Assembly (NCBI GenBank): GCA_003140935.1
Contig: PLLJ01000045.1
Coordinates: 2,767 to 66,766 of the forward strand
DNA from: Candidatus Omnitrophota bacterium
GTDB lineage: Bacteria > Omnitrophota > Omnitrophia > Omnitrophales > Aquincolibacteriaceae
Length of the DNA stretch: 64,000 bases
Reading direction: 5' to 3'
Translations under genes and position numbers: made by a program
The notes under the pieces: model-generated
What the model saw: only the letters and a program-made list of their open reading frames with translations
Database searches by the model: none
What the model was told of the DNA's origin: nothing
In this document: piece by piece, positions 1 through 64,000 of the stretch
How the letters are laid out: each line of letters starts with the position of its first letter
Numbering within the stretch: position 1 is the stretch's first letter

Positions 1-2033
1 AGCTGTTCGAACCCCCGGATCTTTTCCACGCTCCCAAGCTCCTCCTGGGATACCGGACGGCCTTTTGCTTTAAGAAAATGGTTGTAGAGGATCTTATAAA
101 GGAATGTGCTTTTCCCGGAACCGGAGACGCCCGTCAGGACCGTGAATTTTCCGATCGGGATCTCCACATGGATATTTTTCAGATTGTGCGCCTTCGCGTT
201 CCGGACCACGATCTTATGTTTTGCCGGGGCCGTCCTGCGGGCCTTCCGCTCGATCCCGCGCTTTCCGGCCAGGTATTCCCCGGTGACCGATCCCGGATGA
301 CGTTTGAGTTCTTCCACGCTTCCTTGGAAAATAAGTTCCCCGCCTTTGGCGCCTCCCTGGGGCCCGAGATCGATCACGCAATCCGCGGCGCCGATCATGG
401 TCCGGTCATGCTCCACGACCACGACCGTGTTCCCAAGATCGCGAAGCTTTTGCAGGAGCACGATCAGCATCTGATTATCGCGCTCATGAAGGCCGATGCT
501 GGGCTCATCTAGCACGTAAAGGGTATCCACCAGGGCCGACCCCAGAGAACTGGCCAGATGGATGCGCTCCACCTCGCCGCCCGAAAGCGTGCGCGACGTA
601 CGGTCCAGCGTGAGATACCCGAGCCCGACGTCCTTGAGGAACCGCGTGCGGCTGAGAAGCTCCGCCCAAACAGGTTCCACCTTTTCTTTTTCCTCCGGGG
701 TCAGGGGCAACGTCTCGAGAAATCGAAGCAGCTCTTCGATGCCCAAGGCCTGGACCTCGGCGATGTTCTTTCCGCCGATCCAAAAATCCAGCGCTTCTGT
801 TTTGAGGCGCGTCATCCGGCAAGTCCCGCAGGGTGCGTAACCGCGGTAGCGGTTGAGAAAGATCCGTACGTGCATCTTGTAGGTCCTTTTGTTCATGTAC
901 TCAAAGAACTCCCGGACGCTTACGAAGTCGTCGCCGGGATAGCCCTCGAGGATCCACTTGCGGTACCGGGGCTTGAGCTTCACCCATGGTATGCGGATCG
1001 GAATGCGCTTGCGCTGGCAGAAATCGAGGAACTGCCCTTGTTCCCAGCGGGTGCTGGCCTTGGTCCAGGGTTCGATGGCCCCCTCACGGATCGATTTGGA
1101 TCCGTCCGGAACGACAAGATCCGGATCAACCGTAATGACACGGCCGAATCCCTGGCAGGACGGACAGGCGCCGAGAGGACTGTTGAAAGAAAAAAGGTTC
1201 GGGGACGGTTCCAGGAATGACCGCCCGCACGAAAAGCACCTGGGTTTTTCCGAAAATTTCAGGATCTTGCCCGCAACCCACACCTGGGCTTCGCCGCGTC
1301 CCAGGCGGAAGGCCTGTTCCAGAGAATCGGTGAGCCGCTCTTGACCGGAGAGGTCGATCTTCAAAAGATCCACGCTTACCAAGAGCTCGCTTAAAACGGC
1401 CTTTTTTTCGATCAGAGCCGCCGCGTCGAGCCATTCACCGCCGTTCCGCCAGACAGCGTCGGCGGATCCGTCCAATGCATTATGGCGGACATGAAAAAAT
1501 CCGCTGAAACCCTGCCGCTCCAGTTCTTCCAGATTTTCACGCAAATATTTCGGGCTCTTTTTCCCAAGCGTCACTTGAAAAGCAACGCGTGCTTCCTGGC
1601 CCATGAACTCCGCGACGAGAGTCGTTGCCACTTTACGAGGATCGTATTTTTCAACGGGAACGTGACACGCCGGACACCGCAAACGCCCCGCGCGCGCAAA
1701 AAGGACCCGCAAGTGATCGTTGATCTCGGTCTGAGTCCCGACCGTCGAACGGGCGTTGGTGATGGTATTTTTCGCTTGGATGGCCAGGGCCGGAGGAACG
1801 CCTGAGGCGGACTCCAGGTCGGGTTTGGCCATCCGTTCGAGGAATTGACGCGCGTAAGCGGAAACAGATTCGATATAGCGGCGCTGGCCTTCGGCATAGA
1901 GCGTGTCGAAAGCCAGGGAAGATTTCCCGGAGCCGGAGACACCGGTGATGACGTAGAGTTTCCGGTGCGGGAGTTTAAGATCGAGGTTCTTTAAATTGTG
2001 GGTTCTGACCCCACGGAGCTGGATCGCATCCAA
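1..2033 (-). CDS. uvrA: Excinuclease ABC subunit A (UvrA), N-terminal ~677 aa; C-terminus lies beyond the window start
   Basis: Minus-strand translation from a TTG start at 2033 gives MDAIQLRGVRTHNLKNLDLKLPHRKLYVITGVSGSGKSS (Walker A). Further in frame: LFSFNSPLGACPSCQGFG zinc finger, LSGGE signature, DEPSIGLH Walker B, and a second GVSGSGKST Walker A near nt ~100. Frame is continuous to the window edge. Confidence 0.85.
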   Translation of the reverse strand, partial: MDAIQLRGVRTHNLKNLDLKLPHRKLYVITGVSGSGKSSLAFDTLYAEGQRRYIESVSAYARQFLERMAKPDLESASGVPPALAIQAKNTITNARSTVGTQTEINDHLRVLFARAGRLRCPACHVPVEKYDPRKVATTLVAEFMGQEARVAFQVTLGKKSPKYLRENLEELERQGFSGFFHVRHNALDGSADAVWRNGGEWLDAAALIEKKAVLSELLVSVDLLKIDLSGQERLTDSLEQAFRLGRGEAQVWVAGKILKFSEKPRCFSCGRSFLEPSPNLFSFNSPLGACPSCQGFGRVITVDPDLVVPDGSKSIREGAIEPWTKASTRWEQGQFLDFCQRKRIPIRIPWVKLKPRYRKWILEGYPGDDFVSVREFFEYMNKRTYKMHVRIFLNRYRGYAPCGTCRMTRLKTEALDFWIGGKNIAEVQALGIEELLRFLETLPLTPEEKEKVEPVWAELLSRTRFLKDVGLGYLTLDRTSRTLSGGEVERIHLASSLGSALVDTLYVLDEPSIGLHERDNQMLIVLLQKLRDLGNTVVVVEHDRTMIGAADCVIDLGPQGGAKGGELIFQGSVEELKRHPGSVTGEYLAGKRGIERKARRTAPAKHKIVVRNAKAHNLKNIHVEIPIGKFTVLTGVSGSGKSTFLYKILYNHFLKAKGRPVSQEELGSVEKIRGFEQ

Positions 2034-2040
2034 GGGCGGA

Positions 2041-2433
2041 TCACGACTTGATCTCGCGGCCCAAAGCTTCGCCGATGGCTTCCAGAAGCTTTTTTCCGCC
2101 AAAGACCTTTTGACTTTTGGGATCGATGGAGACCGACGTCGTTTCGCGATCCACGCGCTTGACCACGAACGTGATGACCCTTAGGTCGGAGTCATCGAAA
2201 CGGCTATAATTCATGTCCCGTACGCTGATCAAGCCTTTCTCTTTATCGGTCTCCTCAAGCTGCCAGTTCTCTATGGCAGTGAGAACATCCAGCGTTCGCA
2301 AATAGGTCAGATCGTACGGAAGCTTGTAGACGAACACTTCATCATTGGGCGGAAGGACTTCTCCGACGGTATTACATCCGGCAAGACCCAGCCCCAAGAT
2401 CAGAACGAGTACGAACTTTGAAAAATAATTCAT
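2041..2433 (-). CDS. Small lipoprotein (signal peptide + LAGC lipobox), function unknown
   Basis: ORF track 130 aa; N-terminus MNYFSKFVLVLILGLGLAGC. Confidence 0.6.
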   Translation of the reverse strand: MNYFSKFVLVLILGLGLAGCNTVGEVLPPNDEVFVYKLPYDLTYLRTLDVLTAIENWQLEETDKEKGLISVRDMNYSRFDDSDLRVITFVVKRVDRETTSVSIDPKSQKVFGGKKLLEAIGEALGREIKS

Positions 2434-2443
2434 GGGATGTCTC

Positions 2444-5400
2444 CTAAAATTTTCCGGTCATGCGCACAAACGGCCCATGACTTTTGAAACTATTCGTGTC
2501 ACGAAGGTCATCGCTGAAGTCAGTGAAATTATACCCCACCCCGAGCCGCACGTATTCATAAAATTCACGGTCAACTTCCACCAGGGCGCCTTGCTTCAAG
2601 GTATCCAAGGCATACGACTGCATCAGGATCCGGTACTCAAGCGCCAAGTCCCATTTGCGTGTCACGTGGAAATTGATGCGGTTCGCGGTCAGGAACGTGT
2701 TGACGTCCACCTTGTCGCCCACAGCGGAATTGACCACCGAATGTTTGAAGGCCAATTTCTCGGCCAAACCGAAATAGCGGTTCACGTCATAAGCCACATC
2801 AGTCGCAAGGATATGGGCCTCTTGGTCGAATTGGAAACCGTTGTATTGAGTGTCGTTGTATTGCTGGCTGGCGCCGACGTCCTTCAGAAAAGTGTACCGT
2901 GCCAATAAGTTCAGTTTATCAAGCTTGATGGGTCGGTAGGCAAACCCCGTACTGCCCTCCACAAAGTTCGCGGGAGTATTGGCCGGATCGTATTGACGGG
3001 TATCCCCGTAATTGAAGTAGGAAAGAAAACCCAGATCTTCGGTGATCTGGTAACTGAAAGAGTTGCGCGTGACGATCTGCGCCATTTTGGGGGCATCTTT
3101 ATCGCCGCGCAATTCCCAGTAGGTTCGCGCCCGGAACTTCTTCCCGCTCGCATAGGCGAGGTTGACGCCGGCGGTGTTGAAATCATTAGCGCGGGCAAGT
3201 GAATTCTGGGCCGCCTGATCGATCAGGCGCGTACTGGAATTCTCCAAGTGGCGGCGCTCGTACTTGGCTCCGTAATCCCAATGATCCCCTGCCTTTCCTT
3301 CATAACCCAGAATGTCCGCGAAGCCGTCGCTTCCCTGATAGGAGGAATATTCGCGTTCGGAATACATGCGCGATTTTTCGGTAAGCGCGAACGAATTTCC
3401 GATGGCCGTCGAAAGCGTCTTGTCCCCGATCCCGCGGTCTTCAGAACGGATGTTCGCATAACTCCGGGCGCCGTTCCCGTGCTGGCGCTCAAACCCGAAA
3501 TAGGTCGAATCCCCCAGAGGCCCGACCATTTCTTCCAGATAAGCAAAAAGATTATTCAAGATCTCATAACGCACGCCGCCGCCGAACTGCTGATCGCTCT
3601 TTCCGCCGATCGCGGTCTGGACCTTCACGTAAGGAAGCAGGCGATCGTTGATGTGATAGCCCAGTTTCCCCGTGACGCCGTTCTTAAAGGGGAACTGATT
3701 GGTGAGATCGGGTATCAGGTTCCCGACATCCTGCACCTCATCCAGATTGCGGCGTTGATATTCCAGTTCCGCGAGATATTTCGCGTCGTCATAAATGATC
3801 TGCGCGGTTTGGGTTTCGAGCGACTGGAACGGCTCCTGGGTATTCGTCACATCGAGCGGCATGAGCTGACTGAGGACCTCATTGCGATCGAAACGATAGC
3901 GAACGGACAAATTGTCCGTGAACTTGTACCGTGTGGCTAAGCCGTATTTTTCAAAACCTTCCTGATCCCGCATATAACCGTTCGAAAAACCCGGATTCAC
4001 GCCCTGGACATAACCGCTCGTTTCCAGTTTTTTTACAGGTTCTGAAGAGGCCTTGATGAGATAAGCGTCTTCCTGGGGCCGCGTATGCCTCCCGTTCAAA
4101 GGACCCAGACCCGCGTAGCTGATACCGCCGTCATAAGAGATCTCGGTCCCCGTCTGCTGGTTGATCGTTCTGGCATACTCCGCCGTGACCTTTGTGTTGC
4201 GTCCGAACTTCATCATGGCGTCCACGCCGGCCATGTCATAATCTCCACCGGGCCGGCTTTCCTGGACCCCGGTCGCGCCGATCCTTACGTGATCTCCCAT
4301 CCAGGTGTAGCCGCGTACGCCTTGGTTTGCGATCGAGGGGACCGCGTTGCTAGGGTCGAATTCATAATCGACGATCAAAACGACCGGACTCCCGTCCAGG
4401 ATGTCGGTCGAAGTCATCGTATCGGCCGCGGCCACGGAGGAAAGCGGCCGGGTAAGCATAATGCGGCCTTCGGGGTAATTGATCTCGTAATCCAAGCCCT
4501 CCTGCAGGTCATAACTGGAGACGGTCATATTCTGGATCTTGTCGCGGATCTCGACGCGGATCTTTTCGCTGCCTTCGATGATGTTACGGTTACGCGTGTA
4601 GAAAAGCGAACCGCCCGTGGCATAAAGCTCGTTATGGTCCGCCTGGTGCGAGGATTTTGCGCTAAAGACCTTGAACCCGCGTTTCGGATCGCCGTAGGCC
4701 GTGCTATCCACCGTATCAAAATTGATCTTCAGCCCAGAAAGCGTGCGGTTGTACGTGGCGAGCTCCGTATCCGTGAACTCGGTCTTGAAGCTTCCCCATT
4801 GGGCGTAGGAGCGGTCCATCTCGACCAGCACGTAAAGCTTTTGGGCCGTGTCCTGCGCCTGATAGTCGCGCGTCGAATTGTCCCCATAGATTGGATAATA
4901 GTCGTTCGGATTGAGGTTCGTGAAAAGCCCGTTGCGCTTATCGGCGGTGTCGTACTTGGCCTTCACAAGGAACTTGCCCTTGAGCTTGCCCTTCAAAAAG
5001 AAAGACGCACGCCCTTGTTCGCGGAACCCGTCGCGGTAAACCTCTGAGTCCGCGGCTTCCATCGCGCCGCTCGCCTCGTTCAGGCCCAACTGTTCTTCTC
5101 CCAAGGCCACCATGAAAAAGGTGCTGTCCTTCACCTTGATCTTCTTGTTGAAGCTTGTGGTCTCGCCCTCCGGCGTCGTGGCTGAAATAGCCACTTCATA
5201 TTCACCAGGCTCCACGAAGAATTCTTTCTGGAAGAGACCGCTTTCTCCGTCCACGGTCACGGGAGTATCGTTGATCATGATCTTATTTTTGGGTTGGGTC
5301 TTGCCCTGCACGCGGACCGTGGGCTTCGCCACAAGCGGAATGCTCCGCTGTCCGTCCTTCAAAAGATTGAAATCGCCGACCGGCGGGATCTCGGGATGGT

Positions 5401-7060
5401 AGTTCGGCTTCGCCTTCGGGTCCGATTTGGTCATGACCTCGAAAAATTTAAGCGCCGTCCAGTCTTCGCGGTTCTTCGCGTCGCGGACCTTGAATTGATA
5501 GGAATAGATCCCGGGCTTGATCAAAAGGCCCGACTCCGTGATCCCGGACCAGGTCACTTCCGGAGGCGGATGCCCGACCCCGTAGCCGGTCCATACCGGT
5601 TGCCCCATGGCATCACGGACTTCCAAGGTCCATTTTTTGATGAATTTCCCGTAATTATTATCGAACGTGAATATCGGTTCTTTTTCGAGAACCCCGATCC
5701 CGATCTTCACGACATCCGGAGATATCTGAACATCAAGGGTCGGCTTAGAAACATCCACGCCCTGCGTGACCATCACCGTCAGATCTTTCCGGAAATTCTC
5801 GGGGATCTCGGACGGCGGCAAAAGCACCGCGAAGTTCGCTTTATTCATAATGCCCGGCGTGGTCTTCACGAGGTACGCCTCTTCCGTGATGAATTTCGTT
5901 CCTTCAGGCAGGCTGTGTCCGTCGATCTTGACCACGTGCTGGCCCGGGGTCACGGCGGGGATGTGGTAGAGACCGTTTTCGTCGGTCACGACCGCGATCC
6001 CTTGTTCGGTGTAAAGACGGACGAACGGAACGCCCTCTTCTCCTTTGTCCTGAACGGTGTTCTGGTTGAGGTCGTTAAAAACTTTTCCGATGATCGTTCC
6101 CTGCTCAAAGACAGGATCCCCCTGCACAAAAAACTTTAGGCCCTGCGTCTCAGAGAGCATGCCGGCTCCCACAATGGAAAATTCCATGGAATATTCTTTT
6201 CCGAGCTCGACCCCGCTCGTCACCATCAACACGAAACTTGTGGAAAAAACAGCCCCCGGAGGCAGGGTCCCGACAGGAATGATCACGGAGCCTTCCCGGA
6301 AGCTGGCTTTTTGCCCGTTCACGCGGATCGTCTTTGTGGCAACGTCGAAACCGTGCGGAAGCGTGGCTCTCAGTTCCACGTTCGTTAAAGTGTTCCCGGA
6401 AGCATTGTTGTAACTGGCATTGATCCCCACGGCGTCCCCCGACGACACATTCTGTTTCGAGGCCGATACGTTCAGCTTCGCCGGAGTTACTTCCCCGTTG
6501 GCCAAGTCAAAACAGACACGCCCGGGAGCGCCCCCGAAAGTCCTGAGGACAAAAACGATGCGCTGTGTTCCCTCAGGCGCCGTGCCCTCCGTTGTGAATG
6601 TTTGGTATCCGGCGCCGGGAAAAGCGTTGGCCTGCGTAATAAACACGGAAGGCGCGGTGGTAATCACCGTATCGGAACCGTCGGGATTGATTTTTTTAAA
6701 TTCGATGACAAGCTGCCCGCCCACTCCGCCGAGGTTGGGAATACTTGATTCCGCTAAAGCGCTGAAAGTGGCGTATTGCCCCGGCTTCACGCCATCCAGG
6801 ACTTGAAAAGTGAAATTGCCGGCAGGACTGCTTTGCACGATCGCGAAAATTCCGTCCGGGACATTGGAGAACCCGGGCGGCTTGGATCCTGGAGCATTGG
6901 TAAAACGGGTGGTCCCGTTCGTGTTGTCCCAGTTCCCGCCCGAGCCGTTCCCGATGTCATTTTCAAAACTGGGATTGCCGAGTCTGTTCGCGAAAGCGAG
7001 CGGCGCACCCAAACTCACAAAACAAAGGAGGAAGCAAACGAACGGAAGGAGAGCTTTCAT
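2444..7060 (-). CDS. Very large (~1538 aa) secreted outer-membrane protein. N-terminal Ig-like/CnaB/SdrD-B-like adhesin-type domains, long C-terminal region ending in aromatic F (putative beta-barrel).
   Basis: ORF track 2444..7255. Probable true start is MKALLPFVCFLLCFVSLGAPLAFA (signal peptide) at 7060. Motif GKVFNDLNQNTVQDKGEEGVPFVRLYTEQGIAVVTDENGLYHI is typical of SdrD B-like/Cna B folds. C-terminus ...HGPFVRMTGKF. Confidence 0.7.
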   Translation of the reverse strand: MKALLPFVCFLLCFVSLGAPLAFANRLGNPSFENDIGNGSGGNWDNTNGTTRFTNAPGSKPPGFSNVPDGIFAIVQSSPAGNFTFQVLDGVKPGQYATFSALAESSIPNLGGVGGQLVIEFKKINPDGSDTVITTAPSVFITQANAFPGAGYQTFTTEGTAPEGTQRIVFVLRTFGGAPGRVCFDLANGEVTPAKLNVSASKQNVSSGDAVGINASYNNASGNTLTNVELRATLPHGFDVATKTIRVNGQKASFREGSVIIPVGTLPPGAVFSTSFVLMVTSGVELGKEYSMEFSIVGAGMLSETQGLKFFVQGDPVFEQGTIIGKVFNDLNQNTVQDKGEEGVPFVRLYTEQGIAVVTDENGLYHIPAVTPGQHVVKIDGHSLPEGTKFITEEAYLVKTTPGIMNKANFAVLLPPSEIPENFRKDLTVMVTQGVDVSKPTLDVQISPDVVKIGIGVLEKEPIFTFDNNYGKFIKKWTLEVRDAMGQPVWTGYGVGHPPPEVTWSGITESGLLIKPGIYSYQFKVRDAKNREDWTALKFFEVMTKSDPKAKPNYHPEIPPVGDFNLLKDGQRSIPLVAKPTVRVQGKTQPKNKIMINDTPVTVDGESGLFQKEFFVEPGEYEVAISATTPEGETTSFNKKIKVKDSTFFMVALGEEQLGLNEASGAMEAADSEVYRDGFREQGRASFFLKGKLKGKFLVKAKYDTADKRNGLFTNLNPNDYYPIYGDNSTRDYQAQDTAQKLYVLVEMDRSYAQWGSFKTEFTDTELATYNRTLSGLKINFDTVDSTAYGDPKRGFKVFSAKSSHQADHNELYATGGSLFYTRNRNIIEGSEKIRVEIRDKIQNMTVSSYDLQEGLDYEINYPEGRIMLTRPLSSVAAADTMTSTDILDGSPVVLIVDYEFDPSNAVPSIANQGVRGYTWMGDHVRIGATGVQESRPGGDYDMAGVDAMMKFGRNTKVTAEYARTINQQTGTEISYDGGISYAGLGPLNGRHTRPQEDAYLIKASSEPVKKLETSGYVQGVNPGFSNGYMRDQEGFEKYGLATRYKFTDNLSVRYRFDRNEVLSQLMPLDVTNTQEPFQSLETQTAQIIYDDAKYLAELEYQRRNLDEVQDVGNLIPDLTNQFPFKNGVTGKLGYHINDRLLPYVKVQTAIGGKSDQQFGGGVRYEILNNLFAYLEEMVGPLGDSTYFGFERQHGNGARSYANIRSEDRGIGDKTLSTAIGNSFALTEKSRMYSEREYSSYQGSDGFADILGYEGKAGDHWDYGAKYERRHLENSSTRLIDQAAQNSLARANDFNTAGVNLAYASGKKFRARTYWELRGDKDAPKMAQIVTRNSFSYQITEDLGFLSYFNYGDTRQYDPANTPANFVEGSTGFAYRPIKLDKLNLLARYTFLKDVGASQQYNDTQYNGFQFDQEAHILATDVAYDVNRYFGLAEKLAFKHSVVNSAVGDKVDVNTFLTANRINFHVTRKWDLALEYRILMQSYALDTLKQGALVEVDREFYEYVRLGVGYNFTDFSDDLRDTNSFKSHGPFVRMTGKF

Positions 7061-7121
7061 TCTTTCGCCGCTTTTTTGTTTTGTGGAAGATCGAACGTTC
7101 ATAGGCTCCATGTCTTTTTGA

Positions 7122-8945
7122 TTAAAACCGACGGCTCGAGAACTTGACGCCGAAGCGAAGGTCGTAATGGGGAATAAGCGGCGGTTCACCATCTTGTTTG
7201 GCGAACTGGGTCCCGCCCACTCCGACGAATTCGCCGAAGATCGCCGTCTTAGCAAGCCACTCGTTCTCTTTCCACCGTTCGGTCCTGAACGGCATGATCC
7301 TCAGACCTGCGGCGACAAAGTATTGGTTCTGGTAAAAGAACGAAAAGGAGGCATTATTGACGTGCTCGAAGCGCATGTAAGGCATCAAAACAAGTTCGTC
7401 ATTAATGTAGTTTTGCGGCAGCGGGATCCCGGGAAGTTTGATGCCCAGGGTGACTTCTGAGTTAGCAATGAAAGCATTAAAGCTTTTTTCGGAACTGAAA
7501 TTGGTCTTGGAAACGAAATAATTCCCGAAATATTCGCCCCAGACATACTGGTGAAGGTAATCCGAGAAAACCTCGGGTTTCGTCTCGCCAAGCGACGGCG
7601 GTTCTGTGCCCCATTCGTAGTAACACTGAAGACCCCAGACTAGATCGTTGTCACGGCTGTTCGTGATATTGTCCTTGATATTGAATTGATCACCGTACTT
7701 GATATAAAAACGGTAATTCCGCATCCACTCCAGGATCGGGATCCCCCCGAACGGCTGGAAATTCTCAACCCAGGGATTGCGGGCAAGGGGCCGCCATTCC
7801 AAACCTGCCCAAAGCTGTAAATTGCTGGCAAAGTCCGCGGAATCGGACTGCAGGCTGACCGTTTCTTCGATGAAGGGAGAGATATTATCCAGCGGAAAAC
7901 GGATCCCGCTAAAGACCAGGCGATTGGTCCAAAAACCCACCTGCGTGTCGAAGCCTTTGGCCGCGAGGTTGGTCTGGCGCCAAGAGGTCTCGCCGAAGGA
8001 TTGCCACGTGATCGCGGTGCCGCAAGGCGTTCCTTGGAGGACCCCGTACATCTTCTCACCGATGCCCATCTGGTCGGTGAATTTGAGGATGAGTTCTTCT
8101 TCTTTTTTGAATTGTGCGGGCGTTTTGACCTCGATGGGTTTTTCCGCCTCGGGCACATAAACCGGCGCGCTGCGCACGGCCTCGGCGAAATTCCCGCCCC
8201 GCGATTCCACATTCGCTTTACTCGCAATGATCGCGGTCATAGCCTCTTCAGAAGACGCAAACGCCCGGTCCCCGACCCAAAACAGATCCGTGACCTGGCC
8301 CTTCGCGTTGGGGATAGGAAGCTGGCGTATTTCGACCCCTTCGAAATTAGCCGTCTTGAGGTTCTTCTTGATGTAATCGTCGACAGCCTTCACGTCTTTA
8401 AGACCGGAAAGGTGACGGGACTTCACGGCCCCGCCGCCAAAATCCGTCACGATGGAAAATTCGGCGTCCTGCTCACGGGAGTGGCTCTTGAGGACCGGAA
8501 ATCCACGGACCTCGCTCATTTTATGATCGAGCTTTTGCGGGGCCGCGGCAAAAAATTGTTCGGCGAAAAGGTTGGTCGTATGTTCGACCCGGCCTTCAAG
8601 CTGAGAGGCGCGATGGATTCCGGCGGCCGGGGACCGAACGGGTTTTGTTTCTGCGACGGGTGGGGTCATAGGTTGAATCTCAGCCCCAGAAGAAGCCGCG
8701 GGTTGGACCTGAGCCGCAAGCGGGGGGACTTGCTCTGTGGTCACGGCCGGGACCGGGGCAGGTTTTGTTTCCGCGGCAGGTGGAGCAGCAGGTTGGGCCG
8801 CGGGTTGGGCCGCGGGTTGGGCTTCGGCCGTAGAAACGGCCGCGGGTTCTATTTCAACAACGGGAGTTTTTTCTTCGGCAAAAGATGGGAAAGCTGCGGA
8901 TAGAAAAAAAGCAATGAAGAATATTAAAAAGTTTTTAATTCTCAT
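7122..8945 (-). CDS. Secreted outer-membrane protein (~607 aa) with Pro/Ala-rich linker (AAQPAAQPAAQP) and C-terminal putative beta-barrel ending in F
   Basis: ORF track 7122..8984. Signal peptide MRIKNFLIFFIAFFLSAAFPSFA begins at 8945. Alternating amphipathic strands toward C-terminus, terminal ...FSSRRF. Confidence 0.6.
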   Translation of the reverse strand: MRIKNFLIFFIAFFLSAAFPSFAEEKTPVVEIEPAAVSTAEAQPAAQPAAQPAAPPAAETKPAPVPAVTTEQVPPLAAQVQPAASSGAEIQPMTPPVAETKPVRSPAAGIHRASQLEGRVEHTTNLFAEQFFAAAPQKLDHKMSEVRGFPVLKSHSREQDAEFSIVTDFGGGAVKSRHLSGLKDVKAVDDYIKKNLKTANFEGVEIRQLPIPNAKGQVTDLFWVGDRAFASSEEAMTAIIASKANVESRGGNFAEAVRSAPVYVPEAEKPIEVKTPAQFKKEEELILKFTDQMGIGEKMYGVLQGTPCGTAITWQSFGETSWRQTNLAAKGFDTQVGFWTNRLVFSGIRFPLDNISPFIEETVSLQSDSADFASNLQLWAGLEWRPLARNPWVENFQPFGGIPILEWMRNYRFYIKYGDQFNIKDNITNSRDNDLVWGLQCYYEWGTEPPSLGETKPEVFSDYLHQYVWGEYFGNYFVSKTNFSSEKSFNAFIANSEVTLGIKLPGIPLPQNYINDELVLMPYMRFEHVNNASFSFFYQNQYFVAAGLRIMPFRTERWKENEWLAKTAIFGEFVGVGGTQFAKQDGEPPLIPHYDLRFGVKFSSRRF

Positions 8946-9007
8946 CGCCAATAAGTTTTTTCTTTTCGTTGTAACGCATTGCAAAACTTAGGGTAAGGAA
9001 CTGCCGC

Positions 9008-9811
9008 TTACGCTATGCCCAGCACCTGAGGCATATGATAAAGACCCTGCTTCTTTTTCGCAAGAAATTTTGCCGCCAAAAGCGCCCCGCGGGCAAAAGC
9101 TTCGCGCGAGGAAGCCTTGTGGACCAGTTCGATCCGTTCTCCGTCCCCGAAAAAAGATACCGTGTGGTCCCCGACCACGTCCCCGCCCCGGAGCGCGAGC
9201 ACCCCGATCTTGCCTTTTTCACGAACACCGGTCTCGCCTTTGCGCCCGTAAACCACATCCTTATTCATGTCACGGCCCCTGGCCCCAAGCAGGACCTCCA
9301 GGAGCTTCATGGCGGTACCGCTCGGCGCGTCCTTCTTCATCCGGTGATGGATCTCCATGATCTCAAGATCGTAGCTTTCATCCAGCGCTTTTCCCGCGAT
9401 CGCGGCCAGCTTGAAAAGCAGGTTCACGCCCACGCTCATGTTGGGAGATTGCACGATCGGGATCTTACGGGAAGCTGCCTGGATCTGCCGGAGCATGGGA
9501 GCCGGGATCCCCGTAGTCCCGATCACACACGCCGTGTGCGTTTTAAGAGCGGCTTTGAGATTCTCCCGAAGCGCCGAAAAATGGCTGAAATCGATCAGAA
9601 CATCCGCATGTTTCATCGCGGCAGTCGCGTCCTGGGTGATCTTCACGCCCATGAGGTCCCCACCGAGCACCGGCCCGAGGTCCTGGCCCAAAGCGGCATG
9701 CCCGCGTTCTTCAAGCCCGCCCACGATCTTGAAAGCTTTGTCCCGGCTCGCCAGCTGAAGGATGGTCTTTCCCATCCGTCCCGCAGCGCCTGCCATGACG
9801 AGCTTGATCAT
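9008..9811 (-). CDS. dapB: 4-hydroxy-tetrahydrodipicolinate reductase
   Basis: MIKLVMAGAAGRMGKTI... N-terminal NAD(P)-binding GxxGxxG; full-length similarity pattern to DapB. Confidence 0.9.
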   Translation of the reverse strand: MIKLVMAGAAGRMGKTILQLASRDKAFKIVGGLEERGHAALGQDLGPVLGGDLMGVKITQDATAAMKHADVLIDFSHFSALRENLKAALKTHTACVIGTTGIPAPMLRQIQAASRKIPIVQSPNMSVGVNLLFKLAAIAGKALDESYDLEIMEIHHRMKKDAPSGTAMKLLEVLLGARGRDMNKDVVYGRKGETGVREKGKIGVLALRGGDVVGDHTVSFFGDGERIELVHKASSREAFARGALLAAKFLAKKKQGLYHMPQVLGIA

Positions 9812-10695
9812 TTAACGACCCCCAGTTTTTTGAGGACTTCCGCGAGCTTCTTCGCGTTCTCGGGTCTCATCGCGCAAAGCGGCATCCGGAATTCGGGCTT
9901 GATCTTTCCCATCATCCCGAGCGCCGTTTTCACCGGGATCGGATTCGTCTCCATAAAGACGGCTTTGGAGACCGGATAAAGCATCTTATGGATCGAACGC
10001 GCTTCTTCCATGTTCCCGTTCAATGCCGCGGTCACCAGATTCTTCACAAGTCTCGGTGCGATGTTCGCGACGACCGAGATCACGCCGCGCGCGCCGATTG
10101 CGATCAGAGGGAAATTCAGGGAATCCTCCCCTGAAAGGACCGGCAGGTCGCAAAGCTGCATGATCTGATCGGCCTGGTCCATGCTGCCGCTCGCTTCTTT
10201 GATCGCGACGATCGTATCGATCTTGGAAAGACGCGCCACGGTCTCGGGAGCGATGGAGACCCCCGTGCGTCCCGGCACATTGTAAAGCACGATAGGTATA
10301 TCGACGCGACGGGCGAGATATTGATAGTGACGGAAAAGGCCTTCCTGTGTCGGCTTGTTATAATACGGGGTCACGACTAGCACGCCGTCCGCATTGATCC
10401 TTTTGGCATGCTGGATCAGACCGAGCGCCTCGGTCGTATTGTTCGAGCCGCAACCGCAGATCACGGGGATCCGGTGATGGATATACTCGACCACGAACGA
10501 CATGGCCGCGCGATGTTCGATATGCGACATCGTGGCGGATTCGCCCGTCGTGCCGCACGGAACGATCACGTCCGTGCCTTCCTTGAGGTGAAAATCCAAG
10601 AGCCCCTTGAGCGCTTTTTCGTCCACCTTCCCGTTACGGAACGGTGTCACAAGCGCGACCATCGAACCTTCGAAAACAGATCTCTTTTTTTTCAT
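9808..10695 (-). CDS. dapA: 4-hydroxy-tetrahydrodipicolinate synthase
   Basis: VALVTPF...GTTGES...YNVPGRTG motifs; 4-nt overlap with dapB. Confidence 0.9.
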   Translation of the reverse strand: MKKKRSVFEGSMVALVTPFRNGKVDEKALKGLLDFHLKEGTDVIVPCGTTGESATMSHIEHRAAMSFVVEYIHHRIPVICGCGSNNTTEALGLIQHAKRINADGVLVVTPYYNKPTQEGLFRHYQYLARRVDIPIVLYNVPGRTGVSIAPETVARLSKIDTIVAIKEASGSMDQADQIMQLCDLPVLSGEDSLNFPLIAIGARGVISVVANIAPRLVKNLVTAALNGNMEEARSIHKMLYPVSKAVFMETNPIPVKTALGMMGKIKPEFRMPLCAMRPENAKKLAEVLKKLGVVK

Positions 10696-11507
10696 AGAAA
10701 ATATTCCCCTTTGTAAACGAATTGGGCTTTGCCTTCTAAAAAGACTTGGGTGATCTCATTACCTTTTTGCCGCATCTCGATCCGGAGCTTTTCGCCGCTT
10801 TTTGTCAGAACCTGGACGGGCGATTCGACATAGCCCTTGAGAACGCTTACGACCGCCGAGGCCGTAGTCCCCGTGCCGCAGGCGAGCGTTTCGTTCTCCA
10901 CGCCGCGTTCGTAGGTCCGGACCGTGATCTCTTTCTTGCTTTTCACTTCCACAAAATTCACGTTCGTTCCGAACGGCTGGAAACGCGGGTGGTTCCGGAT
11001 GGCCTTACCGTTCTCAAAGACCCCTGTTTTCCCTAGATCTTCCACGAAGATCACCACGTGCGGCACGCCAGTATCGAGAAAGGCGTAAGGGAAACGGTGC
11101 TTCACCACCTCCAGGACCCCGTTCATCTCAAAAATACGCGGCTTCGCGAGCTGGACCCTGACGCTGTCCCGGGGTCCGACCGCGGCTTCGATCATCCCCG
11201 ACCCGGATTCAAAGGTCATGCGCGAAGAATATTTTAAAACCTCATGGGCATAGAGCGCGATGCAACGGAACCCGTTCCCGCACGCCGCGGCCTCCGACCC
11301 GTCCAGATTAAGGATCCGCATCTTAAAATTCGCCCTCTTGGAATTTTCAAACAGCAGGACCCCGTCCGCTCCCGCACCCTGATGGGGACGGCAAACCTCC
11401 CGGGTAAAGGCGAGCGCGTCTTTCACGACCCCCTGGCGGTTATCCACCACGACGAAATCGTTCCCCGAAGCGACCATTTTGTAGAACGGAATAGAGTTTT
11501 TCATATA
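10692..11507 (-). CDS. dapF: Diaminopimelate epimerase (ORF track start 11591; likely start MKNSIPFYKM at 11507)
   Basis: FYKMVASGNDFVVVD, ...ACGNGFRC..., ...ETLACGTGTTASAV catalytic Cys motifs. Confidence 0.85.
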   Translation of the reverse strand, partial: YMKNSIPFYKMVASGNDFVVVDNRQGVVKDALAFTREVCRPHQGAGADGVLLFENSKRANFKMRILNLDGSEAAACGNGFRCIALYAHEVLKYSSRMTFESGSGMIEAAVGPRDSVRVQLAKPRIFEMNGVLEVVKHRFPYAFLDTGVPHVVIFVEDLGKTGVFENGKAIRNHPRFQPFGTNVNFVEVKSKKEITVRTYERGVENETLACGTGTTASAVVSVLKGYVESPVQVLTKSGEKLRIEMRQKGNEITQVFLEGKAQFVYKGEYFL

Positions 11508-11751
11508 AAGGCTTGCCAGTCTTTTGGTTACAAGCTGGTGTATTGTATCAAAAATCCTGGGAACGGGGAAAGGGAAACGCTTTTTTACCATGGGGACTCG
11601 GGACTTGTGCCTCGGGACTCGTTTAAAGAAGAATTTTCGAGTCCCTAGTCCCGTACTGAATGACGGGTAGAAATTAATGGTTATTCAGTACTGCACTGGC
11701 TTCCAATAAAAATTTCAATGAGAGCCAGGCGAACTACGAGTCTCGCGAAAA

Positions 11752-12930
11752 TTATACGAGTATAATTTTAGCAGGTTCGAAACCGTTGAAATTGGGGACG
11801 GCGCTGGCCGAAGAGTAGGCGCCGATATTCTTGGCGTAAACCACATCCCCGACATAAAGCTCGGGCAGTTCTTCGTCATTGGAAAGAATATCGAAGGAAT
11901 CGCAGGTGGGTCCGGCCAGCGTGGTCTTGTATTTGGCCCCGCGGCGCAGGGTCTTGAACTCGTACTTGCAGTGGTCAAAGACCATCCCGGAAAAATCCTG
12001 ATAAACACCGTCGTTCAGGTAATAGAAATTCTGATTGTCACGGAACGCGCGGCCGATCACCTGCGTCACAAGGATCCCCGCAGGACCGGCGAAAAAGCGC
12101 CCCGGTTCCGCGATGAATTCCGTTTGTTTCGAAAAAAGCGACTTCATCTGCTTGCGGATCTCGGCGGCCATACGCTCAAAATTGATGCCGATCTCGTTCT
12201 CGAAATGCTGGATCGGGAACCCGCCGCCGATATCGACGGTCTTAAGCGGCATGTCGTTCTCCCGGGCCTCCCGGAAAATAGCCGCCGTCAGCTCGAGCGC
12301 CTGAAGATAATTCTCCACGTTCGTGGATTGCGACCCGACATGGAAGCTCACGCCCCGGGGCACCAGCCCGAGGTTCTTGGCTTTCCGCAAAAGATAAAAG
12401 GCCTGGTCCGGTTCCGCCCCGAATTTGAGCGAGAGCTGCACCACGCTCCCCCGGTTCGCGACCTTGATGCGGATGATCACGTGCGCCTTGGGGAAATTCT
12501 CCGCGATCTTGTAAAGTTCGGCCTCGTTGTCAAAGGTCATGAGACGTACCCGCCGGCGGCGGGCCGTGATGAGATCTTCCTTGGATTTGATGGTATTGGC
12601 GAAAATGATGCGGCTCGGGGACACGCCGTGCCTCAGGACCGCTTTCATTTCCGCGGCGCTCGCCACGTCGAAACTGGTGCCGAGTTCCGCGAAGGTCTTC
12701 ACGATCTTCGGATGCGGGTTGGCCTTGATCGCGTAGTAAGGCGTGACTTCCGGAAAGGACTTCTTGAAGCGGGCGAATTGTCTCTCAAGCACGCTCTCGC
12801 GGATCAGCATAAAAGGGGTCTTATGCTTTTTGAGCATCATGCGGATAAGGTTCTCGGCCCCGGAGATCTCGACCGGCTTGGGCTTTTCCAAAGGCGTTTG
12901 AACGGGTGCGTCCAGAACGAGTTGTGCCAT
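11752..12930 (-). CDS. Type III PLP-dependent (alanine-racemase fold) ornithine/basic amino-acid decarboxylase
   Basis: YAIKANPHPKIVKTF, FDVASAAE, HVGSQ, IDIGGGFP, EPGRFF motifs of the ODC/DapDC family. Adjacent to a homospermidine synthase, suggesting putrescine supply. Confidence 0.8.
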   Translation of the reverse strand: MAQLVLDAPVQTPLEKPKPVEISGAENLIRMMLKKHKTPFMLIRESVLERQFARFKKSFPEVTPYYAIKANPHPKIVKTFAELGTSFDVASAAEMKAVLRHGVSPSRIIFANTIKSKEDLITARRRRVRLMTFDNEAELYKIAENFPKAHVIIRIKVANRGSVVQLSLKFGAEPDQAFYLLRKAKNLGLVPRGVSFHVGSQSTNVENYLQALELTAAIFREARENDMPLKTVDIGGGFPIQHFENEIGINFERMAAEIRKQMKSLFSKQTEFIAEPGRFFAGPAGILVTQVIGRAFRDNQNFYYLNDGVYQDFSGMVFDHCKYEFKTLRRGAKYKTTLAGPTCDSFDILSNDEELPELYVGDVVYAKNIGAYSSASAVPNFNGFEPAKIILV

Positions 12931-12937
12931 CTAATGA

Positions 12938-14446
12938 TTATACTCTTTCATCCACGAGGAACGAGTTGAATTGCCAAAGGGCTTCTTCTCCGGGGGCTTC
13001 GGAACCGAATTTCATGTATTTCTTGTTAAGGTTCTGAAGCGGCGTCCAGTCCGAAGGAATTGAAATGAAAGGAACGATGTAGGGCGTCACGAATTTCAGA
13101 ATGAATTCGTGATCGATGTCGTCGGGGAGCAGGAATCCTTCCTTGGGATTTTGGATCATCCAAAGCGCCGCGGCGACGACCGAGACCGCGACCTGGAGCG
13201 TCGTGGCCTGCTGATGCGCCACAAGTTTCCGCGTGGTGTGGATATCGAGAAGACTGCCGCACCACCAGGACTTGAAATCATGCCCCATGAGAAGCACGCC
13301 GAGCTCGTCGCGTCCTTCCGTGATGTCGTCGGCAAGAGTGCGCTGTTTTTCCTGCATCTTGTACTGGCGCATCCTGAGCTCATGGAGCGAAAGGACCGCC
13401 GAATCCGAAGGACAATAGGCGTAATGAACGGTCGGGCGATAGACCGCCTTGCCGTTTTCCCAGACCGTCAACCGGTCCGAAAGACTGTACGCCTCTCCGT
13501 GACGGATCACCATGCCGTTGATCTCGCCGCACGGCACCCAGGACCGGACCAGCGTGTTCATGCCGAGCGTCCCGAGACAGATCTGGTTCTTCGGACCTTC
13601 CTTGTGCTCGTACCCGTCCTTGGGGAATTCCTTTTCGTGCGTCCCCCATCCCATCTCGGCCGGGGCCACGCCTTCCTCATAGAAACCTTCGATCGACCAC
13701 GTGTTCACGAATTCGTTCACCTGCTTCGGAACATCCGTGATTTGCGTGTCGCGTTCGCTGACGTGGATGACTTTGACGCCGGTGATCTCGGCAAGTTTCG
13801 GAAAATTCTTTTCTTCAAGATACTTTTTGAGGTCCCCGGCGCGCGGGTCCGCGGATTTTTCTTTGAGGATCTTTTTCGCGATATCGATCAGGGCCTTTTT
13901 CGTGAAATGCGAAACAAGCCCGGGGTTCGCGCCGTGGTCCACGATCGCCGTGGCGCCTTTTTCGCGCCCCCACTTCGCCTCCATCAGCTTGCGGAGTTTC
14001 ATGTGACGGGCATAAAGCGTGTACTTAGTCGGGTCCGTCCGCTTATCATCGAGGTACGGGTCCCACACTTCGACCGAGGTGTTCACATAAAGCACCTCGT
14101 TCGTGCGGCACCAGTCCAGGATCTCCCAGCAATCGATGTTCCACGCGAGATCGATGATCATGTCTCCCGGCCCCGCGTACTTGGCCAGAAGCTTTTTGTA
14201 ATTGTCCTGGGTGACCTTGTCGAAGACGTATTTCACGCCGCGCTTGAGGGCGTCCTTCACGCGGGGGCGGTGGTCCACGAAATCCATGATCGTGATCTTC
14301 GAGGCCGGCATATCGAAGTGGCGCAGGACCAGCGGCACGGCGCATTGCGCGACGCCGCCGCAGCCGATCATGAGAAGCCTGCCGCCGAACTTCACTTTTG
14401 TTTTTGGAATGACCGCTTGGGCCTTCGGGTATTTAAATCCGCTCAT
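12938..14446 (-). CDS. hss: Homospermidine synthase (saccharopine/carboxynorspermidine dehydrogenase fold)
   Basis: ORF track 12938..14581. Likely start MSGFKYPK at 14446 with a GGAGAG RBS. LLMIGCGGVAQCAVPLVLRHF Rossmann motif; HVSERDTQ; FVNTWSIEGF; VYRPTVHYAYCPSDSAVLSLHEL; blocks characteristic of bacterial HSS. Confidence 0.8.
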   Translation of the reverse strand: MSGFKYPKAQAVIPKTKVKFGGRLLMIGCGGVAQCAVPLVLRHFDMPASKITIMDFVDHRPRVKDALKRGVKYVFDKVTQDNYKKLLAKYAGPGDMIIDLAWNIDCWEILDWCRTNEVLYVNTSVEVWDPYLDDKRTDPTKYTLYARHMKLRKLMEAKWGREKGATAIVDHGANPGLVSHFTKKALIDIAKKILKEKSADPRAGDLKKYLEEKNFPKLAEITGVKVIHVSERDTQITDVPKQVNEFVNTWSIEGFYEEGVAPAEMGWGTHEKEFPKDGYEHKEGPKNQICLGTLGMNTLVRSWVPCGEINGMVIRHGEAYSLSDRLTVWENGKAVYRPTVHYAYCPSDSAVLSLHELRMRQYKMQEKQRTLADDITEGRDELGVLLMGHDFKSWWCGSLLDIHTTRKLVAHQQATTLQVAVSVVAAALWMIQNPKEGFLLPDDIDHEFILKFVTPYIVPFISIPSDWTPLQNLNKKYMKFGSEAPGEEALWQFNSFLVDERV

Positions 14447-14581
14447 TTTCTCTTTCTCTCTCCGTCCGTTCAATGAAGAAGGGACGAATACTACATCAAA
14501 AAAAAATCCACAGCAAGAAATACCATGGGGAAAACGCGTCGGGGGAAGAGAACGGCGTCCCAATCCTCCGAGACATCTCAA

Positions 14582-14735
14582 GGGTTGATTGGGACTGTCC
14601 TAATACTTATCAATTTCCGCACAACGGAAATTGGGGCTGTCCAAGTCAGCCATCCTGGAAATAAAACGAAAGACTTGGACTGCACTGAACTTCCATTAGG
14701 TTTTATGGGTTGTTCAGTGCGGCCGGTTTATCGGA
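14582..14735 (+). repeat. R1 structured intergenic repeat (three consecutive hairpins); near-identical copy at 39681..39830
   Basis: caatttccgcacaacggaaattg; gtccaagtcagcc...(A-rich loop)...gacttggac; gcactgaac...gttcagtgc. About 90% identical to the copy at 39.7 kb. Confidence 0.8.
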
Positions 14736-15434
14736 TCATTTTTCTTCGAACCAGTCCACCTTGCCGGTCTTAACATCGTAGATCGCGAGAACGATCTTGA
14801 GCGTGCCTTGGGCGACCCGGTCCCGGATCTCTTCGCTGTTGGCCCGGAGGTCCCTTTCCACCTGGAAGACATTCTGTTTGATCACCTCATGGGTCAGCGC
14901 GGCGTCCTTCAGGTCCGGATTTTCCAGTTCTACTTCCTTCACGACGGGTATGATCTGTTCCTGAATATCGTGGAGACTCCCCTCAAGCTTCTCCCCCGAG
15001 ACCGCGGCCCCGACCGCTCCGCATTGCGTGTGACCCAGGACCACCAGCAGAGGCACATGCAAATGACCGGCCGCGTACTCCAGGGAACCGACCACACTGC
15101 TGTCCACGGCGATGTTCCCCGCGACCCGCACTACAAAAATATCTCCGATCCCCCGGTCAAAAACCGTTTCCACCGGCACCCTCGAATCCGCGCATCCGAG
15201 CACGACCGCAAACGGTTTTTGGCCGTTCACGGCGGTCTCTTCCCGTCTCGCATTATTTGCGTCGGGATGCTCCATCTTCATGGCGACAAAACGGGCGTTC
15301 CCTTCTTTGAGCAGCGCGAGCGCTTCCTCCGCGGTCTGTTCCGTGCCTTCGCCCGCGAACACCGGACCGGTCTGTGCTGCGATCCCTATCATCCCTATGG
15401 CAAAAAAAACGGCCCTGAAATTTTTTATCTTCAT
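14736..15434 (-). CDS. Beta-class carbonic anhydrase with signal peptide
   Basis: CADSRV...HTQCGAV zinc-ligand motifs; N-terminal signal MKIKNFRAVFFAIGMIGIAAQTGPVFA. Confidence 0.85.
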   Translation of the reverse strand: MKIKNFRAVFFAIGMIGIAAQTGPVFAGEGTEQTAEEALALLKEGNARFVAMKMEHPDANNARREETAVNGQKPFAVVLGCADSRVPVETVFDRGIGDIFVVRVAGNIAVDSSVVGSLEYAAGHLHVPLLVVLGHTQCGAVGAAVSGEKLEGSLHDIQEQIIPVVKEVELENPDLKDAALTHEVIKQNVFQVERDLRANSEEIRDRVAQGTLKIVLAIYDVKTGKVDWFEEK

Positions 15435-15558
15435 GGGGGCCTCCTTGATTGGGTGGGTAGTATAAACCTGATTTTTATTGCGTTCCAGAAAAAGCAGATC
15501 GAGTCGAAGGATACCGTTCTATTCCCCGTGGATCGCGGCCCGTATTCGGTGGCTTTCG

Positions 15559-15912
15559 CTAGATCACCTGGACCGATTTTGCGACCTTCGTATAACCGTC
15601 CGTACCCACCACGTATCTCACGGAAACACTGTTTCCCTTGAGCCAGCCCAAACTCATCGAACTCCCGTCTTTGCCCGTGATGGTGGCGTCGGGCGCTAGG
15701 ACAAAAACTGTTTGGAGCCCTTCCGCGTCCCGGATCGTCACTTGCTGGAATTTTCCTTGTTGGCCGTCCCGCTCCGCCACCTCATCAACCTTGCCGGTAA
15801 AGATCTCGCCCGGAAGCTTGACCGGAGGGGTGTACTTAGCCAAGATCTCTCCGGTAAAACATACGGAGCTGACGCATAAGATCATTCCTAATATAAAAAA
15901 TTTCTTTTTCAT
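15559..15912 (-). CDS. Small secreted protein, unknown function
   Basis: MKKKFFILGMILCVSSVCFTG signal; ORF track 15559..15921. Confidence 0.5.
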   Translation of the reverse strand: MKKKFFILGMILCVSSVCFTGEILAKYTPPVKLPGEIFTGKVDEVAERDGQQGKFQQVTIRDAEGLQTVFVLAPDATITGKDGSSMSLGWLKGNSVSVRYVVGTDGYTKVAKSVQVI

Positions 15913-16116
15913 GGGTTCCATCTCCTTATTTTTTAATATGAACCCCGCGATGCGGTCAACGCGCTTTTCCCCTTTTTAAGGAATGGGGTCTGGCATCTTT
16001 ATCGAACATTTCCCGCAAAATCTTGATACTCGCATCTTTCCCGACGTCGCACACGTCGCCCATCGGACGTGGCGGCAGGCGTACTTGCGCATCTGCGCAA
16101 GTGCCGTTCCTCCGAT

Positions 16117-16917
16117 TCAGCGGGGAAGATTTTTTAAAAAATTACCGATCCCGTCGAGGTAGGCCTGTCTTGATTCCAGGAATGCCGTATTATGCCCGCC
16201 TTGGATCCTGAGGAACTGTTTCGGCGGTCCCGCGGCTTCGAAGAGCTTCTCCCCCAACGCGTAAGGCACGATCTCATCGTCCGTGCTGTGAACGATCAGT
16301 TTGGGACAGCGGAGGCCCCTGATCTTGGAAACCGAGTCGAACTTCGACCCGAGCACGAAAAAAGGGACCCACGGGAGCACGCGCGGGGCCATGTCTTTGA
16401 CCGACGAGAACGTCTCCTCCGTGACGAGCGCCTTCACTTCTTTGCGGGAGGCCAGGTCGACGGCCACGGCGCCGCCGATCGATTCGCCGTAGAGAAGGAC
16501 CCGGGCGGCGGAGAGGCCGCGCTTTTTTGTAAGATACTCATAGGCCGCGTCAGCGTCCCTGTATAACCCGGTCTCCGAAGGAGTGCCCTGGCTCTTACCG
16601 TATCCCCGGTAATCGAAAATGAACACGCTCAGACCGAGCTCCCGCAAAAGAACGATCTTTTCGAGCCGGTGGCTTATGTTGCCCGCATTGCCGTGAAAGA
16701 AAAGCAGCGTCTGGGCCGCGCCCGGGACCGGAAAATACCAGCCGTTCAGCCGCTGGTGATCGGCGGTCTCAAAATAAACATCCTCATAAACCAACCCGAA
16801 GGCCCGGGGATCCGCCTCGAGGGTTTTCATCGGAAAATAAATGCTGAACTTTTCAAGAAAACGGACCGCGACCACGAAAACAACGACCGCCGCAAGACAC
16901 CCGAGAAAAAACCGCAT
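16117..16917 (-). CDS. Alpha/beta-fold hydrolase (membrane-anchored)
   Basis: N-terminal TM helix; GESIGG nucleophile elbow; HSTDDEIVP; GGHN. Confidence 0.75.
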   Translation of the reverse strand: MRFFLGCLAAVVVFVVAVRFLEKFSIYFPMKTLEADPRAFGLVYEDVYFETADHQRLNGWYFPVPGAAQTLLFFHGNAGNISHRLEKIVLLRELGLSVFIFDYRGYGKSQGTPSETGLYRDADAAYEYLTKKRGLSAARVLLYGESIGGAVAVDLASRKEVKALVTEETFSSVKDMAPRVLPWVPFFVLGSKFDSVSKIRGLRCPKLIVHSTDDEIVPYALGEKLFEAAGPPKQFLRIQGGHNTAFLESRQAYLDGIGNFLKNLPR

Positions 16918-16939
16918 TCACCCTCTCCTTTGCTTCAAA

Positions 16940-18097
16940 TCACCCCTTCACCACTCCGAGCGGCGAAAGTTCCACCCAAATATCCACGAGGTCGGACTGG
17001 TGTTTTATCACCTCGGCAATATCCTTATAAGCTCCCGGCGCCTCGTCCAACTCATGGGCGCTCCGGATGCCGTGCAAGATCCCTTGCTCGTCCATTTTCC
17101 GAATCTCTTCCTTGAGATCCAATGTTCTCTCCGCCTGTTTTCTTCCCATCTTCCGGCCCGCGCCGTGGGAACAGGACTCAAAACTTTCCGGGTTCCCCTT
17201 CCCCCGGACGAGATAACTGGAAGCGCCCTGCGAGCCCGGAATAATTCCGACCTCCCCTTTTTTCGCCGAAGTCGCACCTTTGCGGTGGACCCACACGTCC
17301 TCGCCGAAATGATGCTCTTTGCGCGCGTAGTTGTGGGCGATATTGATGAGCGGCTCGAAGGAACAGCCGGTGTGCCTCAAAAAACATTCGCCGATCCTTT
17401 CCATCATGAGCTTCCGGTTCTTAAAGGCGAACTCCACGCAGTAATTCATTTCCTCGATATAAGCCCGTCCTTCTTCGCTTTCCTCCGGAAGATAGGCGAG
17501 CTGGTGTTCCGGCGGCACGGGAGAATGCCACTTCGCGTTCAAACGTATCGCGATCCTGTTGTAATGGTCCGCGACCTGTTTGCCGAGGTTCCGGCTCCCG
17601 CTGTGCACCATGATCCAAAGGGCCCCGTCCGAACCTTTCTGGACCTCGATGAAATGGTTCCCGCCCCCGAGCGTCCCGACCTGGAAGATCGCGCTCCGGT
17701 ATTCCCGTTCGCAGACCACGCCTTTGGGGAATGATCTTCCGGGCATACATGCGTCGTCCTGCCGGTCCTTGTGATGGTTAAAACCCACGGGCACCGCCGC
17801 CTTGATCTCTCCCAGGATCTTTTTCAGCTTTTCCCGCTCGAGACTTTCAAGGCTCGTCCGCATGACGCACATGCCGCAGCCGATGTCCACGCCGACGGCG
17901 TTGGGAATGATCATGCCTTTCGTCGCGAGCACGCCGCCGATGGGCATCCCGTATCCCAGATGACTGTCGGGCATCACCGCGATATGTTTGAAAGCGAAGG
18001 GAAGATTGGCGAGGTTCCGGAGCTGGCCCATGGCGCCTTCCTCGATGTCCTCGAGCCACATCTTGATCGGAATCTTTTCAGTCGTGCAGACCCGCAT
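16940..18097 (-). CDS. rtcB: RNA-splicing ligase RtcB
   Basis: VMPDSHLGYGMPIGGV, GVDIGCGM, GGGNHF, HSGSRNLG, NIAHNY, SHGAGR motifs of RtcB. Confidence 0.85.
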   Translation of the reverse strand: MRVCTTEKIPIKMWLEDIEEGAMGQLRNLANLPFAFKHIAVMPDSHLGYGMPIGGVLATKGMIIPNAVGVDIGCGMCVMRTSLESLEREKLKKILGEIKAAVPVGFNHHKDRQDDACMPGRSFPKGVVCEREYRSAIFQVGTLGGGNHFIEVQKGSDGALWIMVHSGSRNLGKQVADHYNRIAIRLNAKWHSPVPPEHQLAYLPEESEEGRAYIEEMNYCVEFAFKNRKLMMERIGECFLRHTGCSFEPLINIAHNYARKEHHFGEDVWVHRKGATSAKKGEVGIIPGSQGASSYLVRGKGNPESFESCSHGAGRKMGRKQAERTLDLKEEIRKMDEQGILHGIRSAHELDEAPGAYKDIAEVIKHQSDLVDIWVELSPLGVVKG

Positions 18098-18211
18098 GCC
18101 TGCCTCCTTAGGCCTTAGTTCATAGCTAGAAACGATTGGCTATCAGCTACCGGGTATCTTTCTACGGCGTCAGGTTTACCGGTTTACAGGAATCGATGCC
18201 TGGCTTTTCAT

Positions 18212-19879
18212 TCATGCTTTTTTATCCTCATATTTTTTCCTCCACGCTTTTTCATCCTCATATTTTTTTAGCCATGCCTTTTCACCTTTACGCTGATAAT
18301 CAGGATCATACCAAATAACATAGGATGCGCTGACCCCCTTGATCTGGCCCTTCTTATGCTTCTGCAGGTCATAGACAAATACGATCTTTGGATCGAGAAA
18401 TAGATTGTGATAGATGACGTACCGGTCATCAGGCGTAAAGCTTCCGCTATAACCGGACGCTTTCTCCTCCGGAAGCCCTTGTCCGTCGTTGTGGAGCAAT
18501 AATTCTGTTCCCGCAACATGATCTTTCAGGACATATTTCCAATCGTAGGTTTCAAGAGCATACCTTCCATCGGTCGATCCCGTATAATCGGAAACGGTCG
18601 GAGGCCGGTAACACGAAAGCTTGTAGAAAAAGTCATCTTTTGTCATGGTGAGTGTCGAGATCTCATGAGTATCTCGATGATAGACCCATACGATATCCTG
18701 ATAAGGATCCACTTGAATGTAGAGCGAATTTCCGTCTTTTGACCACTGGATAGAACCCGCGAAAAGAGAAGGCATGTCTTTGCGCCACACCGCAAGCGTA
18801 CTGATTTCGATCAAATCCAATTCTGTCGCGGCCTCTTTCTTAAGATCACGATTTCTGAGACAAAAAACAACGCGATCGCCTGCGGGAGAAAATCCCATGG
18901 AGTCGAGGGTTTGCTCAACCGGGAAGGAAAAAAGCTCTTTTTCCTGGAGCGTTACGGTATCCAACAAGATCATCACCTCGCGGGCTTTTCCGGGGTCCCG
19001 GGTCCCCAAAAGCAGGTATTGGCCATCAGGAGAAAATTGAGGGTCCTCCGTCAACGGTTTCGAAAGCAAGACGCGAGGGTCCTTTCCGTTGAGCTTTACG
19101 GAAGACAAAAAACCGTGCGGGTCTTTATAGTAGAGACGAAGATCCGAATCGATCCAATCCGTATAAGGAATTTGGGCAAGGGTTTCTTGGGGCCTGCGGT
19201 TCGGATGAGGATTTGTTACGTAAAGAAAGACGGAATAGATAAGACACGCTAAAATCAAGATCCCATATGATAATAAATTGGCCCGGATGACCGCTTTTTT
19301 TACAACGCCGGCATTATGATCTTTAAAAAAAGTCCTTATGATCAAGAATTCAAGCGCCACGGAAATAAAATAGGCGGGAATGAAACCGATCCCAATAGTG
19401 AGCGCGATGGTCCATAACCCGTCGAGTCCCGTGGGGGGTATCCACGCCGGGAAGGACAGAGGATAAATTTTACTCAGGACGGTTGGATGATGGAGCAATG
19501 AGAGAGAAATGACCGCCATCCCCATCTGCACAGCGAACATACAAAGCCAAGCAAGTGGGATACCGGCGAGGGTCGACGCTAAATTCGCCCACAAGGAAGG
19601 AAACACCCCGGACCGGTATTTGATTTGAAGCACTCGGGCTAATACCATGGCTTCTATAAGCACGATAGGGATCAACGCGATAAACATGGCGGGATAGGTC
19701 ACAAAGATCAAAGGCAGGCCGGCATCCGCATAAGCCAGCGAGGGGCACAAGAACACCAAGAAGCCCATTAAAAAAAAGGTGCGGGAACGCCGGGGCTCAA
19801 CATGCCGGTATGGGATATTCCTTTTAAACTTTTCAGTTAGGATATTCTCATCCATGGTTTGTCTCCGAATTTTGTCCAT
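18212..19879 (-). CDS. Polytopic membrane protein with C-terminal beta-propeller (PD40/TolB-like repeats) and Lys-rich repeated tail
   Basis: Several N-terminal TM helices; FSPDGQYLLLG-type repeats; C-terminal KKYEDEKAWRKKYEDKKA. Confidence 0.6.
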   Translation of the reverse strand: MDKIRRQTMDENILTEKFKRNIPYRHVEPRRSRTFFLMGFLVFLCPSLAYADAGLPLIFVTYPAMFIALIPIVLIEAMVLARVLQIKYRSGVFPSLWANLASTLAGIPLAWLCMFAVQMGMAVISLSLLHHPTVLSKIYPLSFPAWIPPTGLDGLWTIALTIGIGFIPAYFISVALEFLIIRTFFKDHNAGVVKKAVIRANLLSYGILILACLIYSVFLYVTNPHPNRRPQETLAQIPYTDWIDSDLRLYYKDPHGFLSSVKLNGKDPRVLLSKPLTEDPQFSPDGQYLLLGTRDPGKAREVMILLDTVTLQEKELFSFPVEQTLDSMGFSPAGDRVVFCLRNRDLKKEAATELDLIEISTLAVWRKDMPSLFAGSIQWSKDGNSLYIQVDPYQDIVWVYHRDTHEISTLTMTKDDFFYKLSCYRPPTVSDYTGSTDGRYALETYDWKYVLKDHVAGTELLLHNDGQGLPEEKASGYSGSFTPDDRYVIYHNLFLDPKIVFVYDLQKHKKGQIKGVSASYVIWYDPDYQRKGEKAWLKKYEDEKAWRKKYEDKKA

Positions 19880-19891
19880 CAGGTTGCGTTT

Positions 19892-20539
19892 TTATTGTGT
19901 CCCGTGTCCCCGGGATTCTTCCCACCGTTCCATGATCCCGAGCACTTCCCGGTCCGGCACGTCGTACCAATGCCGGTAGACCTGCGCCACAGCGTGAAAA
20001 ACGACCGGCATCTCGAGCACCACGAGTTCGTCAACGGTCCGGGCGATCTCCGTCGCGACGTCTTCACCGGCCACGGGCGCCGCGACCACGATCTTTTTCG
20101 CGCGCTTGTTCCTGCAGAGCAGGATCGCGGCCCGCATCGTCGCCCCCATCGCGATCCCGTCGTCCACCAAGATCACGGTCCTGCCTTTAAGGTCCGGCAA
20201 CGGCTTTCCTTTGCGGAGCGTCTTGACCCTCCGGAGGATCTCGAGCTTCTGCGCTTCCTGGATCGCCTTCGTTTCTTTTTCCGGGACCCGTGAGGCGACG
20301 CGCTCGATCAAAAAAGTACTGCCGTCCTCGGCGATGGCGCCAAACCCCGACTCAGGGTCGTCGGGAAAAGGCAATTTCCGCGAGACCACCATGGAAAAAC
20401 GGGCGCCGAGAGACCGGGCGACGTAATACCCAACCTCCACCCCGCCTCGCGGAATTCCCAGGACCGTCACGCCCTTGTCTTTATATTTCTCAAGCGCCAG
20501 GGCCAGTTGCTCCCCGGCGTCCTTCCTGTCCTCGAACAT
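19892..20539 (-). CDS. Predicted phosphoribosyltransferase (PRT type I fold)
   Basis: ORF track 19892..20707. Likely start MFEDRKDAGEQLALAL at 20539. VILVDDGIAMGATMRAA PRPP-binding motif. Confidence 0.7.
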   Translation of the reverse strand: MFEDRKDAGEQLALALEKYKDKGVTVLGIPRGGVEVGYYVARSLGARFSMVVSRKLPFPDDPESGFGAIAEDGSTFLIERVASRVPEKETKAIQEAQKLEILRRVKTLRKGKPLPDLKGRTVILVDDGIAMGATMRAAILLCRNKRAKKIVVAAPVAGEDVATEIARTVDELVVLEMPVVFHAVAQVYRHWYDVPDREVLGIMERWEESRGHGTQ

Positions 20540-20555
20540 AGATCCGCATTCCTTG

Positions 20556-21209
20556 TTATTTTTTAAAATGTTGGACCAAACGAGCCCCCATCTCAAAAGC
20601 CCTCCGGCAATCTTGTGGAAAAATGTCTCTCCTGCGGGCCGCCTTTTGGACCGGATCAAAACGGGGCGCGACATATTTGGAATAATCATCAAATTGGAGC
20701 GTGTCATACACCTGCAAGGTCTCCGCAGGCCCGAGGACCCTTCCCATCATGGCGCCCGTCTCGTTAAAACTCTGGTCCCAGCCCAGCTGAATCGCCATCT
20801 CCTCCGTCGCGCCGAAGGCATAGAGGATCCCCACGCGTGTCTTTCCTGGAAAAAGCGACGCCGGCGGATCCGTGTACGTGTAAAAAGGAAAAACCAGCCG
20901 CTCGATCAAAGAGCGCATCGCGCCGGTCGCGCTGGCCAGGTACACCGGTGACCCCAAGAGAATCCCGCGGGCGGTCTCGATCTTCCGAAGGAACGGCGTC
21001 AGGTCATCCTCCATCGCGCACCGGCCGTAACTCTTTCCGCCTTTCAGCTTGCAGGAAAAACAACTGGTGCAGCCTTTATAATCCAGATCATAAAGGTGGA
21101 CCAGTTCCGTTTGGGCCCCGCACGAAGCCGCGCCTTCAAGCGCGCTCTTGAGTAACGTGGCCGTATTCCACTCTTTGCGGGGGCTCCCGTTGAACGCGAT
21201 GACATTCAT
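20556..21209 (-). CDS. NAD(P)H-dependent FMN reductase / iron-sulfur flavoprotein-like (flavodoxin fold)
   Basis: MNVIAFNGSPRK... with CTSCFSC cysteine cluster. Confidence 0.65.
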   Translation of the reverse strand: MNVIAFNGSPRKEWNTATLLKSALEGAASCGAQTELVHLYDLDYKGCTSCFSCKLKGGKSYGRCAMEDDLTPFLRKIETARGILLGSPVYLASATGAMRSLIERLVFPFYTYTDPPASLFPGKTRVGILYAFGATEEMAIQLGWDQSFNETGAMMGRVLGPAETLQVYDTLQFDDYSKYVAPRFDPVQKAARRRDIFPQDCRRAFEMGARLVQHFKK

Positions 21210-21667
21210 GACGGATCCTTTCGCGGTTGGAAATAATGCCGGTGATCTTTGATCCAGAGCAGGCCGCCCAGCAAAGCCTGGAAAGCCACGATCACATAGA
21301 CCGCTGAAGATATGATGAAACGGTTCGATCGGAGACGCTTTATTTGGTCTCTGTCGTTTGAGTTCGATTCCCTCAAATATGCCGCGGCGTCTTTCGTTCC
21401 TTTAAGTTGCGCTTCTGTTTTCTCGACAAAACCCTTGGCCGAAGGATTGTGCCGCAAGAGGTTCTTAAGTTCATAATCGATCCCTTCCCGGCCTTTCAAT
21501 TGATAAGCCAGCTCCAGTTTCTCATACCGTGTTTTCTCCAGATTGTAGTATTGCATTCTTTGCCATACGCCATAACGCATCATGAAATTCAAAGATAAGA
21601 GCAGTCCCGCCAGCACAACCCCCGCGATCTGCCGCCGTTTGAGTTTTATTTTAAGGATCCTTTTCAT
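21206..21667 (-). CDS. Small membrane protein, unknown
   Basis: Two predicted TM segments; 4-nt overlaps with neighbours. Confidence 0.45.
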   Translation of the reverse strand: MKRILKIKLKRRQIAGVVLAGLLLSLNFMMRYGVWQRMQYYNLEKTRYEKLELAYQLKGREGIDYELKNLLRHNPSAKGFVEKTEAQLKGTKDAAAYLRESNSNDRDQIKRLRSNRFIISSAVYVIVAFQALLGGLLWIKDHRHYFQPRKDPS

Positions 21668-22302
21668 TTCGAGCTCTCAGCATGATAGTTTTGGAATTTC
21701 CTCAGCCTGATAAAAAAGAACACGAGGCCGAGAAGCGTCGTGAAAATGGACAGGCCGATCAAGAAGTGTTGAAGGCCCGGCGAGAACTTAGCCCAATCTT
21801 TACCCGCGACGCCGCCGATCATGAAAAATGTCGCGGACCAGATCGTGCAGCCTAAAGAAGAAAGGACCACAAAATCAAAAATTTCGACCCCGAGCACCGC
21901 CGCCAAAGGACCCAGCAGATGCCGGATCACCGGAAGAAAGTAGCCGAACACAAGCCCCCACTTCCCCACCCACTTAAATGAAGAAACGAGGTATTCTTTT
22001 TTTTCACTCTCAGGATAAAAATAGCGGATGTGTTTTTTTGTGGCCGCGACACCGATGGCATGCACGATCCCATATCCCAGGACGGTCGCCGCGACGCCCC
22101 CTAAAATGATCGCAAGAAGCGCGAGGACAATGCTCAGCTTGCCCTGATAAGCCCGGTAGCCGGCATAGGCCAGAAATCCTTCCACGGGAAGCGGCAACCC
22201 GATCACTCCCAGGAACATCGAGAGGAATATCCCCGCATATTGATGCCTTATGGCAAAAGCTGAGACGGGCCCTAAAAATTTAAAATAATACTTGAGAGAC
22301 AT
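21664..22302 (-). CDS. DedA/SNARE-associated family membrane protein
   Basis: Typical DedA hydrophobic profile with GxxxG-rich helices. Confidence 0.7.
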   Translation of the reverse strand: MSLKYYFKFLGPVSAFAIRHQYAGIFLSMFLGVIGLPLPVEGFLAYAGYRAYQGKLSIVLALLAIILGGVAATVLGYGIVHAIGVAATKKHIRYFYPESEKKEYLVSSFKWVGKWGLVFGYFLPVIRHLLGPLAAVLGVEIFDFVVLSSLGCTIWSATFFMIGGVAGKDWAKFSPGLQHFLIGLSIFTTLLGLVFFFIRLRKFQNYHAESSK

Positions 22303-22337
22303 ATTTTTGAGATCCTTTGAGAAAATTAAGGATACAT

Positions 22338-23618
22338 TTATTTATTTTTTTCCAGAAAAGCCAGCACCTTCGGCAGGATCCGCCGGAAGGTCGTCAACAC
22401 CAGGGGGTCGAAAACAACGCCGTTCATCTCTTCGAGGTGTTCCATCGTCCTCTGCAAAGTCCACGCTTCCTTATAAGGACGGCGCGAGAGGAGGGAATCG
22501 AAGGCGTCGCACAGCGACACGATCCGGCCGATGAGCGGGATCTTCTCGCCCGCGAGCGCGTGCGGATAGCCGGAGCCGTTCCATCGTTCGTGGTGCGTGA
22601 CCGCGATCGTCTTCGCCATCCGCGCGAGCGCGCAGTCGCTTTGGGACAGGATCTCGGCGCCGATCGTGGTGTGCGTTTTCATGATCTCCCATTCGTCCGG
22701 GGTCAGCGGCCCGTGCTTGAGGAGGATGTGGTCCGGGATCCCGATCTTGCCGATGTCGTGCATGGCGCTCGCGTGAAGCAGGGACTCGCATTCGTCCTTC
22801 GGCAGCCGCAGGGCCTTCCCGACCATCGCGCAGATCTGGCTCATCCGCCGGATGTGCAGGCCGGTCGTCGTGTCGCGGTTCTCGGCGGCCGCGGCGAGGA
22901 CGTAGACGATCTCGCGCTGGGTCTTGTCGAGCTCCCGGGTCCGTTCGCGCACGAGTTCTTCCAGATGGTTCTTGTGGAGCTCGAGTTCCTGCGCCGTCTT
23001 GATGCGCCTCTCGATCTCCTTGCGCAGCCGCTGGGCGTTGAGATAGTCCAGCCGGACGTACGCCTCCATTTTGTAACAGGTGTACATCCCGAGCACGTTC
23101 CCCATCACGAGGTAGAAGAAGTTCTTCACGAGCATGCCATACGGGATCGGGTTGATGCCGATCACTACGATCCCGTAACCGAGGACGATCAGGACGCCGG
23201 TGATAGAACCGTAGATGAAGCGCGGCCGCATGACCACGTAGCCGTAGATGAAGATCACAAGCAGGCTCAGCGCGCTGACCGCGCTTTCCGCCTCCGGCAG
23301 GAAGGCGGTCCGGACGATCACGGAGAGCGCGGCGGCCAGAATGCCGGTGATGATCACGTAATCGAGATATTTATGAGGGTTCGGGAAAAAGGAGACGGCC
23401 CAGCACAGGAGCAGGATGGGGCAGACGATCGCGTACCGGACGAAAAGAAGCTGCGGAAGGATCGCGCGCGGCGCGACCCAAACGTCGATCACGCCGAAGA
23501 GCGCCCAAATGATCGCCCCGAGAAGCATGGACGCCCGCATGTCACGGAGGTGGCCCCGGAAATAGGATTCCAGGAACACGGGTTCCTCGGTTTTACTGAA
23601 AGATAGTCCGAAAGACAT
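22338..23618 (-). CDS. Membrane-anchored HD-GYP domain phosphodiesterase (c-di-GMP signalling)
   Basis: About 6 N-terminal TM helices, coiled coil, then HASAMHDIGKIGIP and HHERWNGSGYP (HD and GYP motifs). Confidence 0.8.
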   Translation of the reverse strand: MSFGLSFSKTEEPVFLESYFRGHLRDMRASMLLGAIIWALFGVIDVWVAPRAILPQLLFVRYAIVCPILLLCWAVSFFPNPHKYLDYVIITGILAAALSVIVRTAFLPEAESAVSALSLLVIFIYGYVVMRPRFIYGSITGVLIVLGYGIVVIGINPIPYGMLVKNFFYLVMGNVLGMYTCYKMEAYVRLDYLNAQRLRKEIERRIKTAQELELHKNHLEELVRERTRELDKTQREIVYVLAAAAENRDTTTGLHIRRMSQICAMVGKALRLPKDECESLLHASAMHDIGKIGIPDHILLKHGPLTPDEWEIMKTHTTIGAEILSQSDCALARMAKTIAVTHHERWNGSGYPHALAGEKIPLIGRIVSLCDAFDSLLSRRPYKEAWTLQRTMEHLEEMNGVVFDPLVLTTFRRILPKVLAFLEKNK

Positions 23619-23690
23619 CGGTTCGTCTCACCTCTTCGATAGGGATCGGTTTAGATGATGGCGAGAGCCTAACAACTTCTCCCGGAAAAA

Positions 23691-24563
23691 TCAATGCCTG
23701 GCTGAAGGCGGCATTCCGGGGCCGAAAGATCCAGTTTGGGCCGGGAATTTTTCAAAAAATATCTTTTTATCAAAATGGACGATGAGAGCCGCGATCAGGA
23801 TGAGCACGACCGTCTCAATGCATTTCGCGGCCTGCCCCATTTCGAGGAGCCCCTGGCAGTTGATCACGGCGTGGAACAGGACCGCCGGCAGGATATGGCC
23901 CTTATTCTTATACCATAACCAGTTGAGGATGAACGCCGCCGGCAGGATGCTCACGAAGAAGTTGAGAGCGAACCAAGGGTGGGTTAAAAGCGTGTGGTGA
24001 TAGTAATGATCGATCAAGAACAAGGGGATGTGCCAGAAAGCCCATAAGGCGGCGAAGATCCATGTCGCTTTGAAGAAAGTGCGTTCCCCGCGCAGGCTGT
24101 CCATGCCGTAACCTTTCCAGCCCAATTCCTCGGTCAAGGCAGCCCCGAAGAACATCACGGGAAGCGGAACAAACCCCGACGCATCATGAACGGTTCCGGC
24201 CATGCTGAGCTGGCCCAGGGACTGGCCGAAGAGGAGATGAGACAGGAACACCGAAAGGACCACCACAAGGGGCATGAGAAAAAAGACGGCCGGAAGGGTC
24301 GAGGGTTGGATCGATCTGAGATCAAAAAGCCGGTCCTGAAAATTCCGCTTGAGCCCGGCGTTCTTCGAAGCGAAGATCAGCCCCAGGGCCGCGCATAAAG
24401 GGCCGAAGAGTCCCGCGAGTTCGAGGACGGAAAGCCATGCCTTCGCCCCGCCGCCCGGCTGATAACTGAAATAAGCCGCCCCAAGCCAGGCGGCCCAGGT
24501 GATCAGATTGGCAATAAAGAAAAATTGAACCGGCTTGTAGACATAAGGTTTTTCCATAAGCAT
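23691..24563 (-). CDS. CPBP/CAAX-type intramembrane metalloprotease family protein
   Basis: TEELGWKGY (EExxxR-like), FWHIP, and HAVIN motifs in TM helices. Confidence 0.7.
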   Translation of the reverse strand: MLMEKPYVYKPVQFFFIANLITWAAWLGAAYFSYQPGGGAKAWLSVLELAGLFGPLCAALGLIFASKNAGLKRNFQDRLFDLRSIQPSTLPAVFFLMPLVVVLSVFLSHLLFGQSLGQLSMAGTVHDASGFVPLPVMFFGAALTEELGWKGYGMDSLRGERTFFKATWIFAALWAFWHIPLFLIDHYYHHTLLTHPWFALNFFVSILPAAFILNWLWYKNKGHILPAVLFHAVINCQGLLEMGQAAKCIETVVLILIAALIVHFDKKIFFEKFPAQTGSFGPGMPPSARH

Positions 24564-24700
24564 CTCCGGGCCCGGCTCATCTATGTTTTACGTGTCCCGT
24601 GCGAAAACGAGAACCCCAAGTTCCCGTGAGCCCGCCGAAAACATGGATTTCCGTCCGGGATGCTTCATGAGCGCCTTCGCTTCGCCCCGGTCCTGCTTTT

Positions 24701-24916
24701 TTATGCCCGCTGCGGGTTCATCAACTTAAACCAGGGACATCGCTTGACGCAAAATAGCAAACCCCTGCCCTTCGCTTTGGAACAACCCGCTTTGTCCAGA
24801 GAAGACGCGACTTCCCAGCATTTCCTGCCCGTTGACGGAAAGGCGGCGCATTGGATCTTGGTGGCTCTCGGGCAATCCCAGAATTCCCAGCAGTTCTGCG
24901 GTCTCGGATCCGTCAT
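24701..24916 (-). CDS. Small cysteine-rich protein (71 aa) with two CWE motifs, resembling a two-CW-type domain
   Basis: MTDPRPQNCWEFWDCP...KCWEVAS...GC...FCVKRC: 8 Cys. GGGGAAAAAGG RBS-like stretch about 8 nt upstream of the ATG. Confidence 0.45.
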   Translation of the reverse strand: MTDPRPQNCWEFWDCPRATKIQCAAFPSTGRKCWEVASSLDKAGCSKAKGRGLLFCVKRCPWFKLMNPQRA

Positions 24917-25199
24917 AGACCTTTTTCCCCTTTCTGCTTTTTGTCGAACGGTCCCATTTTCTCTTTCTTATTTTGACCGCCTTCGCGGAACCCCTTTATC
25001 AAATAGTAACACTATTTTACGAAGATAGGACGAAGAACAAAGCGTTTTGAGGATGAGTCGAACGGTGCTGTCCAACTTTGGGCTCTATATCCTATCCGCC
25101 AAATTTCGCGGACGGATCCGTCCACGCCGTGTGGCGGATAGGGTATAGGGTTTGTCACTCATTCCGGGGTATTGCGCTCGCTTTACGGAATCCCCTCTA

Positions 25200-25300
25200 C
25201 GTTTTCGATGGAATCCCCGGAGTGCCGGGCCCCGTTCTACTGATCTTGATATTTTATAAGCGCCAGGGCCAGTTGTCGCCCGGTATCTTTTCTGTCCTTG
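25200..25300 (-). pseudogene. Duplicated 5' fragment of the phosphoribosyltransferase gene (first ~21 codons plus ~40 nt of upstream similarity), truncated by stops
   Basis: Reverse complement of 25238..25300 translates MFKDRKDTGRQLALALIKYQDQ* versus the true gene MFEDRKDAGEQLALALEKYKDK. About 70% nt identity to 20445..20545. Confidence 0.6.
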
Positions 25301-25375
25301 AACATAACCCCGAGTCCCGAATCCCGAGTCCCTGTATTATTGTGTCTCGCGTCCCGAGTTGCGAGTCCCCCGCTT

Positions 25376-26080
25376 TTATTGCTCCGCTTTCATGGGAACA
25401 AAAATGACGGGGAGCAGGGACTCCCTCTCAAAACCCGTATCCGTTCGTGTAATGCGGACGAGCTCCTGGGAAGAACCTCCCACGGGAATCACCATCCGCC
25501 CTCCGACCTTCAACTGCTCCAGCAATGCTTCCGGGACTTCGGTGGGCGCCGCCGTGACCAGGATCACATCGAACGGCGCATGTTGGGGCCATCCCTGATT
25601 GCCGTCCCCCCATTTGACTTCTACGTTGTTGTATCCGAGCTGTGTCAATTTCTGGGTCGCCGCATCCGCAAGTTCTCTTATGATTTCCACACTATAAACT
25701 TCTTTGGCGAGCTCGCCAAGGATGGCGGCTTGATATCCCGAGCCTGTTCCGATCTCAAGCACGCGGTCCTCCGGTCCGACAAGGCCTTTCTCCGTCATGT
25801 AGGCCACGATATAGGGTTGCGAGATCGTCTGCCCGCGGCCGATCGGGAGAGGCTGGTCCGCGTAAGCCGCGCCGCGAAGAAGCGCCGGAACGAACAAATG
25901 GCGCGGGACCTTCCGCATGGCGTTGAGCGTTCTTTGATCGCGGACGCCGCGCAGGACGATCTGTTCGTCCACCATCTTTTGCCGCGCCGAGACGAACGCG
26001 TTCTCTTCCGCTAAGACCGGTCGCGGCAAAAGCGATGCTGTAAAACAAGCCAGATAAAAGATCTTTGCTGTGCTTATCAT
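25376..26080 (-). CDS. pcm: Protein-L-isoaspartate O-methyltransferase with signal peptide
   Basis: TISQPYIVAYM, LEIGTGSGYQAA SAM-binding motif. Confidence 0.85.
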   Translation of the reverse strand: MISTAKIFYLACFTASLLPRPVLAEENAFVSARQKMVDEQIVLRGVRDQRTLNAMRKVPRHLFVPALLRGAAYADQPLPIGRGQTISQPYIVAYMTEKGLVGPEDRVLEIGTGSGYQAAILGELAKEVYSVEIIRELADAATQKLTQLGYNNVEVKWGDGNQGWPQHAPFDVILVTAAPTEVPEALLEQLKVGGRMVIPVGGSSQELVRITRTDTGFERESLLPVIFVPMKAEQ

Positions 26081-26169
26081 GACCCCCGCTCCCCCGCGTC
26101 TTTTTCAGGGAAAAATGCGCCGCGTAAAAAAGGGTATCGCCGTACGCGGCGTCCACGCTGTTTGTTTTG

Positions 26170-27036
26170 TTATAGGTTAATGTTCAGAAAGGCCCGCACG
26201 CCGAGCCCGATCAGAAAAGAAAGGCCGGCGACGCCGAGCGAGATCGAGACCATCTCGACGAACCGTTTGCGGAAATCCAGGCCCTTGGCGACCGAGATGT
26301 AGAAGGTAAACGCAAAGATGATCACCACCGCGGTCACGAGCATCACGGCAAGGGAAACGAGGAGCTCTTTCGATAAAAGATAGGGCAGGACCAGCAGGGT
26401 CACGGTCAGGAGATAGGCGATGCCCGTATAGACCGAGGCCTTGACCGGGTCCTTGCCTTCGCTCTCCGAGCGCGTGGAAAGGAATTCCGAAGCCGCCATG
26501 GATAAAGAAGCGGCGATCCCCGTAATGGCGCCGGCCGTCGCCACGAGCTTGGCGCTCCCCAGCGCGAAGGTGAACCCCGCGAGCGCGCCGGTCAGTTCCA
26601 CCAGCGCGTCGTTCAGTCCCAGCACGATCGAACCCACGTACTTCAAACGCTCCTCGTCGATCATCTCCAGGAGCCGGTGTTCATGCCCCTCTTCGTCGGC
26701 GACGATCCCGGAAGCCTCCGCCACGCTGAGACTCATCAACGCGTAGGCCTCCTGGGCGTCCGCCTCCCCGCCCTCCATGAGCTTGAGACCGAACGTGAGG
26801 CCGAGCACGCGCGCGATAAGGAAATATTTCCATACCGTGGCGCGGTCGGGCAAAAGGTCCCGGCCCGTGTGCTTCTTCCAGATCTCATAATGGCGGAGCT
26901 CGTCGGCGGCGATCTTTTCCAGGACCTCTTTATTTTTCGCGCTTTTTTCGATCGAGGCCAGCTTGAGATAGATGAAATGCTCCGTGATCTCGTTTTTCTG
27001 GAAAGCCAGAATTTTTTCCATGACCGTGTGACTCAT
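26170..27036 (-). CDS. VIT1/CCC1-family iron transporter with N-terminal ferritin/rubrerythrin-like domain
   Basis: N-terminal ELRHYEIW...EEGHEHRL metal-binding helices, followed by 5 TM helices typical of VIT1. Confidence 0.7.
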   Translation of the reverse strand: MSHTVMEKILAFQKNEITEHFIYLKLASIEKSAKNKEVLEKIAADELRHYEIWKKHTGRDLLPDRATVWKYFLIARVLGLTFGLKLMEGGEADAQEAYALMSLSVAEASGIVADEEGHEHRLLEMIDEERLKYVGSIVLGLNDALVELTGALAGFTFALGSAKLVATAGAITGIAASLSMAASEFLSTRSESEGKDPVKASVYTGIAYLLTVTLLVLPYLLSKELLVSLAVMLVTAVVIIFAFTFYISVAKGLDFRKRFVEMVSISLGVAGLSFLIGLGVRAFLNINL

Positions 27037-27143
27037 CGCGTTCTCCTGTTCCCGGACATCATCCCGCGTTCCTTTTTTGAAAAAATACGCCGCTTAAGCT
27101 GAAACCACGTTCCATTTTAGAGGAAGGATGGAATGAAGTCCTC

Positions 27144-28007
27144 TCAATTTTCACTTCTCAAATATCTCAGCCACTCACTTTCCAGATCTTCGACGCTGCT
27201 GATACGGGTTGAATAAGCAAAACTCAGGGCTTCTTCCAGACTCTTTCCATCGCGCAGTTGCCTGCAAAATTCGGTAAAACTGTCTGCGCCGTAATGGGCT
27301 ATTAAAAATCCCACTAAAGAAACCGCTTCTACGTAAAAGATGTCGACCACCTCTTTGCCGTTTAAGGACAGCAAGGTCCTTTTTCCGTCTTGATCGCGTA
27401 TGGAATGAATGGCCACTCTGTTATTGCCGCTGACTTTGCGGATATCCAGGTTCACCACATCGGCCACGGAAAAGAATCTGCCGTTCTTTAAAAGATACTG
27501 GCTGACAACCTTGACCCGTTCTCTTTTAAGCGGTTCCGCCCACTGGGCGACGCCTTCATCCAACCAAGTGGCCACTTCACCTTTAAAGCCCACGAAATCC
27601 CTGAAAATAAGATGCGCCATTTCGTGCGGCAGGAGCGTATCTAAAAACCCCTCCCCATGGGCATAGCTAATGATCCGCTTGTTCCTGTAATCAGCCATCC
27701 CCTCGGACCAGCCGGGCTGATTTGATACTTTCTGATACGTTTGACGATCAGGATAAATATAGATCTTGACCCGATGTTCCCAGGTCCAGAATGCTGAATA
27801 GCGGGGATATCCCAGATCCGAAGCGATCTGAACATAATAAGCCTCGGCCTTATTCAAAACCTCTTGGGCGAATTCTTTATCCTGGGTGAAATAGACCATG
27901 AAGTGTTCGCCTTCTGCTTCTTGCCAATCCTGGGCAAAACATGCCGTCACACCATTGAAAAAACAAAGAATGATAATTACGCCCCGGGTCAGAGATCGAG
28001 TCATCAT
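27144..28007 (-). CDS. Secreted zinc metallopeptidase-like protein (HExxH)
   Basis: ORF track 27144..28151. Likely start MMTRSLTRGVIIILCFF (signal) at 28007. LPHEMAHLIF motif. Confidence 0.6.
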   Translation of the reverse strand: MMTRSLTRGVIIILCFFNGVTACFAQDWQEAEGEHFMVYFTQDKEFAQEVLNKAEAYYVQIASDLGYPRYSAFWTWEHRVKIYIYPDRQTYQKVSNQPGWSEGMADYRNKRIISYAHGEGFLDTLLPHEMAHLIFRDFVGFKGEVATWLDEGVAQWAEPLKRERVKVVSQYLLKNGRFFSVADVVNLDIRKVSGNNRVAIHSIRDQDGKRTLLSLNGKEVVDIFYVEAVSLVGFLIAHYGADSFTEFCRQLRDGKSLEEALSFAYSTRISSVEDLESEWLRYLRSEN

Positions 28008-28246
28008 AACTTTTCTATCTGCGTGTTCCAAGCCCCTGAAACTATACGGGTCCCGCACTGAACAACCCATAAGACCTATTGGAAGTTTAGTGCGCCATGA
28101 TTCTCTTTTTTTAAAAAATAAACGGGTAATCATGACAGTCCAAGTCGCCATTCAAGAAAAAAATGAAGACTTGGGCGGCACTCGCTTTCGATAAAATATT
28201 TTAATGAGAGCCAGTGCCGAGTTACGAGTCCCGAGTCCCCGGAATT

Positions 28247-29383
28247 CTAAAACGTAAGATACGGCCCGGACTTTTTAAGGACCTTCGTCAGTCTGCCAAG
28301 ATCGCCGAGGGACCGGATCCGGGCACCTTCGCTGCGGAAAGCCATGACGCGATCGACCATCACCTGTCCCAAACCCGGGACGCGGAGCATGCGCTGCGGA
28401 TCATCATGATTCAGGTTCACCGGGAAAAACTCCGGATGCGCATGGGCCCACATTTCTTTCGGGTCGATCGTAAGAGAAAGGTTGCCGCCGGGGTCCAGAG
28501 GGATCTCATCCGCTTGAAATCCGTATTTCCGGATAAGCCAATCGGCCTGGTAAAGCCGGTGTTCGCGGACCAGAAGATCCCGGTTGGCGGCCCCCGAGCT
28601 CTCTCCCGGAAGTTCCGGCGCGCCCGCTCCTCTTTGATAAGCGCTGAAGTAGACGCGGGAAAGCCTCAATTGCTTATACAATTTCCAGGAATACCCCAGG
28701 ATCTCCTTGTCCGTTTCCGTAGAGGCCCCCACCACGAACTGGGTGGTCTGCTTGATCCCGGCATACTCCGCTCCTTTCCCGGTCAGTTTGCTGATCAACT
28801 GAATGGGCCGGATAATGTCCCGCAGATAGTTCTTGGTCGTGCTGAGATGTCTGAAATTCGCCTCACCCGCGGTTTCGATATTTAAAGACACGGCCGTCGC
28901 CAATGAAAGACTCTGGCGGATCGCGGTGTCAGACGCTCCGGGAATGACCTTCAGGTGAATGTAACCCCGGAACTGCGACTTGCGCAAATGGAGGGCCACA
29001 CGATTGATACGCTCCATTGTGGTATCCGGGTCCTTTGCGACCGCACTGCTCAAGAAAAGGCCGCTCACCTTCCGCGCGTGATAGTAGGAAAGAAAAGTCC
29101 GGGTCAATTCCTCGGGGCTTAAACTGCATCGCCGGGCGGCCGAACCCGTCCGGAGCGGACAGTATTTACAATTGTTCACGCATTCGTTGGAAAGAAGCGT
29201 CTTGAAGAGGAAGGTCCGCCCGCCATTCGGGAGAATGACCGGATAGATCCATTTGTTTTCCTGGGACCGGCGGCGGTGTTCCTCCGCTCCTGTCGCGCAG
29301 GCGCAAGCTAGGTCATATTGAGCGTCCCGCGCCAGAATGGCGAGCTTTTCTTCCGCATTGGGACTTCTTTGAATGCCGATCAT
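28247..29383 (-). CDS. Radical SAM protein of the putative DNA modification/repair family, with C-terminal helix-hairpin-helix
   Basis: ECVNNCKYC (CxxxCxxC); C-terminal LRVPGLGQVMVDRV HhH. Confidence 0.7.
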   Translation of the reverse strand: MIGIQRSPNAEEKLAILARDAQYDLACACATGAEEHRRRSQENKWIYPVILPNGGRTFLFKTLLSNECVNNCKYCPLRTGSAARRCSLSPEELTRTFLSYYHARKVSGLFLSSAVAKDPDTTMERINRVALHLRKSQFRGYIHLKVIPGASDTAIRQSLSLATAVSLNIETAGEANFRHLSTTKNYLRDIIRPIQLISKLTGKGAEYAGIKQTTQFVVGASTETDKEILGYSWKLYKQLRLSRVYFSAYQRGAGAPELPGESSGAANRDLLVREHRLYQADWLIRKYGFQADEIPLDPGGNLSLTIDPKEMWAHAHPEFFPVNLNHDDPQRMLRVPGLGQVMVDRVMAFRSEGARIRSLGDLGRLTKVLKKSGPYLTF

Positions 29384-29491
29384 AGGCCTTCCGTCGCTAT
29401 CCCCTTTTAATGTCCTACGAGTCCCTAGTCCCGTCTTTATTTATCCCGAGTCCCTGTATTATTGTGTCCCGTGTCCCAAGTGCAGCGTCAT

Positions 29492-30184
29492 TCACTGTGG
29501 GGGCGTGAATTGCGAAAGCTCATAGAGATTCAATTCTTTTTCCAATTCCGAAACTTCTTTAACCTTGCCTTCAAACCCGGCCTCACCGAAGAGCTCATGT
29601 TCCTTATCTTCAAATTGATCTCCCATGGCTTCATATTCTTTTTCAGAAATAAGCCCGCGTAAAGCAGGGAATAAAACCGTGTCTTCCCGCGCGGCGTGAG
29701 GACGGTACATTCTGATGAAGGCGCGCAAAAGACCGGCTAAAGCCTTGGGGTCCTCTTGGCCGCCGGGTCGTTGATCCTTCGAAAGCCGCAGAATGGACTG
29801 GGTAAGTTCACGGCCGGCCACGTGCTGCTGCCGCAAAGTCTTTGTCAGGTCCGTAAGCTTCCCCGCTTTCTCAAAGACCGGGAAGATGTGATCTTCTTCC
29901 AGTTTCTCATGATAGCCTTCGATGAATTCACGGATCATAGTGGCGGATCTGAACAGAACTTCGTACTGAGGGGTTTTATGGTTCTCTATATCTTTCAGCT
30001 CTTGATCATAGATCAAAAGGATCCTTCTCAGGACGCCGTGCTCACGCATAAGATCTTCAACGGGCGATATGGGAATGGCTGCTAATTTTGAGTCGCTCGA
30101 TTTTTCTTCCGCCGGCGTAATGCCTGGGAATGAAAAGACAACGAGTGCTAAAAAAAAGATCGTCACACAGATCGCTTTTTTCAT
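29492..30184 (-). CDS. Secreted hemerythrin-like (HHE cation-binding) domain protein
   Basis: ORF track 29492..30280 starts at a TTG. Likely start MKKAICVTIFFLALVVFSFPGITPA. H/E-rich helices EDHIF...HAARED. Confidence 0.6.
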   Translation of the reverse strand: MKKAICVTIFFLALVVFSFPGITPAEEKSSDSKLAAIPISPVEDLMREHGVLRRILLIYDQELKDIENHKTPQYEVLFRSATMIREFIEGYHEKLEEDHIFPVFEKAGKLTDLTKTLRQQHVAGRELTQSILRLSKDQRPGGQEDPKALAGLLRAFIRMYRPHAAREDTVLFPALRGLISEKEYEAMGDQFEDKEHELFGEAGFEGKVKEVSELEKELNLYELSQFTPPQ

Positions 30185-30702
30185 ACTGCGCCTCCATCTT
30201 TTGGAGCTAATTTTGCGTCTAGGGACCAAGCTCCGGCACCGGCGATGATCAAAAAAAGCAAGCCGAGCACCATCGAACAATCGGTGCGCGCCTCACTGGC
30301 CATAGCCCAGAAACCATAGCGTGGCGCTTGAGCGACATGAAACAACCAAAAATCATGACCCAGCAGAATAGGAATTTTGGTAGAAATGATCGCCACAGAG
30401 ATATTGATCAACAGAGGAATGGCAGCCAATCGCGTACATAGCCCCAAAAGAATAAGCGTGCCAAAAATAATTTCCACACCGCCGACAAAAGGGGCCATGA
30501 TTTCGGGATTTGGAATCCCGATCCTGATAAAACGGCCTACGCCAAGCAGATCAGAAAAGAGGAATTTTTGAATGCCTTCGGAAAGAAATATCCCGCCAAC
30601 CATAAGTCTTATAAAAATGGTCGCCTTAGGAGCTACGGTATGAAACAGGACGGTAGAGAGTAGGTTTAAAATCCTATGGATCATATTTTGTAGCGTATAC
30701 AT
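30181..30702 (-). CDS. DoxX-family membrane protein
   Basis: Four TM helices; ATGA overlap with the downstream gene. Confidence 0.6.
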   Translation of the reverse strand: MYTLQNMIHRILNLLSTVLFHTVAPKATIFIRLMVGGIFLSEGIQKFLFSDLLGVGRFIRIGIPNPEIMAPFVGGVEIIFGTLILLGLCTRLAAIPLLINISVAIISTKIPILLGHDFWLFHVAQAPRYGFWAMASEARTDCSMVLGLLFLIIAGAGAWSLDAKLAPKDGGAV

Positions 30703-31297
30703 TTTTTTTATCCGGTCAATCGGCTCATCTATCTTTTTTCTGACTTTTTTCCTCTCCTCAACCAGGACAATGCCATGATTGATTTAAAAATAAAAAAGGC
30801 GCTACCGCTGTTATGAAGTTATCGACAATAGTAACGCCTCTATTGATAAAAACTCCCCCGCCTGCGATTAAACCGAATGTCGCTTTTGAGGGTAAATGCG
30901 GCATCGCATCCAAGGAATGGCTATTTCTGACGCGGATCGGACAAGATTGTCAAAATCTTGCCGAAGCCGCCCTGGTTTTACATTATTCAAATCAATCGGA
31001 AAACTAGGGCTGCACTAATTTTCTTTTAAAAAAATTTATCGAAAATCAGTGCGTACCAAAGCATTGGGCTTTGATGCATTCAACCGGTCCCCGGGGTGCC
31101 AGCTTGTCCGCCTCTGGCGGAGTACTGTTCTATTCCGCTTCCGGTTGCCATATATCATATCCGCCAAATTTCACGGACGAATCCGTCCACGCTGTGTGGC
31201 GGATATGATATACGGTCTGTCACCGCCCCGCGTCTTTTGTCCTCGTGCCCCGAGCTACGAGTCCCGAGTCCCGTCTTCATTTGTCCCGATTCCCCGT

Positions 31298-31834
31298 TTA
31301 TATCTTTTTCGATTCCTGTTCCAGGCGCTTCATTTCTTCCAGGCTCGAGTTCTCTTCCCCGGCAATCTGTTGTCGGTTGTCCCCATCTTTATTCGAGTCC
31401 CGAGGAGCGAGTCCCGAGTCCCGCGGTGTTTCGTTCGAGTCCCGAGCTACGAGTCCCGAGTCCCGTGGTTTTTCGTCCGTCGTCTTGGCCTCAGGGGAAG
31501 AAAGTCCTTTTTTTGAGTCCTGTTCCAGGCGCTTCATTTCTTCCAGACTCGGGTTCTTTTCCCCGGTAGTCTGTGGTCGGTTGTCCCCATCTTTATTCGA
31601 GTCTCGAGCTACGAGTCCCGAGTCCCTGTCTTTATTCGAGTCCCGAGGAGCGAGTCCCGAGTCCCGCGGCGTTTCGTCAGCCGCAGCTTTATTCGCTCGC
31701 CGGGCCGCGATCGCCGTCCTCGCCGCCCGGATGCCAAAGATCGCGTGCGCCGGAGGCGCTCCGAGAAGAAACGTCCCCGTCACCAGTCCCGCCATCACGA
31801 TTTTAAAAGTTTTCGACATCTCCAACCTCCCCAT
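31298..31834 (-). CDS. Secreted tandem-repeat protein (RDSGLAPRDSNKDGDNR repeats), encoded by a ~230-bp x2 tandem DNA repeat built from the GAGTCCCGAGTCCC motif
   Basis: Signal peptide MSKTFKIVMAGLVTGTFLLGAPPAHA; two ~80-aa repeat units; the underlying DNA is a tandem duplication. Confidence 0.5.
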   Translation of the reverse strand: MGRLEMSKTFKIVMAGLVTGTFLLGAPPAHAIFGIRAARTAIAARRANKAAADETPRDSGLAPRDSNKDRDSGLVARDSNKDGDNRPQTTGEKNPSLEEMKRLEQDSKKGLSSPEAKTTDEKPRDSGLVARDSNETPRDSGLAPRDSNKDGDNRQQIAGEENSSLEEMKRLEQESKKI

Positions 31835-31929
31835 GCTGCGTTGTCCACTTAGGAATTTTATTCAACATGCCCTGAGATTAGAACGGCACTATTCTACGAA
31901 GGAACGGTGAAGAATAAAGTACCATTCCT

Positions 31930-32250
31930 CTATTGTTCTTCCCTCGACCCATTGATCTCATCGCCCCGCGAATATCGTGCGGTGTCTCCGGCCTTATAAT
32001 ATTTTGTGACGGAAATGACGAATTCTAAAAAGCCCCGCGCTTTGAGCTCATCCTTGATCTTCTCCAAAAGCTCCTGTCCCGGATCTTTCTGGCTCCATAT
32101 AAAAAAAGAGAGCGTATCTTTCCGGACGGTCAAATGGTCCACATTCTCATGGGCCCTTAAGATCTGTTCGAGAGGGTGCACATCCTCCAGACGCAGAAAA
32201 CGCGACGGGAATTTGATCTCAATGATCGTTAAAGTGTTTAAAAGTTTCAT
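31930..32250 (-). CDS. Small hypothetical protein (106 aa) tightly bracketed by 34-bp direct repeats
   Basis: MKLLNTLTIIEIKFPSRFLRLEDVHPL...; direct repeats at 31886..31919 and 32252..32286. Confidence 0.45.
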   Translation of the reverse strand: MKLLNTLTIIEIKFPSRFLRLEDVHPLEQILRAHENVDHLTVRKDTLSFFIWSQKDPGQELLEKIKDELKARGFLEFVISVTKYYKAGDTARYSRGDEINGSREEQ

Positions 32251-32358
32251 GCGTACTATTCTACGAAGGAACGGCGAAGAATAAAGCCTTTTGCGGATTA
32301 AAACAACAAACGGAGAAATCAAACAATGGAGTCATCCCTTCCCTCTTTTGGATGGCTG

Positions 32359-32970
32359 TCATCTTTTTTTCAGAGTAGCTTTGTCTTTATAGCTTGTACA
32401 TCGCACATAAAAATCAAATTGAATTAAAAAAAGAAGTATTGCGAACATAATTGTTAGAAATAAATTTTTCGTTAAACTTAATAATCCTATCGCTAATAAA
32501 GTCCCATTTAAAAAAGCCATTAAAAATACGAGGATCGGGAAATGATGCAAAAAACCTTCAAAATGTTTTGGCTCCTCATCGGTTATCGGCAACTTCAAGT
32601 ATTTTGTCAGATCGTCTTCCAGACTATTATCTGTGAAATACTTGCGAGTAAGGTTTGCGCTTTTTGCATAAAAAATCATCCGCATCCTAAGATTCATTAT
32701 GATCGCAAGGAAAATAACTCCTATAACAACTAAAAAAAGAACTATATAGACAAATGGCACTGGCAGATTATACAAGTCCCAAGTGATGGAGTTTATTTCT
32801 CTTGTTAATGCTAAGAATAAAGAAAGCGGAATCGCAATAACACCAAAATAATATTTAAATAATTGATAAAGAATTGTATATAAATGCTCGTAAAGCTCAT
32901 GCAAAAGCTTGTGCTCCTGCATCATAAATTCAAATTCTTGCTGAGCAGATAGTTGAGGATGTTTTTCCAT
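32359..32970 (-). CDS. 4-TM membrane protein, last gene of the AT-rich island cassette
   Basis: AT-rich codon usage; four hydrophobic helices; no recognisable family. Confidence 0.6.
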   Translation of the reverse strand: MEKHPQLSAQQEFEFMMQEHKLLHELYEHLYTILYQLFKYYFGVIAIPLSLFLALTREINSITWDLYNLPVPFVYIVLFLVVIGVIFLAIIMNLRMRMIFYAKSANLTRKYFTDNSLEDDLTKYLKLPITDEEPKHFEGFLHHFPILVFLMAFLNGTLLAIGLLSLTKNLFLTIMFAILLFLIQFDFYVRCTSYKDKATLKKR

Positions 32971-32990
32971 TGCTATCTTTAATGGGGTCG

Positions 32991-34070
32991 TTATTTCCTT
33001 CCCAATCTTTCTAATTCCCGGTTGTATGATTCAAAGCCATGTCTTATGACTATGTTTTGCTCTCGTACTTTTCTTCGAAAAAGTTTAACTTGCCAATCCA
33101 TCCAATTCTGATGAATAAAATAATCCGCAGAAGTCTGCGCGACTCTTGGGTTATAGTTATCGAACGTTTGATTTAAAGGCCGATAACGGCAATCAGCGGT
33201 TTGAACTCCCCATTTTTTACATTCTTTAATTTTTTGCAACATTTCATAAAAATCATGTTCGAAGTTAGATATCATGAACACGTACATCTCTTTTGCTCTG
33301 TATCCGGCTTCGATCAGCATCTCGATTTGTTTTTTTATCATTTGGCGCTGGGAATATCCATGATCCCAAGCGATCCTCGGGTTAAGAAAATGTGCCTGCT
33401 TCAACAATTTCGCCAATTCTGGCGTCAAAAGCCTCCCGTCAATTCCGCACTGACTTTCAGAATAGACCGCTCGCCCATTGCACTTCGCATTCTTCAATTC
33501 ATCCAAAATGTCTTTTATATATGGATTAGCTAAAAGATTATTATCGTAAAAAATTACCCTATTGCTACAAATCTCATCTTTGATACTTTTTTTGGGAATA
33601 AATTCGGGCTCGATTTTCCAAGTTCCGCAGAATTTACATTTTCGCACACATCCTCTTGAAGAATGAACGATCTGATAATCGACATCAACTAAACTGTAAT
33701 CTGGCGCAGATGCTTCCGCCTTTGGATCCACGCCAACAAAAACTTTATCGCATTCAGATTGTTTACAGTGGTCTGGCATGAGTGATGCATAAATGCCACC
33801 GACAGTTATATGGGCCCTGGGATAATTCTTTTTGTAGAATTTCACACTATCCCACACGTATTTGGACCAATAGGTAAATAGAGAGGTAATCTTAATTTCA
33901 TCCGGACAAAACTCTCCAACCAGCTTGTCCCCTCGCACAAGTCGGACTTTATCACCATTTGCTTTGTGGTAACTGGCTAGCTTGAGTAAGCCAACAGGCA
34001 AAAAATCTCGGTGATTTTTGCTTTTTGCTGGAATCGGAAAACCTGGTTCCACTAATAATATTTTAGACAT
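32991..34070 (-). CDS. Radical SAM enzyme with N-terminal B12-binding-like (Rossmann) domain
   Basis: KILLVEPGFP...PVGLLKLASYH...HITVGGIYASLMPD (B12-binding-like); SSRGCVRKCKFCGTW (CxxxCxxC). 8-nt overlap with the upstream HD gene. Confidence 0.75.
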   Translation of the reverse strand: MSKILLVEPGFPIPAKSKNHRDFLPVGLLKLASYHKANGDKVRLVRGDKLVGEFCPDEIKITSLFTYWSKYVWDSVKFYKKNYPRAHITVGGIYASLMPDHCKQSECDKVFVGVDPKAEASAPDYSLVDVDYQIVHSSRGCVRKCKFCGTWKIEPEFIPKKSIKDEICSNRVIFYDNNLLANPYIKDILDELKNAKCNGRAVYSESQCGIDGRLLTPELAKLLKQAHFLNPRIAWDHGYSQRQMIKKQIEMLIEAGYRAKEMYVFMISNFEHDFYEMLQKIKECKKWGVQTADCRYRPLNQTFDNYNPRVAQTSADYFIHQNWMDWQVKLFRRKVREQNIVIRHGFESYNRELERLGRK

Positions 34071-35583
34071 TTTTATTTAACAAGGTTTCTGGTAATTTCA
34101 ATTTAATGCCATTAAATTTTATATTATTCATAACATCTTTGTACTCGGGGAGTTTTCGAGCTAATTGCTCAGGATTAGCCCATCGGACTTTAACTTCAGC
34201 GTAATTATCTTCAAAACGGAAACCATCAAAAATGGCAAATTCCGCCGTTTCTTCGAAAGAACCGTTTCTTTTCCAATCATGTATGCTATCTAAAAAAATT
34301 AATAATACGGCGAAAGGGAAACGAGAAATATTAATCGGGAAGACTTCATGCTTTCTGAGTTCTTTCCAGATTCTGCTGTCATGTAGCGCAATAGAAGTAA
34401 CCGCTGGTATAACATGGGTAACAATTAACGGCCTATTGGGACGGCTGGTCACGACTTTTGATTCGCGTAAAACTCTCACAAGAAATTGAAAACATCCTGT
34501 TACTCCATGCGATCTATGTTTTATCAAATGTTCTCGTAGTATGTCCTTGATACTAGAATCCTCATCTTCTGACATTTCGGGCGTCCAATTATTAAGGATA
34601 CGTTCGGAACAACAATGTCGAATGAAGGATTGTAATTGTATCGCAGCCTGCAAATAATCACTTTTATCAGCGATCTTTTCCAAACCAATTAGTTCTATAT
34701 CCTCATTGTACCCGTACATTTCGCCAATTAAGTTGCCTGCTTTTTGCGAAGGGTAACCAATATCATGGAATATAGAAGTAATTAACCAGATGTATTCGAT
34801 GGAAAAATCTTTTTCCCGAGGAAAAACATTTTTATAATATTTTTGAAATTCCGCATAGTATTTATCGATTATTACGCATCCCATTAACATAACTTGAAAA
34901 GAATGCAAATAATGCTCACGCGTGCCCTTCAATAAGGGCTCATAATATTTCAGCCTCAAGTAAGGTTCCGAAGAATAATGAAATCTTTTATTATCAAAGA
35001 TTTTCTTTATCGTCAAATCAACTAATTCGTATTCCTCCTCTGAGATATTTTTTGTTTTTCTTAATCGTGAATATTTCGATACAAAATCCTTTAGGATTTG
35101 GCGGTATGAAATATTGTCCAAATCGCCAACGTACGATAAAAGCTTATTTGGAACATGTCCATGCTCAGAAGCCGCCTTCTTTTTTATTAGTTGTTTATAT
35201 TTTTTTCCACTAATTGCTTTGGCTTTAATATCAAGAAGTACGGAAAGCGAAGAATTGCTTAACTGAATTAGCCCAAATCCATTATTGAAACATTCAGAAA
35301 ATATCTGATCATATTCATATTCCGGCGGAATATAATAATAAAATTCAAAATTTTTAATTTGTTTTTTTGCTTTGATGATTTCTTTAGCGCCATTCGCTGG
35401 AAAAGCATTGCTTGTATTTATATCAATTGAAATTAATTTGGACTTATAGCGGTAAAGAAGATCTGGGCTCCACGCAATACCTCTTAAAATCCGATCTCCA
35501 GCCTTTTGGGAAAGTCTTCGCCAGTTGTATTTTTTCACTAAAATTTTATTGAGTTTATCTAGAAAAATTTCTTTTTTTGACAT
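34063..35583 (-). CDS. HD-domain phosphohydrolase (506 aa) with dNTP-triphosphohydrolase-like motifs and an uncharacterised ~220-aa N-terminal region
   Basis: TREHYLHSFQV (compare dGTPase RLTHSLEV), SIFHDIGYP (HD), later HRSHGV and LDSIHDW. Confidence 0.7.
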   Translation of the reverse strand: MSKKEIFLDKLNKILVKKYNWRRLSQKAGDRILRGIAWSPDLLYRYKSKLISIDINTSNAFPANGAKEIIKAKKQIKNFEFYYYIPPEYEYDQIFSECFNNGFGLIQLSNSSLSVLLDIKAKAISGKKYKQLIKKKAASEHGHVPNKLLSYVGDLDNISYRQILKDFVSKYSRLRKTKNISEEEYELVDLTIKKIFDNKRFHYSSEPYLRLKYYEPLLKGTREHYLHSFQVMLMGCVIIDKYYAEFQKYYKNVFPREKDFSIEYIWLITSIFHDIGYPSQKAGNLIGEMYGYNEDIELIGLEKIADKSDYLQAAIQLQSFIRHCCSERILNNWTPEMSEDEDSSIKDILREHLIKHRSHGVTGCFQFLVRVLRESKVVTSRPNRPLIVTHVIPAVTSIALHDSRIWKELRKHEVFPINISRFPFAVLLIFLDSIHDWKRNGSFEETAEFAIFDGFRFEDNYAEVKVRWANPEQLARKLPEYKDVMNNIKFNGIKLKLPETLLNKNV

Positions 35584-35593
35584 ATATTTGGAA

Positions 35594-36592
35594 TTATTTG
35601 TTATTTATCATTTGGTCAATGGTGTCTCGAAGTTTTTTTAAAGAAACCAAGATTCCTTCCTTTCTTTTTTTATCAGTTTCCTTCTTTAAATCAAACTCAG
35701 ATAGCTGTGAATTTAATTTATTAATATTTTTAATTAATGAACGGCTTGTTGTTTTGCTGGTCAAGGTGGGTATTTGTACTTTTTTAGTTAAGTCGTTTTT
35801 CAAGTCTTCGATTGTATACTCGATGTTTTCAATAAATCTTTTTGCTGAAGCAGCAAAAATTTCGATTTTGTCCAACTTCTTGCAAGTCATGATGGCATCG
35901 GGTATCCAAAAGAATGCGCGAGTTGTCCCAAGAAGACCTTTTTCTGCTTTCGCTATAAGCTTCCCTCTAATTTCTTCCCTCGAGTGATCCTTAAAAGTTT
36001 GGGGTATGTTTTTTTCTAACTGTTCAACAAAATTTTGTTCTATCTGCACAAGGTAACTGTCATCCAGCTTATTCTCCATAACTTTTTCTTGCGTTTCTTT
36101 ATTAAACCTCAAAAGCCGCAATCTATCTTCGACCTTTTTTCCGTCCATTTTGGTTATCTTTGCTATTTCGCCAATTAGGTCTTGATCGGTTATCGATTTG
36201 TTTTTTCTTTTTATCAAATCAACATAGAATTTTAGCGCTTGGGCTTGCGCCATCGGCTCCCATTGTTCTCTCAGCATGTGAATTTGAAACATTCGTTTTA
36301 AGCCTTCCCCTTGGGCTTTGGCTTTTTTAATGGCCAACACATGGATGGGCACGCCTTCTCGTTTAACTTTTTGAGCAGCTTTAAGCCGTCTTTCGCCATC
36401 GAGCAAAATATATTTTTTGCCTTTTTTGCTATCGTTTTTAAAAACGATCAAAGGCACCATGACTCCAAATTGCCGAATGGATTCCTCTAGTGCTATGAAA
36501 TCCTTATCCTCATAATCCTGGCCTCTGGGATTATCTGGATTGAAAGCTATATCATTAGGAGAAACATACCTGATCTGCTCGTTTTTATTCAT
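35594..36592 (-). CDS. ParB/Sulfiredoxin-like N-terminal domain protein with Lys-rich helical C-terminal half
   Basis: VSPNDIAFNPDNPR...LEESIRQFGVMVPLIV...YILLDGERRLKAAQ (ParB box motifs); GGAGG RBS 6 nt upstream. Confidence 0.75.
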   Translation of the reverse strand: MNKNEQIRYVSPNDIAFNPDNPRGQDYEDKDFIALEESIRQFGVMVPLIVFKNDSKKGKKYILLDGERRLKAAQKVKREGVPIHVLAIKKAKAQGEGLKRMFQIHMLREQWEPMAQAQALKFYVDLIKRKNKSITDQDLIGEIAKITKMDGKKVEDRLRLLRFNKETQEKVMENKLDDSYLVQIEQNFVEQLEKNIPQTFKDHSREEIRGKLIAKAEKGLLGTTRAFFWIPDAIMTCKKLDKIEIFAASAKRFIENIEYTIEDLKNDLTKKVQIPTLTSKTTSRSLIKNINKLNSQLSEFDLKKETDKKRKEGILVSLKKLRDTIDQMINNK

Positions 36593-36761
36593 TCTATACC
36601 TCCATTTATTCCATAAATCATTTAAGATTTTTTATCTTTGTAGACGGAATCGATCCTACTTTCTTTCGTAAGTCAACGGAACACCGTCTGGGGAAAGACG
36701 TTAACTCCCCAATCTTATAGACGCACTCTTCGTTACAGGCAAGGGGAAAAAAGAAACCGCC

Positions 36762-37211
36762 TCAAAGATATAAGGCGCAGACGAAGGCGAGGGCGCCGGC
36801 GACGAGGTTGGCCAGGGTGCCGATGAGCCAGCGCTGGAGGTTATAGGCGGCGATCCGGTTCCTCGCGCTCCAATAGTACATCGGGTCGAGGCCTTCGATA
36901 TGCTCCGGCGTTTTGACGATCAACGCCCACGCCACCCATTTGGAAACGAGCTTGAACGCGAGCCACCCGACGATGATCCTGGCGGAATGCGTGGTGAACG
37001 CGATATAGAACAGGACCACTTCGAGAAGCCCGAGGACTTTGCCGAAGACCGGGCTTACCTGGCCGATGAGGAACGCCTTGGCCAGCTTCTCGTCCACGCA
37101 GTGGTAGTCTTCGCGCTTTCTCAGGAGCCTGAAGAGCCCGCGGATCGCGAACGACAGGAGCACGGCGACGGACAAACCCACCACAAAATGTTTCAGCGCC
37201 AGAAGCTGCAT
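36762..37211 (-). CDS. Membrane protein, unknown (GC-rich host-like composition resumes)
   Basis: Three or four TM helices. Confidence 0.5.
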   Translation of the reverse strand: MQLLALKHFVVGLSVAVLLSFAIRGLFRLLRKREDYHCVDEKLAKAFLIGQVSPVFGKVLGLLEVVLFYIAFTTHSARIIVGWLAFKLVSKWVAWALIVKTPEHIEGLDPMYYWSARNRIAAYNLQRWLIGTLANLVAGALAFVCALYL

Positions 37212-37267
37212 GTGAATCCCCCCTTTTCTTTAAAAAGTTTTTCCGTTTTGGACTAGTACTGTTCTCC

Positions 37268-37412
37268 ATTTGATTTTCCGCCACAATTCTTCGGACGGAT
37301 CCGTCCTTTGGCGGATAGGGGTTAACAGCACTTGTTCTCAAAAAAAACTTAAAGGTTAACAAGTGCTGTCCAAGTCGCCCTTAATAAAATAAAAACGAAG
37401 ACTTGGGCCGTA
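37268..37412. repeat. Composite of an R2 palindromic element (ccgccacaattcttcggacggatccgtcctttggcgg) plus an R1-type H1 hairpin (gtccaagtcgcc...gacttgggc)
   Basis: Inverse-orientation match to 52722..52830. Confidence 0.7.
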
Positions 37413-37452
37413 CTGTGTACCGCATACCCTTAATTTCAAATGTGATGCGGTG

Positions 37453-37926
37453 CTAGAGACCTTGCTGCACGGGCGAGCTTGAGCCTCCGCTGCCCAGCAT
37501 AAAAGTATACTCCGTCGGTGACTCTGCGGAGACATGGACCGGCGTCTCTTTCGAAGCATAGCCCGTAGCACTCAGCGTAAGCAGGACCTGGAAACCGGAC
37601 TGCGGGAAAGGGCTTTTTCCGTCGAACGGGACCTGGCTCATTTCGCCGTCCTTGGTCATTCCGCTGAGCGTGAACCCCATGAAATCTTTCACGGGAAAGA
37701 ACGCGATCCCTTCCCGGTTAACCGCCGCCGTTCTCGTCACGTTAGAGGCCGCTAGCGTATCTCTCATTTCGATCTGTCCCGCGGAAGGCACGACGTTCCC
37801 CGACTCTTCACGCACGATGACCTTGAGCGAGGGCGCTGCCTCCTCAGCCTTCAAAGGCAGGGTCACGCCCCAAAAAACCAGGATCGCCAGTATCCATCCC
37901 GTTCTTAAGGTCCTCAGGTTTCTCAT
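37453..37926 (-). CDS. Secreted protein, unknown
   Basis: ORF track to 38037. Likely start MRNLRTLRTGWILAILVFWGVTLPLKA at 37926. Confidence 0.5.
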   Translation of the reverse strand: MRNLRTLRTGWILAILVFWGVTLPLKAEEAAPSLKVIVREESGNVVPSAGQIEMRDTLAASNVTRTAAVNREGIAFFPVKDFMGFTLSGMTKDGEMSQVPFDGKSPFPQSGFQVLLTLSATGYASKETPVHVSAESPTEYTFMLGSGGSSSPVQQGL

Positions 37927-37989
37927 CCTTTTTTTCTTTTCGTTTAAAAAAAACAGGGGACGGTCCATCGCGTGACGTCCGCCTCTAAG

Positions 37990-38027
37990 ACAAAAAAAGC
38001 GGTTCCCCTTTAAAAGGAAACCGCCGC
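37990..38027 (-). terminator. Rho-independent terminator candidate downstream of the SNase-fusion gene
   Basis: Minus strand reads ggcggtttcctttt-aaa-ggggaaccgc followed by a run of 7 T. Confidence 0.45.
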
Positions 38028-38207
38028 GAAAATGCAAAATACCAGACGTTGTAGCCTTTAAAGGTGCTGGATATCGGGTATTATATACCTCGATTCTTCA
38101 TGAACCCTAGCAAGTAATTCTGATCGAGAGTTGCCCGCCGTTGGCAGGTCCTGGCCGGAAAAAAACAGACGGCATTCAAGTGCGGCTTCATTTCCTTTCG
38201 CGCGCAG

Positions 38208-39560
38208 TCACCTTTGCATACGAACAGCGTGCCCTTTTTCCAGGAGTTCCTGGTTCACGTAAGTCCCGCCGGCCCAAATGTCGACCAGGTACCTGTCGTA
38301 TTTGTCGGACTTGACGGTCTTGATGAGGATTTGCGCGCTGATTTTTCCATCCGCCATTTTCAACATCTTCTCCATGGCTTCTTTCGCTTCTTTTCCTTCC
38401 TTGCTCACGAGCTCGGGGGCGTCGAGACCGCGCAGGCGCAGGGTCTGCACGCTGCGCACGCCGAAGCCCAGATCGACCACCGCTTCGATCGTGTCGCCGT
38501 CGAGAATGCGGAACACCCAGGCGCGGTAAGTAAAAAGGTCGGCGGAGGTCCGTTTCGAGAGTTTGATCAGATCCGAGGGCGCGGAACCCGCTCCCGGGAA
38601 CGCGGGCATCACTTCGATGATCGCCCCTTCCTTGAAACGGAGGTCCCGGGACGTCCGGTAATAATTGGAGAACCCGAGGTCGATCACCGCCTTGCCGGTC
38701 TCGGGGCCCGCGGCGGCTTTGACGATCTTATAAGTCCCGGGCTTCCCCGGCTTGGCCGTGAGCGGGGTTTCTTTCACCGGCGCCGGCGCCTCATTTTTCG
38801 CGGCCTTGCGCTTTTTCACTTCTTCACGTACCTGGTCGCGGGTCCAGTTTTCTTTTTCAGCCATGGCCGCGACCTCGTCTTGCTCCTTGATATCATTCAG
38901 CGAAAGAAGCTCCTCATAATGGCTCCAGCTCAATTTTCCCGCGGGCGGGGAAATCGGGTAATCGCGGGCGAACTGAAGCATGGCGTACAGCTGGGTCTCG
39001 CTGATGGGCAAGTCTCCGGACAATCTTAAGATCACCTGCTTGCCGTAATCCGCGCGCTCCTTGTGCTGGAGCACGTGCTCGTCGATCAGTTTGCCGATCT
39101 CCCACGCCTCGCGGACTTTTTCCTGTTGGGCGGCCTGCTCCACACGGGCCTCGCTGGCCGCGTGGGCCTTGCGAATGGCGGCGACGAGCTGCTCGTAAGT
39201 TCCAACCTGGGTCGCGAGCACTGTAGACGATGGTCCCAAATCGTCACCGGGCCGTGCCTGTTCACGGCGCTCTTCAGCCGTCCCTGTGGGACTGGGAACA
39301 GGCGAGGTCTGGACCTGCGGCGCGGGCACTGTAGACGATTGTCCCAGATCGTCACTGTGCCGTGCCTGTTCACTGGGAACAGGTGCGGGGACCGGCGGGT
39401 TCATCGAAGGGACCTGCCCTGAGCTTGCCGAAGGGGCCTGCGAAGACGAGGACTTCAAGTCCCCGCGAGCGTGCTGAGGAACCGGGTCCTCAGCCTGCAA
39501 GGACGGGGATATCCAGAGGAGCGTGAGGAAAATACCGAGGGTGATCGTCGTCGTCTTCAT
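38208..39560 (-). CDS. Secreted multidomain protein: signal peptide, low-complexity duplicated segment, YhcG/DUF1016-N-like helical domain, and C-terminal staphylococcal-nuclease (SNase)-like domain
   Basis: MKTTTITLGIFLTLLWISPSLQA signal. Two copies of ARxxDDLGxSSTVxAxQV. SNase-like GDTIEAVVDLGFGV...LRGLDAPE...DKYDRYLVDIWAGG. Confidence 0.65.
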   Translation of the reverse strand: MKTTTITLGIFLTLLWISPSLQAEDPVPQHARGDLKSSSSQAPSASSGQVPSMNPPVPAPVPSEQARHSDDLGQSSTVPAPQVQTSPVPSPTGTAEERREQARPGDDLGPSSTVLATQVGTYEQLVAAIRKAHAASEARVEQAAQQEKVREAWEIGKLIDEHVLQHKERADYGKQVILRLSGDLPISETQLYAMLQFARDYPISPPAGKLSWSHYEELLSLNDIKEQDEVAAMAEKENWTRDQVREEVKKRKAAKNEAPAPVKETPLTAKPGKPGTYKIVKAAAGPETGKAVIDLGFSNYYRTSRDLRFKEGAIIEVMPAFPGAGSAPSDLIKLSKRTSADLFTYRAWVFRILDGDTIEAVVDLGFGVRSVQTLRLRGLDAPELVSKEGKEAKEAMEKMLKMADGKISAQILIKTVKSDKYDRYLVDIWAGGTYVNQELLEKGHAVRMQR

Positions 39561-39680
39561 TCCAAAGGTCCTTTCTTCTATGTAAGGCGTACGGTGTACG
39601 GAGTACGGCGTCCCGCCTGTCGTTCCTGTTCAAAAAAGGCGGGGCAGTGCGTCCCAACCTTCCCATCCATTTTAAAGGCC

Positions 39681-39830
39681 GGTTGAGACTGTCCTAATAC
39701 TTATCAATTTCCGCGCAACGGAAATTGGGGCTGCCCAAGTCAGCCATTCTGGAAATGAAACAAAAGACTTGGACTGCACTAAACTTCATTTAAGCTTTAT
39801 GGGTTGTTCAGTGCGTCCGTTTAAGGAGTT
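39681..39830 (+). repeat. R1 structured intergenic repeat, second full copy
   Basis: About 90% identity to 14582..14735 across all three hairpins; its 3' end supplies the stop codon region of the adjacent gene. Confidence 0.8.
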
Positions 39831-40159
39831 TCCTGCGTCTCTTCCGGGTTCGTTTCTTCTTTTACCGGGGTCCCGAGGGGTTGGGCGGCCTCCAGATCGT
39901 CGATCCGGGATTCCAATTCCGCGTCCTGCCGGACCATGTACTTCATTTTGGAATCGTTCGTGTCGAGCCTGTTTTCCAATTGGCTTATTTTTGCCGCGAG
40001 GGCTTCCATTTTCGAGCCGCTCGCCTTGGCCTTGTTTTCCAATGCGTTCACCCTGGCCTCCAAAATGTCCGTACGGAAAGTATCCTCGACCGCGAGGACC
40101 CGGGTACCCGGAAGAAGCCCAAAGATCAGACAGAACGCGATTAGCAGTTTCTTCTTCAT
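39821..40159 (-). CDS. Secreted coiled-coil protein
   Basis: Signal MKKKLLIAFCLIFGLLPGTRVLA; heptad-rich body. Confidence 0.55.
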   Translation of the reverse strand: MKKKLLIAFCLIFGLLPGTRVLAVEDTFRTDILEARVNALENKAKASGSKMEALAAKISQLENRLDTNDSKMKYMVRQDAELESRIDDLEAAQPLGTPVKEETNPEETQETP

Positions 40160-40334
40160 TTCAGATCTCCTCTTTTTTTAGGGGATGCCTGCGGACAAAC
40201 GGGAAAGCCGGGGATAGAAGGAAGAACGTGAGGAGCCTGCCGGAAGGAGCTGTCTTTTTCATGACAAGAAGCCCAAGGTTCACGGAACGATAGACGGAGA
40301 ACGATCCGTGAGGCGTTCCCCGTTCGCACGGTTT

Positions 40335-40739
40335 CTAAATACTTTTCTGCGTTTCTTGCGGGTCCGTTCTTTTTTTAGATTTGTCCCCGGAGTTTTTCGT
40401 CTCGTTTTGGGCGGTCTCCAGATCGCTGACCCGGGATTCTAATTGGATCTCGTTCATCCGGGCCGCCAGGTTTCCCATTTTGGAGGTATTCGCGCCGACC
40501 CTGCCTTCCAATTGGTTCATTCTTGAATTTGAGATGTTCGCGCCGATCCTGCCTTCCAATTGGCTCATTCTTGACTCTAAGGTTCGCATCTTCGCGTCGC
40601 TCGCTTTAGCCTTCTCTTCCAATTCCTGCACTCTGTTGTTTACAGAGTACGTGCGGTTCGCATCATCGAACGCAAAGACCCGGGCACTTGGAAGAAGTAA
40701 AAAGACCAGACCGGACACGAGAAGTATTTTCTTGTTCAT
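40335..40739 (-). CDS. Secreted coiled-coil protein, tandem paralogue of 39821..40159
   Basis: Signal MNKKILLVSGLVFLLLPSARVFA; shares the EEKAKASxxKM...SQLEGR pattern and a similar upstream region (ttcagNtctcctttttt). Confidence 0.55.
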   Translation of the reverse strand: MNKKILLVSGLVFLLLPSARVFAFDDANRTYSVNNRVQELEEKAKASDAKMRTLESRMSQLEGRIGANISNSRMNQLEGRVGANTSKMGNLAARMNEIQLESRVSDLETAQNETKNSGDKSKKRTDPQETQKSI

Positions 40740-40830
40740 TTCAGCTCTCCTTTTTTATTTCATGAATGCGAACGGACGAGAAAGCCGGAGCTTCGTTTTA
40801 ATCTCTTAAGTTAAACCCGTTCTGCCGCCG

Positions 40831-41433
40831 CTAGTTCCCGGGAGGCGGCGAAACGGCCTGATAATAAACACCGTTCGCTCCGAAGTAGGGCCGGTACCAC
40901 GAAGTCCCGCATTGATAGGCCATGACATTATTCACATTGACGGCCGAACATACGCCCGGAAGCACCGAGACTTGAGTGCCTACCGGCGCCGCCGCGGGGA
41001 CGACCTGCTGGACCACGGTCGTTGCGGGTTGTTCCACCACGACCGTTGCCGGCTGCTGCTGCGCGGTCGCGGCCCCCACCATCGTCCCCATCATCATGCC
41101 GGCAAGGGCATCGTCGGCGGCTCCATATCCCCATCCGGGGCCCCACCCGCCGTTCCACCCGTCGACGGTGTAATTGTTGGTGGTGTTGCCGTTGTTATCA
41201 TTGTTGTTATTCCTTCGATGATTGTCTCCATGGTTCCACTGCCCGCCGTGGTATTCGCCGCTTCCGTGTTCCCCCGGCCTCTCACCGCGGCCTCCGCCGC
41301 CAAGATTTCCGCCGCGTCCGCCGCCGCTCCAACCCCCAACCCCGCGTCCGCCGCCCCGCGCATACGTATCGCCGGAGCCGAGCGAAAAGATCATCGCGAT
41401 CAACACCATCATTATAAGTTTATTGTTTTTCAT
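40831..41433 (-). CDS. Secreted glycine-rich protein (GGWSGGGRGGN..., Asn-rich stretch, two C-terminal Cys)
   Basis: ORF track to 41766. Likely start MKNNKLIMMVLIAMIFSLGSG at 41433, overlapping the upstream gene's end. Confidence 0.5.
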   Translation of the reverse strand: MKNNKLIMMVLIAMIFSLGSGDTYARGGGRGVGGWSGGGRGGNLGGGGRGERPGEHGSGEYHGGQWNHGDNHRRNNNNDNNGNTTNNYTVDGWNGGWGPGWGYGAADDALAGMMMGTMVGAATAQQQPATVVVEQPATTVVQQVVPAAAPVGTQVSVLPGVCSAVNVNNVMAYQCGTSWYRPYFGANGVYYQAVSPPPGN

Positions 41434-42328
41434 GACCGGGCTCCTCGCGTTGTTGGTCCGCAGTGCCGGAAGGAATTCCCCCGCCCTGCTGCATCGGATT
41501 GCGGAATTCGACCTTCGCCGCTTGGGTCGCGTTCTGGAACACGAAGGTCTCCGGAGGAACAGGTTCATCGATCTTCCAACCGCCGAATTCCACCAGGTAG
41601 CTCGGTTCTCCCGTGTTCTCGAGATAGGTCGCGCATACCAGCCGCGGCAGGTGGTCCTCGGTCCCAATCCAGATCTGCCACTCCACTCCCTGATTCGAAA
41701 ATGCCAGATGGTCGGTCTTGACGTTTCCCGCGCCCGACAAAGGCTGGAAAGTCGACTGGCCGACAAAAACGGCGCTGACCAGTCCTTCGGTCAGAATAGC
41801 GTACGGCTGGTCCCTGAGGATATCGGCATACGGAAAGGACTTCCCTTCTTCCTGGTAGGCTTTTTCGATCATGCTGTCCACCGTGCCGGGCGCCGCCTTC
41901 TCGGCATAAAGATTCTTCTCCGGCGCGTACGCCGTGATCGTCTTGCCGTCGAAATAAAAATCGTACGGGAAAAAATCGCCCCGGGTTTCCACAAAGAGTT
42001 TCCCGGAGCCTTCCTTCACGACCCGCGAGGTCCCGTAAAGGCTGACCCACGCCCCGCTCGGCGACTTGATCGGCTTCATACTTCGGGCTTCAAAACGGAA
42101 CGACTTTGCCTGAGAAAGTTTATCGCTCATGAGCTTAAGCGTATCGAGAGCGCGCGGGTCACGGGACGCCGCGACCGGTTGTGAGGACGCGGGTGCCGCG
42201 ACCGGTTGTGAGGACGCGGGTTGCGGAGCCGTTTTTGCGGGAGCCGCTTCTTCCGCCCATCCGGTACCGGCCGCTGCCACGAACACCGCCAGGCTGAACA
42301 CTCCTACCCAACATTTCTTTGAGAACAT
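41420..42328 (-). CDS. Periplasmic LolA-like/DUF2092-type protein
   Basis: Signal MFSKKCWVGVFSLAVFVAAAGTGWA; AGGAGGG RBS; profile consistent with LolA-fold DUF2092. Confidence 0.5.
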   Translation of the reverse strand: MFSKKCWVGVFSLAVFVAAAGTGWAEEAAPAKTAPQPASSQPVAAPASSQPVAASRDPRALDTLKLMSDKLSQAKSFRFEARSMKPIKSPSGAWVSLYGTSRVVKEGSGKLFVETRGDFFPYDFYFDGKTITAYAPEKNLYAEKAAPGTVDSMIEKAYQEEGKSFPYADILRDQPYAILTEGLVSAVFVGQSTFQPLSGAGNVKTDHLAFSNQGVEWQIWIGTEDHLPRLVCATYLENTGEPSYLVEFGGWKIDEPVPPETFVFQNATQAAKVEFRNPMQQGGGIPSGTADQQREEPGHEKQ

Positions 42329-42385
42329 AAAACCCTCCTTGATTGTTTTGAACCGCCCACCGCCCTTTTGACCCCGCGGAACAGG

Positions 42386-43660
42386 TTAAGCCCGTTCGCC
42401 GCGGATGAGATCCTGATAGGTCTCGCGTTTGCGGACGACCTTGAAGGTGCTGCCCTTGACCATGACTTCGCAGGCGCGGGGACGGGAATTGTAATTGGAG
42501 GCCATGGCAAAACCGTAGGCGCCCGCCGTCATGATCGCGAGGGGGTCGCCGGAGTGCATTTCCAGGAGTTCGCGGTTCTTCGCGAAAAAATCCCCGCTTT
42601 CGCAGATCGGACCCACCACGTCATAGACCCACGCTTGCGCTTTTTCATTTTTCACGACAGGCCAGATCTGGTGGAACGCGTTGTAGAAGGCGGGACGGAT
42701 AAAATCGTTCATCCCGGCGTCCACGATCACGAATTTCTTCATGTCGGTCTCTTTGACGTAGATCACCCGTGTCGCGAGGATGCCGCTATTGGCCGCAATA
42801 AAACGGCCGGGCTCGAAGATGAGCCGGAACTTTCTTTTCTTGAAGAGCGGGAGGATCTTCCGTGCGAACTCCTCCGCGGTCTGGGGATTTTCGTCGCTGT
42901 AGACCGCTCCCAGGCCGCCGCCCAGATTCAGGAACTTGATCTTGATCCCGCTTTCTTCGAGCTCGTCGATGAATTCCAGGATCTTCTGGAACGCCTCGAC
43001 GAAGGGGTCGCCGGTCTCGATCTGGGAACCGATGTGCACGTGGATCCCCGAGACCTGGGCGTGGGTGAAGCGCTTCACGTCCTGGAAGACCTCGCGGGCC
43101 TTTTCGAAATCGATGCCGAACTTGTTCTCGGCTTTGCCGGTCGTGATGTAATCGTGCGTGTGCGGGTCCACGTTGGGATTGATCCGGAGCGAGACGTTCA
43201 CTTTCTTGCGCATCTTCCTGGCGATCGCGTCGATCTGTTCGAGCTCGGGCACGGACTCCACGTTAAAGAGCAGGATCCGGACCTTGATCGCGGCGCGGAT
43301 CTCCTCGTCGGTCTTCCCCACGCCGGCGTAGACGATGTTCTTCCCCTGGCATTTCACTTTCCGGGCCCGGAAAAGCTCGCCCCCCGAGACGATGTCGAGG
43401 CCCGCGCCTTTTTTGACGAGCGCGCGCAGCACCGCCAGGTTCGAGTTCGCTTTGACGGAATAGCAGAGGAGCGGCTTCGCGGAACGGAACGCCCGCTGGA
43501 GTTTCGCGAGGTGGTCGGTGAAGGTTTTGTGGCTGTAGATGTAGGCCGGCGTCCCGGTTTTTTTCAGGATCTTGCTGACGCGGACCTTGTCGCAGTAAAG
43601 CTCGCCCTGCTTGTAATAAAAATCGTGCATCTTCTCTTCGTGAAAATCGGTCGGGGGCAT
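42386..43660 (-). CDS. lysA: Diaminopimelate decarboxylase
   Basis: YSVKANSN, HVHIGSQ, GGGLG, EPGRF, CESGD motifs. Confidence 0.9.
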   Translation of the reverse strand: MPPTDFHEEKMHDFYYKQGELYCDKVRVSKILKKTGTPAYIYSHKTFTDHLAKLQRAFRSAKPLLCYSVKANSNLAVLRALVKKGAGLDIVSGGELFRARKVKCQGKNIVYAGVGKTDEEIRAAIKVRILLFNVESVPELEQIDAIARKMRKKVNVSLRINPNVDPHTHDYITTGKAENKFGIDFEKAREVFQDVKRFTHAQVSGIHVHIGSQIETGDPFVEAFQKILEFIDELEESGIKIKFLNLGGGLGAVYSDENPQTAEEFARKILPLFKKRKFRLIFEPGRFIAANSGILATRVIYVKETDMKKFVIVDAGMNDFIRPAFYNAFHQIWPVVKNEKAQAWVYDVVGPICESGDFFAKNRELLEMHSGDPLAIMTAGAYGFAMASNYNSRPRACEVMVKGSTFKVVRKRETYQDLIRGERA

Positions 43661-43661
43661 A

Positions 43662-45044
43662 TCAGCTCCTCAGGGTTTTCTTCCACTCCGCGATCGCCTG
43701 TTTCACGCGCGCGGGGTGCGTGCTTCCGATCGTCTTTTTCCCTCGTACGGATTCTTTTGCGTCAAAAAGGTCGTGGATGTCCGCGCCGAACTTGGGCGAG
43801 AACTTCCGCCATTCCTGGACGGACCACTCGCGGAGCCGCTTCTCGGATTCGATGGCTTGCCGGACGGTCCTGCCCACGAGCACGTGCGCCTCGCTGAACG
43901 GGACTTTTTTCCGGACGAGATATTCCAGGATGTCGGTCGCAAAAAGGCTGTCGTCGTCCAGGGACTTTAAAAGGGCCTTCTTGTGCCAGCTCGCGGAACC
44001 CACGGCCAGGGCCAGGAGCTCCAGAGCGGTCGCGGTCTTTTTCACGGCGTCGAAGACGCCCGGCTTGTCTTCCTGAAGATCGCGGTTATAGGAAAGCGGC
44101 AGGCCTTTTTGCACGGTCAGGATCGCCTGGAGATAACCGAAGATCACGCCGGCCCTGCCGCGCACGAGCTCGAACACGTCGGGGTTTTTCTTTTGCGGCA
44201 TGAGGCTTGATCCGGTCGCGAACGCGTCATCGAGTTCCACGTAGCCGAACGCCTCGGAGTTCCAGAGAATGAAATCCTCCGAAAGCCGCGAGAGATGCGC
44301 CCACAAAATGGAAAGCACGCTCAGGAATTCGGCGAGGGACCCCCGGTCGCTCACCGCGGCGATGCTGTTGGCGGCAATGCCGTCAAACCCGAGCTCTTTC
44401 GCGAGGAATTTCTGGTCGATCGGAAGCGCGGACCCCGCGAGCGCGGCGGAACCGAGCGGCAGGATGTTCACGCGCTTGGCCGCGTCCTGAAGCCTCGACT
44501 TGTCCTCTTCGAGCATTTCGACATACGCCAGCAAATGATGCGCGAGCAGGATGGGCTGCGCCTTCCGGAGGTGCGTCATGCCGGGAATGATCATCTCTCC
44601 CGCTTTCTCGCCAGCGGTGATCAGACTCTTCTGGAGTTTCCGGATGCCGTCTTCGATCGCGACGATCTTCTCCCGGAGGTAAATGCGGGTCGAGGTGATG
44701 ACGAGATCGTTCCGGCTGCGCCCGGTGTGGATCTTTTGGGCCACCGCACCCGCCTTTTTCTCGAGTTCCATCTGGATGAGCGTGTGGATGTCCTCATACC
44801 GGTCGGCATAAACCGCGAGGTCCCGGCCTTTCAGGGACCGGATCACCGACTTGAGGCCCCGAAGGATCGCCTTGGATTCCGCGCCCGTGATAAGACCGAC
44901 CCGGGCGAGCATTTTCGCGTAGGCTTCATTGACGCGGACCTCGGCGTCGAAAAGTTCTTTGTCCGTTTCCAGCGAATAACTGAAGCACTTGAGCGCCGGG
45001 TGCATGTCCTTTTTAAATCGTCCGCCCCACATTTGTTTTGTCAT
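43662..45044 (-). CDS. argH: Argininosuccinate lyase
   Basis: MWGGRF..., GRSRNDLV, HLRKAQP, GSSLMPQKKNPD signature. Confidence 0.9.
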   Translation of the reverse strand: MTKQMWGGRFKKDMHPALKCFSYSLETDKELFDAEVRVNEAYAKMLARVGLITGAESKAILRGLKSVIRSLKGRDLAVYADRYEDIHTLIQMELEKKAGAVAQKIHTGRSRNDLVITSTRIYLREKIVAIEDGIRKLQKSLITAGEKAGEMIIPGMTHLRKAQPILLAHHLLAYVEMLEEDKSRLQDAAKRVNILPLGSAALAGSALPIDQKFLAKELGFDGIAANSIAAVSDRGSLAEFLSVLSILWAHLSRLSEDFILWNSEAFGYVELDDAFATGSSLMPQKKNPDVFELVRGRAGVIFGYLQAILTVQKGLPLSYNRDLQEDKPGVFDAVKKTATALELLALAVGSASWHKKALLKSLDDDSLFATDILEYLVRKKVPFSEAHVLVGRTVRQAIESEKRLREWSVQEWRKFSPKFGADIHDLFDAKESVRGKKTIGSTHPARVKQAIAEWKKTLRS

Positions 45045-45075
45045 GAGATCACCTTTTTTCCCGCCACGTACCGCG

Positions 45076-46260
45076 CTAGTTTTTATACATGCCTTCGTAC
45101 GGAAGTCCCCAGAGTTTCATAAAACCGACCGCGGCCTTCCGGTCAAAAATATCGCCCTTCGAATACGTCGCGAGCTTTTCTTGATAGAGGGCATAGTTCG
45201 ATTCCCGGCCGACGCACACCGCGTGGCCCCGGTCCAATTTGATGCGGACCTTGCCCGTCACGCGCGCCTGGTTGGACGCGAAAAAGGCGTCCAGCGACCG
45301 CTTGAGGGGTGAGAACCAAAGCCCGAAATACACGAGCTCCGCGTATTTCTCGGAAAGGACCCTCTTATAATGAAGGAACTCCCGGTCCATGACGAAGCCT
45401 TCGAGCTCTTCGTGGGCCTTCAAGAGCACGTCCGCGGCCGGCGCTTCATAGACCTCGCGGCTCTTGATCCCGACGAGCCGGTTCTCGATCATATCGAACC
45501 GTCCGACCCCGTACCGGCCCGCGATCACGTTCAAATGCTCGATCAGGTCGACGAGCGGCATTTTCTTTCCGTTCAATTTTACCGGAACGCCTTTTTCGAA
45601 AACGATCTCGATATAACGCGGTTTCTTCGGCGTCTTGGAGGGGGCGCAGGTCATCACGTACGCGTCCTCCGGCGGCTCGACCATCGGGTCTTCTAAGATC
45701 CCCGCCTCGATCGCGATCCCCCAGATGTTCTTGTCGATGGAATAAGGGCTTTTCTTGGTCACGTCGATCGGGATCCCGCTTTTTTGGGCGTACTCGATCT
45801 CCTCTTCGCGCGTCTTGAATTCCCAGTCGCGCAAAGGCGCAATGATCTTGAGGCCCGGGTCGAGCGTCCGTACGCCCACTTCGAGCCGCACCTGATCGTT
45901 GCCTTTGCCCGTGCAGCCGTGCGCCACGCATTCCGCGCCTTCTTTCTGAGCGACGTCCACCAGATGTTTCGCGATGAGCGGACGGCCGAGGGCGGTGGCG
46001 AGCGGGTACTTGCCCTCGTAACGCGCGTGCGCCCAGAGCGCCGGCATAATGTAATCCCTGGCGAACTCCGCCTTCAAGTCCACGATCAAGGTCTTGATCG
46101 CTCCCGCGGCCTTGGCCCGGCGGACGAGCGGGGCCTTCTCTTTGACTTCGCCGATAAAGGCGCAAAAACAGATCACGTCCAATCCGTGAGTTTCCCCGAG
46201 CCATTTCACGGCGCAGGAAGTGTCCAGTCCCCCGGAATAAGCCAAGACAACTTTTTTCAT
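45076..46260 (-). CDS. argG: Argininosuccinate synthase
   Basis: AYSGGLDTS PP-loop, characteristic central and C-terminal blocks. Confidence 0.9.
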   Translation of the reverse strand: MKKVVLAYSGGLDTSCAVKWLGETHGLDVICFCAFIGEVKEKAPLVRRAKAAGAIKTLIVDLKAEFARDYIMPALWAHARYEGKYPLATALGRPLIAKHLVDVAQKEGAECVAHGCTGKGNDQVRLEVGVRTLDPGLKIIAPLRDWEFKTREEEIEYAQKSGIPIDVTKKSPYSIDKNIWGIAIEAGILEDPMVEPPEDAYVMTCAPSKTPKKPRYIEIVFEKGVPVKLNGKKMPLVDLIEHLNVIAGRYGVGRFDMIENRLVGIKSREVYEAPAADVLLKAHEELEGFVMDREFLHYKRVLSEKYAELVYFGLWFSPLKRSLDAFFASNQARVTGKVRIKLDRGHAVCVGRESNYALYQEKLATYSKGDIFDRKAAVGFMKLWGLPYEGMYKN

Positions 46261-47192
46261 TGGATCGCTCCTTGGTTAAAAAGATAAAGCAAAATGGCTT
46301 TCTGAATGTGGAGCCGGTTCTCGGCTTCGTCGAAGACGACGCAATGCTTGCTTTCCATCACGTCGTTGGTGATCTCCTCGCCCCGGTGCGCCGGCAGGCA
46401 GTGCATCACGAGCGCGTCTTTTTTCGCGTGCTTCAAGAGTTCCTTATTGATCTGCATGCCCTTGAAATCCTTGAGCTTTTTCTGGCGCAGGGCCTCTTCG
46501 CCCATGCTCACCCACACATCGGTGTAGACCGCGTCCGCGTCTTTGACGGCTTGGGCGGGGTCCGCGAACCCTTCGATCACGGCGCCCGTTTTTTTCGCGA
46601 TCTGCCTCGCGAGCGCGAGGAGCTTGGGCTTGGGCTGATATTTTTTGGGCGTCGCGTACCGGATCTTCGCGCCCAGTTTCGCGGCGACCAGCATCAGGGA
46701 ATGCAGGACGTTATTGCCGTCCCCCACGAACGCGAGCACCGGGTCTTTTTCCGCCGGGATCTTTTCATAAAGGGTCATGTAGTCCGCGAGCGCCTGGCAC
46801 GGGTGTTCGAGGTCGCTCAAGCCGTTAATGACGGGCTTCTCGAAATAATCCTGGAACTCGGTGATGGTCCAATGCGAAAAGGTCCGCATCACGACCCCCG
46901 AAAGATAACGGGAGAGCACGCGCGCCACGTCCCGCACCTCTTCCCGGATCCCGAGCTTGATGTCTTCAGGCCCGAGATAGATGACGCCGCCGCCCATGGA
47001 ATAGATGCCGGCCTGGAAAGAGACCCAGGTCCTGGTCGAGGGCTTCTCGAAAATGAAACCGAAGATGTGGCCTTCGAGCGCGTCGCGGACCTCCTGCGGC
47101 CGCGCCTTCACTTTGGCCGCGAGCTCCATGAGCTTCCGTATCTCTTCGGTGCTGAGGTCGTTGATCGAGATCAGTGATTGGAACATGCGCAA
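46257..47192 (-). CDS. argF: Ornithine carbamoyltransferase
   Basis: STRTWVSF (STRTR), HCLPAHRGEE (HCLP). Confidence 0.9.
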   Translation of the reverse strand: MRMFQSLISINDLSTEEIRKLMELAAKVKARPQEVRDALEGHIFGFIFEKPSTRTWVSFQAGIYSMGGGVIYLGPEDIKLGIREEVRDVARVLSRYLSGVVMRTFSHWTITEFQDYFEKPVINGLSDLEHPCQALADYMTLYEKIPAEKDPVLAFVGDGNNVLHSLMLVAAKLGAKIRYATPKKYQPKPKLLALARQIAKKTGAVIEGFADPAQAVKDADAVYTDVWVSMGEEALRQKKLKDFKGMQINKELLKHAKKDALVMHCLPAHRGEEITNDVMESKHCVVFDEAENRLHIQKAILLYLFNQGAIQ

Positions 47193-48394
47193 CCTTCTTT
47201 TTTTTGCGACTGAAGCTTTTGGAAAACATTTCCTAATATCTTCATGCCGAGTTTGATCTCTTTGGCCGTGATCGTCATGGGAGGCATGATCCTCAGGATG
47301 TCCGTCTGCGTCGCGTTGATGAGAAGCCCCTGTTCCCGGGCCTCGCTCGCGTAAGGCGCGGACGGTTCCCTGAGCTTCAGTCCCTGCATCAGTCCTATCC
47401 CCCGCGTGCTTTCGATCACGGGATACTTCTCCTTAAGCTTCTCGAGTTCCTGTTGCAGAAGTTTTCCCATCCGGACCGTGTTCGTGAGCAATTTTTCTTT
47501 TTTGATCGCCTTAAAGACCGCGAGACTCGCCGCGCAGACGAGCGGGTTCCCGCCGAAGGTCGATCCGTGCATCCCGGCCGTGAGCACCTCTTTTTTGATC
47601 TTCCGGTTCACGACAAAGGCCCCGATCGGCACACCGCCGCCGAGCGTTTTCGCGAGCGTCATCAGGTCCGGCTCCAGATCATAATGCTGGTACGCGAACA
47701 TCTTCCCCGTGCGCCCCACCCCGGTCTGCACTTCGTCCAGGATCAGAAGCAGGTCCTTCTCGTCGCAGAGTTTCCGGATCCCTTCCAGAAAATCCCGGCT
47801 CGCCACGCAGACCCCGCCCTCGCCCTGGATCGGCTCGAGCATGATCGCGACGGTTTTATCGGTCACCAGCTTTTTGACGGACTCCAGGTCGTTGAAATCC
47901 GCGTGATGGAATTTTTCCATCAGCGGCTGGAACCCCTGGTGGAATTTTTCCTGCCCCGTCGCGTTCATCGCCGCGAGCGTCCTCCCGTGAAAAGAATTTT
48001 TCATCGTGATGATCTCGAAGCGCCCGGTCTCGCTCCCGTACTTCTTGGCGAACTTGATGGCCCCTTCGTTGGCTTCGGCGCCGCTGTTACAAAAAAAGAT
48101 CCTCGCGGGGAACGAGGCCTCGGAGAGGGTCCGCGCGAGCTCGGCCTGCTTCACGCTCAGAAAATTGTTCGCCACGTGGAGCATCTTCCGCGCCTGTTCC
48201 TTGATGGCGTTCACCACGATGGGATGGCAATGCCCCAGCCCGGAGACCGCCCAGCCCGGAAAAAGGTCCAGATACACCTTGCCTTCCAGGTCCCACACGC
48301 GCGCGCCCTTACCTTTGACCAGGCACACCGGCACCCGGGTGTAGGTCGGCATCACGTATTGATCGTATAATTTCTGTACGTCGGCTGTCTTCAT
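47171..48394 (-). CDS. argD: Acetylornithine aminotransferase
   Basis: Class III aminotransferase; LILDEVQTGVGRTGK PLP-lysine region. Confidence 0.85.
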   Translation of the reverse strand: MKTADVQKLYDQYVMPTYTRVPVCLVKGKGARVWDLEGKVYLDLFPGWAVSGLGHCHPIVVNAIKEQARKMLHVANNFLSVKQAELARTLSEASFPARIFFCNSGAEANEGAIKFAKKYGSETGRFEIITMKNSFHGRTLAAMNATGQEKFHQGFQPLMEKFHHADFNDLESVKKLVTDKTVAIMLEPIQGEGGVCVASRDFLEGIRKLCDEKDLLLILDEVQTGVGRTGKMFAYQHYDLEPDLMTLAKTLGGGVPIGAFVVNRKIKKEVLTAGMHGSTFGGNPLVCAASLAVFKAIKKEKLLTNTVRMGKLLQQELEKLKEKYPVIESTRGIGLMQGLKLREPSAPYASEAREQGLLINATQTDILRIMPPMTITAKEIKLGMKILGNVFQKLQSQKKEGCACSNH

Positions 48395-48420
48395 TGAATG
48401 TTGTCCGCGTTCCCCGTTCT

Positions 48421-49275
48421 TTAAAGCGTGATCTCGGTCCCGATCCCCTGGTCGGTAAAAATCTCAAGCAAGAGGGCGTGCATAATACGTCCGTCGATGA
48501 TGTGGGCCTTCAGAACGCCGGCCTCCAGCGCATCGATGCAAGCCTTGACCTTGGGGATCATGCCCCCCGAGATGATCTTCTCGTCGATCAACCGCTGGGT
48601 CTCGCTCACGCGGAGCGAAGGGATCAGCGTCTCTTCGTCCGCCGGATTGCGGAGGATCCCCTGTACGTTCGTCAGTACCATGAATTTCGGAACGTGCATG
48701 GCGGCCGCGATATTGGCCGCCGCCTCGTCCGCGTTCACGTTGTACATTTCACCGTCCGGCCCTTTTCCCACGGGAAAGATCACCGGGATCCTGCCAAATT
48801 CCGTCAGTTCCTTGAGGGGCACGGTGTTGACCGAGGCCACGTCGCCGACAAAACCCACGTCGCCGTTCTCGGTGTGTTTCACCACGTTCAGGATCTCGGC
48901 GTCGTAGCCGGAGAGTCCGACCGCGGAACCCCCGAGACGTCCGAGGTCACGGACAATGCTGCGATTGAGTTCGGAAAGCGTTTCATGGACGACCTCGATC
49001 GTCGCCTTGTCCGTCACGCGCAGTCCGTTCACGAACTCGCTCTGGACGCCTTTTTTCTTCATGGCCTCGGTGATGAATTTTCCGCCGCCGTGGACCAAGA
49101 TGGGACGGATCCCCACGTAGCTCATGAACACGAGGTCCTGAAGCACCATGTCGCGGACCTCCGGATAGGTCAGGGCCGCGCCGCCGTATTTGATCAAGAC
49201 CTCTTTGCCGCGGAATTTCTGGATGTAAGGAAGCGCCTCGACCAGGGCCTGCGCTTTTTCGATGTATTCTTTCAT
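48421..49275 (-). CDS. argB: Acetylglutamate kinase
   Basis: VLIKYGGAAL, HGGG motifs of the amino-acid kinase family. Confidence 0.9.
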   Translation of the reverse strand: MKEYIEKAQALVEALPYIQKFRGKEVLIKYGGAALTYPEVRDMVLQDLVFMSYVGIRPILVHGGGKFITEAMKKKGVQSEFVNGLRVTDKATIEVVHETLSELNRSIVRDLGRLGGSAVGLSGYDAEILNVVKHTENGDVGFVGDVASVNTVPLKELTEFGRIPVIFPVGKGPDGEMYNVNADEAAANIAAAMHVPKFMVLTNVQGILRNPADEETLIPSLRVSETQRLIDEKIISGGMIPKVKACIDALEAGVLKAHIIDGRIMHALLLEIFTDQGIGTEITL

Positions 49276-49285
49276 GATCCCTTTT

Positions 49286-50506
49286 TTAGGAATAGGCGGC
49301 GTTGATCAGCACGTACTTCGTCGTGAGATCGGAAGTGATGAATTCCGCGCGTCCCCGCCCCTTGCCGATCACAACATCGATCGTGTATTCCTTTTTCTGC
49401 AGAATGCGCCGGGCCTTGGGAAGGTTCAGCACCCGCAATCTTCCCTGATTGACCACCTGGGCGTCGCCGAACCAGATGCTGAGATTGTTGGGGTTGAAAT
49501 CCACGCCGCTCGCGCCGACCGCGGCCGCGATGCGGCCCCAGTTCGGGTTGGAACCCGCGAGCATGGTCTTAAAAAGCATCGAGTTGGCGATCTGCCGCGC
49601 CGCGCGCTCGGCGTCCGTCGGTTTTTTCGCGCCCGAGACCCGGAGCCGGCAGACATGCGTCACGCCTTCGCCGTCCTTGACCATTTCATGCGCGATATAG
49701 CGCATCACTTCTTCGAGCGTCTCCCGGAACATCCAGTAATCCTTGCCGATCTTCTGGATCGTGGGATTCCCCGCTTCCCCGTTCGCGAGGCAAAGCACCA
49801 TATCGTTGGTGCTCATATCGTTGTCGATCGCCATTTGGTTGAACGTATCGTCCGCCGCGTGGCGCACGGCCCGCCGGAGAAGCGATTTCGTGATCGCCGC
49901 GTCCGTCGTGATAAAACAAAGCATGGTCGCCATGTTCGGATGCACCATCCCGGCGCCTTTCGCGCAGGCCGCGATCGTGACCTTTTGGCCGCCGAGTTCC
50001 AGCGAAAGCGCGATCTCCTTGCTGGAAAGATCGGTGGTCAGAATGCCTTTGGCCGCGCCGTGGCCGCCTGTCCCGGAAAGACGCTTCACGAGTTTGGGGA
50101 TCGCCCGTTTCACGCAGGTGATCGGAAAAGGAACGCCGATGATCCCCGTCTGCGCGAGCAGGACTTCCTGAGGCAGGACCTCCAGGCATTTCGCGACCTC
50201 CCACGTGATCTCATCGACCGCCTTCTTTCCGACCGGACCGTTCAGGCAATTCGCGTTGCCGCTCGTCCCGAGGATCGCGTGATGTTTCGAGGCGTGGATG
50301 GCCTTCATCGAATAGAGCACCGGCCAAGCCTTCGCCCGGTTCGTGGTAAAGGTCCCGGCCGCGACGCACGGCGCTTTGGAATAGGTCAGGGAAACGTCGT
50401 ACCTTTTCTTTTTCTTCTTGATCCCCGCGTGAATACCGCCCGCGACAAAACCCTTGGGCGCGGTCACGGAACCGTTCTTTTCTTTTTTCCAAAAAGGTTT
50501 TTTCAA
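49286..50506 (-). CDS. argJ: Bifunctional ornithine acetyltransferase / N-acetylglutamate synthase
   Basis: GMVHPNMATMLCFITTDA autoprocessing site (ATML). Confidence 0.9.
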   Translation of the reverse strand: MKKPFWKKEKNGSVTAPKGFVAGGIHAGIKKKKKRYDVSLTYSKAPCVAAGTFTTNRAKAWPVLYSMKAIHASKHHAILGTSGNANCLNGPVGKKAVDEITWEVAKCLEVLPQEVLLAQTGIIGVPFPITCVKRAIPKLVKRLSGTGGHGAAKGILTTDLSSKEIALSLELGGQKVTIAACAKGAGMVHPNMATMLCFITTDAAITKSLLRRAVRHAADDTFNQMAIDNDMSTNDMVLCLANGEAGNPTIQKIGKDYWMFRETLEEVMRYIAHEMVKDGEGVTHVCRLRVSGAKKPTDAERAARQIANSMLFKTMLAGSNPNWGRIAAAVGASGVDFNPNNLSIWFGDAQVVNQGRLRVLNLPKARRILQKKEYTIDVVIGKGRGRAEFITSDLTTKYVLINAAYS

Positions 50507-51525
50507 AGAAGCCCCGCTTCTTCCGGAAAACCGAACCGGAGGTTCATGTTCTGAACGGCCTGGCCCGCGGCGCCTTTGACAAGATTATCGATCGCCGTGA
50601 TGATCACCACGCGGCCCGTTTCTTCCTGGACGCCGACGCCGATATCGCAAAAATTCGTGTGCTGCACGTCCTTGAGGGACGGGTAGAGCCCCGCGGGTTT
50701 GATCCTGACGAAAGGCGCCTTTGAGTACGCCTTTTCCAGCGCCTTCCGGATCACGGTCTCGGTGCCCTTGGCCGTTGTCTGCGCGTAGCACGTCGCGAGA
50801 ATGCCGCGGCTCACCGGCAGGAGATGCGCCACGAACGTGATCGTCACGGGCTTGCCGGCCGCCGCCGAAAGCGTTTGCTCGATCTCGGGCGCGTGCTGAT
50901 GCCGGTTCACCTTGTAGGCGCTGTAATTCTCATCGGCCTCGCAGAAATGGGTCGCGGTTACAAGCTTCTTGCCGGCGCCGCTGACGCCGGAGGCGGCATT
51001 AATGATGATGGACTTGGGGTCAATCAGTTTTTTCTTAAGAAGCGGGATCAGCGCAAGCGACGGCCCCGTGGGATAACACCCGGGATTGGCGATCAGGTCC
51101 GCTTTTTTGATCTTGTCCCGGTAGACCTCGCAAAGCCCGTAAACCGCCTTGGAAAGATGCCGGGGCGCGACATGATTCACGCCGTACCATTTCTCGTAGA
51201 TCTTTTTGTCTTTCAGCCGGAAATCCGCGGAAAGATCGATCACGACCTTGCCGGCCGCGAGAAGCTGTTCGGCCGCGGTCATCGCCTCCGTGTGCGGCAG
51301 GCACAAAAAGACCACATCCGCCTTTTTTTTCACCGCATCGAACGAATAAGGCGTGATCTCAAGGGTCACGTCTTTTGCGACCGAAGGCAGGATTTCTCGA
51401 AGGGCAATGGGTTTTTCCTGCCGGGTGGTCAAGAGAGAGACCCGGACATGGGGATGGGCCAGGAGCAACTTCGTGAGTTCGGCTCCGGTATATCCCGTGG
51501 CGCCAAGAACTGCACAATTCAGCAT
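50503..51525 (-). CDS. argC: N-acetyl-gamma-glutamyl-phosphate reductase
   Basis: VLGATGYTGAEL; catalytic Cys block ANPGCYPT. Confidence 0.9.
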   Translation of the reverse strand: MLNCAVLGATGYTGAELTKLLLAHPHVRVSLLTTRQEKPIALREILPSVAKDVTLEITPYSFDAVKKKADVVFLCLPHTEAMTAAEQLLAAGKVVIDLSADFRLKDKKIYEKWYGVNHVAPRHLSKAVYGLCEVYRDKIKKADLIANPGCYPTGPSLALIPLLKKKLIDPKSIIINAASGVSGAGKKLVTATHFCEADENYSAYKVNRHQHAPEIEQTLSAAAGKPVTITFVAHLLPVSRGILATCYAQTTAKGTETVIRKALEKAYSKAPFVRIKPAGLYPSLKDVQHTNFCDIGVGVQEETGRVVIITAIDNLVKGAAGQAVQNMNLRFGFPEEAGLL

Positions 51526-51842
51526 TTTAGTATGTTTTTCTCCTTAAGGACATTCAAACTATCGAGTTCGGTATTATAGAAATGGCTCTATCCTTTGTCA
51601 ATTTAAGAAGTTACGCCATGACCCTCTTTGATCAAAAGAACGGGAGGCCATGACAGCCCAAGTCACCCTCATGAAAAAGAAATAAAGGCTTGGGCGCAAA
51701 ATGACCATTGGGACCGTCTTTTTCGATGATATGCTCTATCCCCTATTCCCAGAACCACTTACGTGATTTTCTCCATTGACAGGAACGCAGAAAACTCCTA
51801 TCCTTGTCCTCGATTTTATTTCTTAACGGGTGACAAGGATTG

Positions 51843-51890
51843 CCCCAATTTCAACTCCGTTGAAATTGATAAGAATTGGGACTATGTTAC
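51843..51890 (+). repeat. H0-type hairpin repeat (ttgccccaatttcaactccgttgaaattgat..gaattgggactatgt) immediately upstream of rnc
   Basis: About 90% identical to 59919..59962, with compensatory changes in the stem (aac/gtt versus atc/gat). Confidence 0.7.
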
Positions 51891-51894
51891 GCAC

Positions 51895-52644
51895 ATGTCG
51901 AAGCTGATATCCCCCAAAGATCCTCAGAGCAGGGCCTCTTTGCGTAAGATCCTCGGATTCCCGGTGAGGTCCCTCACTCTCTACCGCGCCGCGCTCACGC
52001 ATCCCTCTTTCCGCAATGAGAACGCGCGCATCACCCAAGACCTCGAGGATTTTGACCGGCTGGAATTCCTCGGAGATTCCATTTTAAATGAGGTCATTTG
52101 TCAGAAATTGTTCGAGAAATTCCCCGAGGCCGACGAAGGCATGCTCTCCAAGCTCCGCTCGATCCTCGTCTCTCAGAAGATCTTGAGCCGTATCGCGCAA
52201 GCCCTGGAGCTTCAACACGTCCTCCGGATCAGCAGAAACCTGCGCCAGAATTTCAAGGACTTTCTTAAAGCCAAACTGCTTACCGACGCGCTCGAGGCGC
52301 TTTTCGCGGCGATCTATTTCGATCGCGGCCACGACAAGATCGAGGCGTTCATTCTGAAACATTTCGAAAAATACTTTGATCCCAAACTCCTCTTCCGGCT
52401 CGACCCGAACCCCAAGAGCACGCTTCAGGAAATGACGCTCAAGAAATGGCAGAAGCTCCCGGAATACACGCACGCCTTTTCCGACAAGGGCGTCAAGACC
52501 ACGGTTTCGGCCGGGGGGAGACGCAAGGCTTCGGCCCTTCACAAGATCAAGCGGGAGTCCGAGGTCTTGGCCGCCAGGGCTTTGATCCGGCGGTTACGGA
52601 AAGAGTTTAAAAAAGTGAAGTCGCGCGGCCGGCGACGCGCCTAG
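51895..52644 (+). CDS. rnc: Ribonuclease III
   Basis: ORF track from 51763. Likely start MSKLISPK at 51895. DRLEFLGDSIL signature; degenerate C-terminal dsRBD. Confidence 0.85.
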   Translation: MSKLISPKDPQSRASLRKILGFPVRSLTLYRAALTHPSFRNENARITQDLEDFDRLEFLGDSILNEVICQKLFEKFPEADEGMLSKLRSILVSQKILSRIAQALELQHVLRISRNLRQNFKDFLKAKLLTDALEALFAAIYFDRGHDKIEAFILKHFEKYFDPKLLFRLDPNPKSTLQEMTLKKWQKLPEYTHAFSDKGVKTTVSAGGRRKASALHKIKRESEVLAARALIRRLRKEFKKVKSRGRRRA

Positions 52645-52721
52645 TGCCGCATCACGTTTGAAATTAGGGGTATGCGGTACAGCACTTGATTTTCATCCAA
52701 AAAATGATAGGAAATCAGTGC

Positions 52722-52830
52722 AGTCCAAGTCACCATCCATGTGAAGAAATAAAGACTTGGGCAGTACTGTTAACCCCTATCCGCCGAAGGACGGATCCGT
52801 CCGAAGAATTGTGGCGGAAAATCAAATGGA
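52722..52830. repeat. H1 hairpin + R2 palindromic element composite (inverse of 37268..37412)
   Basis: gtccaagtcacc...gacttgggc, then cccctatccgccgaaggacggatccgtccgaagaattgtggcgg. Confidence 0.7.
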
Positions 52831-52853
52831 GAACAGTGCTAGCCAAGAAAAAA

Positions 52854-55337
52854 TTATTCCGTTACGATCTCGCAGAGAAAATCCTTCGCTTTGCCCTTGA
52901 GGATCTTGGCCTTCAGCTCCGCGACCGGGGCCGGAACGGGTTTCACTTCGGGGGCAAGCAAGGTCCCGGAAAACAGCATCGGGATAGGACCCCAATGGGC
53001 TTTTGGATTTTTTTTGCGGGAAGAAGCCATGTTCGGCAATAACTTCGCCGCAAGATCGATGGACAAGAACACGTCCGTCCGGAAATTCGCGAGCCCGTCA
53101 AACCCGAGCGTCCCTTCGCCGTCCAACACGTAATCTTTGCTCTCGACCAGGAAGTTGTCGGTCGTCACTTTGCCCTCCGCAAGCTTCCATTTAAAATTCA
53201 TCGAGTCAAAATCCTTCAGACCGGACCGGATCTTTCCAAGTCCCTGGAACGGTTCGATCATTGAAAGGGCGTCTTCGAGATCAAACGTCAGGAACTTGCC
53301 GCTCTTCAGGGTCCATTCGCCTTGCCCCGCCAAAGACTTGCTCCAGACTTCCGGTCCCCACCCGGTACCCGTCACCGAGCCTTTAAGATCCAGCGCTCCC
53401 TCAAGGACCTTCCCGCCCACGTCCTGACGGCCCAGAAAAAGCCCGAGGTCCACACCGTGGAATCCGCCTTCAAGATTGTACGCGGGCTCTTTGCCGCTGA
53501 AATTCAACGCGCCTTTGAGCTCGGCCTTCCCGCCGTAACCCTCGAATTGAAGGGACGGGACATTCCATACGTTTTTCTCGTAGAGGACATCCGCTGAGAC
53601 ATTCTTGAGGATCTGATCTTTCGGACAGATCGTCTGGACGAATTCTTTCGCGCGACCGAGGGCGGTCATCCCGGCGCCCTCCTCCTTATGCGGTAAAAAA
53701 GCCGTGACCGCTTGCCAAACCTCCAGCGGCTTCAATGCTCCCGCAGACACCTTCAGGATGACTTGCGGTCTTTCCGGAATTCCTTCGATCCTCAGGTCCG
53801 CCACGATGGGCGAGCCGCCGATCTCGAATTGCATCTGCCGGCCTTCCAGCATGAGCGGACTGTAATCCAGGGAAAGCGACGCGTTGCGGAACCCCGGACC
53901 TTCAGGGACTGTCCAGGACACTTTATCGAATGTGAGGTTAAAAATGTGCTCGGTCTTCTCCAGTTTGCGGAGATCCCCTCTCCAATTCGACATCAGCTTG
54001 ACATCGCCTCCCAGCTTGTAACTTTGAAGCGCGGGAATATATTGTTCCCAACCGTTCACGGAGAACTTGTTGGTGATCAAATTGAGCTGTCCCTCCCCGG
54101 TTTTCAGGTCCAGGTCCTTCAAATTCCCTTTCATGCTCAATTCTTTGAATTTCACGGCAAAATCACCGCCCAGTTTCGCTCCTTTCTGAAGGAGAAGATC
54201 GAAGCTCAGATCCAGCGGAATGTCTTTGGGCTTTGTGAAATATTGACCGTAAGAGAGAAGCGCACGCGCAAGATCCCAGGCGAAATGAAGCGACAGATGG
54301 TCCAGCGTTCCTTCCATGGAAAGAGCCCACTTCCCGGGGCCTGAAAATCCGATATCAAAAGGAAGCGCTTTTCCGAGAGCCGGCCAATATTTCAAAATAT
54401 CTTCAAGCGCCATGTCCGAACCCGCAACATGCACGCCACTGATCTCTCCCGTATTCAGTTTCATGCTTCCGTTCGTTTCGATCTCGCCGAAGGGGAGTTT
54501 GACGAGTCCCTTGTGAAGCTTCAATTCCGTTGTGTCGTTGTTCCAAGCGGCCGTGATTCTCCACTCGGCGTCAAGCGCGGGCAACGCAACCCAAGCGTCC
54601 CCTTGTGACACTTCATAAGAAAGTCCCTTTCCGGCTCCTACCACGTTCAATTCAAGAAAAACCTCTTGCGCTTTTTTCTGGATCTCCACGGAGGTATCGA
54701 TCTGGCCCCCCTTCATAAGGAAGGGCTTTTTCGGACCGGACGCGAGCCCCCCTGCCGTGTCCCCCAGCGAAAGCTGTTTGAGTTCCACCGCCACATACCC
54801 GCTCGCCTTCTCCCAGTTCCACTTTTCGACGGAATCCAGCACGACATGGCCTTTCATCACAAGTGCGTTCGGTTTCCCGGCCAGATCTGTGGTGAAATAG
54901 AACGGAATGGGGATCTTGGGACGGACGGCACCGACCCGAAGCGAGAAATTCTTGAAACGTACCGGATTTAAAAAATCCAGACCGGGAAGGGAAATCTCGG
55001 CTTTACCGGATTGCACATAAAAAGCTGCGGGTTCCACCCGCCCGAGAAGAAGGGGAAGGATATTAAAATCAAATTGGATCTTTTCCGCTTCCACGACGAG
55101 CGGATGATCGGCAAAGGTTAATTGCACATGCTCGAAAACGAGCTTGGGCTGGGGGAAGTAACCCACCTGGGCTTTCTGATATTTCAATGTCCCCGCGGTG
55201 ATCGCTTGGATCTTTTGGATCAGAAGTTCATGGAGTTTTTCGGAGGGAAGGAAACGATGGGCTTGGAACCAAAGGCCCGAAACAAAAATAACGAGGAGAA
55301 GAACGAACGATAGCAGCAATGCCTGGCTTTTTTTCAT
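52854..55337 (-). CDS. AsmA-family outer-membrane assembly protein
   Basis: N-terminal signal-anchor MKKSQALLLSFVLLLVIFVSG; 827 aa; AsmA/TamB-like repetitive beta-rich architecture. Confidence 0.7.
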   Translation of the reverse strand: MKKSQALLLSFVLLLVIFVSGLWFQAHRFLPSEKLHELLIQKIQAITAGTLKYQKAQVGYFPQPKLVFEHVQLTFADHPLVVEAEKIQFDFNILPLLLGRVEPAAFYVQSGKAEISLPGLDFLNPVRFKNFSLRVGAVRPKIPIPFYFTTDLAGKPNALVMKGHVVLDSVEKWNWEKASGYVAVELKQLSLGDTAGGLASGPKKPFLMKGGQIDTSVEIQKKAQEVFLELNVVGAGKGLSYEVSQGDAWVALPALDAEWRITAAWNNDTTELKLHKGLVKLPFGEIETNGSMKLNTGEISGVHVAGSDMALEDILKYWPALGKALPFDIGFSGPGKWALSMEGTLDHLSLHFAWDLARALLSYGQYFTKPKDIPLDLSFDLLLQKGAKLGGDFAVKFKELSMKGNLKDLDLKTGEGQLNLITNKFSVNGWEQYIPALQSYKLGGDVKLMSNWRGDLRKLEKTEHIFNLTFDKVSWTVPEGPGFRNASLSLDYSPLMLEGRQMQFEIGGSPIVADLRIEGIPERPQVILKVSAGALKPLEVWQAVTAFLPHKEEGAGMTALGRAKEFVQTICPKDQILKNVSADVLYEKNVWNVPSLQFEGYGGKAELKGALNFSGKEPAYNLEGGFHGVDLGLFLGRQDVGGKVLEGALDLKGSVTGTGWGPEVWSKSLAGQGEWTLKSGKFLTFDLEDALSMIEPFQGLGKIRSGLKDFDSMNFKWKLAEGKVTTDNFLVESKDYVLDGEGTLGFDGLANFRTDVFLSIDLAAKLLPNMASSRKKNPKAHWGPIPMLFSGTLLAPEVKPVPAPVAELKAKILKGKAKDFLCEIVTE

Positions 55338-55519
55338 GGCTCCCGATCTCTTGCTGGCACTGCGTCACGATGTGTTTTAAGGGCCCGCAGTACCGTACCG
55401 TGCACCCGCAGAAACTGAAATGACACGGTGCTGGAACCGCGCCTCCCGGGAAGACCCGGATCAAACCCTGAAGAAGACCCCTGCACGGCTCGCGCCGGAG
55501 AAACTCGGGAAAACCGCGA

Positions 55520-64000: not shown

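Follow-up and report, generated by a model that had tools for sequence, protein, structure and literature searches.

A radical SAM enzyme of 359 amino acids, encoded at positions 32991-34070 of the 64,000-nucleotide stretch of Candidatus Omnitrophota DNA analysed here (the window), belongs to a family whose genes stand, in operons of the DISARM and Pbe types, where a methylase is normally encoded. Judged from gene context, the chances are about even that this enzyme modifies DNA and is the self-marking module of restriction-modification-like systems. In a fuller form, which is put forward more tentatively, the enzyme, which may depend on cobalamin, introduces a hitherto undescribed carbon-based modification into DNA and is a self-marking module that can be exchanged among at least six restriction-type machineries (DISARM, Pbe/CxC-DndE, ParB/DGQHR-SNF2, GHKL, HerA and ParB-HD) in anaerobic bacteria, archaea and viruses. 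The features of the region are the following:

32300..36750, no strand assigned: low-GC island of about 4.4 kb with a four-gene operon (GC profile)
32359..32970, minus strand: 203-aa hydrophobic, membrane-like protein (open reading frame located 20 nt downstream of the radical SAM gene, inside the low-GC island)
32991..34070, minus strand: radical SAM enzyme of 359 aa (ATG-to-stop open reading frame with an 8-nt overlap with the upstream gene)
32994..33179, minus strand: conserved basic C-terminal extension of the radical SAM enzyme, aa 298-359, with the basic helix FRRKVREQNIVIRHGF (pI, conservation, model)
33627..33650, minus strand: CxxxCxxC [4Fe-4S]/SAM cluster motif, C141/C145/C148 (alignment)
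33696..34070, minus strand: N-terminal flavodoxin/B12-binding-like domain, about aa 1-125 (sub-threshold Pfam match, fold matches, conservation)
34063..35583, minus strand: 506-aa HD-motif partner (HD-type metal-ligand motifs)
35594..36592, minus strand: ParB/Srx-fold protein of 332 aa, first gene of the operon (Pfam ParB_N)

The original prediction, in which no strand was named, was of a 359-aa gene with a B12-like segment followed by GCVRKCKFC. This was borne out by the open reading frame, which lies on the minus strand, by the quoted strings (LLVEPGFP at aa 5-12, HITVGGIYASLMPD at aa 87-100 and GCVRKCKFC at aa 140-148) and by an AlphaFold model (pLDDT 80.7) that supports a two-domain architecture at fold level. 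The cysteines C141, C145 and C148 were identical in 86/86 family members and in 4/4 distant relatives (90/90 aligned sequences). The Pfam Radical_SAM profile PF04055 matched the protein with 27.6 bits (E 3.9e-6), below its gathering cut-off of 29.5, and phrog_9298 ('radical SAM domain protein') matched it with an E-value of 2e-38. Radical SAM enzymes lead the fold search, with AprD4, an MtaB model and TokK as the top solved neighbours, and neither sequence nor profile searches recovered a match to the enzyme in the PDB. No PADLOC model matches the enzyme, its 545-aa Rhizobium relative or the copy from a Marinitoga virus. The pI is 9.2 for the whole protein and 9.9 for aa 290-359. In the C-terminal extension, R332, R336, N339 and I340 are at least 97% conserved in the family alignment and aa 325-344 form a long helix in the AlphaFold model, and this extension may represent a candidate nucleic-acid-binding surface.

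The N-terminal domain was matched by the Pfam B12-binding profile with 18 bits (E 0.0026), below the cut-off of 32.1. When the domain alone was used in a fold search, the corrinoid-binding domains 7te2, 1y80, 4jgi and 7xcn were matched with E-values from 2e-4 to 4e-3 and ranked above CheY-like folds. Its conserved columns are K16-S17-x-N19-H20 (with H20 kept in 80/90 aligned sequences), T62-S63-L64-F65-T66-Y67-W68 and G91-G92. The cobalamin-binding residues that the original prediction had proposed to look for were found in part: (S/T)xL-x26-GG of the classical B12 signature (T62-S63-L64...G91-G92) is invariant and has the classical spacing, but DxHxxG is absent from the family alignment. AprD4, which acts on an aminoglycoside, has a B12 domain but is not known to use cobalamin, and because of this the two-domain architecture is no proof of B12 use. 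According to the model, the enzyme would have a class B architecture, with a B12-like domain before the radical SAM core, at fold level only, and cobalamin is possibly used.

The family comprises about 2400 clusters at 90% identity, and the best 120 of these relatives are 65-78% identical to the enzyme with a query coverage of 89-100% (98-100% in all but two). The number of database relatives and the high identity of the best ones indicate that the open reading frame is a real gene and did not arise by chance. At 50% identity, 190 clusters were found at a limit of E<=1e-30 and 1039 at E<=1e-10, and the exact sequence is present on five public contigs. Identities of 50-78% extend over many bacterial and archaeal phyla, mostly in uncultured and largely anaerobic lineages, and since values of 70-78% are reached even across such distant phyla as the Nanoarchaeota, Saccharibacteria and Elusimicrobiota, a recent transfer of the gene is indicated. 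Cultured carriers include Methanobrevibacter, Methanosphaera stadtmanae and an enrichment of Ca. Velamenicoccus archaeovorus. The description of the enzyme as unusually compact holds for its 359 residues but is relative, because the family ranges from 360 to 440 aa and B12-domain/radical SAM models of NCBIfam (TIGR04013 and TIGR04014) already have 382-434 positions. The best NCBIfam matches reached about 20 bits (E>=1e-4) against cut-offs of 251-481, which places the enzyme in no known cofactor-maturation family, a grouping that would have told against the earlier proposal. The family is abundant and has no name in Pfam, NCBIfam or PADLOC, and no description of it together with DISARM, Pbe, ParB, DGQHR or MORC was found in the literature. 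Public records label its relatives as 'Fe-S oxidoreductase' or 'cobalamin-dependent protein'.

In the window, the enzyme is encoded by the third gene of a tightly spaced operon, in the order ParB-like protein, 506-aa HD-motif protein, radical SAM enzyme and 203-aa membrane protein. The GC content is about 0.27-0.47 over positions ~32300-36700 compared with about 0.53-0.61 across most of the DNA on either side, and this island, anticipated in the original prediction together with ParB-like and HD partners, is horizontally acquired. No tRNA was found between positions 25000 and 42000, none of the island's genes was seen to encode an integrase, and no att-like repeats were found to flank it, the sole notable repeat bordering a small open reading frame at one edge. 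The ParB-like partner was confirmed by a Pfam ParB_N match of 47.7 bits (1.6e-12), above the cut-off of 26.3, and it carries the GERR/GxRR arginine-patch motif (LLDGERRLKAA); a parS-like palindrome was sought near its gene and no convincing one was found. This protein is 34% identical over 229 aa to a 479-aa ParB_N protein encoded directly before a radical SAM homologue elsewhere, and its ParB_N domain matches the phage ParB-methyltransferase fusions of phrog_498 (E 7.8e-10).

The HD partner stood up in its residues but not in its profile. The family is rare (11 clusters among 5.8 billion sequences), and in the 11 sequences the H...HD...H...HD...D pattern was recovered, with H224, H227, H273-D274, H359, H401 and D432 invariant and D402 nearly so. 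Pfam was empty even at E<=10, neither PADLOC nor the PDB, searched by sequence and by profile, gave any match, and the model is poor (pLDDT 64.5), with weak fold matches of which none is significant. The N-terminal alpha/beta domain (aa 1-120) is well modelled and bears a faint restriction-endonuclease-like resemblance (2ph7, E 0.019; EndoMS, HincII and Ecl18kI, E>1). The protein is thus assigned to the HD type putatively, by motif only, and is proposed to be a phosphohydrolase or nuclease arm; no profile recognises a nuclease in the window cassette. The 203-aa protein had no family match in Pfam, NCBIfam, PADLOC or PHROG searches and adjoins the radical SAM gene in no other locus, including two other ParB-HD-radical SAM cassettes, and its membership of the system is doubtful. 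This three-gene cassette was found in three unrelated genomic contexts, the other two being Velamenicoccus archaeovorus, where it lies in a conjugative element, and another metagenomic genome.

Context statistics were drawn from 79 non-redundant loci of the family. The upstream gene has the same direction in 63/70 loci and is at most 60 nt away in 56/70, frequently with translational coupling. Only 16/69 loci have a close co-directional downstream gene, and therefore the radical SAM gene is almost always the last one of its operon. The partners found are DISARM proteins (DrmA/B/C/E), PbeA/C/D, ParB/DGQHR proteins with an SNF2 helicase, GHKL ATPases, HerA and DndB-HEPN. DrmA, DrmB and DrmC were matched in PADLOC with E-values down to 1e-91, DrmE_C was above the Pfam cut-off, PbeA and PbeC reached E-values down to 1e-231, and PbeD/dnd_assoc_4 was also matched; searches of the PDB with the PP_RS20740-like partners of about 330 aa found nothing. 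The radical SAM gene directly follows DrmA-DrmB-DrmC-DrmE(-like) in 10 archaeal or bacterial loci, and in 14 loci it adjoins PbeA/PbeC/PbeD, often right behind the DndE-like PbeD. Nucleases are present in most operons (PbeA HKD, DrmC PLD, Mrr), and there are many two-gene forms in which a ParB_N or GHKL protein accompanies the enzyme without a recognised nuclease. The HD partner appears in only 3 of about 85 contexts, with the radical SAM enzyme constant throughout. No metabolic genes recur beside it.

Methylases were screened by Pfam and HMM searches. No DNA-methylase family was found among the recurrent Pfam families in 110 other open reading frames from 21 DISARM/Pbe-type loci, a count that covers recurrent Pfam families only and includes several loci ending at contig ends; methylases could be encoded elsewhere in the genomes that carry DISARM/Pbe-type loci. 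A C5-methylase gene is located directly upstream of the radical SAM gene in locus L041 and three open reading frames upstream in the viral locus L099. In a NJ tree, the operon types are interleaved and the viral copies nested, which indicates that partners have been swapped around a constant enzyme.

Rare homologues are fused to other domains. In P0264 the radical SAM enzyme is combined with a complete DNA cytosine-5 methylase (M.HaeIII, E 3.9e-30; Pfam DNA_methylase), in P0282 with a short C5-methylase-like domain, and in P0236 it is joined to a ParB-like domain, with an Mrr_cat nuclease gene a few bases after. The two methylase fusions may be products of assembly or gene calling, since each was found on one contig only, and the fusion evidence is thin because only P0264 was confirmed by a local HMM search. 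The same search ruled out about 55 C5-methylase matches of 700-930 aa as further methylase-radical SAM fusions. On viral contigs, copies 44-52% identical to the enzyme have either no partner or just a DndE-like protein beside them, the arrangement shown by orphan modification enzymes with a protective role. The original guess of a nucleic-acid substrate is strengthened by the methylase position, by the fusions to a C5-methylase or to ParB and by the viral copies that stand alone.

A mechanism can be proposed in which C141, C145 and C148 would hold a [4Fe-4S] cluster and SAM would be cleaved to the 5'-deoxyadenosyl radical, a step deduced from the invariant motif and the fold. The radical, possibly with cobalamin in the B12-like N-terminal domain, would then mark a DNA base, perhaps cytosine, with a carbon-based group, and C-methylation or some other alkylation is the most plausible form of this mark. 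The enzyme, lacking a variable target-recognition region, would be brought to DNA by the protein encoded just upstream. In the window, delivery would be carried out by the ParB-like protein, as an NTP-dependent DNA clamp, and the 506-aa HD-motif protein, and the latter may attack unmarked DNA as a phosphohydrolase or nuclease. Across the family, restriction-type machineries of at least six kinds would share the same conserved enzyme.

Counted in favour of DNA marking were the last-gene position, the restriction-type partners, the missing methylases, the fusions, the lone viral copies, the partner swapping, the basic C-terminal helix and the recurring ParB-HD-radical SAM cassette. Counted against it were an unusual conservation without a variable target-recognition domain, unlike typical restriction-modification methylases, the occurrence of the two methylase fusions on one contig each, the lack of a profile-recognised nuclease in the window cassette and the fit of the local trio with a nucleotide pathway.

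The GERR motif of ParB binds CTP, and a CTP-binding ParB_N protein, an HD-type phosphohydrolase and a radical SAM enzyme could together form a nucleotide-directed effector. The enzyme would turn a free nucleotide such as CTP into an antiviral analogue or destroy the nucleotide pool, as prokaryotic viperins do, while the HD protein would process phosphates and the ParB-like NTPase would sense or supply the nucleotide. Other radical SAM defence systems exist, such as Ophion, which consists of radical SAM, PHP and PRTase proteins (bioRxiv 10.1101/2025.09.30.679545). This effector is nevertheless unlikely, as the enzyme has no similarity to pVip models or the viperin fold (there was no PADLOC match and no viperin among its 50 best PDB fold matches, in agreement with the earlier statement that it is not viperin-like) and the HD partner is rare beside a constant radical SAM enzyme. 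It also leaves unexplained why the methylase is replaced in DISARM/Pbe operons, why the enzyme is fused to a C5-methylase or to ParB next to Mrr, and why viral copies stand alone. A direct attack on DNA, in which radical hydrogen abstraction would cause strand breaks or lesions after an upstream DNA-tracking partner had recognised the invader, is consistent with the constant coupling to DNA-tracking ATPases or clamps, with the basic surface and with the many two-gene forms without a recognised nuclease. A lone DNA-damaging enzyme is not expected in viruses, the methylase fusion points to marking and not to killing, and most operons already possess nucleases, so that DNA damage is considered improbable.

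Modification of a protein or an RNA, either by maturation of the upstream partner or by action on tRNA/rRNA as methylthiotransferases do, would agree with the modelled MtaB among the best fold neighbours and with the frequent translational coupling. The upstream partners (HD-motif, GHKL, ParB, DrmE, PbeD, HerA and DndB proteins) are mutually unrelated and hence cannot be one shared substrate, and the contexts are all DNA-centred. The methylthiotransferases MiaB, RimO and MtaB have three conserved cysteines in the N-terminal domain and a C-terminal TRAM domain; in the family only C102 (76%) and C107 (84%) recur in the N-terminal domain, C55 is not conserved, and Pfam TRAM gave no match. A methylthiotransferase was ruled out on these grounds, the MtaB model being a fold neighbour only, and modification of protein or RNA in general appears very improbable. 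A housekeeping or cofactor-biosynthesis enzyme that merely lies in the island could be read from the names of the relatives in public records, but it is already contradicted by the context data and retains a negligible probability: the gene lies in a low-GC island, its identity between phyla indicates recent transfer, and neither recurrent metabolic neighbours nor a curated family cut-off was found for it.

Few self-marking chemistries are known in prokaryotic immunity, namely SAM-dependent N6/N4/C5 methylation, phosphorothioation and 7-deazaguanine insertion. If the DNA-marking proposal is true, this list would gain a novel DNA modification and a further class of enzyme, in which radical chemistry without oxygen sets the epigenetic mark that tells self from non-self, and the DISARM- and Pbe-like operons without a methylase would be explained. 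It would also bear on sequencing-based methylome calls and on the genetic tractability of the carriers (methanogens, ANME/Methanoperedens, CPR/DPANN and other anaerobes), and a compact DNA-modifying tool of about 360 aa would be possible.

Among known enzymes, AprD4, a radical SAM diol dehydratase (PDB 6fd2), resembles the window enzyme most closely in structure when both domains are compared (E 3.6e-9, TM 0.66-0.67), at 13% identity and with an unrelated genomic context. The class B enzyme TokK (PDB 7kdx) shares the N-terminal Rossmann/B12-binding-like domain directly before a CxxxCxxC radical SAM core (Foldseek E 1.7e-7, TM 0.60, about 13% identity), but the window enzyme is about 300 residues shorter and has no TokK-type C-terminal domain. 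Class B radical SAM methylases usually belong to secondary metabolism, whereas the window family is found in DNA-centred defence operons, and B12-domain radical SAM families in NCBIfam match the enzyme weakly. The pVips and OpnA of Ophion are also radical SAM enzymes in anti-phage defence, but share no sequence or fold likeness with it past the superfamily core; pVips have no B12-like domain and act on free NTPs.

DISARM consists of DrmA/B/C with DrmE and DrmMII, or with DrmD and DrmMI. The window operon has no Drm genes (Pfam, PADLOC), whereas DrmA, DrmB and DrmC stand beside homologues in the 10 other loci, where the defining methyltransferase is missing and the radical SAM gene takes its place directly after DrmE. 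Published DISARM always has a methylase, and CxC/Pbe systems have methylases or PT genes (PMC10853773). The PbeABCD and CxC-ABC-ATPase-DndE cores are linked there to modification genes, which are cytosine methylases and Dnd PT genes and include no radical SAM enzyme (PMC10853773); these systems possess an ABC ATPase and the window cassette does not. The ParB_N-DNA methyltransferase fusions of phages and plasmids (phrog_498) couple ParB/Srx to a DNA-modifying enzyme, as the P0236 fusion would. They carry an N6/N4/C5 SAM methyltransferase, whereas in the window the proposed modifier is a separate radical SAM gene, with the HD-motif gene between it and the ParB gene.

The GC profile of the window has revealed a low-GC island (about 0.27-0.47 over approximately 32300-36700, whereas most of the sequence on either side is at about 0.53-0.61) containing four tightly packed minus-strand genes, one of which encodes the radical-SAM protein under study (rSAM):

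35594-36592, minus strand: ParB_N protein of 332 aa, above the Pfam cut-off, with a GERR motif
34063-35583, minus strand: 506-aa protein with invariant HD-like residues
32991-34070, minus strand: rSAM ORF, 359 aa from ATG to stop
32359-32970, minus strand: 203-aa hydrophobic protein without family match

The rSAM and 506-aa genes overlap by 8 nt, and no tRNA, integrase or flanking repeat marking the island was found around it. At its downstream edge, a 32-nt direct repeat (31888-31919 and 32255-32286, 97% identical, 367 nt apart) flanks a small TTG-start ORF (31930-32322), with no third copy at the other edge. The trio of ParB, 506-aa protein and rSAM was also found in a conjugative element of Ca. 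Velamenicoccus archaeovorus and, in another genome, between TPR and archease/RtcB genes; since it recurs in these two unrelated places and the 203-aa gene is absent from both, the core of the window cassette is made up of three genes. The 203-aa protein was beside rSAM at no other locus among those examined; it could be cargo of its own or an accessory specific to the strain.

Outside the island, a second radical-SAM gene (28247-29383, minus) has TIGR03916 as its match ('putative DNA modification/repair radical SAM protein'; E 4e-83, 279.8 bits, cut-off 343.5), and its product ends in a helix-hairpin-helix tail. In normal-GC DNA 1.6 kb upstream of the island (38208-39560, minus) lies the gene of a 450-aa protein that combines a DUF1016_N/PADLOC PDC-S02 candidate-defence domain with an SNase-type nuclease (phrog_452) at its C-terminus. 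A 178-aa ORF (31298-31834, minus) has a hydrophobic N-terminal stretch and repeated PRDSGL(A/V)(P/A)RDSNKDGDNR-type units. Its DNA shows tandem repeats of 39-42 nt (31392-31476 and 31583-31665) and a strong AT skew, and this region varies between public contigs that are otherwise identical.

The strings quoted in the original prediction are present in the 359-aa ORF, whose radical-SAM motif is C141-x3-C145-x2-C148 (GCVRKCKFC). Profile matches were below cut-off for Pfam Radical_SAM (27.6 bits versus 29.5) and Pfam B12-binding (18 bits versus 32.1), the top NCBIfam matches were B12-domain radical-SAM families (E at least 1e-4, far under their cut-offs), phrog_9298 was matched in PHROGs (E 2e-38), and the PADLOC search gave no model. 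An AlphaFold model built on a 38-sequence alignment (pLDDT 80.7, pTM 0.77) has two domains, a flavodoxin-like N-domain with five strands (approximately residues 1-125) and a partial-barrel radical-SAM core with a long basic C-terminal helix; the protein itself is basic (pI 9.2). Its Foldseek neighbours in the PDB include AprD4 (6fd2, E 3.6e-9, TM 0.66), the cobalamin-dependent methylase TokK (7kdx, E 1.7e-7) and an MtaB model, and the N-domain taken by itself matched corrinoid-binding domains (AerR, 1y80, 4jgi, MttC) better than CheY-like receivers. The proposed architecture, a B12-like domain followed by a radical-SAM core, is therefore real at the level of the fold.

About half of the classical cobalamin-binding signature was recovered. 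The classical B12 signature is DxHxxG-x41-SxL-x26-28-GG; T62-S63-L64 and G91-G92, with 26 residues between them, are essentially invariant in the family, but Asp and Gly are missing from the His loop, and H20, kept in 80 of 90 sequences, lies about three residues nearer than the signature expects. Class B enzymes of known structure are likewise not known to use DxHxxG, and AprD4, which has the domain, is not known to use cobalamin. Because CPR and DPANN organisms make no cobamides, the carriage of rSAM by these lineages speaks weakly against an obligatory B12 requirement. Membership of the methylthiotransferases was rejected on the lack of a conserved N-domain Cys triad and of a TRAM domain.

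A protein database search retrieved 2400 relatives, the best 120 of which showed 65-78% identity at 89-100% query coverage (98-100% in all but two). Elusimicrobiota, Nanoarchaeota, Zixibacteria, Atribacterota, Omnitrophota and Bacteroidota are among the names of their sources; the only descriptions given are 'hypothetical', 'Fe-S oxidoreductase' and 'cobalamin-dependent protein'. When one genome per species was scanned, 144 rSAM loci were located, almost all of them in lineages that are uncultured and largely anaerobic (methanogens, ANME/Methanoperedens, Bathy-, Thor- and Hadarchaeota, DPANN, CPR, Chloroflexota, Planctomycetota, Nitrospirota and others), and when 1.84 billion representatives were searched exhaustively with a profile, 190 clusters were recovered at E<=1e-30 and 1039 at E<=1e-10, most of them 350-440 aa in length. 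More than 60 positions are at least 97% identical in 86 sequences, the Arg-rich C-terminal helix among them. Identity this high between domains of life and the low GC of the island point to recent horizontal spread. In four distant homologues a large insertion splits the radical-SAM core, within or just after CxxxCxxC and with intein-like junctions in P0238, P0267 and P0275 (e.g. GCVNKC/LEGN...VHN/CKFC, slashes at the junctions), and about 80 residues further downstream in P0280; in mobile elements, inteins prefer genes of DNA metabolism and, within these, sites that are essential.

The rSAM neighbours were surveyed by calling ORFs in 79 non-redundant loci, clustering the neighbours and annotating representatives. 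The upstream gene is co-directional with rSAM in 63 of 70 loci and no more than 60 nt away in 56 of 70, commonly with a 4-nt overlap, and a close co-directional downstream gene was found in only 16 of 69; rSAM is almost always the last gene of the operon. Upstream partners were a GHKL ATPase (HATPase_c_3) with a PP_RS20740-like protein of about 330 aa (15 loci), a lone GHKL or ParB_N protein of 450-610 aa (16 loci), PbeA, PbeC and PbeD (14 loci, PADLOC E to 1e-231; dnd_assoc_4), DISARM DrmA, DrmB and DrmC (10 loci, E to 1e-91) together with either DrmE (matching Pfam DrmE_C above its cut-off) or a weakly related 1100-aa protein, and the order ParB-like, 140-aa protein, SNF2 helicase, ParB-like (5 loci). 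HerA-like, ABC-ATPase and DndB-HEPN partners were also found, and the ParB plus 506-aa pair of the window is one more class. Type I R-M, Mrr, SNase and NmeDI-like genes are often nearby. The partners differ, yet all are DNA-centred, restriction-type modules, and operon types are interleaved on the NJ tree of rSAM, which is the constant part around which partners are swapped.

The family of about 330 aa, the commonest directly upstream of rSAM (2572-3558 in locus L065, 545-1543 in L078 and 13 similar genes), has conserved LTLPG...D and YNLDFxG motifs; its sole match was the uncharacterised NCBIfam PP_RS20740 (weak), and no solved structure was matched. The 140-aa protein between ParB-like and SNF2 genes (5090-5512 in locus L005, and relatives) has by eye a PD...(E)xK-like pattern (PDVFAQG...IGEAKT) that hints at a restriction-endonuclease fold of minimal size, and gave no profile match. 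On the Rhizobium sophoriradicis plasmid pCC511_1 (88763-100665), a 545-aa rSAM relative (29% identical) lies in a large island with ParB-like, 139-aa, DEAD/SNF2 helicase and ParB_N proteins, to which a DGQHR (DpdB-like) protein is added; the island also encodes two ATP-binding proteins, one of them GHKL-like, and a PIN-like protein. The module thus occurs in aerobes too, in a longer form.

DISARM is defined with a DNA methylase, whereas no DNA-methylase family was recurrent among the 110 other ORFs of 21 rSAM-linked DISARM/Pbe-type loci, and rSAM comes directly after DrmE. Likewise, cytosine methylases or genes for PT modification are reported to accompany CxC/Pbe systems (PMC10853773); in the rSAM-linked loci, rSAM stands right after PbeD. 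A C5-methylase HMM gave only two full-length matches in about 90 loci; a C5-methylase gene lies directly upstream of rSAM in one Methanobrevibacter locus and three ORFs upstream in one viral contig. Two homologues are methylase fusions, the 777-aa P0264 with a complete DNA cytosine-5 methylase (M.HaeIII E 3.9e-30; Pfam DNA_methylase) and P0282, on a phage-like contig, with a short C5-methylase-like domain (LFSGTG, PPCQRFS, ENP). A third, P0236, is joined to a ParB-like domain, with an Mrr_cat nuclease gene a few bases downstream, making what would be a minimal modification-plus-nuclease pair. Four IMG/VR contigs carry copies (44-52% identical) alone among small phage ORFs or with a DndE-like protein only, and Marinitoga camini virus 1 carries a lone 35% relative. 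Viruses typically take a protective modification enzyme, not the restriction arm, and fusions of ParB_N with methyltransferases are already known from phages and plasmids; one of these, phrog_498, has a ParB_N domain matched by the window ParB. Because of the methylase position, the fusions, the viral copies and the ParB-methyltransferase precedent, rSAM is likely the self-marking enzyme and the upstream protein a DNA-delivery or specificity factor.

A nucleotide pathway, with ParB as CTP binder, HD as phosphohydrolase and rSAM, matches the local trio but is at odds with the family-wide contexts, fusions and viral copies. Its HD component had been part of the original prediction: in the very rare 506-aa family (11 clusters among 5.8 billion sequences), H224, H227, H273-D274, H359, H401 and D432 are invariant and D402 nearly so, and this set looks like an HD phosphohydrolase site, but the call stays at motif level because Pfam, PDB and fold searches gave no confirmation. 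The lone viral copies and a methylase fusion sit poorly with a DNA-damaging effector, and since the partners are mutually unrelated they cannot be the common substrate of an enzyme acting on protein or RNA. A housekeeping role was excluded by the island, horizontal transfer and gene contexts.

In the favoured model of DNA self-marking, drawn from genomic context, ParB would load on DNA, rSAM would mark host DNA and the 506-aa protein, whose N-domain faintly resembles restriction endonucleases, would be the hydrolytic arm. The lack of a variable recognition domain in rSAM counts against this model, and its weaknesses include each methylase fusion having been seen once and no profile-recognised nuclease in the window cassette.

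The rSAM family is unnamed in Pfam, NCBIfam and PADLOC, and full-text searches of the literature gave no paper in which DISARM, Pbe/CxC-DndE, ParB/DGQHR or MORC-type modules are connected with a radical-SAM enzyme. Should the proposed chemistry be borne out, DNA modification would gain a new class. Besides viperins, the only radical-SAM defence system retrieved was Ophion, whose architecture differs from that of the rSAM cassettes; the restriction-modification-like logic of the system is familiar, but to have an enzyme of this class as the modification component is not.

Follow-up and report, generated by a model that had tools for sequence, protein, structure and literature searches.

The ParB-like gene at positions 35594-36592 (minus strand) of the window, i.e. 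the whole 64-kb stretch of DNA that was analysed, is almost certainly one member of a conserved three-gene cassette, together with genes for a probable HD-type hydrolase (the HD-like protein) and a radical SAM (rSAM) protein. Our main reading, to which we give a probability of roughly 0.5, is that its product is the DNA-binding nucleotide-switch subunit of a mobile three-gene rSAM modification/restriction-like system, whose biochemistry we infer. The cassette belongs to a larger rSAM-centred family that is often found beside restriction-modification (R-M) genes, and the ParB-like protein therefore probably serves in DNA modification or defence rather than in partition.

A conserved three-gene operon in a low-GC island

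The ParB-like gene is an intact open reading frame (ORF) encoding 332 aa. It is the first gene of a 3.6-kb operon and is followed by the genes for the HD-like protein (506 aa) and the B12-domain/rSAM protein (359 aa), with a gap of 10 nt between the first two genes and an overlap of 8 nt between the last two. An earlier note on this DNA had described the gene as stand-alone, a description that fails given this arrangement and the conservation of the trio as a unit. The operon and its surroundings comprise the following features.

32300..36700, no strand: low-GC island carrying the cassette, 4.4 kb, GC 0.27-0.45 against about 0.55-0.60 in the flanks (GC profile)
32359..32970, minus strand: multi-pass membrane protein of 203 aa, low in GC like the island
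32991..34070, minus strand: radical SAM protein of 359 aa, with an N-terminal B12-binding-like Rossmann domain and the motif CX3CX2C (C141/C145/C148)
34063..35583, minus strand: HD-like partner, with an N-terminal alpha/beta domain (residues 1-125), a helical linker and a probable HD-type metal-dependent hydrolase core
35594..36592, minus strand: ParB-like gene (ParB_N, ParB-type helix-turn-helix (HTH) and helical C-terminal domain; ORF, Pfam, PDB profiles, AF2 and Foldseek)
36593..36757, minus strand: non-coding leader upstream of the operon
36758..36777, minus strand: terminator-like hairpin closing the upstream host gene (36762-37211), at the right edge of the low-GC island

The same gene order was found in loci L001 to L008, and the trio was present in all nine genome loci with flanks, which represent at least four phyla, even at 25-32% identity. 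Extending the comparison to 13 non-redundant loci from Omnitrophota, Zixibacteria, Aminicenantes and Planctomycetota, all 13 carried the trio in the same order, and the ParB-like, HD-like and rSAM genes were the only gene clusters common to all of them. Stop/start overlaps between cassette genes occur in several loci, while the flanking genes are different in each locus compared. All three genes have dN values of 0.14-0.19 with saturated dS; the values for the ParB-like gene (dN 0.14-0.16, dS saturated) indicate that it is real and under purifying selection. The trio is a tight operon inherited as a unit. For the ParB-like and HD-like proteins, 5.8 billion clusters contain only about 10 close homologues.

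Candidates for a fourth core gene (the 203-aa membrane protein, a 130-aa ORF and a small HTH_17 gene) were rejected, as each is absent from some loci. The membrane protein is conserved in no other cassette locus and is therefore accessory cargo, not core. The HTH_17 gene precedes the operon in L002, L005 and L009 and is absent at the window locus. In the leader, the final ~50 nt and a GGAGG ribosome-binding site are kept in the close clade. The island setting proposed earlier holds: the low-GC island around the ParB-like gene was acquired horizontally and is flanked by chromosomal ORFs of lysA/argH/argG/argF type.

Domains and motifs of the ParB-like protein

The ParB N-terminal motifs on which the original reading was based, FNPDNPR (residues 17-23) and GERRLKAAQ (residues 66-74), are real, and residues 5-93 match Pfam ParB_N (PF02195) with an E value of 1.6e-12 and 47.7 bits, where the gathering cutoff is 26.3. 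Eleven orthologues have a mean column identity of 81%. Across 61 relatives, G66-E67-R68-R69 (GERR; the phosphate-binding GxxR Box II) is invariant and N21-P22-R23 (the NPR box) nearly so. The equivalent of the ENLQR box (Box III) is I-H105-M-L-R108, encoded at about 36269-36283, and it is without the Glu. The domains are arranged as follows.

36314..36580, minus strand: ParB_N (ParB/Srx, CTPase-fold) domain, residues 5-93, with NPR at 21-23 and GERR at 66-69 (Pfam, alignments)
36062..36256, minus strand: ParB-type HTH DNA-binding region, residues ~113-177 (HMMER to 4umk and 6sdk up to residue 176, weak Pfam match, Foldseek)
35597..36061, minus strand: family-specific all-helical C-terminal domain, residues 178-332 (AF2 secondary structure)

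In B. subtilis ParB, G77 and R80 are needed for binding and E78 and E111 for hydrolysis; the ENLQR glutamate is needed for CTP hydrolysis, and PadC binds CTP though it is without ENLQR (PMC8494293). The ParB fold binds NTPs, yet 17 of 28 ParB-fold proteins tested bound none, and NTP specificity is not predictable from sequence or AlphaFold3 (PMC12704722). Nucleotide binding by the ParB-like protein is therefore not to be assumed.

It had also been claimed that the C-terminal half is helical and has no ParB dimerisation domain. The AF2 model (mean pLDDT 87; residues 178-329 all-helical) and Pfam bear this out for the C-terminal part. The claim does not extend to the middle of the protein, where PDB profile matches to 4umk, 6sdk and 7ol9 (Spo0J/Noc) span residues 9-176, Pfam HTH_ParB matches residues 142-177 weakly and Foldseek aligns ~210 columns of the model with CTP-clamp ParBs. 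Since the middle, to about residue 176, is a ParB-type HTH, only residues ~180-332 are family-specific. This helical domain is also kept in relatives fused to REase or AF_1680 domains, where it lies upstream of the fused domain, and positions 6-314 of the family HMM align to the ParB-REase fusion.

Likeness to other ParB-fold families

Judged by profiles and the predicted structure, the ParB-like protein most resembles the CTP-clamp ParBs (Spo0J, Noc, KorB), and not DndB, DpdB or GmrSD. The top Foldseek matches were ParB-CDP 6sdk (probability 1.00), Noc and KorB, and KorB 8qa9 (E 3e-7) gave the best TM-score among the top matches (~0.4/0.6). With profile and fold searches taken together, the best matches also include 7ol9 and 7bm8. 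SerK, SbnI and Srx were weak fold matches (E above 0.008), and DndB, SspE and GmrSD were not among the best 50 Foldseek matches listed. The PADLOC models for DndB, DpdB and SspE did not match the protein at E ≤ 0.1, nor did NCBIfam DndB, and the GmrSD/DUF262 N-terminal domain (PF03235) scored 20.9 bits, under its cutoff of 33.2. The motif reads DGERR, as against DGQHR in DndB and DGQQR in DpdB, and the cassette contains no TGT-like gene of the dpdA type. Membership of DndB, DpdB or GmrSD was ruled out by the HMM scores. The HMM comparison with DndB, DpdB, ParB and Srx that the earlier note had suggested thus bore out a ParB/Srx fold, nearest to the canonical ParB/Noc/RepB type, and spoke against a DndB/DpdB identity.

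Is the protein a partition ParB? In both sequence and fold it matches partition ParBs and Noc best, and JGI annotates it as a 'ParB/RepB/Spo0J family partition protein'. Every partition-family model nevertheless scores it under the curated cutoff, including NCBIfam TIGR00180 parB_part (47.5 bits, E 1.7e-12, cutoff 58.45) and TIGR04285 nucleoid_noc (52.1 bits, E 5.8e-14, cutoff 315). ENLQR is absent, and so is the ParB C-terminal dimerisation domain: PF23552 had no Pfam match in the protein, and in precomputed Pfam lists it appears only in the remote matches P0063-P0065. The parA gene and centromere repeats that would mark a partition module were sought across the whole 64 kb, and neither was found. 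A tblastn search with B. subtilis Soj detected no ParA (best E 0.027 over 59 aa), and a search for the canonical parS consensus TGTTNCACGTGAAACA with up to three mismatches returned one palindromic site (both strands, three mismatches), a result equalled by 30 of 100 shuffles. No ParA-like gene cluster is common to the 13 cassette loci, and collections of 72,556 plasmids and 50,697 phages held no close relatives (≤29.8% identity). The previous statement that parA, parS-like repeats and plasmid context are lacking is upheld by these searches and by the chromosomal arg/lysA flanks. A partition module was accordingly ruled out, and the idea of an ordinary ParB that partitions a chromosome or plasmid, with parA and parS elsewhere, is contradicted by the tests and extremely improbable.

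The HD-like and radical SAM partners

The 506-aa partner is probably an HD-type metal-dependent hydrolase. Residues H224, H227, H273-D274, H359, H401 and D432 do not vary among 74 diverse members of its family (20-30% identity), in which an H...HD...D metal-ligand constellation is present. Profile matches are weak: Pfam HD matched two of the 74 members (E 0.002), TIGR03401 gave an E value of 0.036, and hhalign placed the HD motifs in register with those of Dgt at a non-significant probability of 1.7%. The AF2 model, built from a shallow alignment of 10 sequences, has a pLDDT of 51 overall and below 50 in the HD region, and Foldseek on this poor model returned only non-significant PD-(D/E)xK-type matches. 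A PDB sequence-profile search with the family gave nothing usable. No ParB/HD fusion was present among the best 150 HD-family representatives, and a comparison of the N-terminal domain with the REase and AF_1680 domains that are fused to ParB in relatives revealed no homology. The N-terminal extensions seen among the same 150 representatives were uninformative.

The 359-aa partner is predicted to be a cobalamin-domain (class B-type) radical SAM enzyme. C141, C145 and C148 of its CX3CX2C motif are invariant in the family, and many family members have precomputed PF04055 matches, while single sequences score 27.6-29.1 bits with the Radical_SAM profile, just under its cutoff of 29.5. The B12-binding profile PF02310 matches one family member (L027) with 36.1 bits (cutoff 32.1) and gives 18 bits over the same region of the window protein. 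PDB profile searches with the rSAM family found nothing.

A larger family with the rSAM protein as its hub

At least 3794 homologues of the rSAM protein were found across bacterial and archaeal phyla. A larger cassette family is built around this protein as its one invariant hub, and its companions there are always DNA-acting NTPases and nucleases. In two sister branches, ParB_N is fused to a DpnII-MboI REase domain (E 4e-26) or to AF_1680, and the fusion gene is always followed by an rSAM homologue (451 and 465 bits, respectively). By eye, the AF_1680 variant may bear an RNase-like effector with a HEPN-type Rx4H motif; such a variant may fit abortive infection better than classical R-M.

The commonest architectures pair the rSAM protein with a GHKL ATPase and a PP_RS20740-like protein, which suggests that, as NTP switches, the ATPase and the ParB-like protein are equivalent in role. 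This ATPase has weak matches to MutL, BbrUII/HgiDII and MzaB models. Other architectures include ParB-140aa-SNF2-ParB and a DGQHR/DpdB-like protein with GHKL and PIN. On Rhizobiaceae plasmids, DpdB-like DGQHR proteins, detected by the PADLOC DpdB model, are encoded directly upstream of rSAM homologues. The analogy to Dnd and Dpd drawn earlier therefore holds at the level of the system, and it does not hold at the level of the protein, which no DndB or DpdB HMM matches. Proteins of ~335 aa upstream of rSAM genes elsewhere were considered as truncated HD-like proteins and rejected, as they have no HD-like HMM match; they fall into two types, a PP_RS20740-like one and a second ParB-like protein.

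Defence and DNA-modification context

The cassette is horizontally mobile and inserts at varied genomic sites, often by R-M and toxin-antitoxin genes. A Type I R-M operon directly follows the rSAM gene in 5 of about 29 distinct loci, representing three architectures, and the neighbours in loci of the cassette family include Type I R-M, AbiEii, HEPN/NTase, BrnT/A and PIN/RHH genes. Several cassette loci lie amid housekeeping genes (enolase, purA, clpP, tig, archease/RtcB, serS) with no defence gene nearby. No PADLOC-DB v2 model matches the ParB-like, HD-like or rSAM proteins, nor the rSAM proteins of other architectures, and a literature search found no published description of a ParB-like/HD-like/rSAM system. 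On balance we think it likely that the cassette is related to conflict, defence or DNA modification. In pointing to DNA modification or defence, the context is in the spirit of the role that had been suggested for the ParB-like gene.

Proposed mechanism and alternatives

A dimer of the ParB-like protein would bind an NTP, probably CTP, through the intact NPR and GERR motifs and then close on DNA. Because the ENLQR glutamate is missing, hydrolysis would probably be slow or partner-dependent. The DNA-bound protein may position or license the rSAM enzyme for DNA modification, as in the DpdB/DpdA pair, and the HD-like protein would be the nuclease or phosphohydrolase effector arm, its place being taken in the sister systems by a DpnII/MboI-type REase or AF_1680 fused to the ParB module. 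We put forward this division of labour among switch, modifier and effector tentatively, with somewhat less than even confidence. A broader version would make the family a new R-M-like immune class, in which the rSAM enzyme installs a radical-chemistry DNA mark (e.g. methylation of an unactivated carbon by a cobalamin-dependent rSAM enzyme), an NTP-gated clamp or motor delivers it (the ParB-CTPase here; a GHKL ATPase, SNF2 or DpdB-like protein elsewhere), and interchangeable nucleases (HD-like, DpnII/MboI-type, PIN, AF_1680) restrict unmarked DNA; we regard this as speculative and on the unlikely side.

It is also conceivable, if improbable, that the B12 rSAM enzyme and an HD phosphohydrolase make a modified (deoxy)nucleotide, with the ParB-like protein as an NTP-sensing regulator or a means of substrate delivery. 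OxsB and OxsA, a B12-dependent radical SAM enzyme and an HD phosphohydrolase, act together in oxetanocin A biosynthesis, and viperin, which also has prokaryotic counterparts, is a radical SAM enzyme of antiviral defence that makes ddhCTP. The pairing of the HD-like protein with a B12-domain rSAM protein, the NTP binding known for the ParB fold (PMC12704722) and the alignment, non-significant as it is (hhalign, 1.7%), with the dNTP triphosphohydrolase Dgt would suit such a pathway. Yet the HD-like protein is dispensable: a DpnII/MboI REase or AF_1680 substitutes for it in the sister systems, and GHKL and PP_RS20740-like proteins replace it in the commonest architectures. The recurrent rSAM partners act on DNA (ParB HTH, SNF2, MutL/MORC-type GHKL, DpdB-like), and the PDB profile searches brought up neither OxsB nor viperin.

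That the operon has a housekeeping or metabolic task, for instance the modification of cofactors, lipids or RNA, with the ParB-fold protein as a SerK/SbnI-like kinase or NTPase, seems very unlikely to us. Class B rSAM enzymes do act mostly on small molecules, and the loci amid housekeeping genes would be expected; such an operon is hard to reconcile with a patchy and rare cassette (~10 close homologues) in a low-GC island with flanks that vary by locus, with the Type I R-M and toxin-antitoxin modules found repeatedly right next to it, or with the nuclease fusions in relatives, the HTH DNA-binding domain and the weakness of the SerK, SbnI and Srx fold matches. The ParB-like protein could instead be merely a KorB/Noc-like CTP-dependent repressor that silences a toxic HD-like and rSAM module and has no part in its chemistry. 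Its Foldseek likeness to KorB and Noc, its HTH domain, the first position in the operon and the conserved leader fit this role, for which DndB is a precedent as a negative regulator of the dnd genes, according to work cited in PMC10853773. We judge this, too, improbable: relatives fuse the ParB module to nuclease-type effectors, an arrangement that repression alone would not lead one to expect, its translational coupling to the HD-like gene hints at a complex of fixed stoichiometry, the HTH_17 gene ahead of the operon in three loci is a better regulator candidate, and the upstream regions inspected by eye contain no conserved palindromic operator. Repression and a role as a cassette subunit are not mutually exclusive.

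It is increasingly recognised that ParB-CTPase-fold proteins work as nucleotide switches in general, and not in chromosome segregation alone (PMC12704722). The cassette is a conserved case in which a near-canonical ParB, with nucleotide-binding domain and HTH, is wired to an rSAM protein and a hydrolase or nuclease and not to ParA. The rSAM family has thousands of homologues, yet it was not found in PADLOC or in the literature searched. If the rSAM enzyme modifies DNA, it would represent both a new DNA modification chemistry and a new class of defence system; if the product is a nucleotide analogue, the cassette would constitute an antiviral metabolite pathway of a new kind. Should the new-class reading be true, the ParB CTP switch would gain a role in defence, and epigenetic self-marking a new chemistry.

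Comparison with known systems

With the CTP-clamp ParBs the ParB-like protein shares a ParB_N domain that contains NPR and GERR and precedes a ParB-type HTH, and they are its best profile and fold matches. It differs from them in having IHMLR for ENLQR, no canonical dimerisation domain and sub-cutoff scores, and its gene in lying in an operon with HD-like and radical SAM genes without parA or parS. DndB, SspE and GmrSD are likewise ParB/Srx-fold proteins of modification or restriction settings that are at times nuclease-fused, as in the ParB-REase sister branch, whereas the ParB-like protein has no significant match to their models. The MORC/GHKL restriction systems (BbrUII/HgiDII-type, MzaB) resemble the commonest rSAM-hub architecture through its GHKL ATPase; their fold is unlike ParB and the window has no GHKL gene. 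From general knowledge, OxsA/OxsB share with the cassette an rSAM enzyme combined with an HD-type hydrolase, and the prokaryotic viperins share an antiviral rSAM enzyme, whereas the cassette has no detectable sequence similarity to either, an HD-like partner that nucleases can replace, and a DNA-binding ParB module. The closest functional analogy is DpdB. The cassette departs from it in the DGERR motif, in matching no DpdB or DndB model and in having a radical SAM partner in place of a TGT-like transglycosylase. What the two have in common is a ParB-fold NTPase, predicted in our case, beside a candidate or known DNA-modifying enzyme: DpdA requires DpdB, whose ATP hydrolysis is needed for DpdA to modify DNA (PMC10164549).

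The ParB-like gene belongs to a conserved operon

The 332-aa ORF described in the earlier note is present, and its ParB motifs FNPDNPR (residues 17–23) and GERRLKAAQ (residues 66–74) lie within a Pfam ParB_N domain (residues 5–93, 47.7 bits versus a gathering cutoff of 26.3). Eleven orthologues were found (67–100% identity, mean column identity 81%), and a dN of 0.14–0.16 with saturated dS, measured against four of them, indicates a functional gene. The gene had been taken to stand alone; instead, it belongs to a tight same-strand trio with genes for a 506-aa HD-like protein and a 359-aa radical SAM protein (rSAM), carried by a low-GC island.

Features of the island
~32.3–36.7 kb: low-GC island (4.4 kb) carrying the cassette; GC 0.27–0.45 versus 0.55–0.60 in the flanks
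35594–36592 (-): ParB-like gene
34063–35583 (-): HD-like gene (506 aa), 10 nt after the ParB-like ORF
32991–34070 (-): rSAM gene (359 aa), overlapping the HD-like gene by 8 nt
32359–32970 (-): 203-aa multi-pass membrane protein; no family match, low GC as in the island

The contexts of three orthologues contain the trio in identical order and spacing within three unrelated neighbourhoods. Scanning for the 506-aa family, with one genome per species, yielded ten loci, from Ca. Velamenicoccus archaeovorus (Omnitrophota), Zixibacteria, Aminicenantes, Sedimentisphaerales, Planctomycetota and unclassified MAGs. Searching the six-frame ORFs of these loci with HMMs placed the ParB-like, HD-like and rSAM genes adjacent, co-directional and in this order in all nine loci with flanks, even where the HD-like proteins share 25–32% identity. 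When neighbours were clustered all against all, the trio alone was common to 13/13 non-redundant loci; no fourth core gene was found among them, the flanks differed at every locus, and the 203-aa membrane protein had no counterpart in the other 12. Locus coordinates show ParB-like/HD-like stop/start overlaps at several loci, and dN is alike across the three genes, which fits a co-inherited unit. The trio is a conserved, mobile three-gene operon, and the ParB-like protein is almost certainly a member of this cassette.

The island begins just past a terminator-like hairpin that closes the upstream host gene. At its left edge, a 97% identical 32-nt direct repeat (31888–31919 and 32255–32286) brackets a 130-aa ORF (31930–32322, (-)) and may be a scar left when DNA was inserted or duplicated; the right edge showed no third copy. 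In three other cassette loci, all of the close clade (L002, 3010–3186; L005, 5222–5392; L009, upstream of 5998), the ParB-like gene is immediately preceded by a small gene of the HTH_17 (excisionase/MerR-like) type. This gene is absent from the window, where a conserved ~50-nt leader abuts host sequence. At another locus, on an Omnitrophota-like contig, an intein-interrupted RtcB RNA ligase gene with a neighbouring archease gene lies immediately downstream of the cassette (L001, 7976–10969).

A near-canonical ParB domain with a family-specific C-terminus

The profile of the closest orthologues matches Spo0J of H. pylori (4umk, 1e-9) and B. subtilis (6sdk) and Noc (7ol9) over residues ~9–176, which comprise the nucleotide-binding domain and the ParB HTH. 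The AF2 model (mean pLDDT 87) matches ParB-CDP, Noc, Caulobacter ParB-CTPγS, KorB, Myxococcus ParB and pNOB8 ParB (E 1e-7 to 1e-4), and more weakly sulfiredoxin, SbnI and SerK; the 50 structural matches listed include none to DndB, SspE or GmrSD. In the comparison with the DndB, DpdB and ParB/Srx subfamilies that the earlier note had called for, the closest NCBIfam models were Noc and parB_part, each under its curated cutoff; no PADLOC defence-system model matched, those for DndB and DpdB included, and GmrSD_N stayed under threshold. The protein is thus a ParB-type nucleotide-binding and HTH protein, with a near-canonical ParB N-terminal half and, in agreement with the note, a non-canonical helical C-terminal domain (residues 178–332) that is family-specific. 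Within the ParB-CTPase fold it forms a new branch.

G66-E67-R68-R69 is invariant in 61 relatives and N21-P22-R23 nearly so, and I-H105-M-L-R108 stands in place of the ENLQR box. In B. subtilis ParB, CTP binding requires G77 and R80 and hydrolysis requires E78 and E111, the latter of ENLQR, while PadC, which is without ENLQR, binds CTP and does not hydrolyse it (PMC8494293). Judging from these residues, the ParB-like protein probably retains nucleotide binding, and hydrolysis would be slow or need a partner. According to a 2025 survey of the ParB fold, nucleotide preference is unreadable from sequence and many members bind none of the tested NTPs (PMC12704722).

The HD-like partner

The 506-aa protein has about ten close homologues in 5.8 billion clusters, and an exhaustive profile search found 559 representatives of its family (E ≤ 1e-3). 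H224, H227, G235, W266, H273, D274, H359, H401, L428, D432 and R439 are invariant in 74 diverse members, a pattern predicted to form an HD-type metal site. Independent lines of evidence lend this weak support: Pfam HD matches 2/74 members and TIGR03401 gives E 0.036. Alignment to E. coli Dgt with hhalign brings the HS..V and HDIG motifs both into register, at a probability of 1.7%. The AF2 model is confident for residues 1–125 only, and their Foldseek matches are non-significant and mostly PD-(D/E)xK nucleases.

The rSAM is a hub with varying partners

The 359-aa rSAM has an N-terminal Rossmann domain, a CX3CX2C motif with invariant C141, C145 and C148, and weak Radical_SAM and B12-binding matches; one family member passes the Pfam B12-binding threshold. 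Its family is far larger than those of its partners, with at least 3794 homologues and >120 clusters at 64–78% identity to the window protein.

In distant relatives, the same ParB module, to which the family profile aligns through the helical domain, carries a C-terminal effector-type domain, either a DpnII/MboI-type restriction endonuclease (E 4e-26) or an AF_1680 domain. Each fusion is directly followed by an rSAM homologue (451 and 465 bits for the endonuclease and AF_1680 loci, respectively), and neither locus has an HD-like gene. The ParB-like protein and rSAM therefore appear to be a constant pair and the third module an interchangeable effector. By eye, the AF_1680 domain of fusion protein P0023 (L021, 432–1982) has 'IRNECAHP', resembling a HEPN Rx4H RNase motif.

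Context look-ups and a metagenome sample revealed other architectures that likewise end in rSAM.

Architectures ending in rSAM
GHKL ATPase, PP_RS20740-like protein, rSAM: 9 of 23 sampled loci
ParB, 140-aa protein, SNF2, second ParB, rSAM: 2 loci
ParB-like, HD-like, rSAM (as in the window): 1 locus

The commonest, which has no ParB and appears likewise undescribed, encodes a GHKL/MORC-type ATPase (~550 aa), a ~335-aa PP_RS20740-like protein and rSAM (L022–L024, L027–L028, L034–L049). On Rhizobium and Agrobacterium plasmids, a DGQHR (DpdB/DndB-like) protein is directly followed by a 543-aa member of the rSAM family (158 bits) and this by a GHKL ATPase, and PIN-like proteins are encoded close by; the DGQHR proteins match PADLOC DpdB at 2e-16 and 2e-7. 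These loci, on the Agrobacterium sp. S7/73 plasmid NZ_CP072139.1 (L057, 167176–173880) and Rhizobium sophoriradicis pCC511_1 (L058, 88763–100665), are from cultured, experimentally tractable Rhizobiaceae. The rSAM is a hub, partnered by NTPases and nucleases that act on DNA.

Cassettes frequently lie in defence islands, beside Type I R-M, AbiEii, HEPN/NTase, BrnT/A, PIN/RHH, PbeA/C-like and DpdF-like genes; at some loci housekeeping genes are the sole neighbours. In 5 of ~29 distinct loci (L002, L005, L022/L039, L035 and L037, the last with a 4-nt overlap), spanning three cassette architectures, the rSAM stop lies no more than 150 nt from the start of a co-directional Type I R-M operon (hsdM-hsdS-hsdR). 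This adjacency could reflect a functional link beyond co-location in islands.

Other features of the window

38208–39560 (-): 450-aa protein (low-complexity N-terminus) fusing DUF1016_N and a staphylococcal-nuclease domain; lies 1.6 kb from the island and matches PADLOC candidate system PDC-S02 (E 6e-23)
28247–29383 (-): second radical SAM gene, unrelated to the cassette rSAM; 279.8 bits to TIGR03916, 'putative DNA modification/repair radical SAM protein' (cutoff 343.5), with no UDG-like partner, usual for this type, detected beside it
31298–31834 (-): repetitive 178-aa ORF (PRDSG/RDSNKD repeats)

The 16-nt motif CGAGTCCCGAGTCCCG occurs in nine copies at ≤1 mismatch, all on the + strand (0 expected by chance). 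Five (31258–31666) are within the 178-aa ORF and the others (11638, 25311, 28225 and 29418) are close to the ends of genes. The motif may represent a dispersed element of the REP type.

Proposed role and comparison with known systems

We favour a conflict or DNA-modification role for the cassette (probability roughly two in three). A nucleotide-analogue pathway akin to OxsA/OxsB or viperin is unlikely, as the HD-like protein is replaceable by nucleases and the rSAM partners are DNA-acting. We give similarly little weight to a purely regulatory, KorB-like function of the ParB-like protein, which would be compatible with other roles; against it stand the fusions of the ParB module to nucleases and the separate HTH_17 gene in relatives. 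A metabolic operon with no relation to conflict is still less probable, and an ordinary partition ParB is hardly credible. In line with the earlier note, tblastn with B. subtilis Soj finds no ParA across the 64-kb window and the parS consensus is not enriched in it. Nor is there a plasmid context: the lysA/argH/argG/argF-type ORFs flanking the island indicate a chromosomal setting, and no close relatives were found on sequenced plasmids or phages. No tRNAs were found in the window.

If the cassette acts in conflict or DNA modification, a ParB-like dimer would bind NTP and clamp or load onto DNA, where, by analogy with Dpd, it may position or license rSAM for DNA modification; the HD-like protein would be an effector hydrolase or nuclease. 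This specific division of labour is tentative.

No PADLOC model matched any of the three proteins, and full-text search found no description of the cassette, including in a 2024 reappraisal of Dnd and the 2025 ParB-fold survey. DpdA, which inserts preQ0 into DNA, requires ATP hydrolysis by the ParB-fold ATPase DpdB (PMC10164549), and this dependence of a DNA-modifying enzyme is a precedent for the proposed positioning or licensing of rSAM by the ParB-like protein. The cassette fits best among the ParB-fold-assisted modification and restriction systems Dnd, Ssp and Dpd; should DNA turn out to be the target that rSAM modifies, the system would be categorically new.

Follow-up and report, generated by a model that had tools for sequence, protein, structure and literature searches.

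The locus was analysed within a stretch of 64,000 nucleotides of a Candidatus Omnitrophota contig (PLLJ01000045.1), referred to below as the window. On its reverse strand lies a gene whose product, judged by its sequence, is probably a nuclease of the staphylococcal (SNase) type fused to a DNA-binding domain, and whose export is probable as well (Table 1). A database entry (P0001) showed 100% identity to the window protein but had been called from Met53, giving a product of 398 aa (JGI gene call). Met53 is preceded by a weak AGG-rich motif, the better Shine-Dalgarno motif being that of the first ATG. The sequence AEDPxPQHARxDLKSxSSQ, located just past the signal peptide, is kept in the entries P0002, P0003 and P0005, and this conservation indicates that the stretch upstream of Met53 is coding. 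Probably, the first ATG is the true start of a protein of 450 aa, and the public gene call misses it by 52 codons, which would hide the export signal at this locus.

Beyond the stop codon, about 170 nt of non-coding DNA lead up to an intrinsic terminator. A candidate for the latter had been placed at 37990..38027 in a preliminary description of the locus; it proved to be real, with stem and T-run at 38025-37998 of the reverse strand. The gene is monocistronic and has a terminator of its own. It adjoins an arg/lysA operon as a positional ortholog and is vertically inherited. No second copy was detected in the window by tblastn, weak echoes at 52.9-54.4 kb being noise inside an unrelated 827-aa gene. 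Downstream of the gene there is a low-GC island harboring a ParB_N/GmrSD_N-like gene and a radical SAM gene. A link to this island was rejected: it gave no PADLOC matches, no tRNA is nearby, and the island is absent beside other copies of the family.

Table 1. Features of the nuclease gene and its flanks (window positions; residues of the 450-aa protein)
Feature	Residues	Position	Strand	Basis or remark
Complete open reading frame, 450 aa plus TGA stop		38208..39560	-	ATG start; read from sequence
Shine-Dalgarno-like AAAGGA		39569..39574	-	8 nt 5' of the ATG at 39560; read from sequence
Sec-type signal peptide (predicted), MKTTTITLGIFLTLLWISPSLQA, cleavage predicted before EDP	1-23	39492..39560	-	n/h/c-region heuristic
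Disordered Pro/Ser/Thr/Gln-rich linker with duplicated module EQAR[HP][SG]DDLG[QP]SSTV	24-121	39198..39491	-	pLDDT below 50
Seven-helix DUF1016_N domain, presumably nucleic-acid-binding	122-254	38799..39197	-	Pfam, PADLOC
ParB-HTH-like C-terminal part of the helical domain	about 208-252	38805-38939	-	HTH_ParB, Foldseek (weak)
Lys/Ala/Pro-rich connector	255-272	38745..38798	-	Variable length in homolog alignment; no secondary structure in AF2 model
Small conserved beta domain without Pfam family	273-343	38532..38744	-	Conserved columns, AF2 model
SNase (thermonuclease) catalytic domain, C-terminally short	344-450	38211..38531	-	Pfam, PDB alignment, Foldseek, PHROG
Intrinsic terminator: 12-pair stem, 4-nt loop, TTTTTTT		37998..38025	-	Separates this gene from the next secreted-protein gene

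The duplicated low-complexity segment reported earlier was recovered as an in-frame direct repeat of 61 nt within the linker (39205-39265 and 39313-39373; 89% identical, 108 nt apart). The linker found no match when used as a database query, and a motif search by regular expression over about 760 kb revealed its motifs only in genes of the family. Its interpretation as a shared sorting tag was rejected on these grounds.

The helical domain had been described as reminiscent of the N-terminus of YhcG/DUF1016 proteins. This resemblance was corroborated by a Pfam match to DUF1016_N at residues 129-250 (E 2.2e-17), whose 63.9 bits lie above the gathering threshold of 32.8, and by the PADLOC models of PDC-S02 (YhcG-type), which reached E-values down to 6e-23 and were covered at profile positions 12-151 of 351. 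A match to the NCBIfam LmbU-family regulator (E 7e-7) stayed below its cutoff, and by sequence residues 118-345 matched nothing in the PDB. For the second half of the domain, HTH_ParB (PF17762) was below threshold on the window protein itself (13.7 bits versus a cutoff of 22.6); it matched 62 of 79 family members at E<=0.1, the best with E 4.9e-5. Foldseek searches gave the DNA-binding domains of ParB, Noc and Spo0J as best matches (6sdk, 6y93, 7bnk, 1vz0), all of them weak (E 0.2-1, probability up to 0.93, query model pLDDT 71). The N-terminal, CTP-binding domain ParB_N did not match the protein in Pfam. We propose that this half is an HTH of the ParB type that would hold DNA. The family may give a functional handle on the uncharacterised DUF1016_N, whose suggested ParB-HTH-like nature would also concern E. 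coli YhcG and the candidates listed by PADLOC as PDC-S02.

The C-terminal nuclease module of YhcG is missing. Searches for the PD-(D/E)xK domain YhcG_C, whose motif is E-D-E[ILV]K, yielded no match at E<=1 in the window protein and none in the 79 members, and the PADLOC matches end at about position 150 of about 350. Thus, the swap of this module for an SNase, as proposed before, stands. By sequence the protein is not a member of the YhcG family, with which it shares the N-domain only.

The SNase-like nature of the C-terminus was established by several methods. Pfam SNase (PF00565) matched residues 373-447 (E 3.2e-8; 34.4 bits, cutoff 21; profile positions 1-76 of 107) and was present in all 79 members. 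With phmmer, residues 346-445 aligned to the S. aureus thermonuclease in the PDB at about 30% identity, and a Foldseek comparison of the AF2 model with the S. aureus nuclease gave a TM of 0.67 to the target and an rmsd of 2.6 Å, with an OB-fold core. The strongest profile match to this part of the protein was the PHROG 452 endonuclease (phrog_452; residues 335-449, E 5e-26). With respect to the sites of the S. aureus enzyme (Ca2+ ligands Asp21 and Asp40, catalytic Arg35, Glu43 and Arg87, furthermore Lys84 and Tyr85), the predicted counterparts are D356 and D380 as Ca2+ ligands, R375, E383 and R423 as catalytic residues, and K420 and Y421 as substrate contacts. Among the 79 homologs, D354, D356, T357, R375, D380, D419, K420, Y421 and R423 are invariant and E383 is kept in at least 90%. 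The arginines, glutamate and Ca2+-binding aspartates to be expected of an SNase are hence in place, and they were likewise kept in 76 genomic copies of both sub-clades. At the position equivalent to Thr41 the window protein has an Ala; the Ca2+ ligand contributed by Thr41 is its backbone carbonyl.

The domain is short at its C-terminal end. The PDB alignment stopped at chain residue 103 of 143, leaving five residues of the query, and the domain ends at about SNase residue 114, lacking Y113, Y115 and helix alpha-3 (equivalents of S. aureus 110-149). A frameshift or truncation artefact was ruled out, as the entire family ends at the same SNase position and what lies beyond the stop codon is non-coding DNA with the terminator. 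A short natural SNase is also found in a phage protein of 114 aa (TM 0.72). Truncations engineered in the C-terminal region of the S. aureus nuclease are destabilised; activity of the window protein would therefore depend on the beta domain or on intrinsic stability.

For the beta domain, Pfam gave no match across the 79 members, and the PDB none by sequence. Its columns G272, Y277, G285, D294, L295, G296, F297, Y300 and F309 are invariant or nearly so. In the full-length AF2 model its pLDDT exceeds 90, a confidence reached only with the SNase core present, and thus the domain may pack against this core. The motif TY...AV[IV]DLGF[SG] is common to the beta domain and the strands beta1-beta3 of the SNase. 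Alignment of the two parts with hhalign scored 26.6 (P 2e-4), compared to 11.5 +/- 2.4 for 200 column shuffles and 21.8 for a reversed control. The beta domain may be a degenerate duplicate of the SNase strands beta1-beta3; because the reversed profile also scored high, the alignment is suggestive of such an internal duplication.

The beta domain (residues 273-343), the SNase end without helix alpha-3 and the large multi-copy family had been left out of the preliminary description. The family comprises 942 clusters at 50% identity (E<=1e-30), almost all of them from Candidatus Omnitrophota, and more than 548 proteins at 90% clustering, with up to six copies in single MAGs. Existing automatic labels are 'DUF1016 N-terminal domain-containing protein' or 'endonuclease YncB (thermonuclease family)', the YncB name being the one given by JGI. 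The architecture, earlier called uncommon, is so relative to characterised proteins but not in metagenomic data, considering the number of clusters. We found no paper in the literature tying DUF1016_N-SNase proteins or nucleases to Omnitrophota.

Signal peptides were called by a heuristic of our own that looks for a Lys/Arg-rich segment, then a hydrophobic one and then A-x-A, with a scoring that favours Ala at -1. The type I criteria were a positive n-region, a hydrophobic h-region of 7-17 residues and small residues at -3 and -1. By this heuristic the window protein has a type I signal peptide, as had been noticed earlier, its n-, h- and c-regions reading MK, TTTITLGIFLTLLWISPS and LQA, with predicted cleavage before E. 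The AF2 model shows a helix at residues 4-16. A comparable N-terminal segment was called in 103 of 121 database homologs (median length 23 aa). Of 76 full-length genomic copies, 49 have one and 27, about a third, do not. Distant members (32-45% identity) have none. In the clade of the window gene, 47 of 48 copies carry the signal peptide, and 47 of the 49 copies bearing one form a single neighbour-joining clade. There is no lipobox (L-x-x-C): the window signal peptide contains no Cys, and in the N-termini of the homologs Cys is absent or inconsistently placed. The conservation throughout the clade supports the export of the window protein suggested earlier, but export would characterise a single clade rather than the architecture as such. 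Relatives without a signal peptide, set beside the clade that has it, point to a likely retargeting from the cytoplasm to the exterior.

Domain composition, residue conservation, family distribution and the conserved signal peptide together suggest a model which we favour with moderate confidence, namely a Sec-exported, Ca2+-dependent nuclease of the SNase type, tethered to DNA by its HTH, that would degrade nucleic acids outside the cytoplasm. Translation would begin at the ATG at 39560, and signal peptidase I would take off the 23-residue signal peptide after LQA. The mature protein would consist of a flexible linker of about 95 residues, the helical DUF1016_N domain, the small beta domain and a compact SNase core. 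While the putative ParB-type HTH in the second half of the helical domain holds DNA, the SNase core, with the beta domain possibly packed against it, would cut phosphodiester bonds of DNA or RNA with the help of Ca2+ (D356, D380) and R375/E383/R423. Enzymes of the SNase superfamily hydrolyse DNA and RNA, in dependence on Ca2+, to products with a 3'-phosphate. SNase chemistry requires Ca2+ far above the normal cytoplasmic level. The enzyme should therefore be largely inactive before export and need no immunity protein, which fits the absence of a conserved partner gene (see below). The clade bearing signal peptides, the window gene included, appears to have expanded, with up to six paralogs in a single Omnitrophota MAG. 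Most likely, the degradation of nucleic acids in the periplasm or the medium would serve scavenging or the digestion of prey or host DNA. A role in the degradation of eDNA is plausible. Nucleotide biosynthesis is encoded by more than 75% of the Omnitrophota species representatives (PMC10066038), so that nucleotide scavenging is not obligatory.

The strongest competitor, though rather unlikely, is a membrane-tethered periplasmic nuclease whose signal anchor is not cleaved and whose linker acts as a stalk, serving DNA uptake or as a barrier to phage or other foreign DNA. Comparable to pneumococcal EndA, B. subtilis NucA or S. aureus Nuc2, it would process or restrict DNA entering the periplasm. 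Tethered enzymes typically have a disordered linker straight after a hydrophobic segment, and here 95 such residues follow a hydrophobic stretch of about 17 residues. Moreover, the helical domain is common to YhcG-type proteins, which are PADLOC defence candidates (PDC-S02), and Omnitrophota encode Tad and type IV pilus machinery (PMC10066038). However, nearly all members keep a Pro or Gly that would break the helix and, after it, an A-x-A-like site, which argues for cleavage, and neither competence genes (comEC, comEA) nor pilus genes were consistently adjacent in 81 loci.

A cytoplasmic protein starting at Met53, similar to the relatives without signal peptide and serving defence or DNA metabolism as a latent nuclease that binds DNA, is improbable. 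The JGI gene call, the AGG-rich motif before Met53, the 27 of 76 copies that genuinely lack a signal peptide and the PDC-S02 match of the N-domain would be in line with it. The first 52 residues, though, are conserved in close homologs, nearly the whole clade carries the signal peptide, and the better Shine-Dalgarno motif precedes the first ATG. The window copy also lacks the context of a defence island, the low-GC island downstream being without PADLOC matches.

All-versus-all clustering of the flanking ORFs of 81 loci disclosed no conserved neighbour, the commonest family, a generic response regulator, occurring at no more than 13 of the 81. Accordingly, no conserved adjacent immunity gene was seen at these loci. 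Neighbourhoods of seven members with and without signal peptide had nothing in common except the arg/lysA synteny. This bears on a slightly less probable alternative still, a secreted toxin against bacteria or prey that belongs to the polymorphic nuclease toxins and is delivered into target cells. Such a toxin would be compatible with a nuclease predicted to be exported, with modular, shuffled motifs in the N-terminal linker, with several paralogs per genome, and with the proposal that Omnitrophota are predators or parasites (PMC10066038). Apart from the missing conserved immunity gene, Pfam scans detected no Rhs, LXG, PAAR, CdiA or colicin translocation domain, and the nuclease domain is strongly conserved and not polymorphic. 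Least probable of all is a non-catalytic protein using the SNase fold for nucleic-acid binding as in Tudor-SN domains, since the truncated domain, with its partial Pfam coverage and without Y113, Y115 and helix alpha-3, nevertheless has all catalytic and Ca2+ positions invariant or nearly so in 79 homologs and 76 genomic copies, which is unexpected for a degenerate module.

Returning to the exported, DNA-tethered nuclease, its history may be pictured further, albeit as a speculation to which we give little weight. An otherwise cytoplasmic, YhcG-like and possibly defence-related nuclease family might have gained a signal peptide in one Omnitrophota lineage and expanded to up to six paralogs with recombining linker motifs, forming an extracellular or periplasmic arsenal with which these putatively predatory or host-dependent cells digest DNA, or a periplasmic barrier to phage DNA, with the beta domain as a degenerate half SNase barrel replacing the missing C-terminal helix. 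Omnitrophota are uncultured, mostly ultra-small and suspected to be predatory or parasitic, and few molecular tools of such a lifestyle have been described. A multi-copy nuclease that is predicted to be exported and has its own DNA-binding domain is an easily testable candidate for the handling of foreign or prey DNA. The sister clades, one having a signal peptide and the other lacking it, are likely a case of a cytoplasmic DNA-binding nuclease architecture re-targeted outside the cell. Since the component domains and their chemistry are well known, the finding extends known biology and overturns none of it.

Among known systems, the nuclease A (thermonuclease, Nuc; PF00565, COG1525) of S. aureus shares with the window protein the OB-fold core, the Ca2+ ligands and the catalytic Arg/Glu/Arg. 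Nuc is synthesised with a signal peptide at its N-terminus, together with a pro- or linker segment, and the same is predicted for the window protein. The latter has the helical DUF1016_N and beta domains added N-terminally, is shorter at the C-terminus by 35-40 residues, among them helix alpha-3, Y113 and Y115, and stems from a Gram-negative-type phylum, so that it may end up in the periplasm. E. coli YhcG (COG4804; DUF1016_N plus YhcG_C; PDC-S02) has a homologous N-domain, which is likewise paired with a C-terminal nuclease, there a PD-(D/E)xK enzyme instead of an SNase. YhcG proteins are not known to carry signal peptides, whereas the window clade is predicted to be exported. Conserved gene neighbours are absent from the YhcG family (PMC1189080) as well as from the family described here.

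The DNA-binding domains of ParB, Noc and Spo0J are the structures closest to the helical domain, and HTH_ParB recurs in most members, but all matches were weak and the window protein has neither the N-terminal CTPase nor the dimerisation domain of ParB. A ParB-type HTH acting outside the cytoplasm, as proposed here, would be unusual. Thermonuclease-like endonucleases of phages and plasmids include PHROG 452, the strongest profile match to the SNase part, and the ParB nuclease of plasmid RP4, and short versions without the last helix occur among phage proteins. These phage and plasmid enzymes are single-domain proteins, while the Omnitrophota family is chromosomal, syntenic and equipped with extra domains. 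S. aureus Nuc2 and B. subtilis YncB/YokF are SNase homologs anchored in the membrane or made as lipoproteins. A targeting segment at the N-terminus brings their SNase domains to the outer side of the cytoplasmic membrane, just as we propose for the window family, which differs from them in the lack of a lipobox, in its added DNA-binding and beta domains and in the phylum-specific expansion of its paralogs.

The open reading frame of the preliminary description was recovered at the stated coordinates (38208..39560, minus strand; ATG start, 450 aa), and a Shine-Dalgarno motif (AAAGGA) was read 8 nt upstream of the ATG. The gene of the 100% identical JGI entry P0001 (398 aa; locus L084, 3001-4197) was called from Met53 (39404) instead of Met1 (39560), without a signal peptide. 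We favoured the first ATG because homologs possess signal peptides, the stretch between signal peptide and Met53 is kept in close homologs, and the Shine-Dalgarno motif is better at the first ATG than at Met53. In several other database entries of the family (e.g., P0025, P0044, P0054), gene callers likewise seem to have cut off the N-terminus. The candidate terminator downstream of the gene was borne out; because of this terminator and a gap of ~260 nt upstream, the gene is probably monocistronic.

Features of the nuclease gene and its surroundings (coordinates refer to the window, residues to the 450-aa translation)
Feature	Coordinates	Strand	Residues	Remarks
Signal peptide			1-23	MKTTTITLGIFLTLLWISPSLQA, then EDP; classical n/h/c layout
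Linker			24-121	Pro/Ser/Thr/Gln-rich; pLDDT <50 (AlphaFold2)
DUF1016_N helical domain			122-254	seven helices
Connector			255-272	Lys/Ala/Pro-rich
Small beta domain	38532-38744		273-343	five-stranded; no Pfam model covers it
SNase core	38211-38531	minus	344-450	
Terminator	38025-37998	minus		12-pair hairpin, then T-run
Small protein, 112 aa	39821-40159	minus		tandem paralogs, directly upstream of nuclease gene
Small protein, 134 aa	40335-40739	minus		paralog of the preceding
Secreted Gly/Asn-rich protein	40831-41430	minus		
DUF2092 protein	41420-42328	minus		predicted periplasmic
Low-GC island	32000-36600			GC 0.34-0.38 vs ~0.55 in flanks
Island: ParB_N / weak GmrSD_N-like gene	35594-36592			
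Island: 506-aa protein	34063-35583			no Pfam match
Island: radical-SAM-like gene	32991-34070			
Island: 203-aa protein	32359-32970			unknown

In the query, the predicted signal peptide has Pro as helix breaker and a small residue at -1. Of 121 database homologs, 103 carry a hydrophobic core at the N-terminus and a plausible SPase I site; their signal peptides had a median length of 23 aa and Ala at -1 in 97 cases, a residue favoured by the scoring itself. Among 76 full-length genomic copies, 49 exhibited a signal-peptide-like segment, and 47 of these fell into one neighbour-joining clade that holds a single member devoid of it. The remaining 27 copies, 32-45% identical to the query, start directly at the helical domain, and some genomes harbor both types. 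Export of the protein, as originally claimed, is predicted by the layout of the query and is a trait of its clade. The simplest reading is that, in one lineage, a cytoplasmic DUF1016_N-beta-SNase protein gained a signal peptide and a modular linker, and that this lineage subsequently expanded; we infer this direction from midpoint rooting of the tree. The split into two clades and the paralog expansion in Omnitrophota are among the more interesting aspects of the family.

In the linker, the module EQAR[HP][SG]DDLG[QP]SSTV occurs twice. The "duplicated low-complexity segment" noticed earlier is real and corresponds to an in-frame 61-nt direct repeat (39205-39265 and 39313-39373; copies 89% identical, 108 nt apart). 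The motifs EQAR[HR]SDDLGQSS, GTAE[EK]R and GTAYD[KE][NS] occur in differing combinations from paralog to paralog and, within ~760 kb of sampled sequence, were confined to genes of the family. A database search with the linker as query gave no match.

The proposed C-terminal SNase-like domain was matched by Pfam (residues 373-447, E 3.2e-8, 34.4 bits, cutoff 21), by phmmer against PDB sequences (residues 346-445, S. aureus thermonuclease) and by Foldseek. For the latter, an AlphaFold2 model derived from a 79-sequence family alignment was used, in which residues 270-450 reached pLDDT >90 and matched staphylococcal nuclease structures with a TM of 0.67 (to target) and an rmsd of 2.6 A. The best profile match to this part was PHROG 452 "endonuclease" (E 5e-26). 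The suggestion that SNase takes the place of the PD-(D/E)xK module also held, as no YhcG_C domain was detected by Pfam in the 450-aa protein even at E<=1.

By the motifs DGDT, TxRLxxxDxPE and DKYxR the query was mapped to S. aureus nuclease. D356, R375, D380 and E383 are equivalent to Asp21, Arg35, Asp40 and Glu43, while K420, Y421 and R423 correspond to Lys84, Tyr85 and Arg87. D354, D356, T357, R375, D380, D419, K420, Y421 and R423 were invariant in the 79-homolog alignment, and E383 was at least 90% conserved. The same positions are also conserved in the 76 genomic copies (32-100% identity), apart from rare D380N and K420Q/Y421H variants. Since the catalytic residues are maintained in both sets, a Tudor-SN-like module that only binds its target is unlikely to account for the domain.

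The shortness of the SNase domain was overlooked in the preliminary description. In Pfam, just profile positions 1-76 of 107 are matched, and the alignment to S. aureus nuclease runs to about wild-type residue 109, with five residues left ahead of the stop codon. The core therefore lacks helix alpha-3, Tyr113 and Tyr115 (nuclease A numbering). A sequencing artefact was rejected, as all homologs end at the same place. Short natural SNase proteins exist, e.g., a 114-aa phage protein (TM 0.72). At locus L018, a full-length copy is followed after ~3 kb by a 97-aa ORF (8930-9223) matching only the SNase part (query residues 374-448, 49% identity), possibly what is left of a paralog. In the genome of homolog P0035 (L001, 7410-8974; also L002 and L003), the family copy is followed within ~1.2 kb by a CLIPPER-domain gene and a second, stand-alone 174-aa SNase gene, a local cluster of two SNase-type nucleases.

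Overlooked as well was the small beta domain, which gave pLDDT >90 only if modelled together with the SNase part. In this region, columns G272, Y277, G285, D294, L295, G296, F297, Y300 and F309 of the family alignment were invariant or nearly so. The pattern TY...AV[IV]DLGF[SG]...LR[FL][KR] is common to the beta domain and the first SNase strands. Profile-profile alignment of the two sub-alignments scored 26.6 (P 2e-4), against 11.5 +/- 2.4 for 200 column shuffles (maximum 18.6) and 9.5 for a helical-domain control; the reversed profile yielded 21.8, so that the score is only modestly above this control. These data are only suggestive of a degenerate internal duplication of the first SNase strands.

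Resemblance of the helical domain to the N-terminal region of YhcG/DUF1016 proteins was confirmed by Pfam DUF1016_N (residues 129-250, E 2.2e-17, 63.9 bits, cutoff 32.8) and by PADLOC PDC-S02 models (E down to 6e-23, only over their N-terminal ~150 positions). By these matches, homology to the YhcG N-domain is solid. For the second half of the helical domain, a number of weak signals agree in pointing to a ParB-type helix-turn-helix. Within the family, 62 of 79 sequences matched HTH_ParB (best E 4.9e-5; query alone sub-threshold), an NCBIfam LmbU-family regulator model hit residues 198-270 (E 7e-7, far under its cutoff), and a phage anti-repressor PHROG matched weakly. When residues 118-345 were modelled separately (pLDDT 71), ParB, Noc and Spo0J DNA-binding domains came out as top Foldseek matches (E 0.2-1, probability up to 0.93). 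As Kosinski et al. obtained no structural match for the ~200-aa N-domain of YhcG (PMC1189080), we infer a DNA-binding helix-turn-helix as well motivated rather than demonstrated. This hint on the nature of DUF1016_N is another of the more interesting aspects.

A word-indexed search found >548 proteins, nearly all with both Pfam domains, named [quoted passage not shown] or "endonuclease YncB (thermonuclease family)" in the source. When the family profile was searched exhaustively with HMMER, 942 cluster representatives (50% identity) were recovered at E<=1e-30, and the top 150 all cover the whole helical-beta-SNase profile. Thus, contrary to what had been supposed, the architecture is not uncommon; apart from this rarity claim, the initial observation and its interpretation were essentially right. 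Scanning GTDB species representatives yielded 146 loci, by title nearly all Candidatus Omnitrophota, with a few "uncultured Planctomycetales" and one Elusimicrobiota. Up to six copies occurred in a single MAG (JAZDJU01), and 14 of 49 assemblies among 80 retained loci had more than one, numbers that bin contamination could inflate. We found no paper describing the DUF1016_N-SNase architecture or tying nucleases to Omnitrophota. The family is large, already auto-annotated, experimentally untouched and restricted to one phylum.

No neighbour gene family was conserved across 81 loci, the top co-occurring one being a generic sigma-54 response regulator (13/81), which speaks against both an immunity partner and an operon of its own. 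The window gene lies downstream of argD, argG, argH and lysA. As argH accompanies a family copy at seven other loci, and the contig of homolog P0011 shows argF-argG-argH-lysA directly followed by the nuclease gene, the window gene is a chromosomal positional ortholog and not a mobile element. Small secreted proteins (DUF2092, Gly-rich, two coiled-coil paralogs) are encoded between lysA and the nuclease gene, as an inserted exported-protein cluster. Both paralogs start with a signal peptide, contain heptad-like repeats (…LE.KAKAS..KM..L….SQLE.R…) and show only weak coiled-coil Pfam matches (DUF7310). The Gly/Asn-rich protein, with a weak DUF6515 match, probably starts at an internal MKNNKLIMM. 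Members devoid of a signal peptide reside in unrelated settings (polysaccharide biosynthesis; Fic/AbiE; acyl-CoA ligase/hydrolase genes). P0118, the sole such member inside the signal peptide clade (L004, 7013-8056 and 11365-12875), is directly followed by a Fic-domain gene, with paired AbiEi/AbiEii genes and a TfoX_N gene nearby; these surroundings resemble a defence or mobile-element region and differ from those of the window copy. The low-GC island of the window was probably acquired horizontally; it gave no PADLOC matches, had no tRNA nearby and was not found beside other family copies.

In the mechanism with the best support, the protein would be exported by Sec and cut by signal peptidase after LQA, leaving a flexible N-terminal linker. 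The helical domain may then hold nucleic acid while the SNase core, judging from its complete active-site conservation, would cleave with Ca2+; the beta domain may pack on this core, as its dependence on the SNase part in modelling indicates. SNase enzymes require Ca2+ far above cytoplasmic concentrations, so that the pre-protein would be harmless before export, in line with the missing immunity gene. In diderm cells Sec export leads to the periplasm; also present in the window are an unrelated envelope-type gene of 827 aa and the gene for the predicted periplasmic DUF2092 protein. The enzyme might serve in scavenging, digest the DNA of prey or hosts, or act as a periplasmic barrier to incoming DNA. 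Omnitrophota are putatively predatory or host-dependent nanobacteria, and most of them encode nucleotide biosynthesis (PMC10066038), so that scavenging is not obligatory.

Compared with known systems, the protein bears none of the hallmarks of polymorphic toxins, and it is not a ParB, since a ParB_N domain is absent. With YhcG it has only the N-domain in common and does not belong to that family, because the defining PD-(D/E)xK domain is missing. It shares fold and active site with the SNase family, without the canonical C-terminal part, and with its predicted nuclease activity and export it would work like a secreted thermonuclease.

Follow-up and report, generated by a model that had tools for sequence, protein, structure and literature searches.

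A hairpin beside rnc and glgA in an Omnitrophota genome is probably one half of a modular intergenic palindromic repeat unit

Two hairpins of the same build, one upstream of the RNase III gene rnc (copy A) and the other just past the glycogen/starch synthase gene glgA (copy B), are found in a 64-kb stretch of Omnitrophota DNA (hereafter, the window), and differ in their inner stem pairs in a compensated manner, AAC:GTT versus ATC:GAT. Such a pattern raises the question whether the hairpin, denoted H0, is a regulatory structure of the adjoining genes or a member of a dispersed repeat; the preliminary description of the locus had proposed either a protein-recognised, REP-like palindrome or an RNA attenuator or terminator. 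Both hairpins exist as described, and the evidence favours the first of these options. H0 is probably the second hairpin (P2) of a non-coding unit of ~87 nt that belongs to a modular intergenic palindromic repeat family of an Omnitrophota clade, similar in kind to REP, BIME, REPIN and MITE. In the best reading, the family is new, of the known REP/MITE-like kind, and is not a gene-specific switch.

The 48-nt H0 hairpin makes up only the 3′ half of a larger unit of 83-88 nt, and the preliminary description, which was correct as to this hairpin, missed a second hairpin and the covarying triplets at the junctions. The order of the unit is X1-P1-X2-P2-X3, with two different hairpins in direct series (helices of 10-11 bp). 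X1 is a flanking triplet of the type CNR that is repeated by X3 on the other side, and X2, of the type YNG, lies between the feet of P1 and P2. P1 consists of an 11-bp stem, freely variable in sequence yet paired, and a conserved, pyrimidine-rich loop of 22-24 nt (tttcATTtcTTTTC...AATGGt). In P2, an invariant lower stem (CCCCAATTTC/GAAATTG) is followed by three covarying apical pairs and a 3-nt loop, and on the 3′ side a GATAAGT bulge precedes ATTGGGAC, which is able to pair back with CCCAAT. The 3′ arm departs from a plain mirror image of the 5′ arm by a 9-10-nt bulge within GAAATTGAT..ATTGGGAC, and the arms of P2 form inverted repeats of only 10-13 nt. In the alignment, only TCC.../...GGGA is common to both ends of the unit (TCCCAA in one subfamily), and no terminal inverted repeats of about 10-30 bp are found there; nor is the layout that of two inverted copies of one REP with a spacer, P1 being different from P2. 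All family members were gathered by an exact-pattern scan, which itself imposes part of the invariance seen in the lower P2 stem.

The window contains four full copies (A-D), all intergenic, and at least five further P1-type modules that are joined to other hairpins (Table 1). A 25-nt pattern with up to 3 mismatches has 7 matches in the window versus 0.12 expected, and the 27-nt 3′ part has 2 exact matches versus 0 expected. Copy A reads ttgCCCCAATTTC-AACTCCGTT-GAAATTGAT-AAGA-ATTGGGACTAtgt, with a ttg lead-in from 51840 and CCCC from 51843, and copy B reads ttgCCCCAATTTC-ATCTGTGAT-GAAATTGAT-TGGA-ATTGGGACTAtgt, with ttg from 59907 and CCCC from 59910; position 59919, previously given as the start of the latter, is the end of its 5′ arm. 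Copy B carries the P1 stem variant CTATACTGTT/AACAGTATTG and lies in the spacer bounded by the glgA stop (59961) and the leuB start (59777); it is antisense to both genes and ends 9 nt from the glgA stop codon. The RNA fold of copy A reaches −27.4 kcal/mol (z −4.2; DNA fold z −5.1) and the folds of copy B have z-scores of −3.9 (+ strand) and −5.9 (− strand), within a range of −3.1 to −5.9 for six RNA and three DNA folds of the four window copies. Copy A is conserved in its orthologue in L095, a locus from a relative ~80% identical, and an orthologue of copy B is present in L041.

Table 1. Positions of the repeat units, their parts and associated features in the window.
Feature	Position	Strand	Basis and details
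Copy A, full unit, 87 nt	51798..51884	+	sequence; covariance model 96.1 bits, E 3e-21
Copy A, X1 CTA	51798-51800		
Copy A, P1 5′ arm	51798-51808		
Copy A, P1 loop	51809-51831		
Copy A, P1 3′ arm	51832-51842		
Copy A, X2 TTG	51840-51842		
Copy A, P2 CCCCAATTTC	51843-51852		
Copy A, P2 apex AACTCCGTT	51853-51861		
Copy A, P2 GAAATTGAT	51862-51870		
Copy A, P2 spacer AAGA	51871-51874		
Copy A, P2 end ATTGGGAC	51875-51882		
Copy A, X3 CTA	51882-51884		
Promoter-like site for rnc	51776..51804	+	consensus scan, 10/12 matches
Promoter-like site, −35 TTGACA	51776-51781		
Promoter-like site, −10 TATCCT	51799-51804		
rnc (RNase III), downstream of copy A	51895..52644	+	Pfam Ribonucleas_3_3, E 1.5e-27
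Copy B, full unit, 83 nt	59869..59951	+	sequence; covariance model 71.1 bits, E 3e-15
Copy B, P2 core, apex ATCTGTGAT	59910-59937		
Copy B, ATTGGGAC	59942-59949		
Copy B, X3 CTA	59949-59951		
glgA (glycogen/starch synthase)	59961..61433	−	Pfam Glyco_transf_5, E 2.5e-87
Copy C, full unit	14595..14682	−	covariance model 89.1 bits; apex CGTTGTGCG; triplets CAG/CAG/CAG
Composite repeat R1 with copy C, 174 nt	14555-14728		repeat family D3
Copy D, full unit	39689..39776	−	covariance model 88.7 bits; in second 174-nt composite
Composite with copy D	39649-39822		86% identical to composite with copy C
Lone P1-type hairpin	51656..51695	−	model positions 3-43, E 0.004; repeat families D5/D7
P1 and different second hairpin (GCACTGATTT...AAATCA.GTGC)	52675..52764	−	covariance model 30.7 bits, E 1.5e-5
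P1 then non-P2 partner	37333..37410	−	covariance model 29 bits, E 4e-5; D5/D7
P1 then non-P2 partner	28099..28178	−	covariance model 22.5 bits, E 0.0015; D5/D7
Diverged two-hairpin unit	30967..31053	+	covariance model 31.2 bits, E 1.2e-5

The same scaffold had been reported in an element called R1 with other inner pairs, and copies C (14611-14635, −) and D (39705-39729, −) indeed carry C-CGT/GCG-G. Each of these two copies lies within a composite, which in R1 has the order hairpin GCACTGAAC..GTTCAGTGC, CAG, P1, CAG, P2, CAG, hairpin TCCCAATC..GATTGGGA; the fourth hairpin is GTCTCAACC..GGTTGGGAC at copy D versus GTCCCAATC..GATTGGGAC at copy C. A supposed partial inverted copy at about 11785 (11772-11796, −, 3 mismatches) proved to be a chance match, given that it comprises the last codons of an ORF (11752-12930, −), is conserved as coding sequence in L011 and is missed by the family covariance model.

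In the alignment of 87 copies, 93% of the stem cells are paired and double-sided changes are found in 13 of the 21 pairs, including 10 of 11 in P1 and all three of the P2 apex, where each pair has undergone 21-34 such changes. The covariation score is 0.43, compared with 0.18 for shuffles and at most 0.10 for slid controls; none of the 500 shuffles reaches the observed values, and the slid controls are paired at 21-44%. With a fuzzy pattern, applied to the relatives' loci and the window, the lower P2 stem is changed in 25 of the 152 matching copies, and among the compensated changes are T:A to C:G in 7 copies, T:A to A:T in one and C:G to T:A in one. Uncompensated stem mutations in other copies, which the preliminary description had named as counter-evidence to selection on structure, do occur, as single or wobble changes of the lower stem in about 10 of the 152 copies. 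In P1, read on the unit's own strand, G·T wobbles outnumber A·C mismatches by 86 to 36, and the direction of this ratio is kept in copies antisense to their neighbours, although the numbers there are small (10 versus 6).

The turnover of the P2 apex between orthologues is very fast, which is unusual: in two pairs of orthologous copies the apex differs at 5/9 and 7/9 positions, compared with 3/78 and 12/78 elsewhere (Fisher p ~2e-4 each), and the replacements resemble the commonest variants of the family, AGATTCTCT and AACTCCGTT. The claim that pairing is preserved while the sequence changes is supported by the alignment of 87 copies, but compensation alone does not prove selection on structure because gene conversion between copies or hairpin-templated correction of palindromes would give the same apex pattern.

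The three junction triplets covary as well. X1 is identical to X3 in 60 of the 87 copies versus 18.5 expected by permutation, and the excess persists within X2 classes (60 versus 50.6, with none of 5000 permutations reaching 60). At its two outer positions, X2 complements X1 in 74 of the 87 copies and X3 in 79; at the centre, 42 copies have T·T, 17 have C:G or G:C and 12 have A·A. The flanking triplet itself is variable (CTA, the commonest, CTG, CCG, CAG and CGG) and covaries with X2. Direct-repeat flanking triplets that can pair with an internal triplet, together with a conserved T·T mismatch, are unusual features.

The family extends far beyond the window. A scan of GTDB species genomes with the exact core pattern matched more than 113 stretches; the full 3′ part is present in 121 of the 129 matches listed, from at least 20 assemblies of Omnitrophota or unnamed MAGs, with many copies per genome (up to ~15 blocks from one MAG among the matches listed). 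P1 stems and P2 apexes are very diverse among the copies of a single genome, and these copies do not cluster around a master sequence as recently active MITEs or REPINs do; long-term selection at the host level fits this diversity at least as well as ongoing mobility does. Relative to the unit, the gene downstream lies on the same strand 68 times and on the opposite strand 37 times, and in co-directional contexts 26 copies are sense and 16 antisense; about one third of the copies are antisense to neighbouring genes, and 27 of 95 classified copies lie in divergent promoter regions. Many copies stop 0-50 nt before a start codon, four of them ending in ...GGGAC(C/T)ATG, and this proximity, together with the ~2:1 sense bias, leaves room for a role at the RNA level. 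The neighbours are unrelated genes (rnc, glgA, saccharopine dehydrogenase-like, DUF1016/SNase, sigma-54 activators, glycosyltransferases and kinases), and all-against-all clustering of 824 ORFs from unit loci yielded only common paralogues, with neither a protein family enriched beside the unit nor a transposase cluster. A literature search for Omnitrophota repeats returned nothing relevant.

The two hairpins of the unit behave as modules. By the covariance model matches, P1 is combined with P2 or with alternative hairpins: at 52675..52764 another hairpin takes the place of P2, which shows that modules combine, and the diverged unit of Table 1 consists of P1 and an A/T-rich second hairpin, GCACTAATTTT..AAAAATT. 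Tandem units with one common triplet occur at L009 and L097, comparison of L111 with L102 reveals one unit inside the P2 apex of another, and a larger conserved non-coding element can enclose one or two units. Presence or absence varies at orthologous sites between relatives that are 80-90% identical: the R1 composite with copy C is missing from the orthologous site of L011, which conversely is filled at ~11505 where the window is empty; L041 carries a 190-nt composite at a site that is empty in the window (55630-55641); L070 and L119 are filled versus L118 and L121 empty; and further filled/empty pairs are L108/L057, L088/L036, L050/L042 and L018/L061. The lone P1-type hairpin, which shares the argC-rnc spacer with copy A in the reversed orientation, is likewise not in the orthologue L095, where the alignment has an indel. 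Empty sites contain one triplet or a near match (CTA, CCG, CCT, TTA, xCG) and filled sites two; in 2 clear cases (CTA, CCG) the empty-site triplet agrees exactly and in 4 others at 2/3 nt, and in half of the filled/empty pairs the flanking triplet matches at only 2/3 positions. These pairs fit equally insertion and hairpin-stimulated deletion between 3-nt direct repeats.

Copy A adjoins rnc, as reported, although not at 5 nt: its last conserved base (51884) lies 10 nt from the ATG at 51895, and the 'ctatgt' included in the earlier hairpin stops 7 nt short of this codon. TATCCT coincides with the 5′ edge of copy A (X1 and the start of P1) and is so placed that it is predicted to form the −10 element of an rnc promoter, with the −35 TTGACA upstream across a 17-nt spacer; this promoter-like site is kept in the orthologue L095. 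A perfect TTGACA is located 16-17 nt upstream in 4 of 27 TATCC-edged copies, compared with 0.08 per control offset. If the predicted promoter is used, P1 would not be intact in the RNA. Copy A would in this case have been co-opted, its edge serving as the −10 element and P2 being left in the predicted 5′ UTR, and may have been recruited as promoter and leader hairpin for autoregulation of RNase III; copy B, too, would have been co-opted locally as a hairpin just past the glgA stop codon.

Several familiar identities were considered and discarded. Rfam has no match at the gathering score in the window and none at E≤10 around copy A, with sub-threshold noise only around copy C; tRNA and tmRNA genes were not found in the window. 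The attenuator or terminator option is unsupported because the U-tract is lacking, a third of the copies run against the neighbouring gene and the neighbours are unrelated: neither P2 (...ATTGGGACTA) nor the reverse complement of P1 leads into a T-run, and a terminator scan gave no site within units. A sigma-54 promoter (TGG...TTGC over the P1 3′ arm) would require a GG-GC spacing of 12, whereas the observed one is 13-14, and the sigma-70 −35 TTGACA inside the P1 3′ arm is confined to one stem subfamily, with no −10 at the right distance. No IHF site was matched by eye in the P1 loop or the P2 bulge, a reverse-strand mini-ORF across the P1 loop (AGGAAAAGAATG) has an ATG that the subfamilies do not conserve, and an integron attC (RYYYAAC/GTTRRRY) does not fit either, the unit having AAT/ATT and residing in housekeeping contexts, not in cassette arrays.

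The conservation of pairing in the unit could also be accounted for by a primary function as an RNA module, that is, a processing or stability element or a protein-binding site in UTRs and intercistronic regions that would act as a site for RNase III or another RNase, as an exonuclease block or in translation control near the start codon and, at copy A, in autoregulation of rnc in the manner of the rnc leader hairpin of E. coli. The strong covariation of both stems, the conserved P1 loop and P2 bulge, the excess of G·T over A·C, the sense bias with many copies close ahead of start codons, and the retention in L095 of copy A, whose P2 the predicted promoter would put in the 5′ UTR, all speak for this view, and the Correia elements of Neisseria, which when transcribed form hairpins that are bound or cleaved by RNase III and which can create promoters at their ends, offer a precedent (PMC2649163). 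However, the third of the copies that are antisense to both neighbours include copy B and do not reverse the wobble asymmetry, the neighbouring genes share nothing, Rfam is silent, and an essential cis role is hard to reconcile with copies beside housekeeping genes that are present in one close relative and absent from another. RNase III usually needs a helix of ~20 bp and the helices of P1 and P2 are shorter, P1 being, moreover, broken in the RNA if the predicted promoter is used; on balance, an RNA module as the primary identity of the unit appears rather unlikely. If the unit were instead a duplex-DNA site (an operator or a target of a nucleoid-associated protein, gyrase or an IHF-type protein), a dimer would read the palindrome CCCCAATTTC...GAAATTGGGG and the hairpin would be irrelevant. 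The lower P2 stem, invariant on both arms in at least 20 species around a variable centre, does resemble a spaced inverted-repeat operator, copies are enriched in divergent promoter regions, and E. coli BIMEs, which bind IHF and gyrase, provide a precedent. Such a site, however, has no need for the three apical pairs or the variable P1 stem to stay complementary and predicts equal numbers of G·T and A·C, contrary to the observation; with the asymmetric, bulged 3′ arm, the failure to see the IHF consensus WATCAANNNNTTR by eye in the P1 loops or P2 bulge, and the sigma-54 spacing (TGG..TTGC) that is off by 1-2 nt, we consider it very improbable.

A different kind of alternative regards compensation as a mutational by-product, with both arms of the apex being swapped by hairpin-templated strand switching or short-tract gene conversion. 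It is well established that imperfect palindromes mutate by templated correction, and the far greater divergence of the apex than of the rest of orthologous copies, as well as the resemblance of new apexes to the commonest family variants, is what it would produce. As a full account of the data, this view appears quite improbable, inasmuch as it gives no reason for the unit to persist or for at least 20 species to conserve its P1 loop and P2 foot, and the T·T mismatch is retained rather than 'corrected'. It is, nevertheless, compatible with the main explanation, not opposed to it.

Under that main explanation, a REP/MITE-like repeat family, the unit would be copied, or lost, in one piece at CNR sites, and its foldability would be kept because a trans-acting, structure-specific protein would recognise one strand as a hairpin, with the invariant P2 foot and the GGGAC end as sequence-specific contacts. 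Pairing of X2 with the flanking triplets would correspond to that of guide and cleavage site in single-strand transposition of the HUH/Y1 type (IS200/IS605, RAYT-type). The more specific proposal that the unit is a miniature strand-specific ssDNA transposon, in which X2 is a 3-nt guide that sets the CNR site at both ends, we regard as unlikely; were it correct, the subfamilies (X2 TTG with CTA, CGG with CCG, CTG with CTG, CAG with CAG and CCG with CGG) would home to different targets. A search with E. coli RayT as the query detected three Y1_Tnp/RAYT-like genes in ~800 kb of genome loci, each 45-330 nt from a unit. Two of these, at L094 and L086, look intact and carry another, GC-rich palindrome (CACGAACCCGGGTCGTG / ACACACCCGGTGTGT) immediately on their flanks, whereas the L070-type gene, in which the catalytic Tyr and one of the HUH histidines have been lost, looks catalytically dead; the unit accompanies the L070-type protein at only 2 of the 6 loci that encode it, with 1 of the 5 further loci from one metagenome scan counted among these. 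The window contains no Y1/RAYT-like gene, and none of the RAYT genes at these loci is flanked by the unit in a conserved way.

The modular repeat family explains at once several of the hairpins noted in the window. Omnitrophota are uncultured and poorly annotated, and the abundance of the unit invites its misreading, locus by locus, as small RNAs, terminators or regulatory sites and will break assemblies; the family covariance model is ready for masking. At rnc, the proposed recruitment of a repeat as promoter and leader can be put to the test. If the guide reading is true, the family would be a stripped-down, naturally diversified form of guide-directed IS200/IS605 targeting, spread phylum-wide, the triplet rule would offer a compact natural system for the reading of hairpin and guide by HUH enzymes, and the diverged copies would amount to a built-in mutational scan.

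Among known systems, the pneumococcal BOX, RUP and SPRITE elements are modular intergenic repeats of interchangeable sub-elements that are predicted to fold when transcribed, and the unit shares with these the modular build; it differs from them in the unrelated sequences of the modules and the host phylum, and BOX modules are not separated by covarying triplets. With the ends of IS200/IS605 elements and their miniature derivatives (palindrome-associated transposable elements), it shares sub-terminal hairpins instead of inverted terminal repeats and strand-specific signatures. In IS608 and ISDra2, an internal guide by the hairpin foot matches the cleavage or target flank, partly by non-Watson-Crick pairs, and the match of X2 to X1 and X3 with its conserved T·T or A·A centre is a similar sequence pattern. 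The left and right cleavage sites of IS200/IS605 elements differ, with a separate guide for each, and no duplication is made; in the unit, by contrast, one internal triplet matches identical end triplets and no tnpA or tnpB is adjacent. The Correia elements (CREE/NEMIS) are, similarly to the unit, non-autonomous intergenic elements of ~100 nt; the short duplication that flanks them (TA in CREE) may have its counterpart in the repeated flanking triplet, most commonly CTA here, and the edge of copy A, in front of rnc, would form a −10 box in the same manner; unlike Correia elements and MITEs, the unit has neither long terminal inverted repeats nor a fixed flanking triplet nor a linked DDE transposase. 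From REPINs, the unit is distinguished by two different hairpins in series, P1 having a long conserved loop and a freely varying stem, and by the 3-nt flanking direct repeats that pair with an internal triplet, with no clustering around a master sequence; the intact RAYT-like genes here, unlike those of REPIN-RAYT systems, carry another palindrome. The similarities to this group are nonetheless extensive: REP, BIME and REPIN are short, extragenic, high-copy imperfect palindromes that form hairpins in ssDNA or RNA, compensatory changes across hairpin repeats like those observed here have been described as common for REPINs (PMC3116915), and the mosaic and tandem clusters of BIMEs are matched by the four-hairpin composites of copies C and D. 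The family further shares with REP and REPIN vertical inheritance with variable presence at orthologous sites and, as in REPIN-RAYT systems, genes for Y1/HUH transposases of the REP-associated type are present in the same genomes.

Alignment of the copies with their flanks revealed that H0 is just the 3′ half of a unit of 83-88 nt, in which it (hereafter P2) follows a second hairpin, P1, with an 11-bp stem and a loop of 22-24 nt. The unit begins with the triplet X1 (CNR), P1 and the triplet X2 (YNG), continues with CCCCAATTTC, a 3-nt loop closed by three variable pairs, and GAAATTG, and ends with ATAAGT, ATTGGGA and the triplet X3 (CNR). In P1, the loop is conserved and the stem is variable (CCTTGTC/GACAAGG, CCTGACT/AGTCAGG, CCAAACT/AGTTTGG, CCAAGTC/GACTTGG and others).

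Both H0 sequences of the preliminary description are present in the window, as read directly from the sequence, although the position 59919 assigned to the second is the end of its 5′ arm rather than the start. Copies A and B share the scaffold CCCCAATTTC-N9-GAAATTGAT-N4-ATTGGGACTATGT and differ in the N9 centre. With up to three mismatches, the P2 core pattern has 7 matches in the window compared with 0.12 expected by chance, and a covariance model built from the alignment recovers four full copies and at least five P1 modules joined to other hairpins. All four copies are intergenic; copies A, C and D face the following gene, and copy B is antisense to glgA and leuB. Pfam agrees with the assignment of rnc and glgA and identifies argC-like and leuB genes on the far sides of copies A and B, respectively. 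The supposed partial inverted copy coincides with the end of an ORF, where a relative conserves the coding sequence, and the family covariance model does not detect it; accordingly, it is treated as a chance match.

Positions of the repeat units, neighbouring genes and other features in the window and in loci (L-numbers) from Omnitrophota MAGs
Feature	Sequence	Position	Strand	Remark
Copy A	window	51798-51884	+	CCCCAATTTC from 51843; centre AAC-TCC-GTT
Copy B	window	59869-59951	+	CCCCAATTTC from 59910; centre ATC-TGT-GAT
Copy C	window	14595-14682	-	
Copy D	window	39689-39776	-	
P2 core, copy C	window	14611-14635	-	centre CGT-TGT-GCG; within 174-nt composite repeat R1
P2 core, copy D	window	39705-39729	-	centre CGT-TGC-GCG; within R1
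rnc	window	51895-52644	+	
glgA	window	59961-61433	-	
ORF	window	11752-12930	-	final eight codons and stop, 11772-11796
Sigma-70 consensus	window	51573-51601	-	toward argC
Y1_Tnp gene	L094	2717-3437	-	HUH and Tyr motifs intact
Y1_Tnp gene	L086	7793-8000	+	HUH and Tyr motifs intact
Y1_Tnp gene	L070	3531-4186	+	RIH replaces HUH, Phe replaces catalytic Tyr
~300-400-nt element	L018	~6180-6800		
~300-400-nt element	L026	~2600-3000		
~300-400-nt element	L067	~4350-4850		
~300-400-nt element	L087	~7400-7800		
~300-400-nt element	L101	~2500-2800		
~300-400-nt element	L043, L044, L048, L061			
Second repeat family	window	11593-11629, 25306-25369, 28213-28239, 31229-31677		
Third repeat (with shorter copies)	window	25086-25158, 31151-31223; also 1445-1474, 37285-37306, 52789-52810		
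87-nt inverted repeat	window	37246-37332, 52763-52849		93% complementary
61-nt inverted repeat	window	37416-37476, 52621-52681		79%
224-nt direct repeat	window	39956-40179, 40536-40759		73% identical
48-nt sub-repeats	window	39948-40575		
ORFs overlapping these repeats	window	39769-40293, 40381-40809		
Low-GC island	window	32000-37400		34-38% GC, ~55% elsewhere

Among 87 distinct copies, 10 of the 11 P1 pairs have double-sided changes, and at the three apical P2 pairs they number 21, 34 and 24; paired cells account for 93% overall, compared with 80% in shuffles and 21-44% with slid partners. In this set, the lower P2 stem does not vary, partly because the search pattern required it; when the same loci were searched with a fuzzy pattern, 25 copies deviated in the lower stem, some of the changes being compensated and others not. 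Column 46 (X2) pairs with column 4 (X1; GC 46, AU 36) and with column 91 (X3; CG 43, UA 37), so that CCCAAT has two possible partners, GAAATTG or ATTGGG; the 46:91 covariation supports the outer register. Fold z-scores range from -3.1 to -5.9 for both strands, with RNA or DNA folding.

The triplets X1 and X3 are identical in 60 of the 87 copies (18.5 expected by permutation), an excess that also holds inside X2 classes. The outer positions of X2 are complementary to both, and its centre opposes T to T in 42 copies and A to A in 12, being Watson-Crick only if G or C. The main X1/X2/X3 classes are CTA/TTG/CTA (25), CTG/CTG/CTG (11), CCG/CGG/CCG (9), CAG/CAG/CAG (4) and CGG/CCG/CGG (3).

Between orthologous copies, the nine nucleotides of the P2 apex change far faster than the rest of the unit, with pairing largely retained: copy A and its counterpart in L095 differ at 5 of 9 apex positions and 3 of 78 elsewhere, and copy B and its counterpart in L041 at 7 of 9 and 12 of 78 (p ~2e-4 in each case). 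Stem pairing is kept while the sequence changes, as originally noted, but compensation alone does not prove selection on structure because concerted mutation of palindrome centres is a live alternative, which weakens the step from one to the other; compensatory changes have already been described for REP/REPIN-type elements (PMC3116915). A function at the RNA level is likewise a live alternative. In P1, the unit's own strand has 86 G·T wobbles compared with 36 A·C mismatches, a ratio that is not reversed in copies antisense to their neighbours (small numbers). Family-wide, 68 downstream genes share the strand of the unit and 37 lie on the opposite one, and for upstream genes the numbers are 56 and 55; stricter gene calls give 26 sense, 16 antisense, 14 divergent and 9 convergent copies. 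A terminator scan found no terminator-like U-tract in the units, and Rfam has no match for them. The genes beside units are unrelated to one another, and clustering of 824 ORFs from the loci produced nothing but ordinary paralogous families.

The best promoter-like site upstream of rnc consists of TTGACA, a 17-nt spacer and TATCCT, the -10 element, which is the 5′ edge of copy A, and this arrangement is kept in L095. A perfect TTGACA lies 16-17 nt upstream in 4 of the 27 copies with a TATCC edge (representing three independent loci), compared with 0.08 per control offset. If the rnc site, predicted from consensus matches, is used, the transcript would begin within P1, with P2 placed ~10 nt ahead of the start codon of rnc. 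The spacer of copy A also contains a perfect 12/12 sigma-70 consensus (TTGACA, 17-nt spacer, TATAAT).

A scan of one genome per GTDB species with CCCCAATTTC-N7-11-GAAATTGAT matched more than 113 stretches. Among the matches listed, ATTGGGAC follows downstream in 121 of 129; these are spread, many blocks to an assembly, over at least 20 assemblies labelled Candidatus Omnitrophota or unnamed MAGs. In the remaining 8 of those listed, from other phyla, this 3′ part is absent, and they are attributed to chance.

The units are modular and variably present. Copies C and D are four-hairpin composites with the same triplet, CAG, between hairpins, and related genomes contain tandem units with one triplet in common as well as a unit inside the P2 apex of another. 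Relatives 80-90% identical to the window differ in content: in L011, a unit abuts an ATG where the window site is empty, and unrelated sequence replaces copy C; the counterpart of the window's 12 nt at 55630-55641 is a 190-nt composite in L041. In further filled/empty pairs, the flanking triplet is present once (or as a 2/3 match) when empty and twice when filled, which fits insertion and deletion between direct repeats alike.

Several Omnitrophota MAGs also harbour a larger conserved, multi-copy non-coding element of ~300-400 nt (5′ part ...ggcttgagcctcgtcaccactcaggaatccccggcgtggattccctcgttcgccctccagtcctcgctcc..., 3′ part ...gcgtgcctcgtctcaaccc...ggcgggaagtgtgttaagccacgctaaggaggccgagagccagggttt...gccatgcctcggtggggcatggc...aacacacttcccg), which includes one or two P1+P2 units, always at the same internal site, and has unrelated genes downstream (rubrerythrin, GH57, ABC-F); it is absent from the window, and Rfam gave no match at E<=1. 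Intergenic spacers of the window contain a second repeat family, of tandem GAGTCCCGAGTCCC / GGGACTCGGGACT units, which has the motif GGGAC/GTCCC in common with the P2 3′ end and may thereby point to a common recognition determinant. A third, palindromic repeat (TATATCCTATCCGCCAAATTTCGCGGACGGATCCGTCCACGCCGTGTGGCGGATAGGGTATAG; shorter copies GGACGGATCCGTCC) resembles GGATCCGTCC motifs of L094 that lie between its RAYT-like gene and the unit. The 87-nt and 61-nt inverted repeats have their arms 15 kb apart; each adjoins a P1 module whose partner is not P2, and they belong to the repeat system of the unit as larger shared blocks. The 224-nt direct repeat and 48-nt sub-repeats just downstream of copy D may encode a protein with repeated domains or be one more non-coding repeat. 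The low-GC island, with repeat modules at its borders, contains five successive minus-strand ORFs (32359-37362) with GC3 values of 0.31-0.38 and was probably horizontally acquired.

A search of ~800 kb of genome loci with E. coli RayT, a REP-associated transposase, as the query identified three Y1_Tnp/REP-associated-type genes, each 45-330 nt from a unit. The immediate flanks of the L094 and L086 genes are a different, GC-rich palindrome (CACGAACCCGGGTCGTG, ACACACCCGGTGTGT), with which they look like a separate REP-RAYT pair; the L070-type protein, judging by its motifs, looks domesticated or inactive, and its gene is beside a unit in 1 of 5 further loci from a metagenome scan. Given these other palindromes and the rarity of the L070 type beside units, none of the three is established as the cognate RAYT. 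The relation among the triplets and the asymmetry between strands suggest recognition of a hairpin plus guide by an HUH-type enzyme, a hypothesis of low probability.

In its behaviour the unit resembles REP/BIME/REPIN- or MITE-like repeats: it is an abundant palindrome outside genes, is built of modules, varies in presence and is associated with no particular gene class. The Correia elements provide a precedent for promoter creation and interaction with RNase III (PMC2649163). However, the unit is not a REP doublet, its ends do not form long terminal inverted repeats, and no flanking RAYT is established for it, so that it is best regarded as a new family of this general kind.
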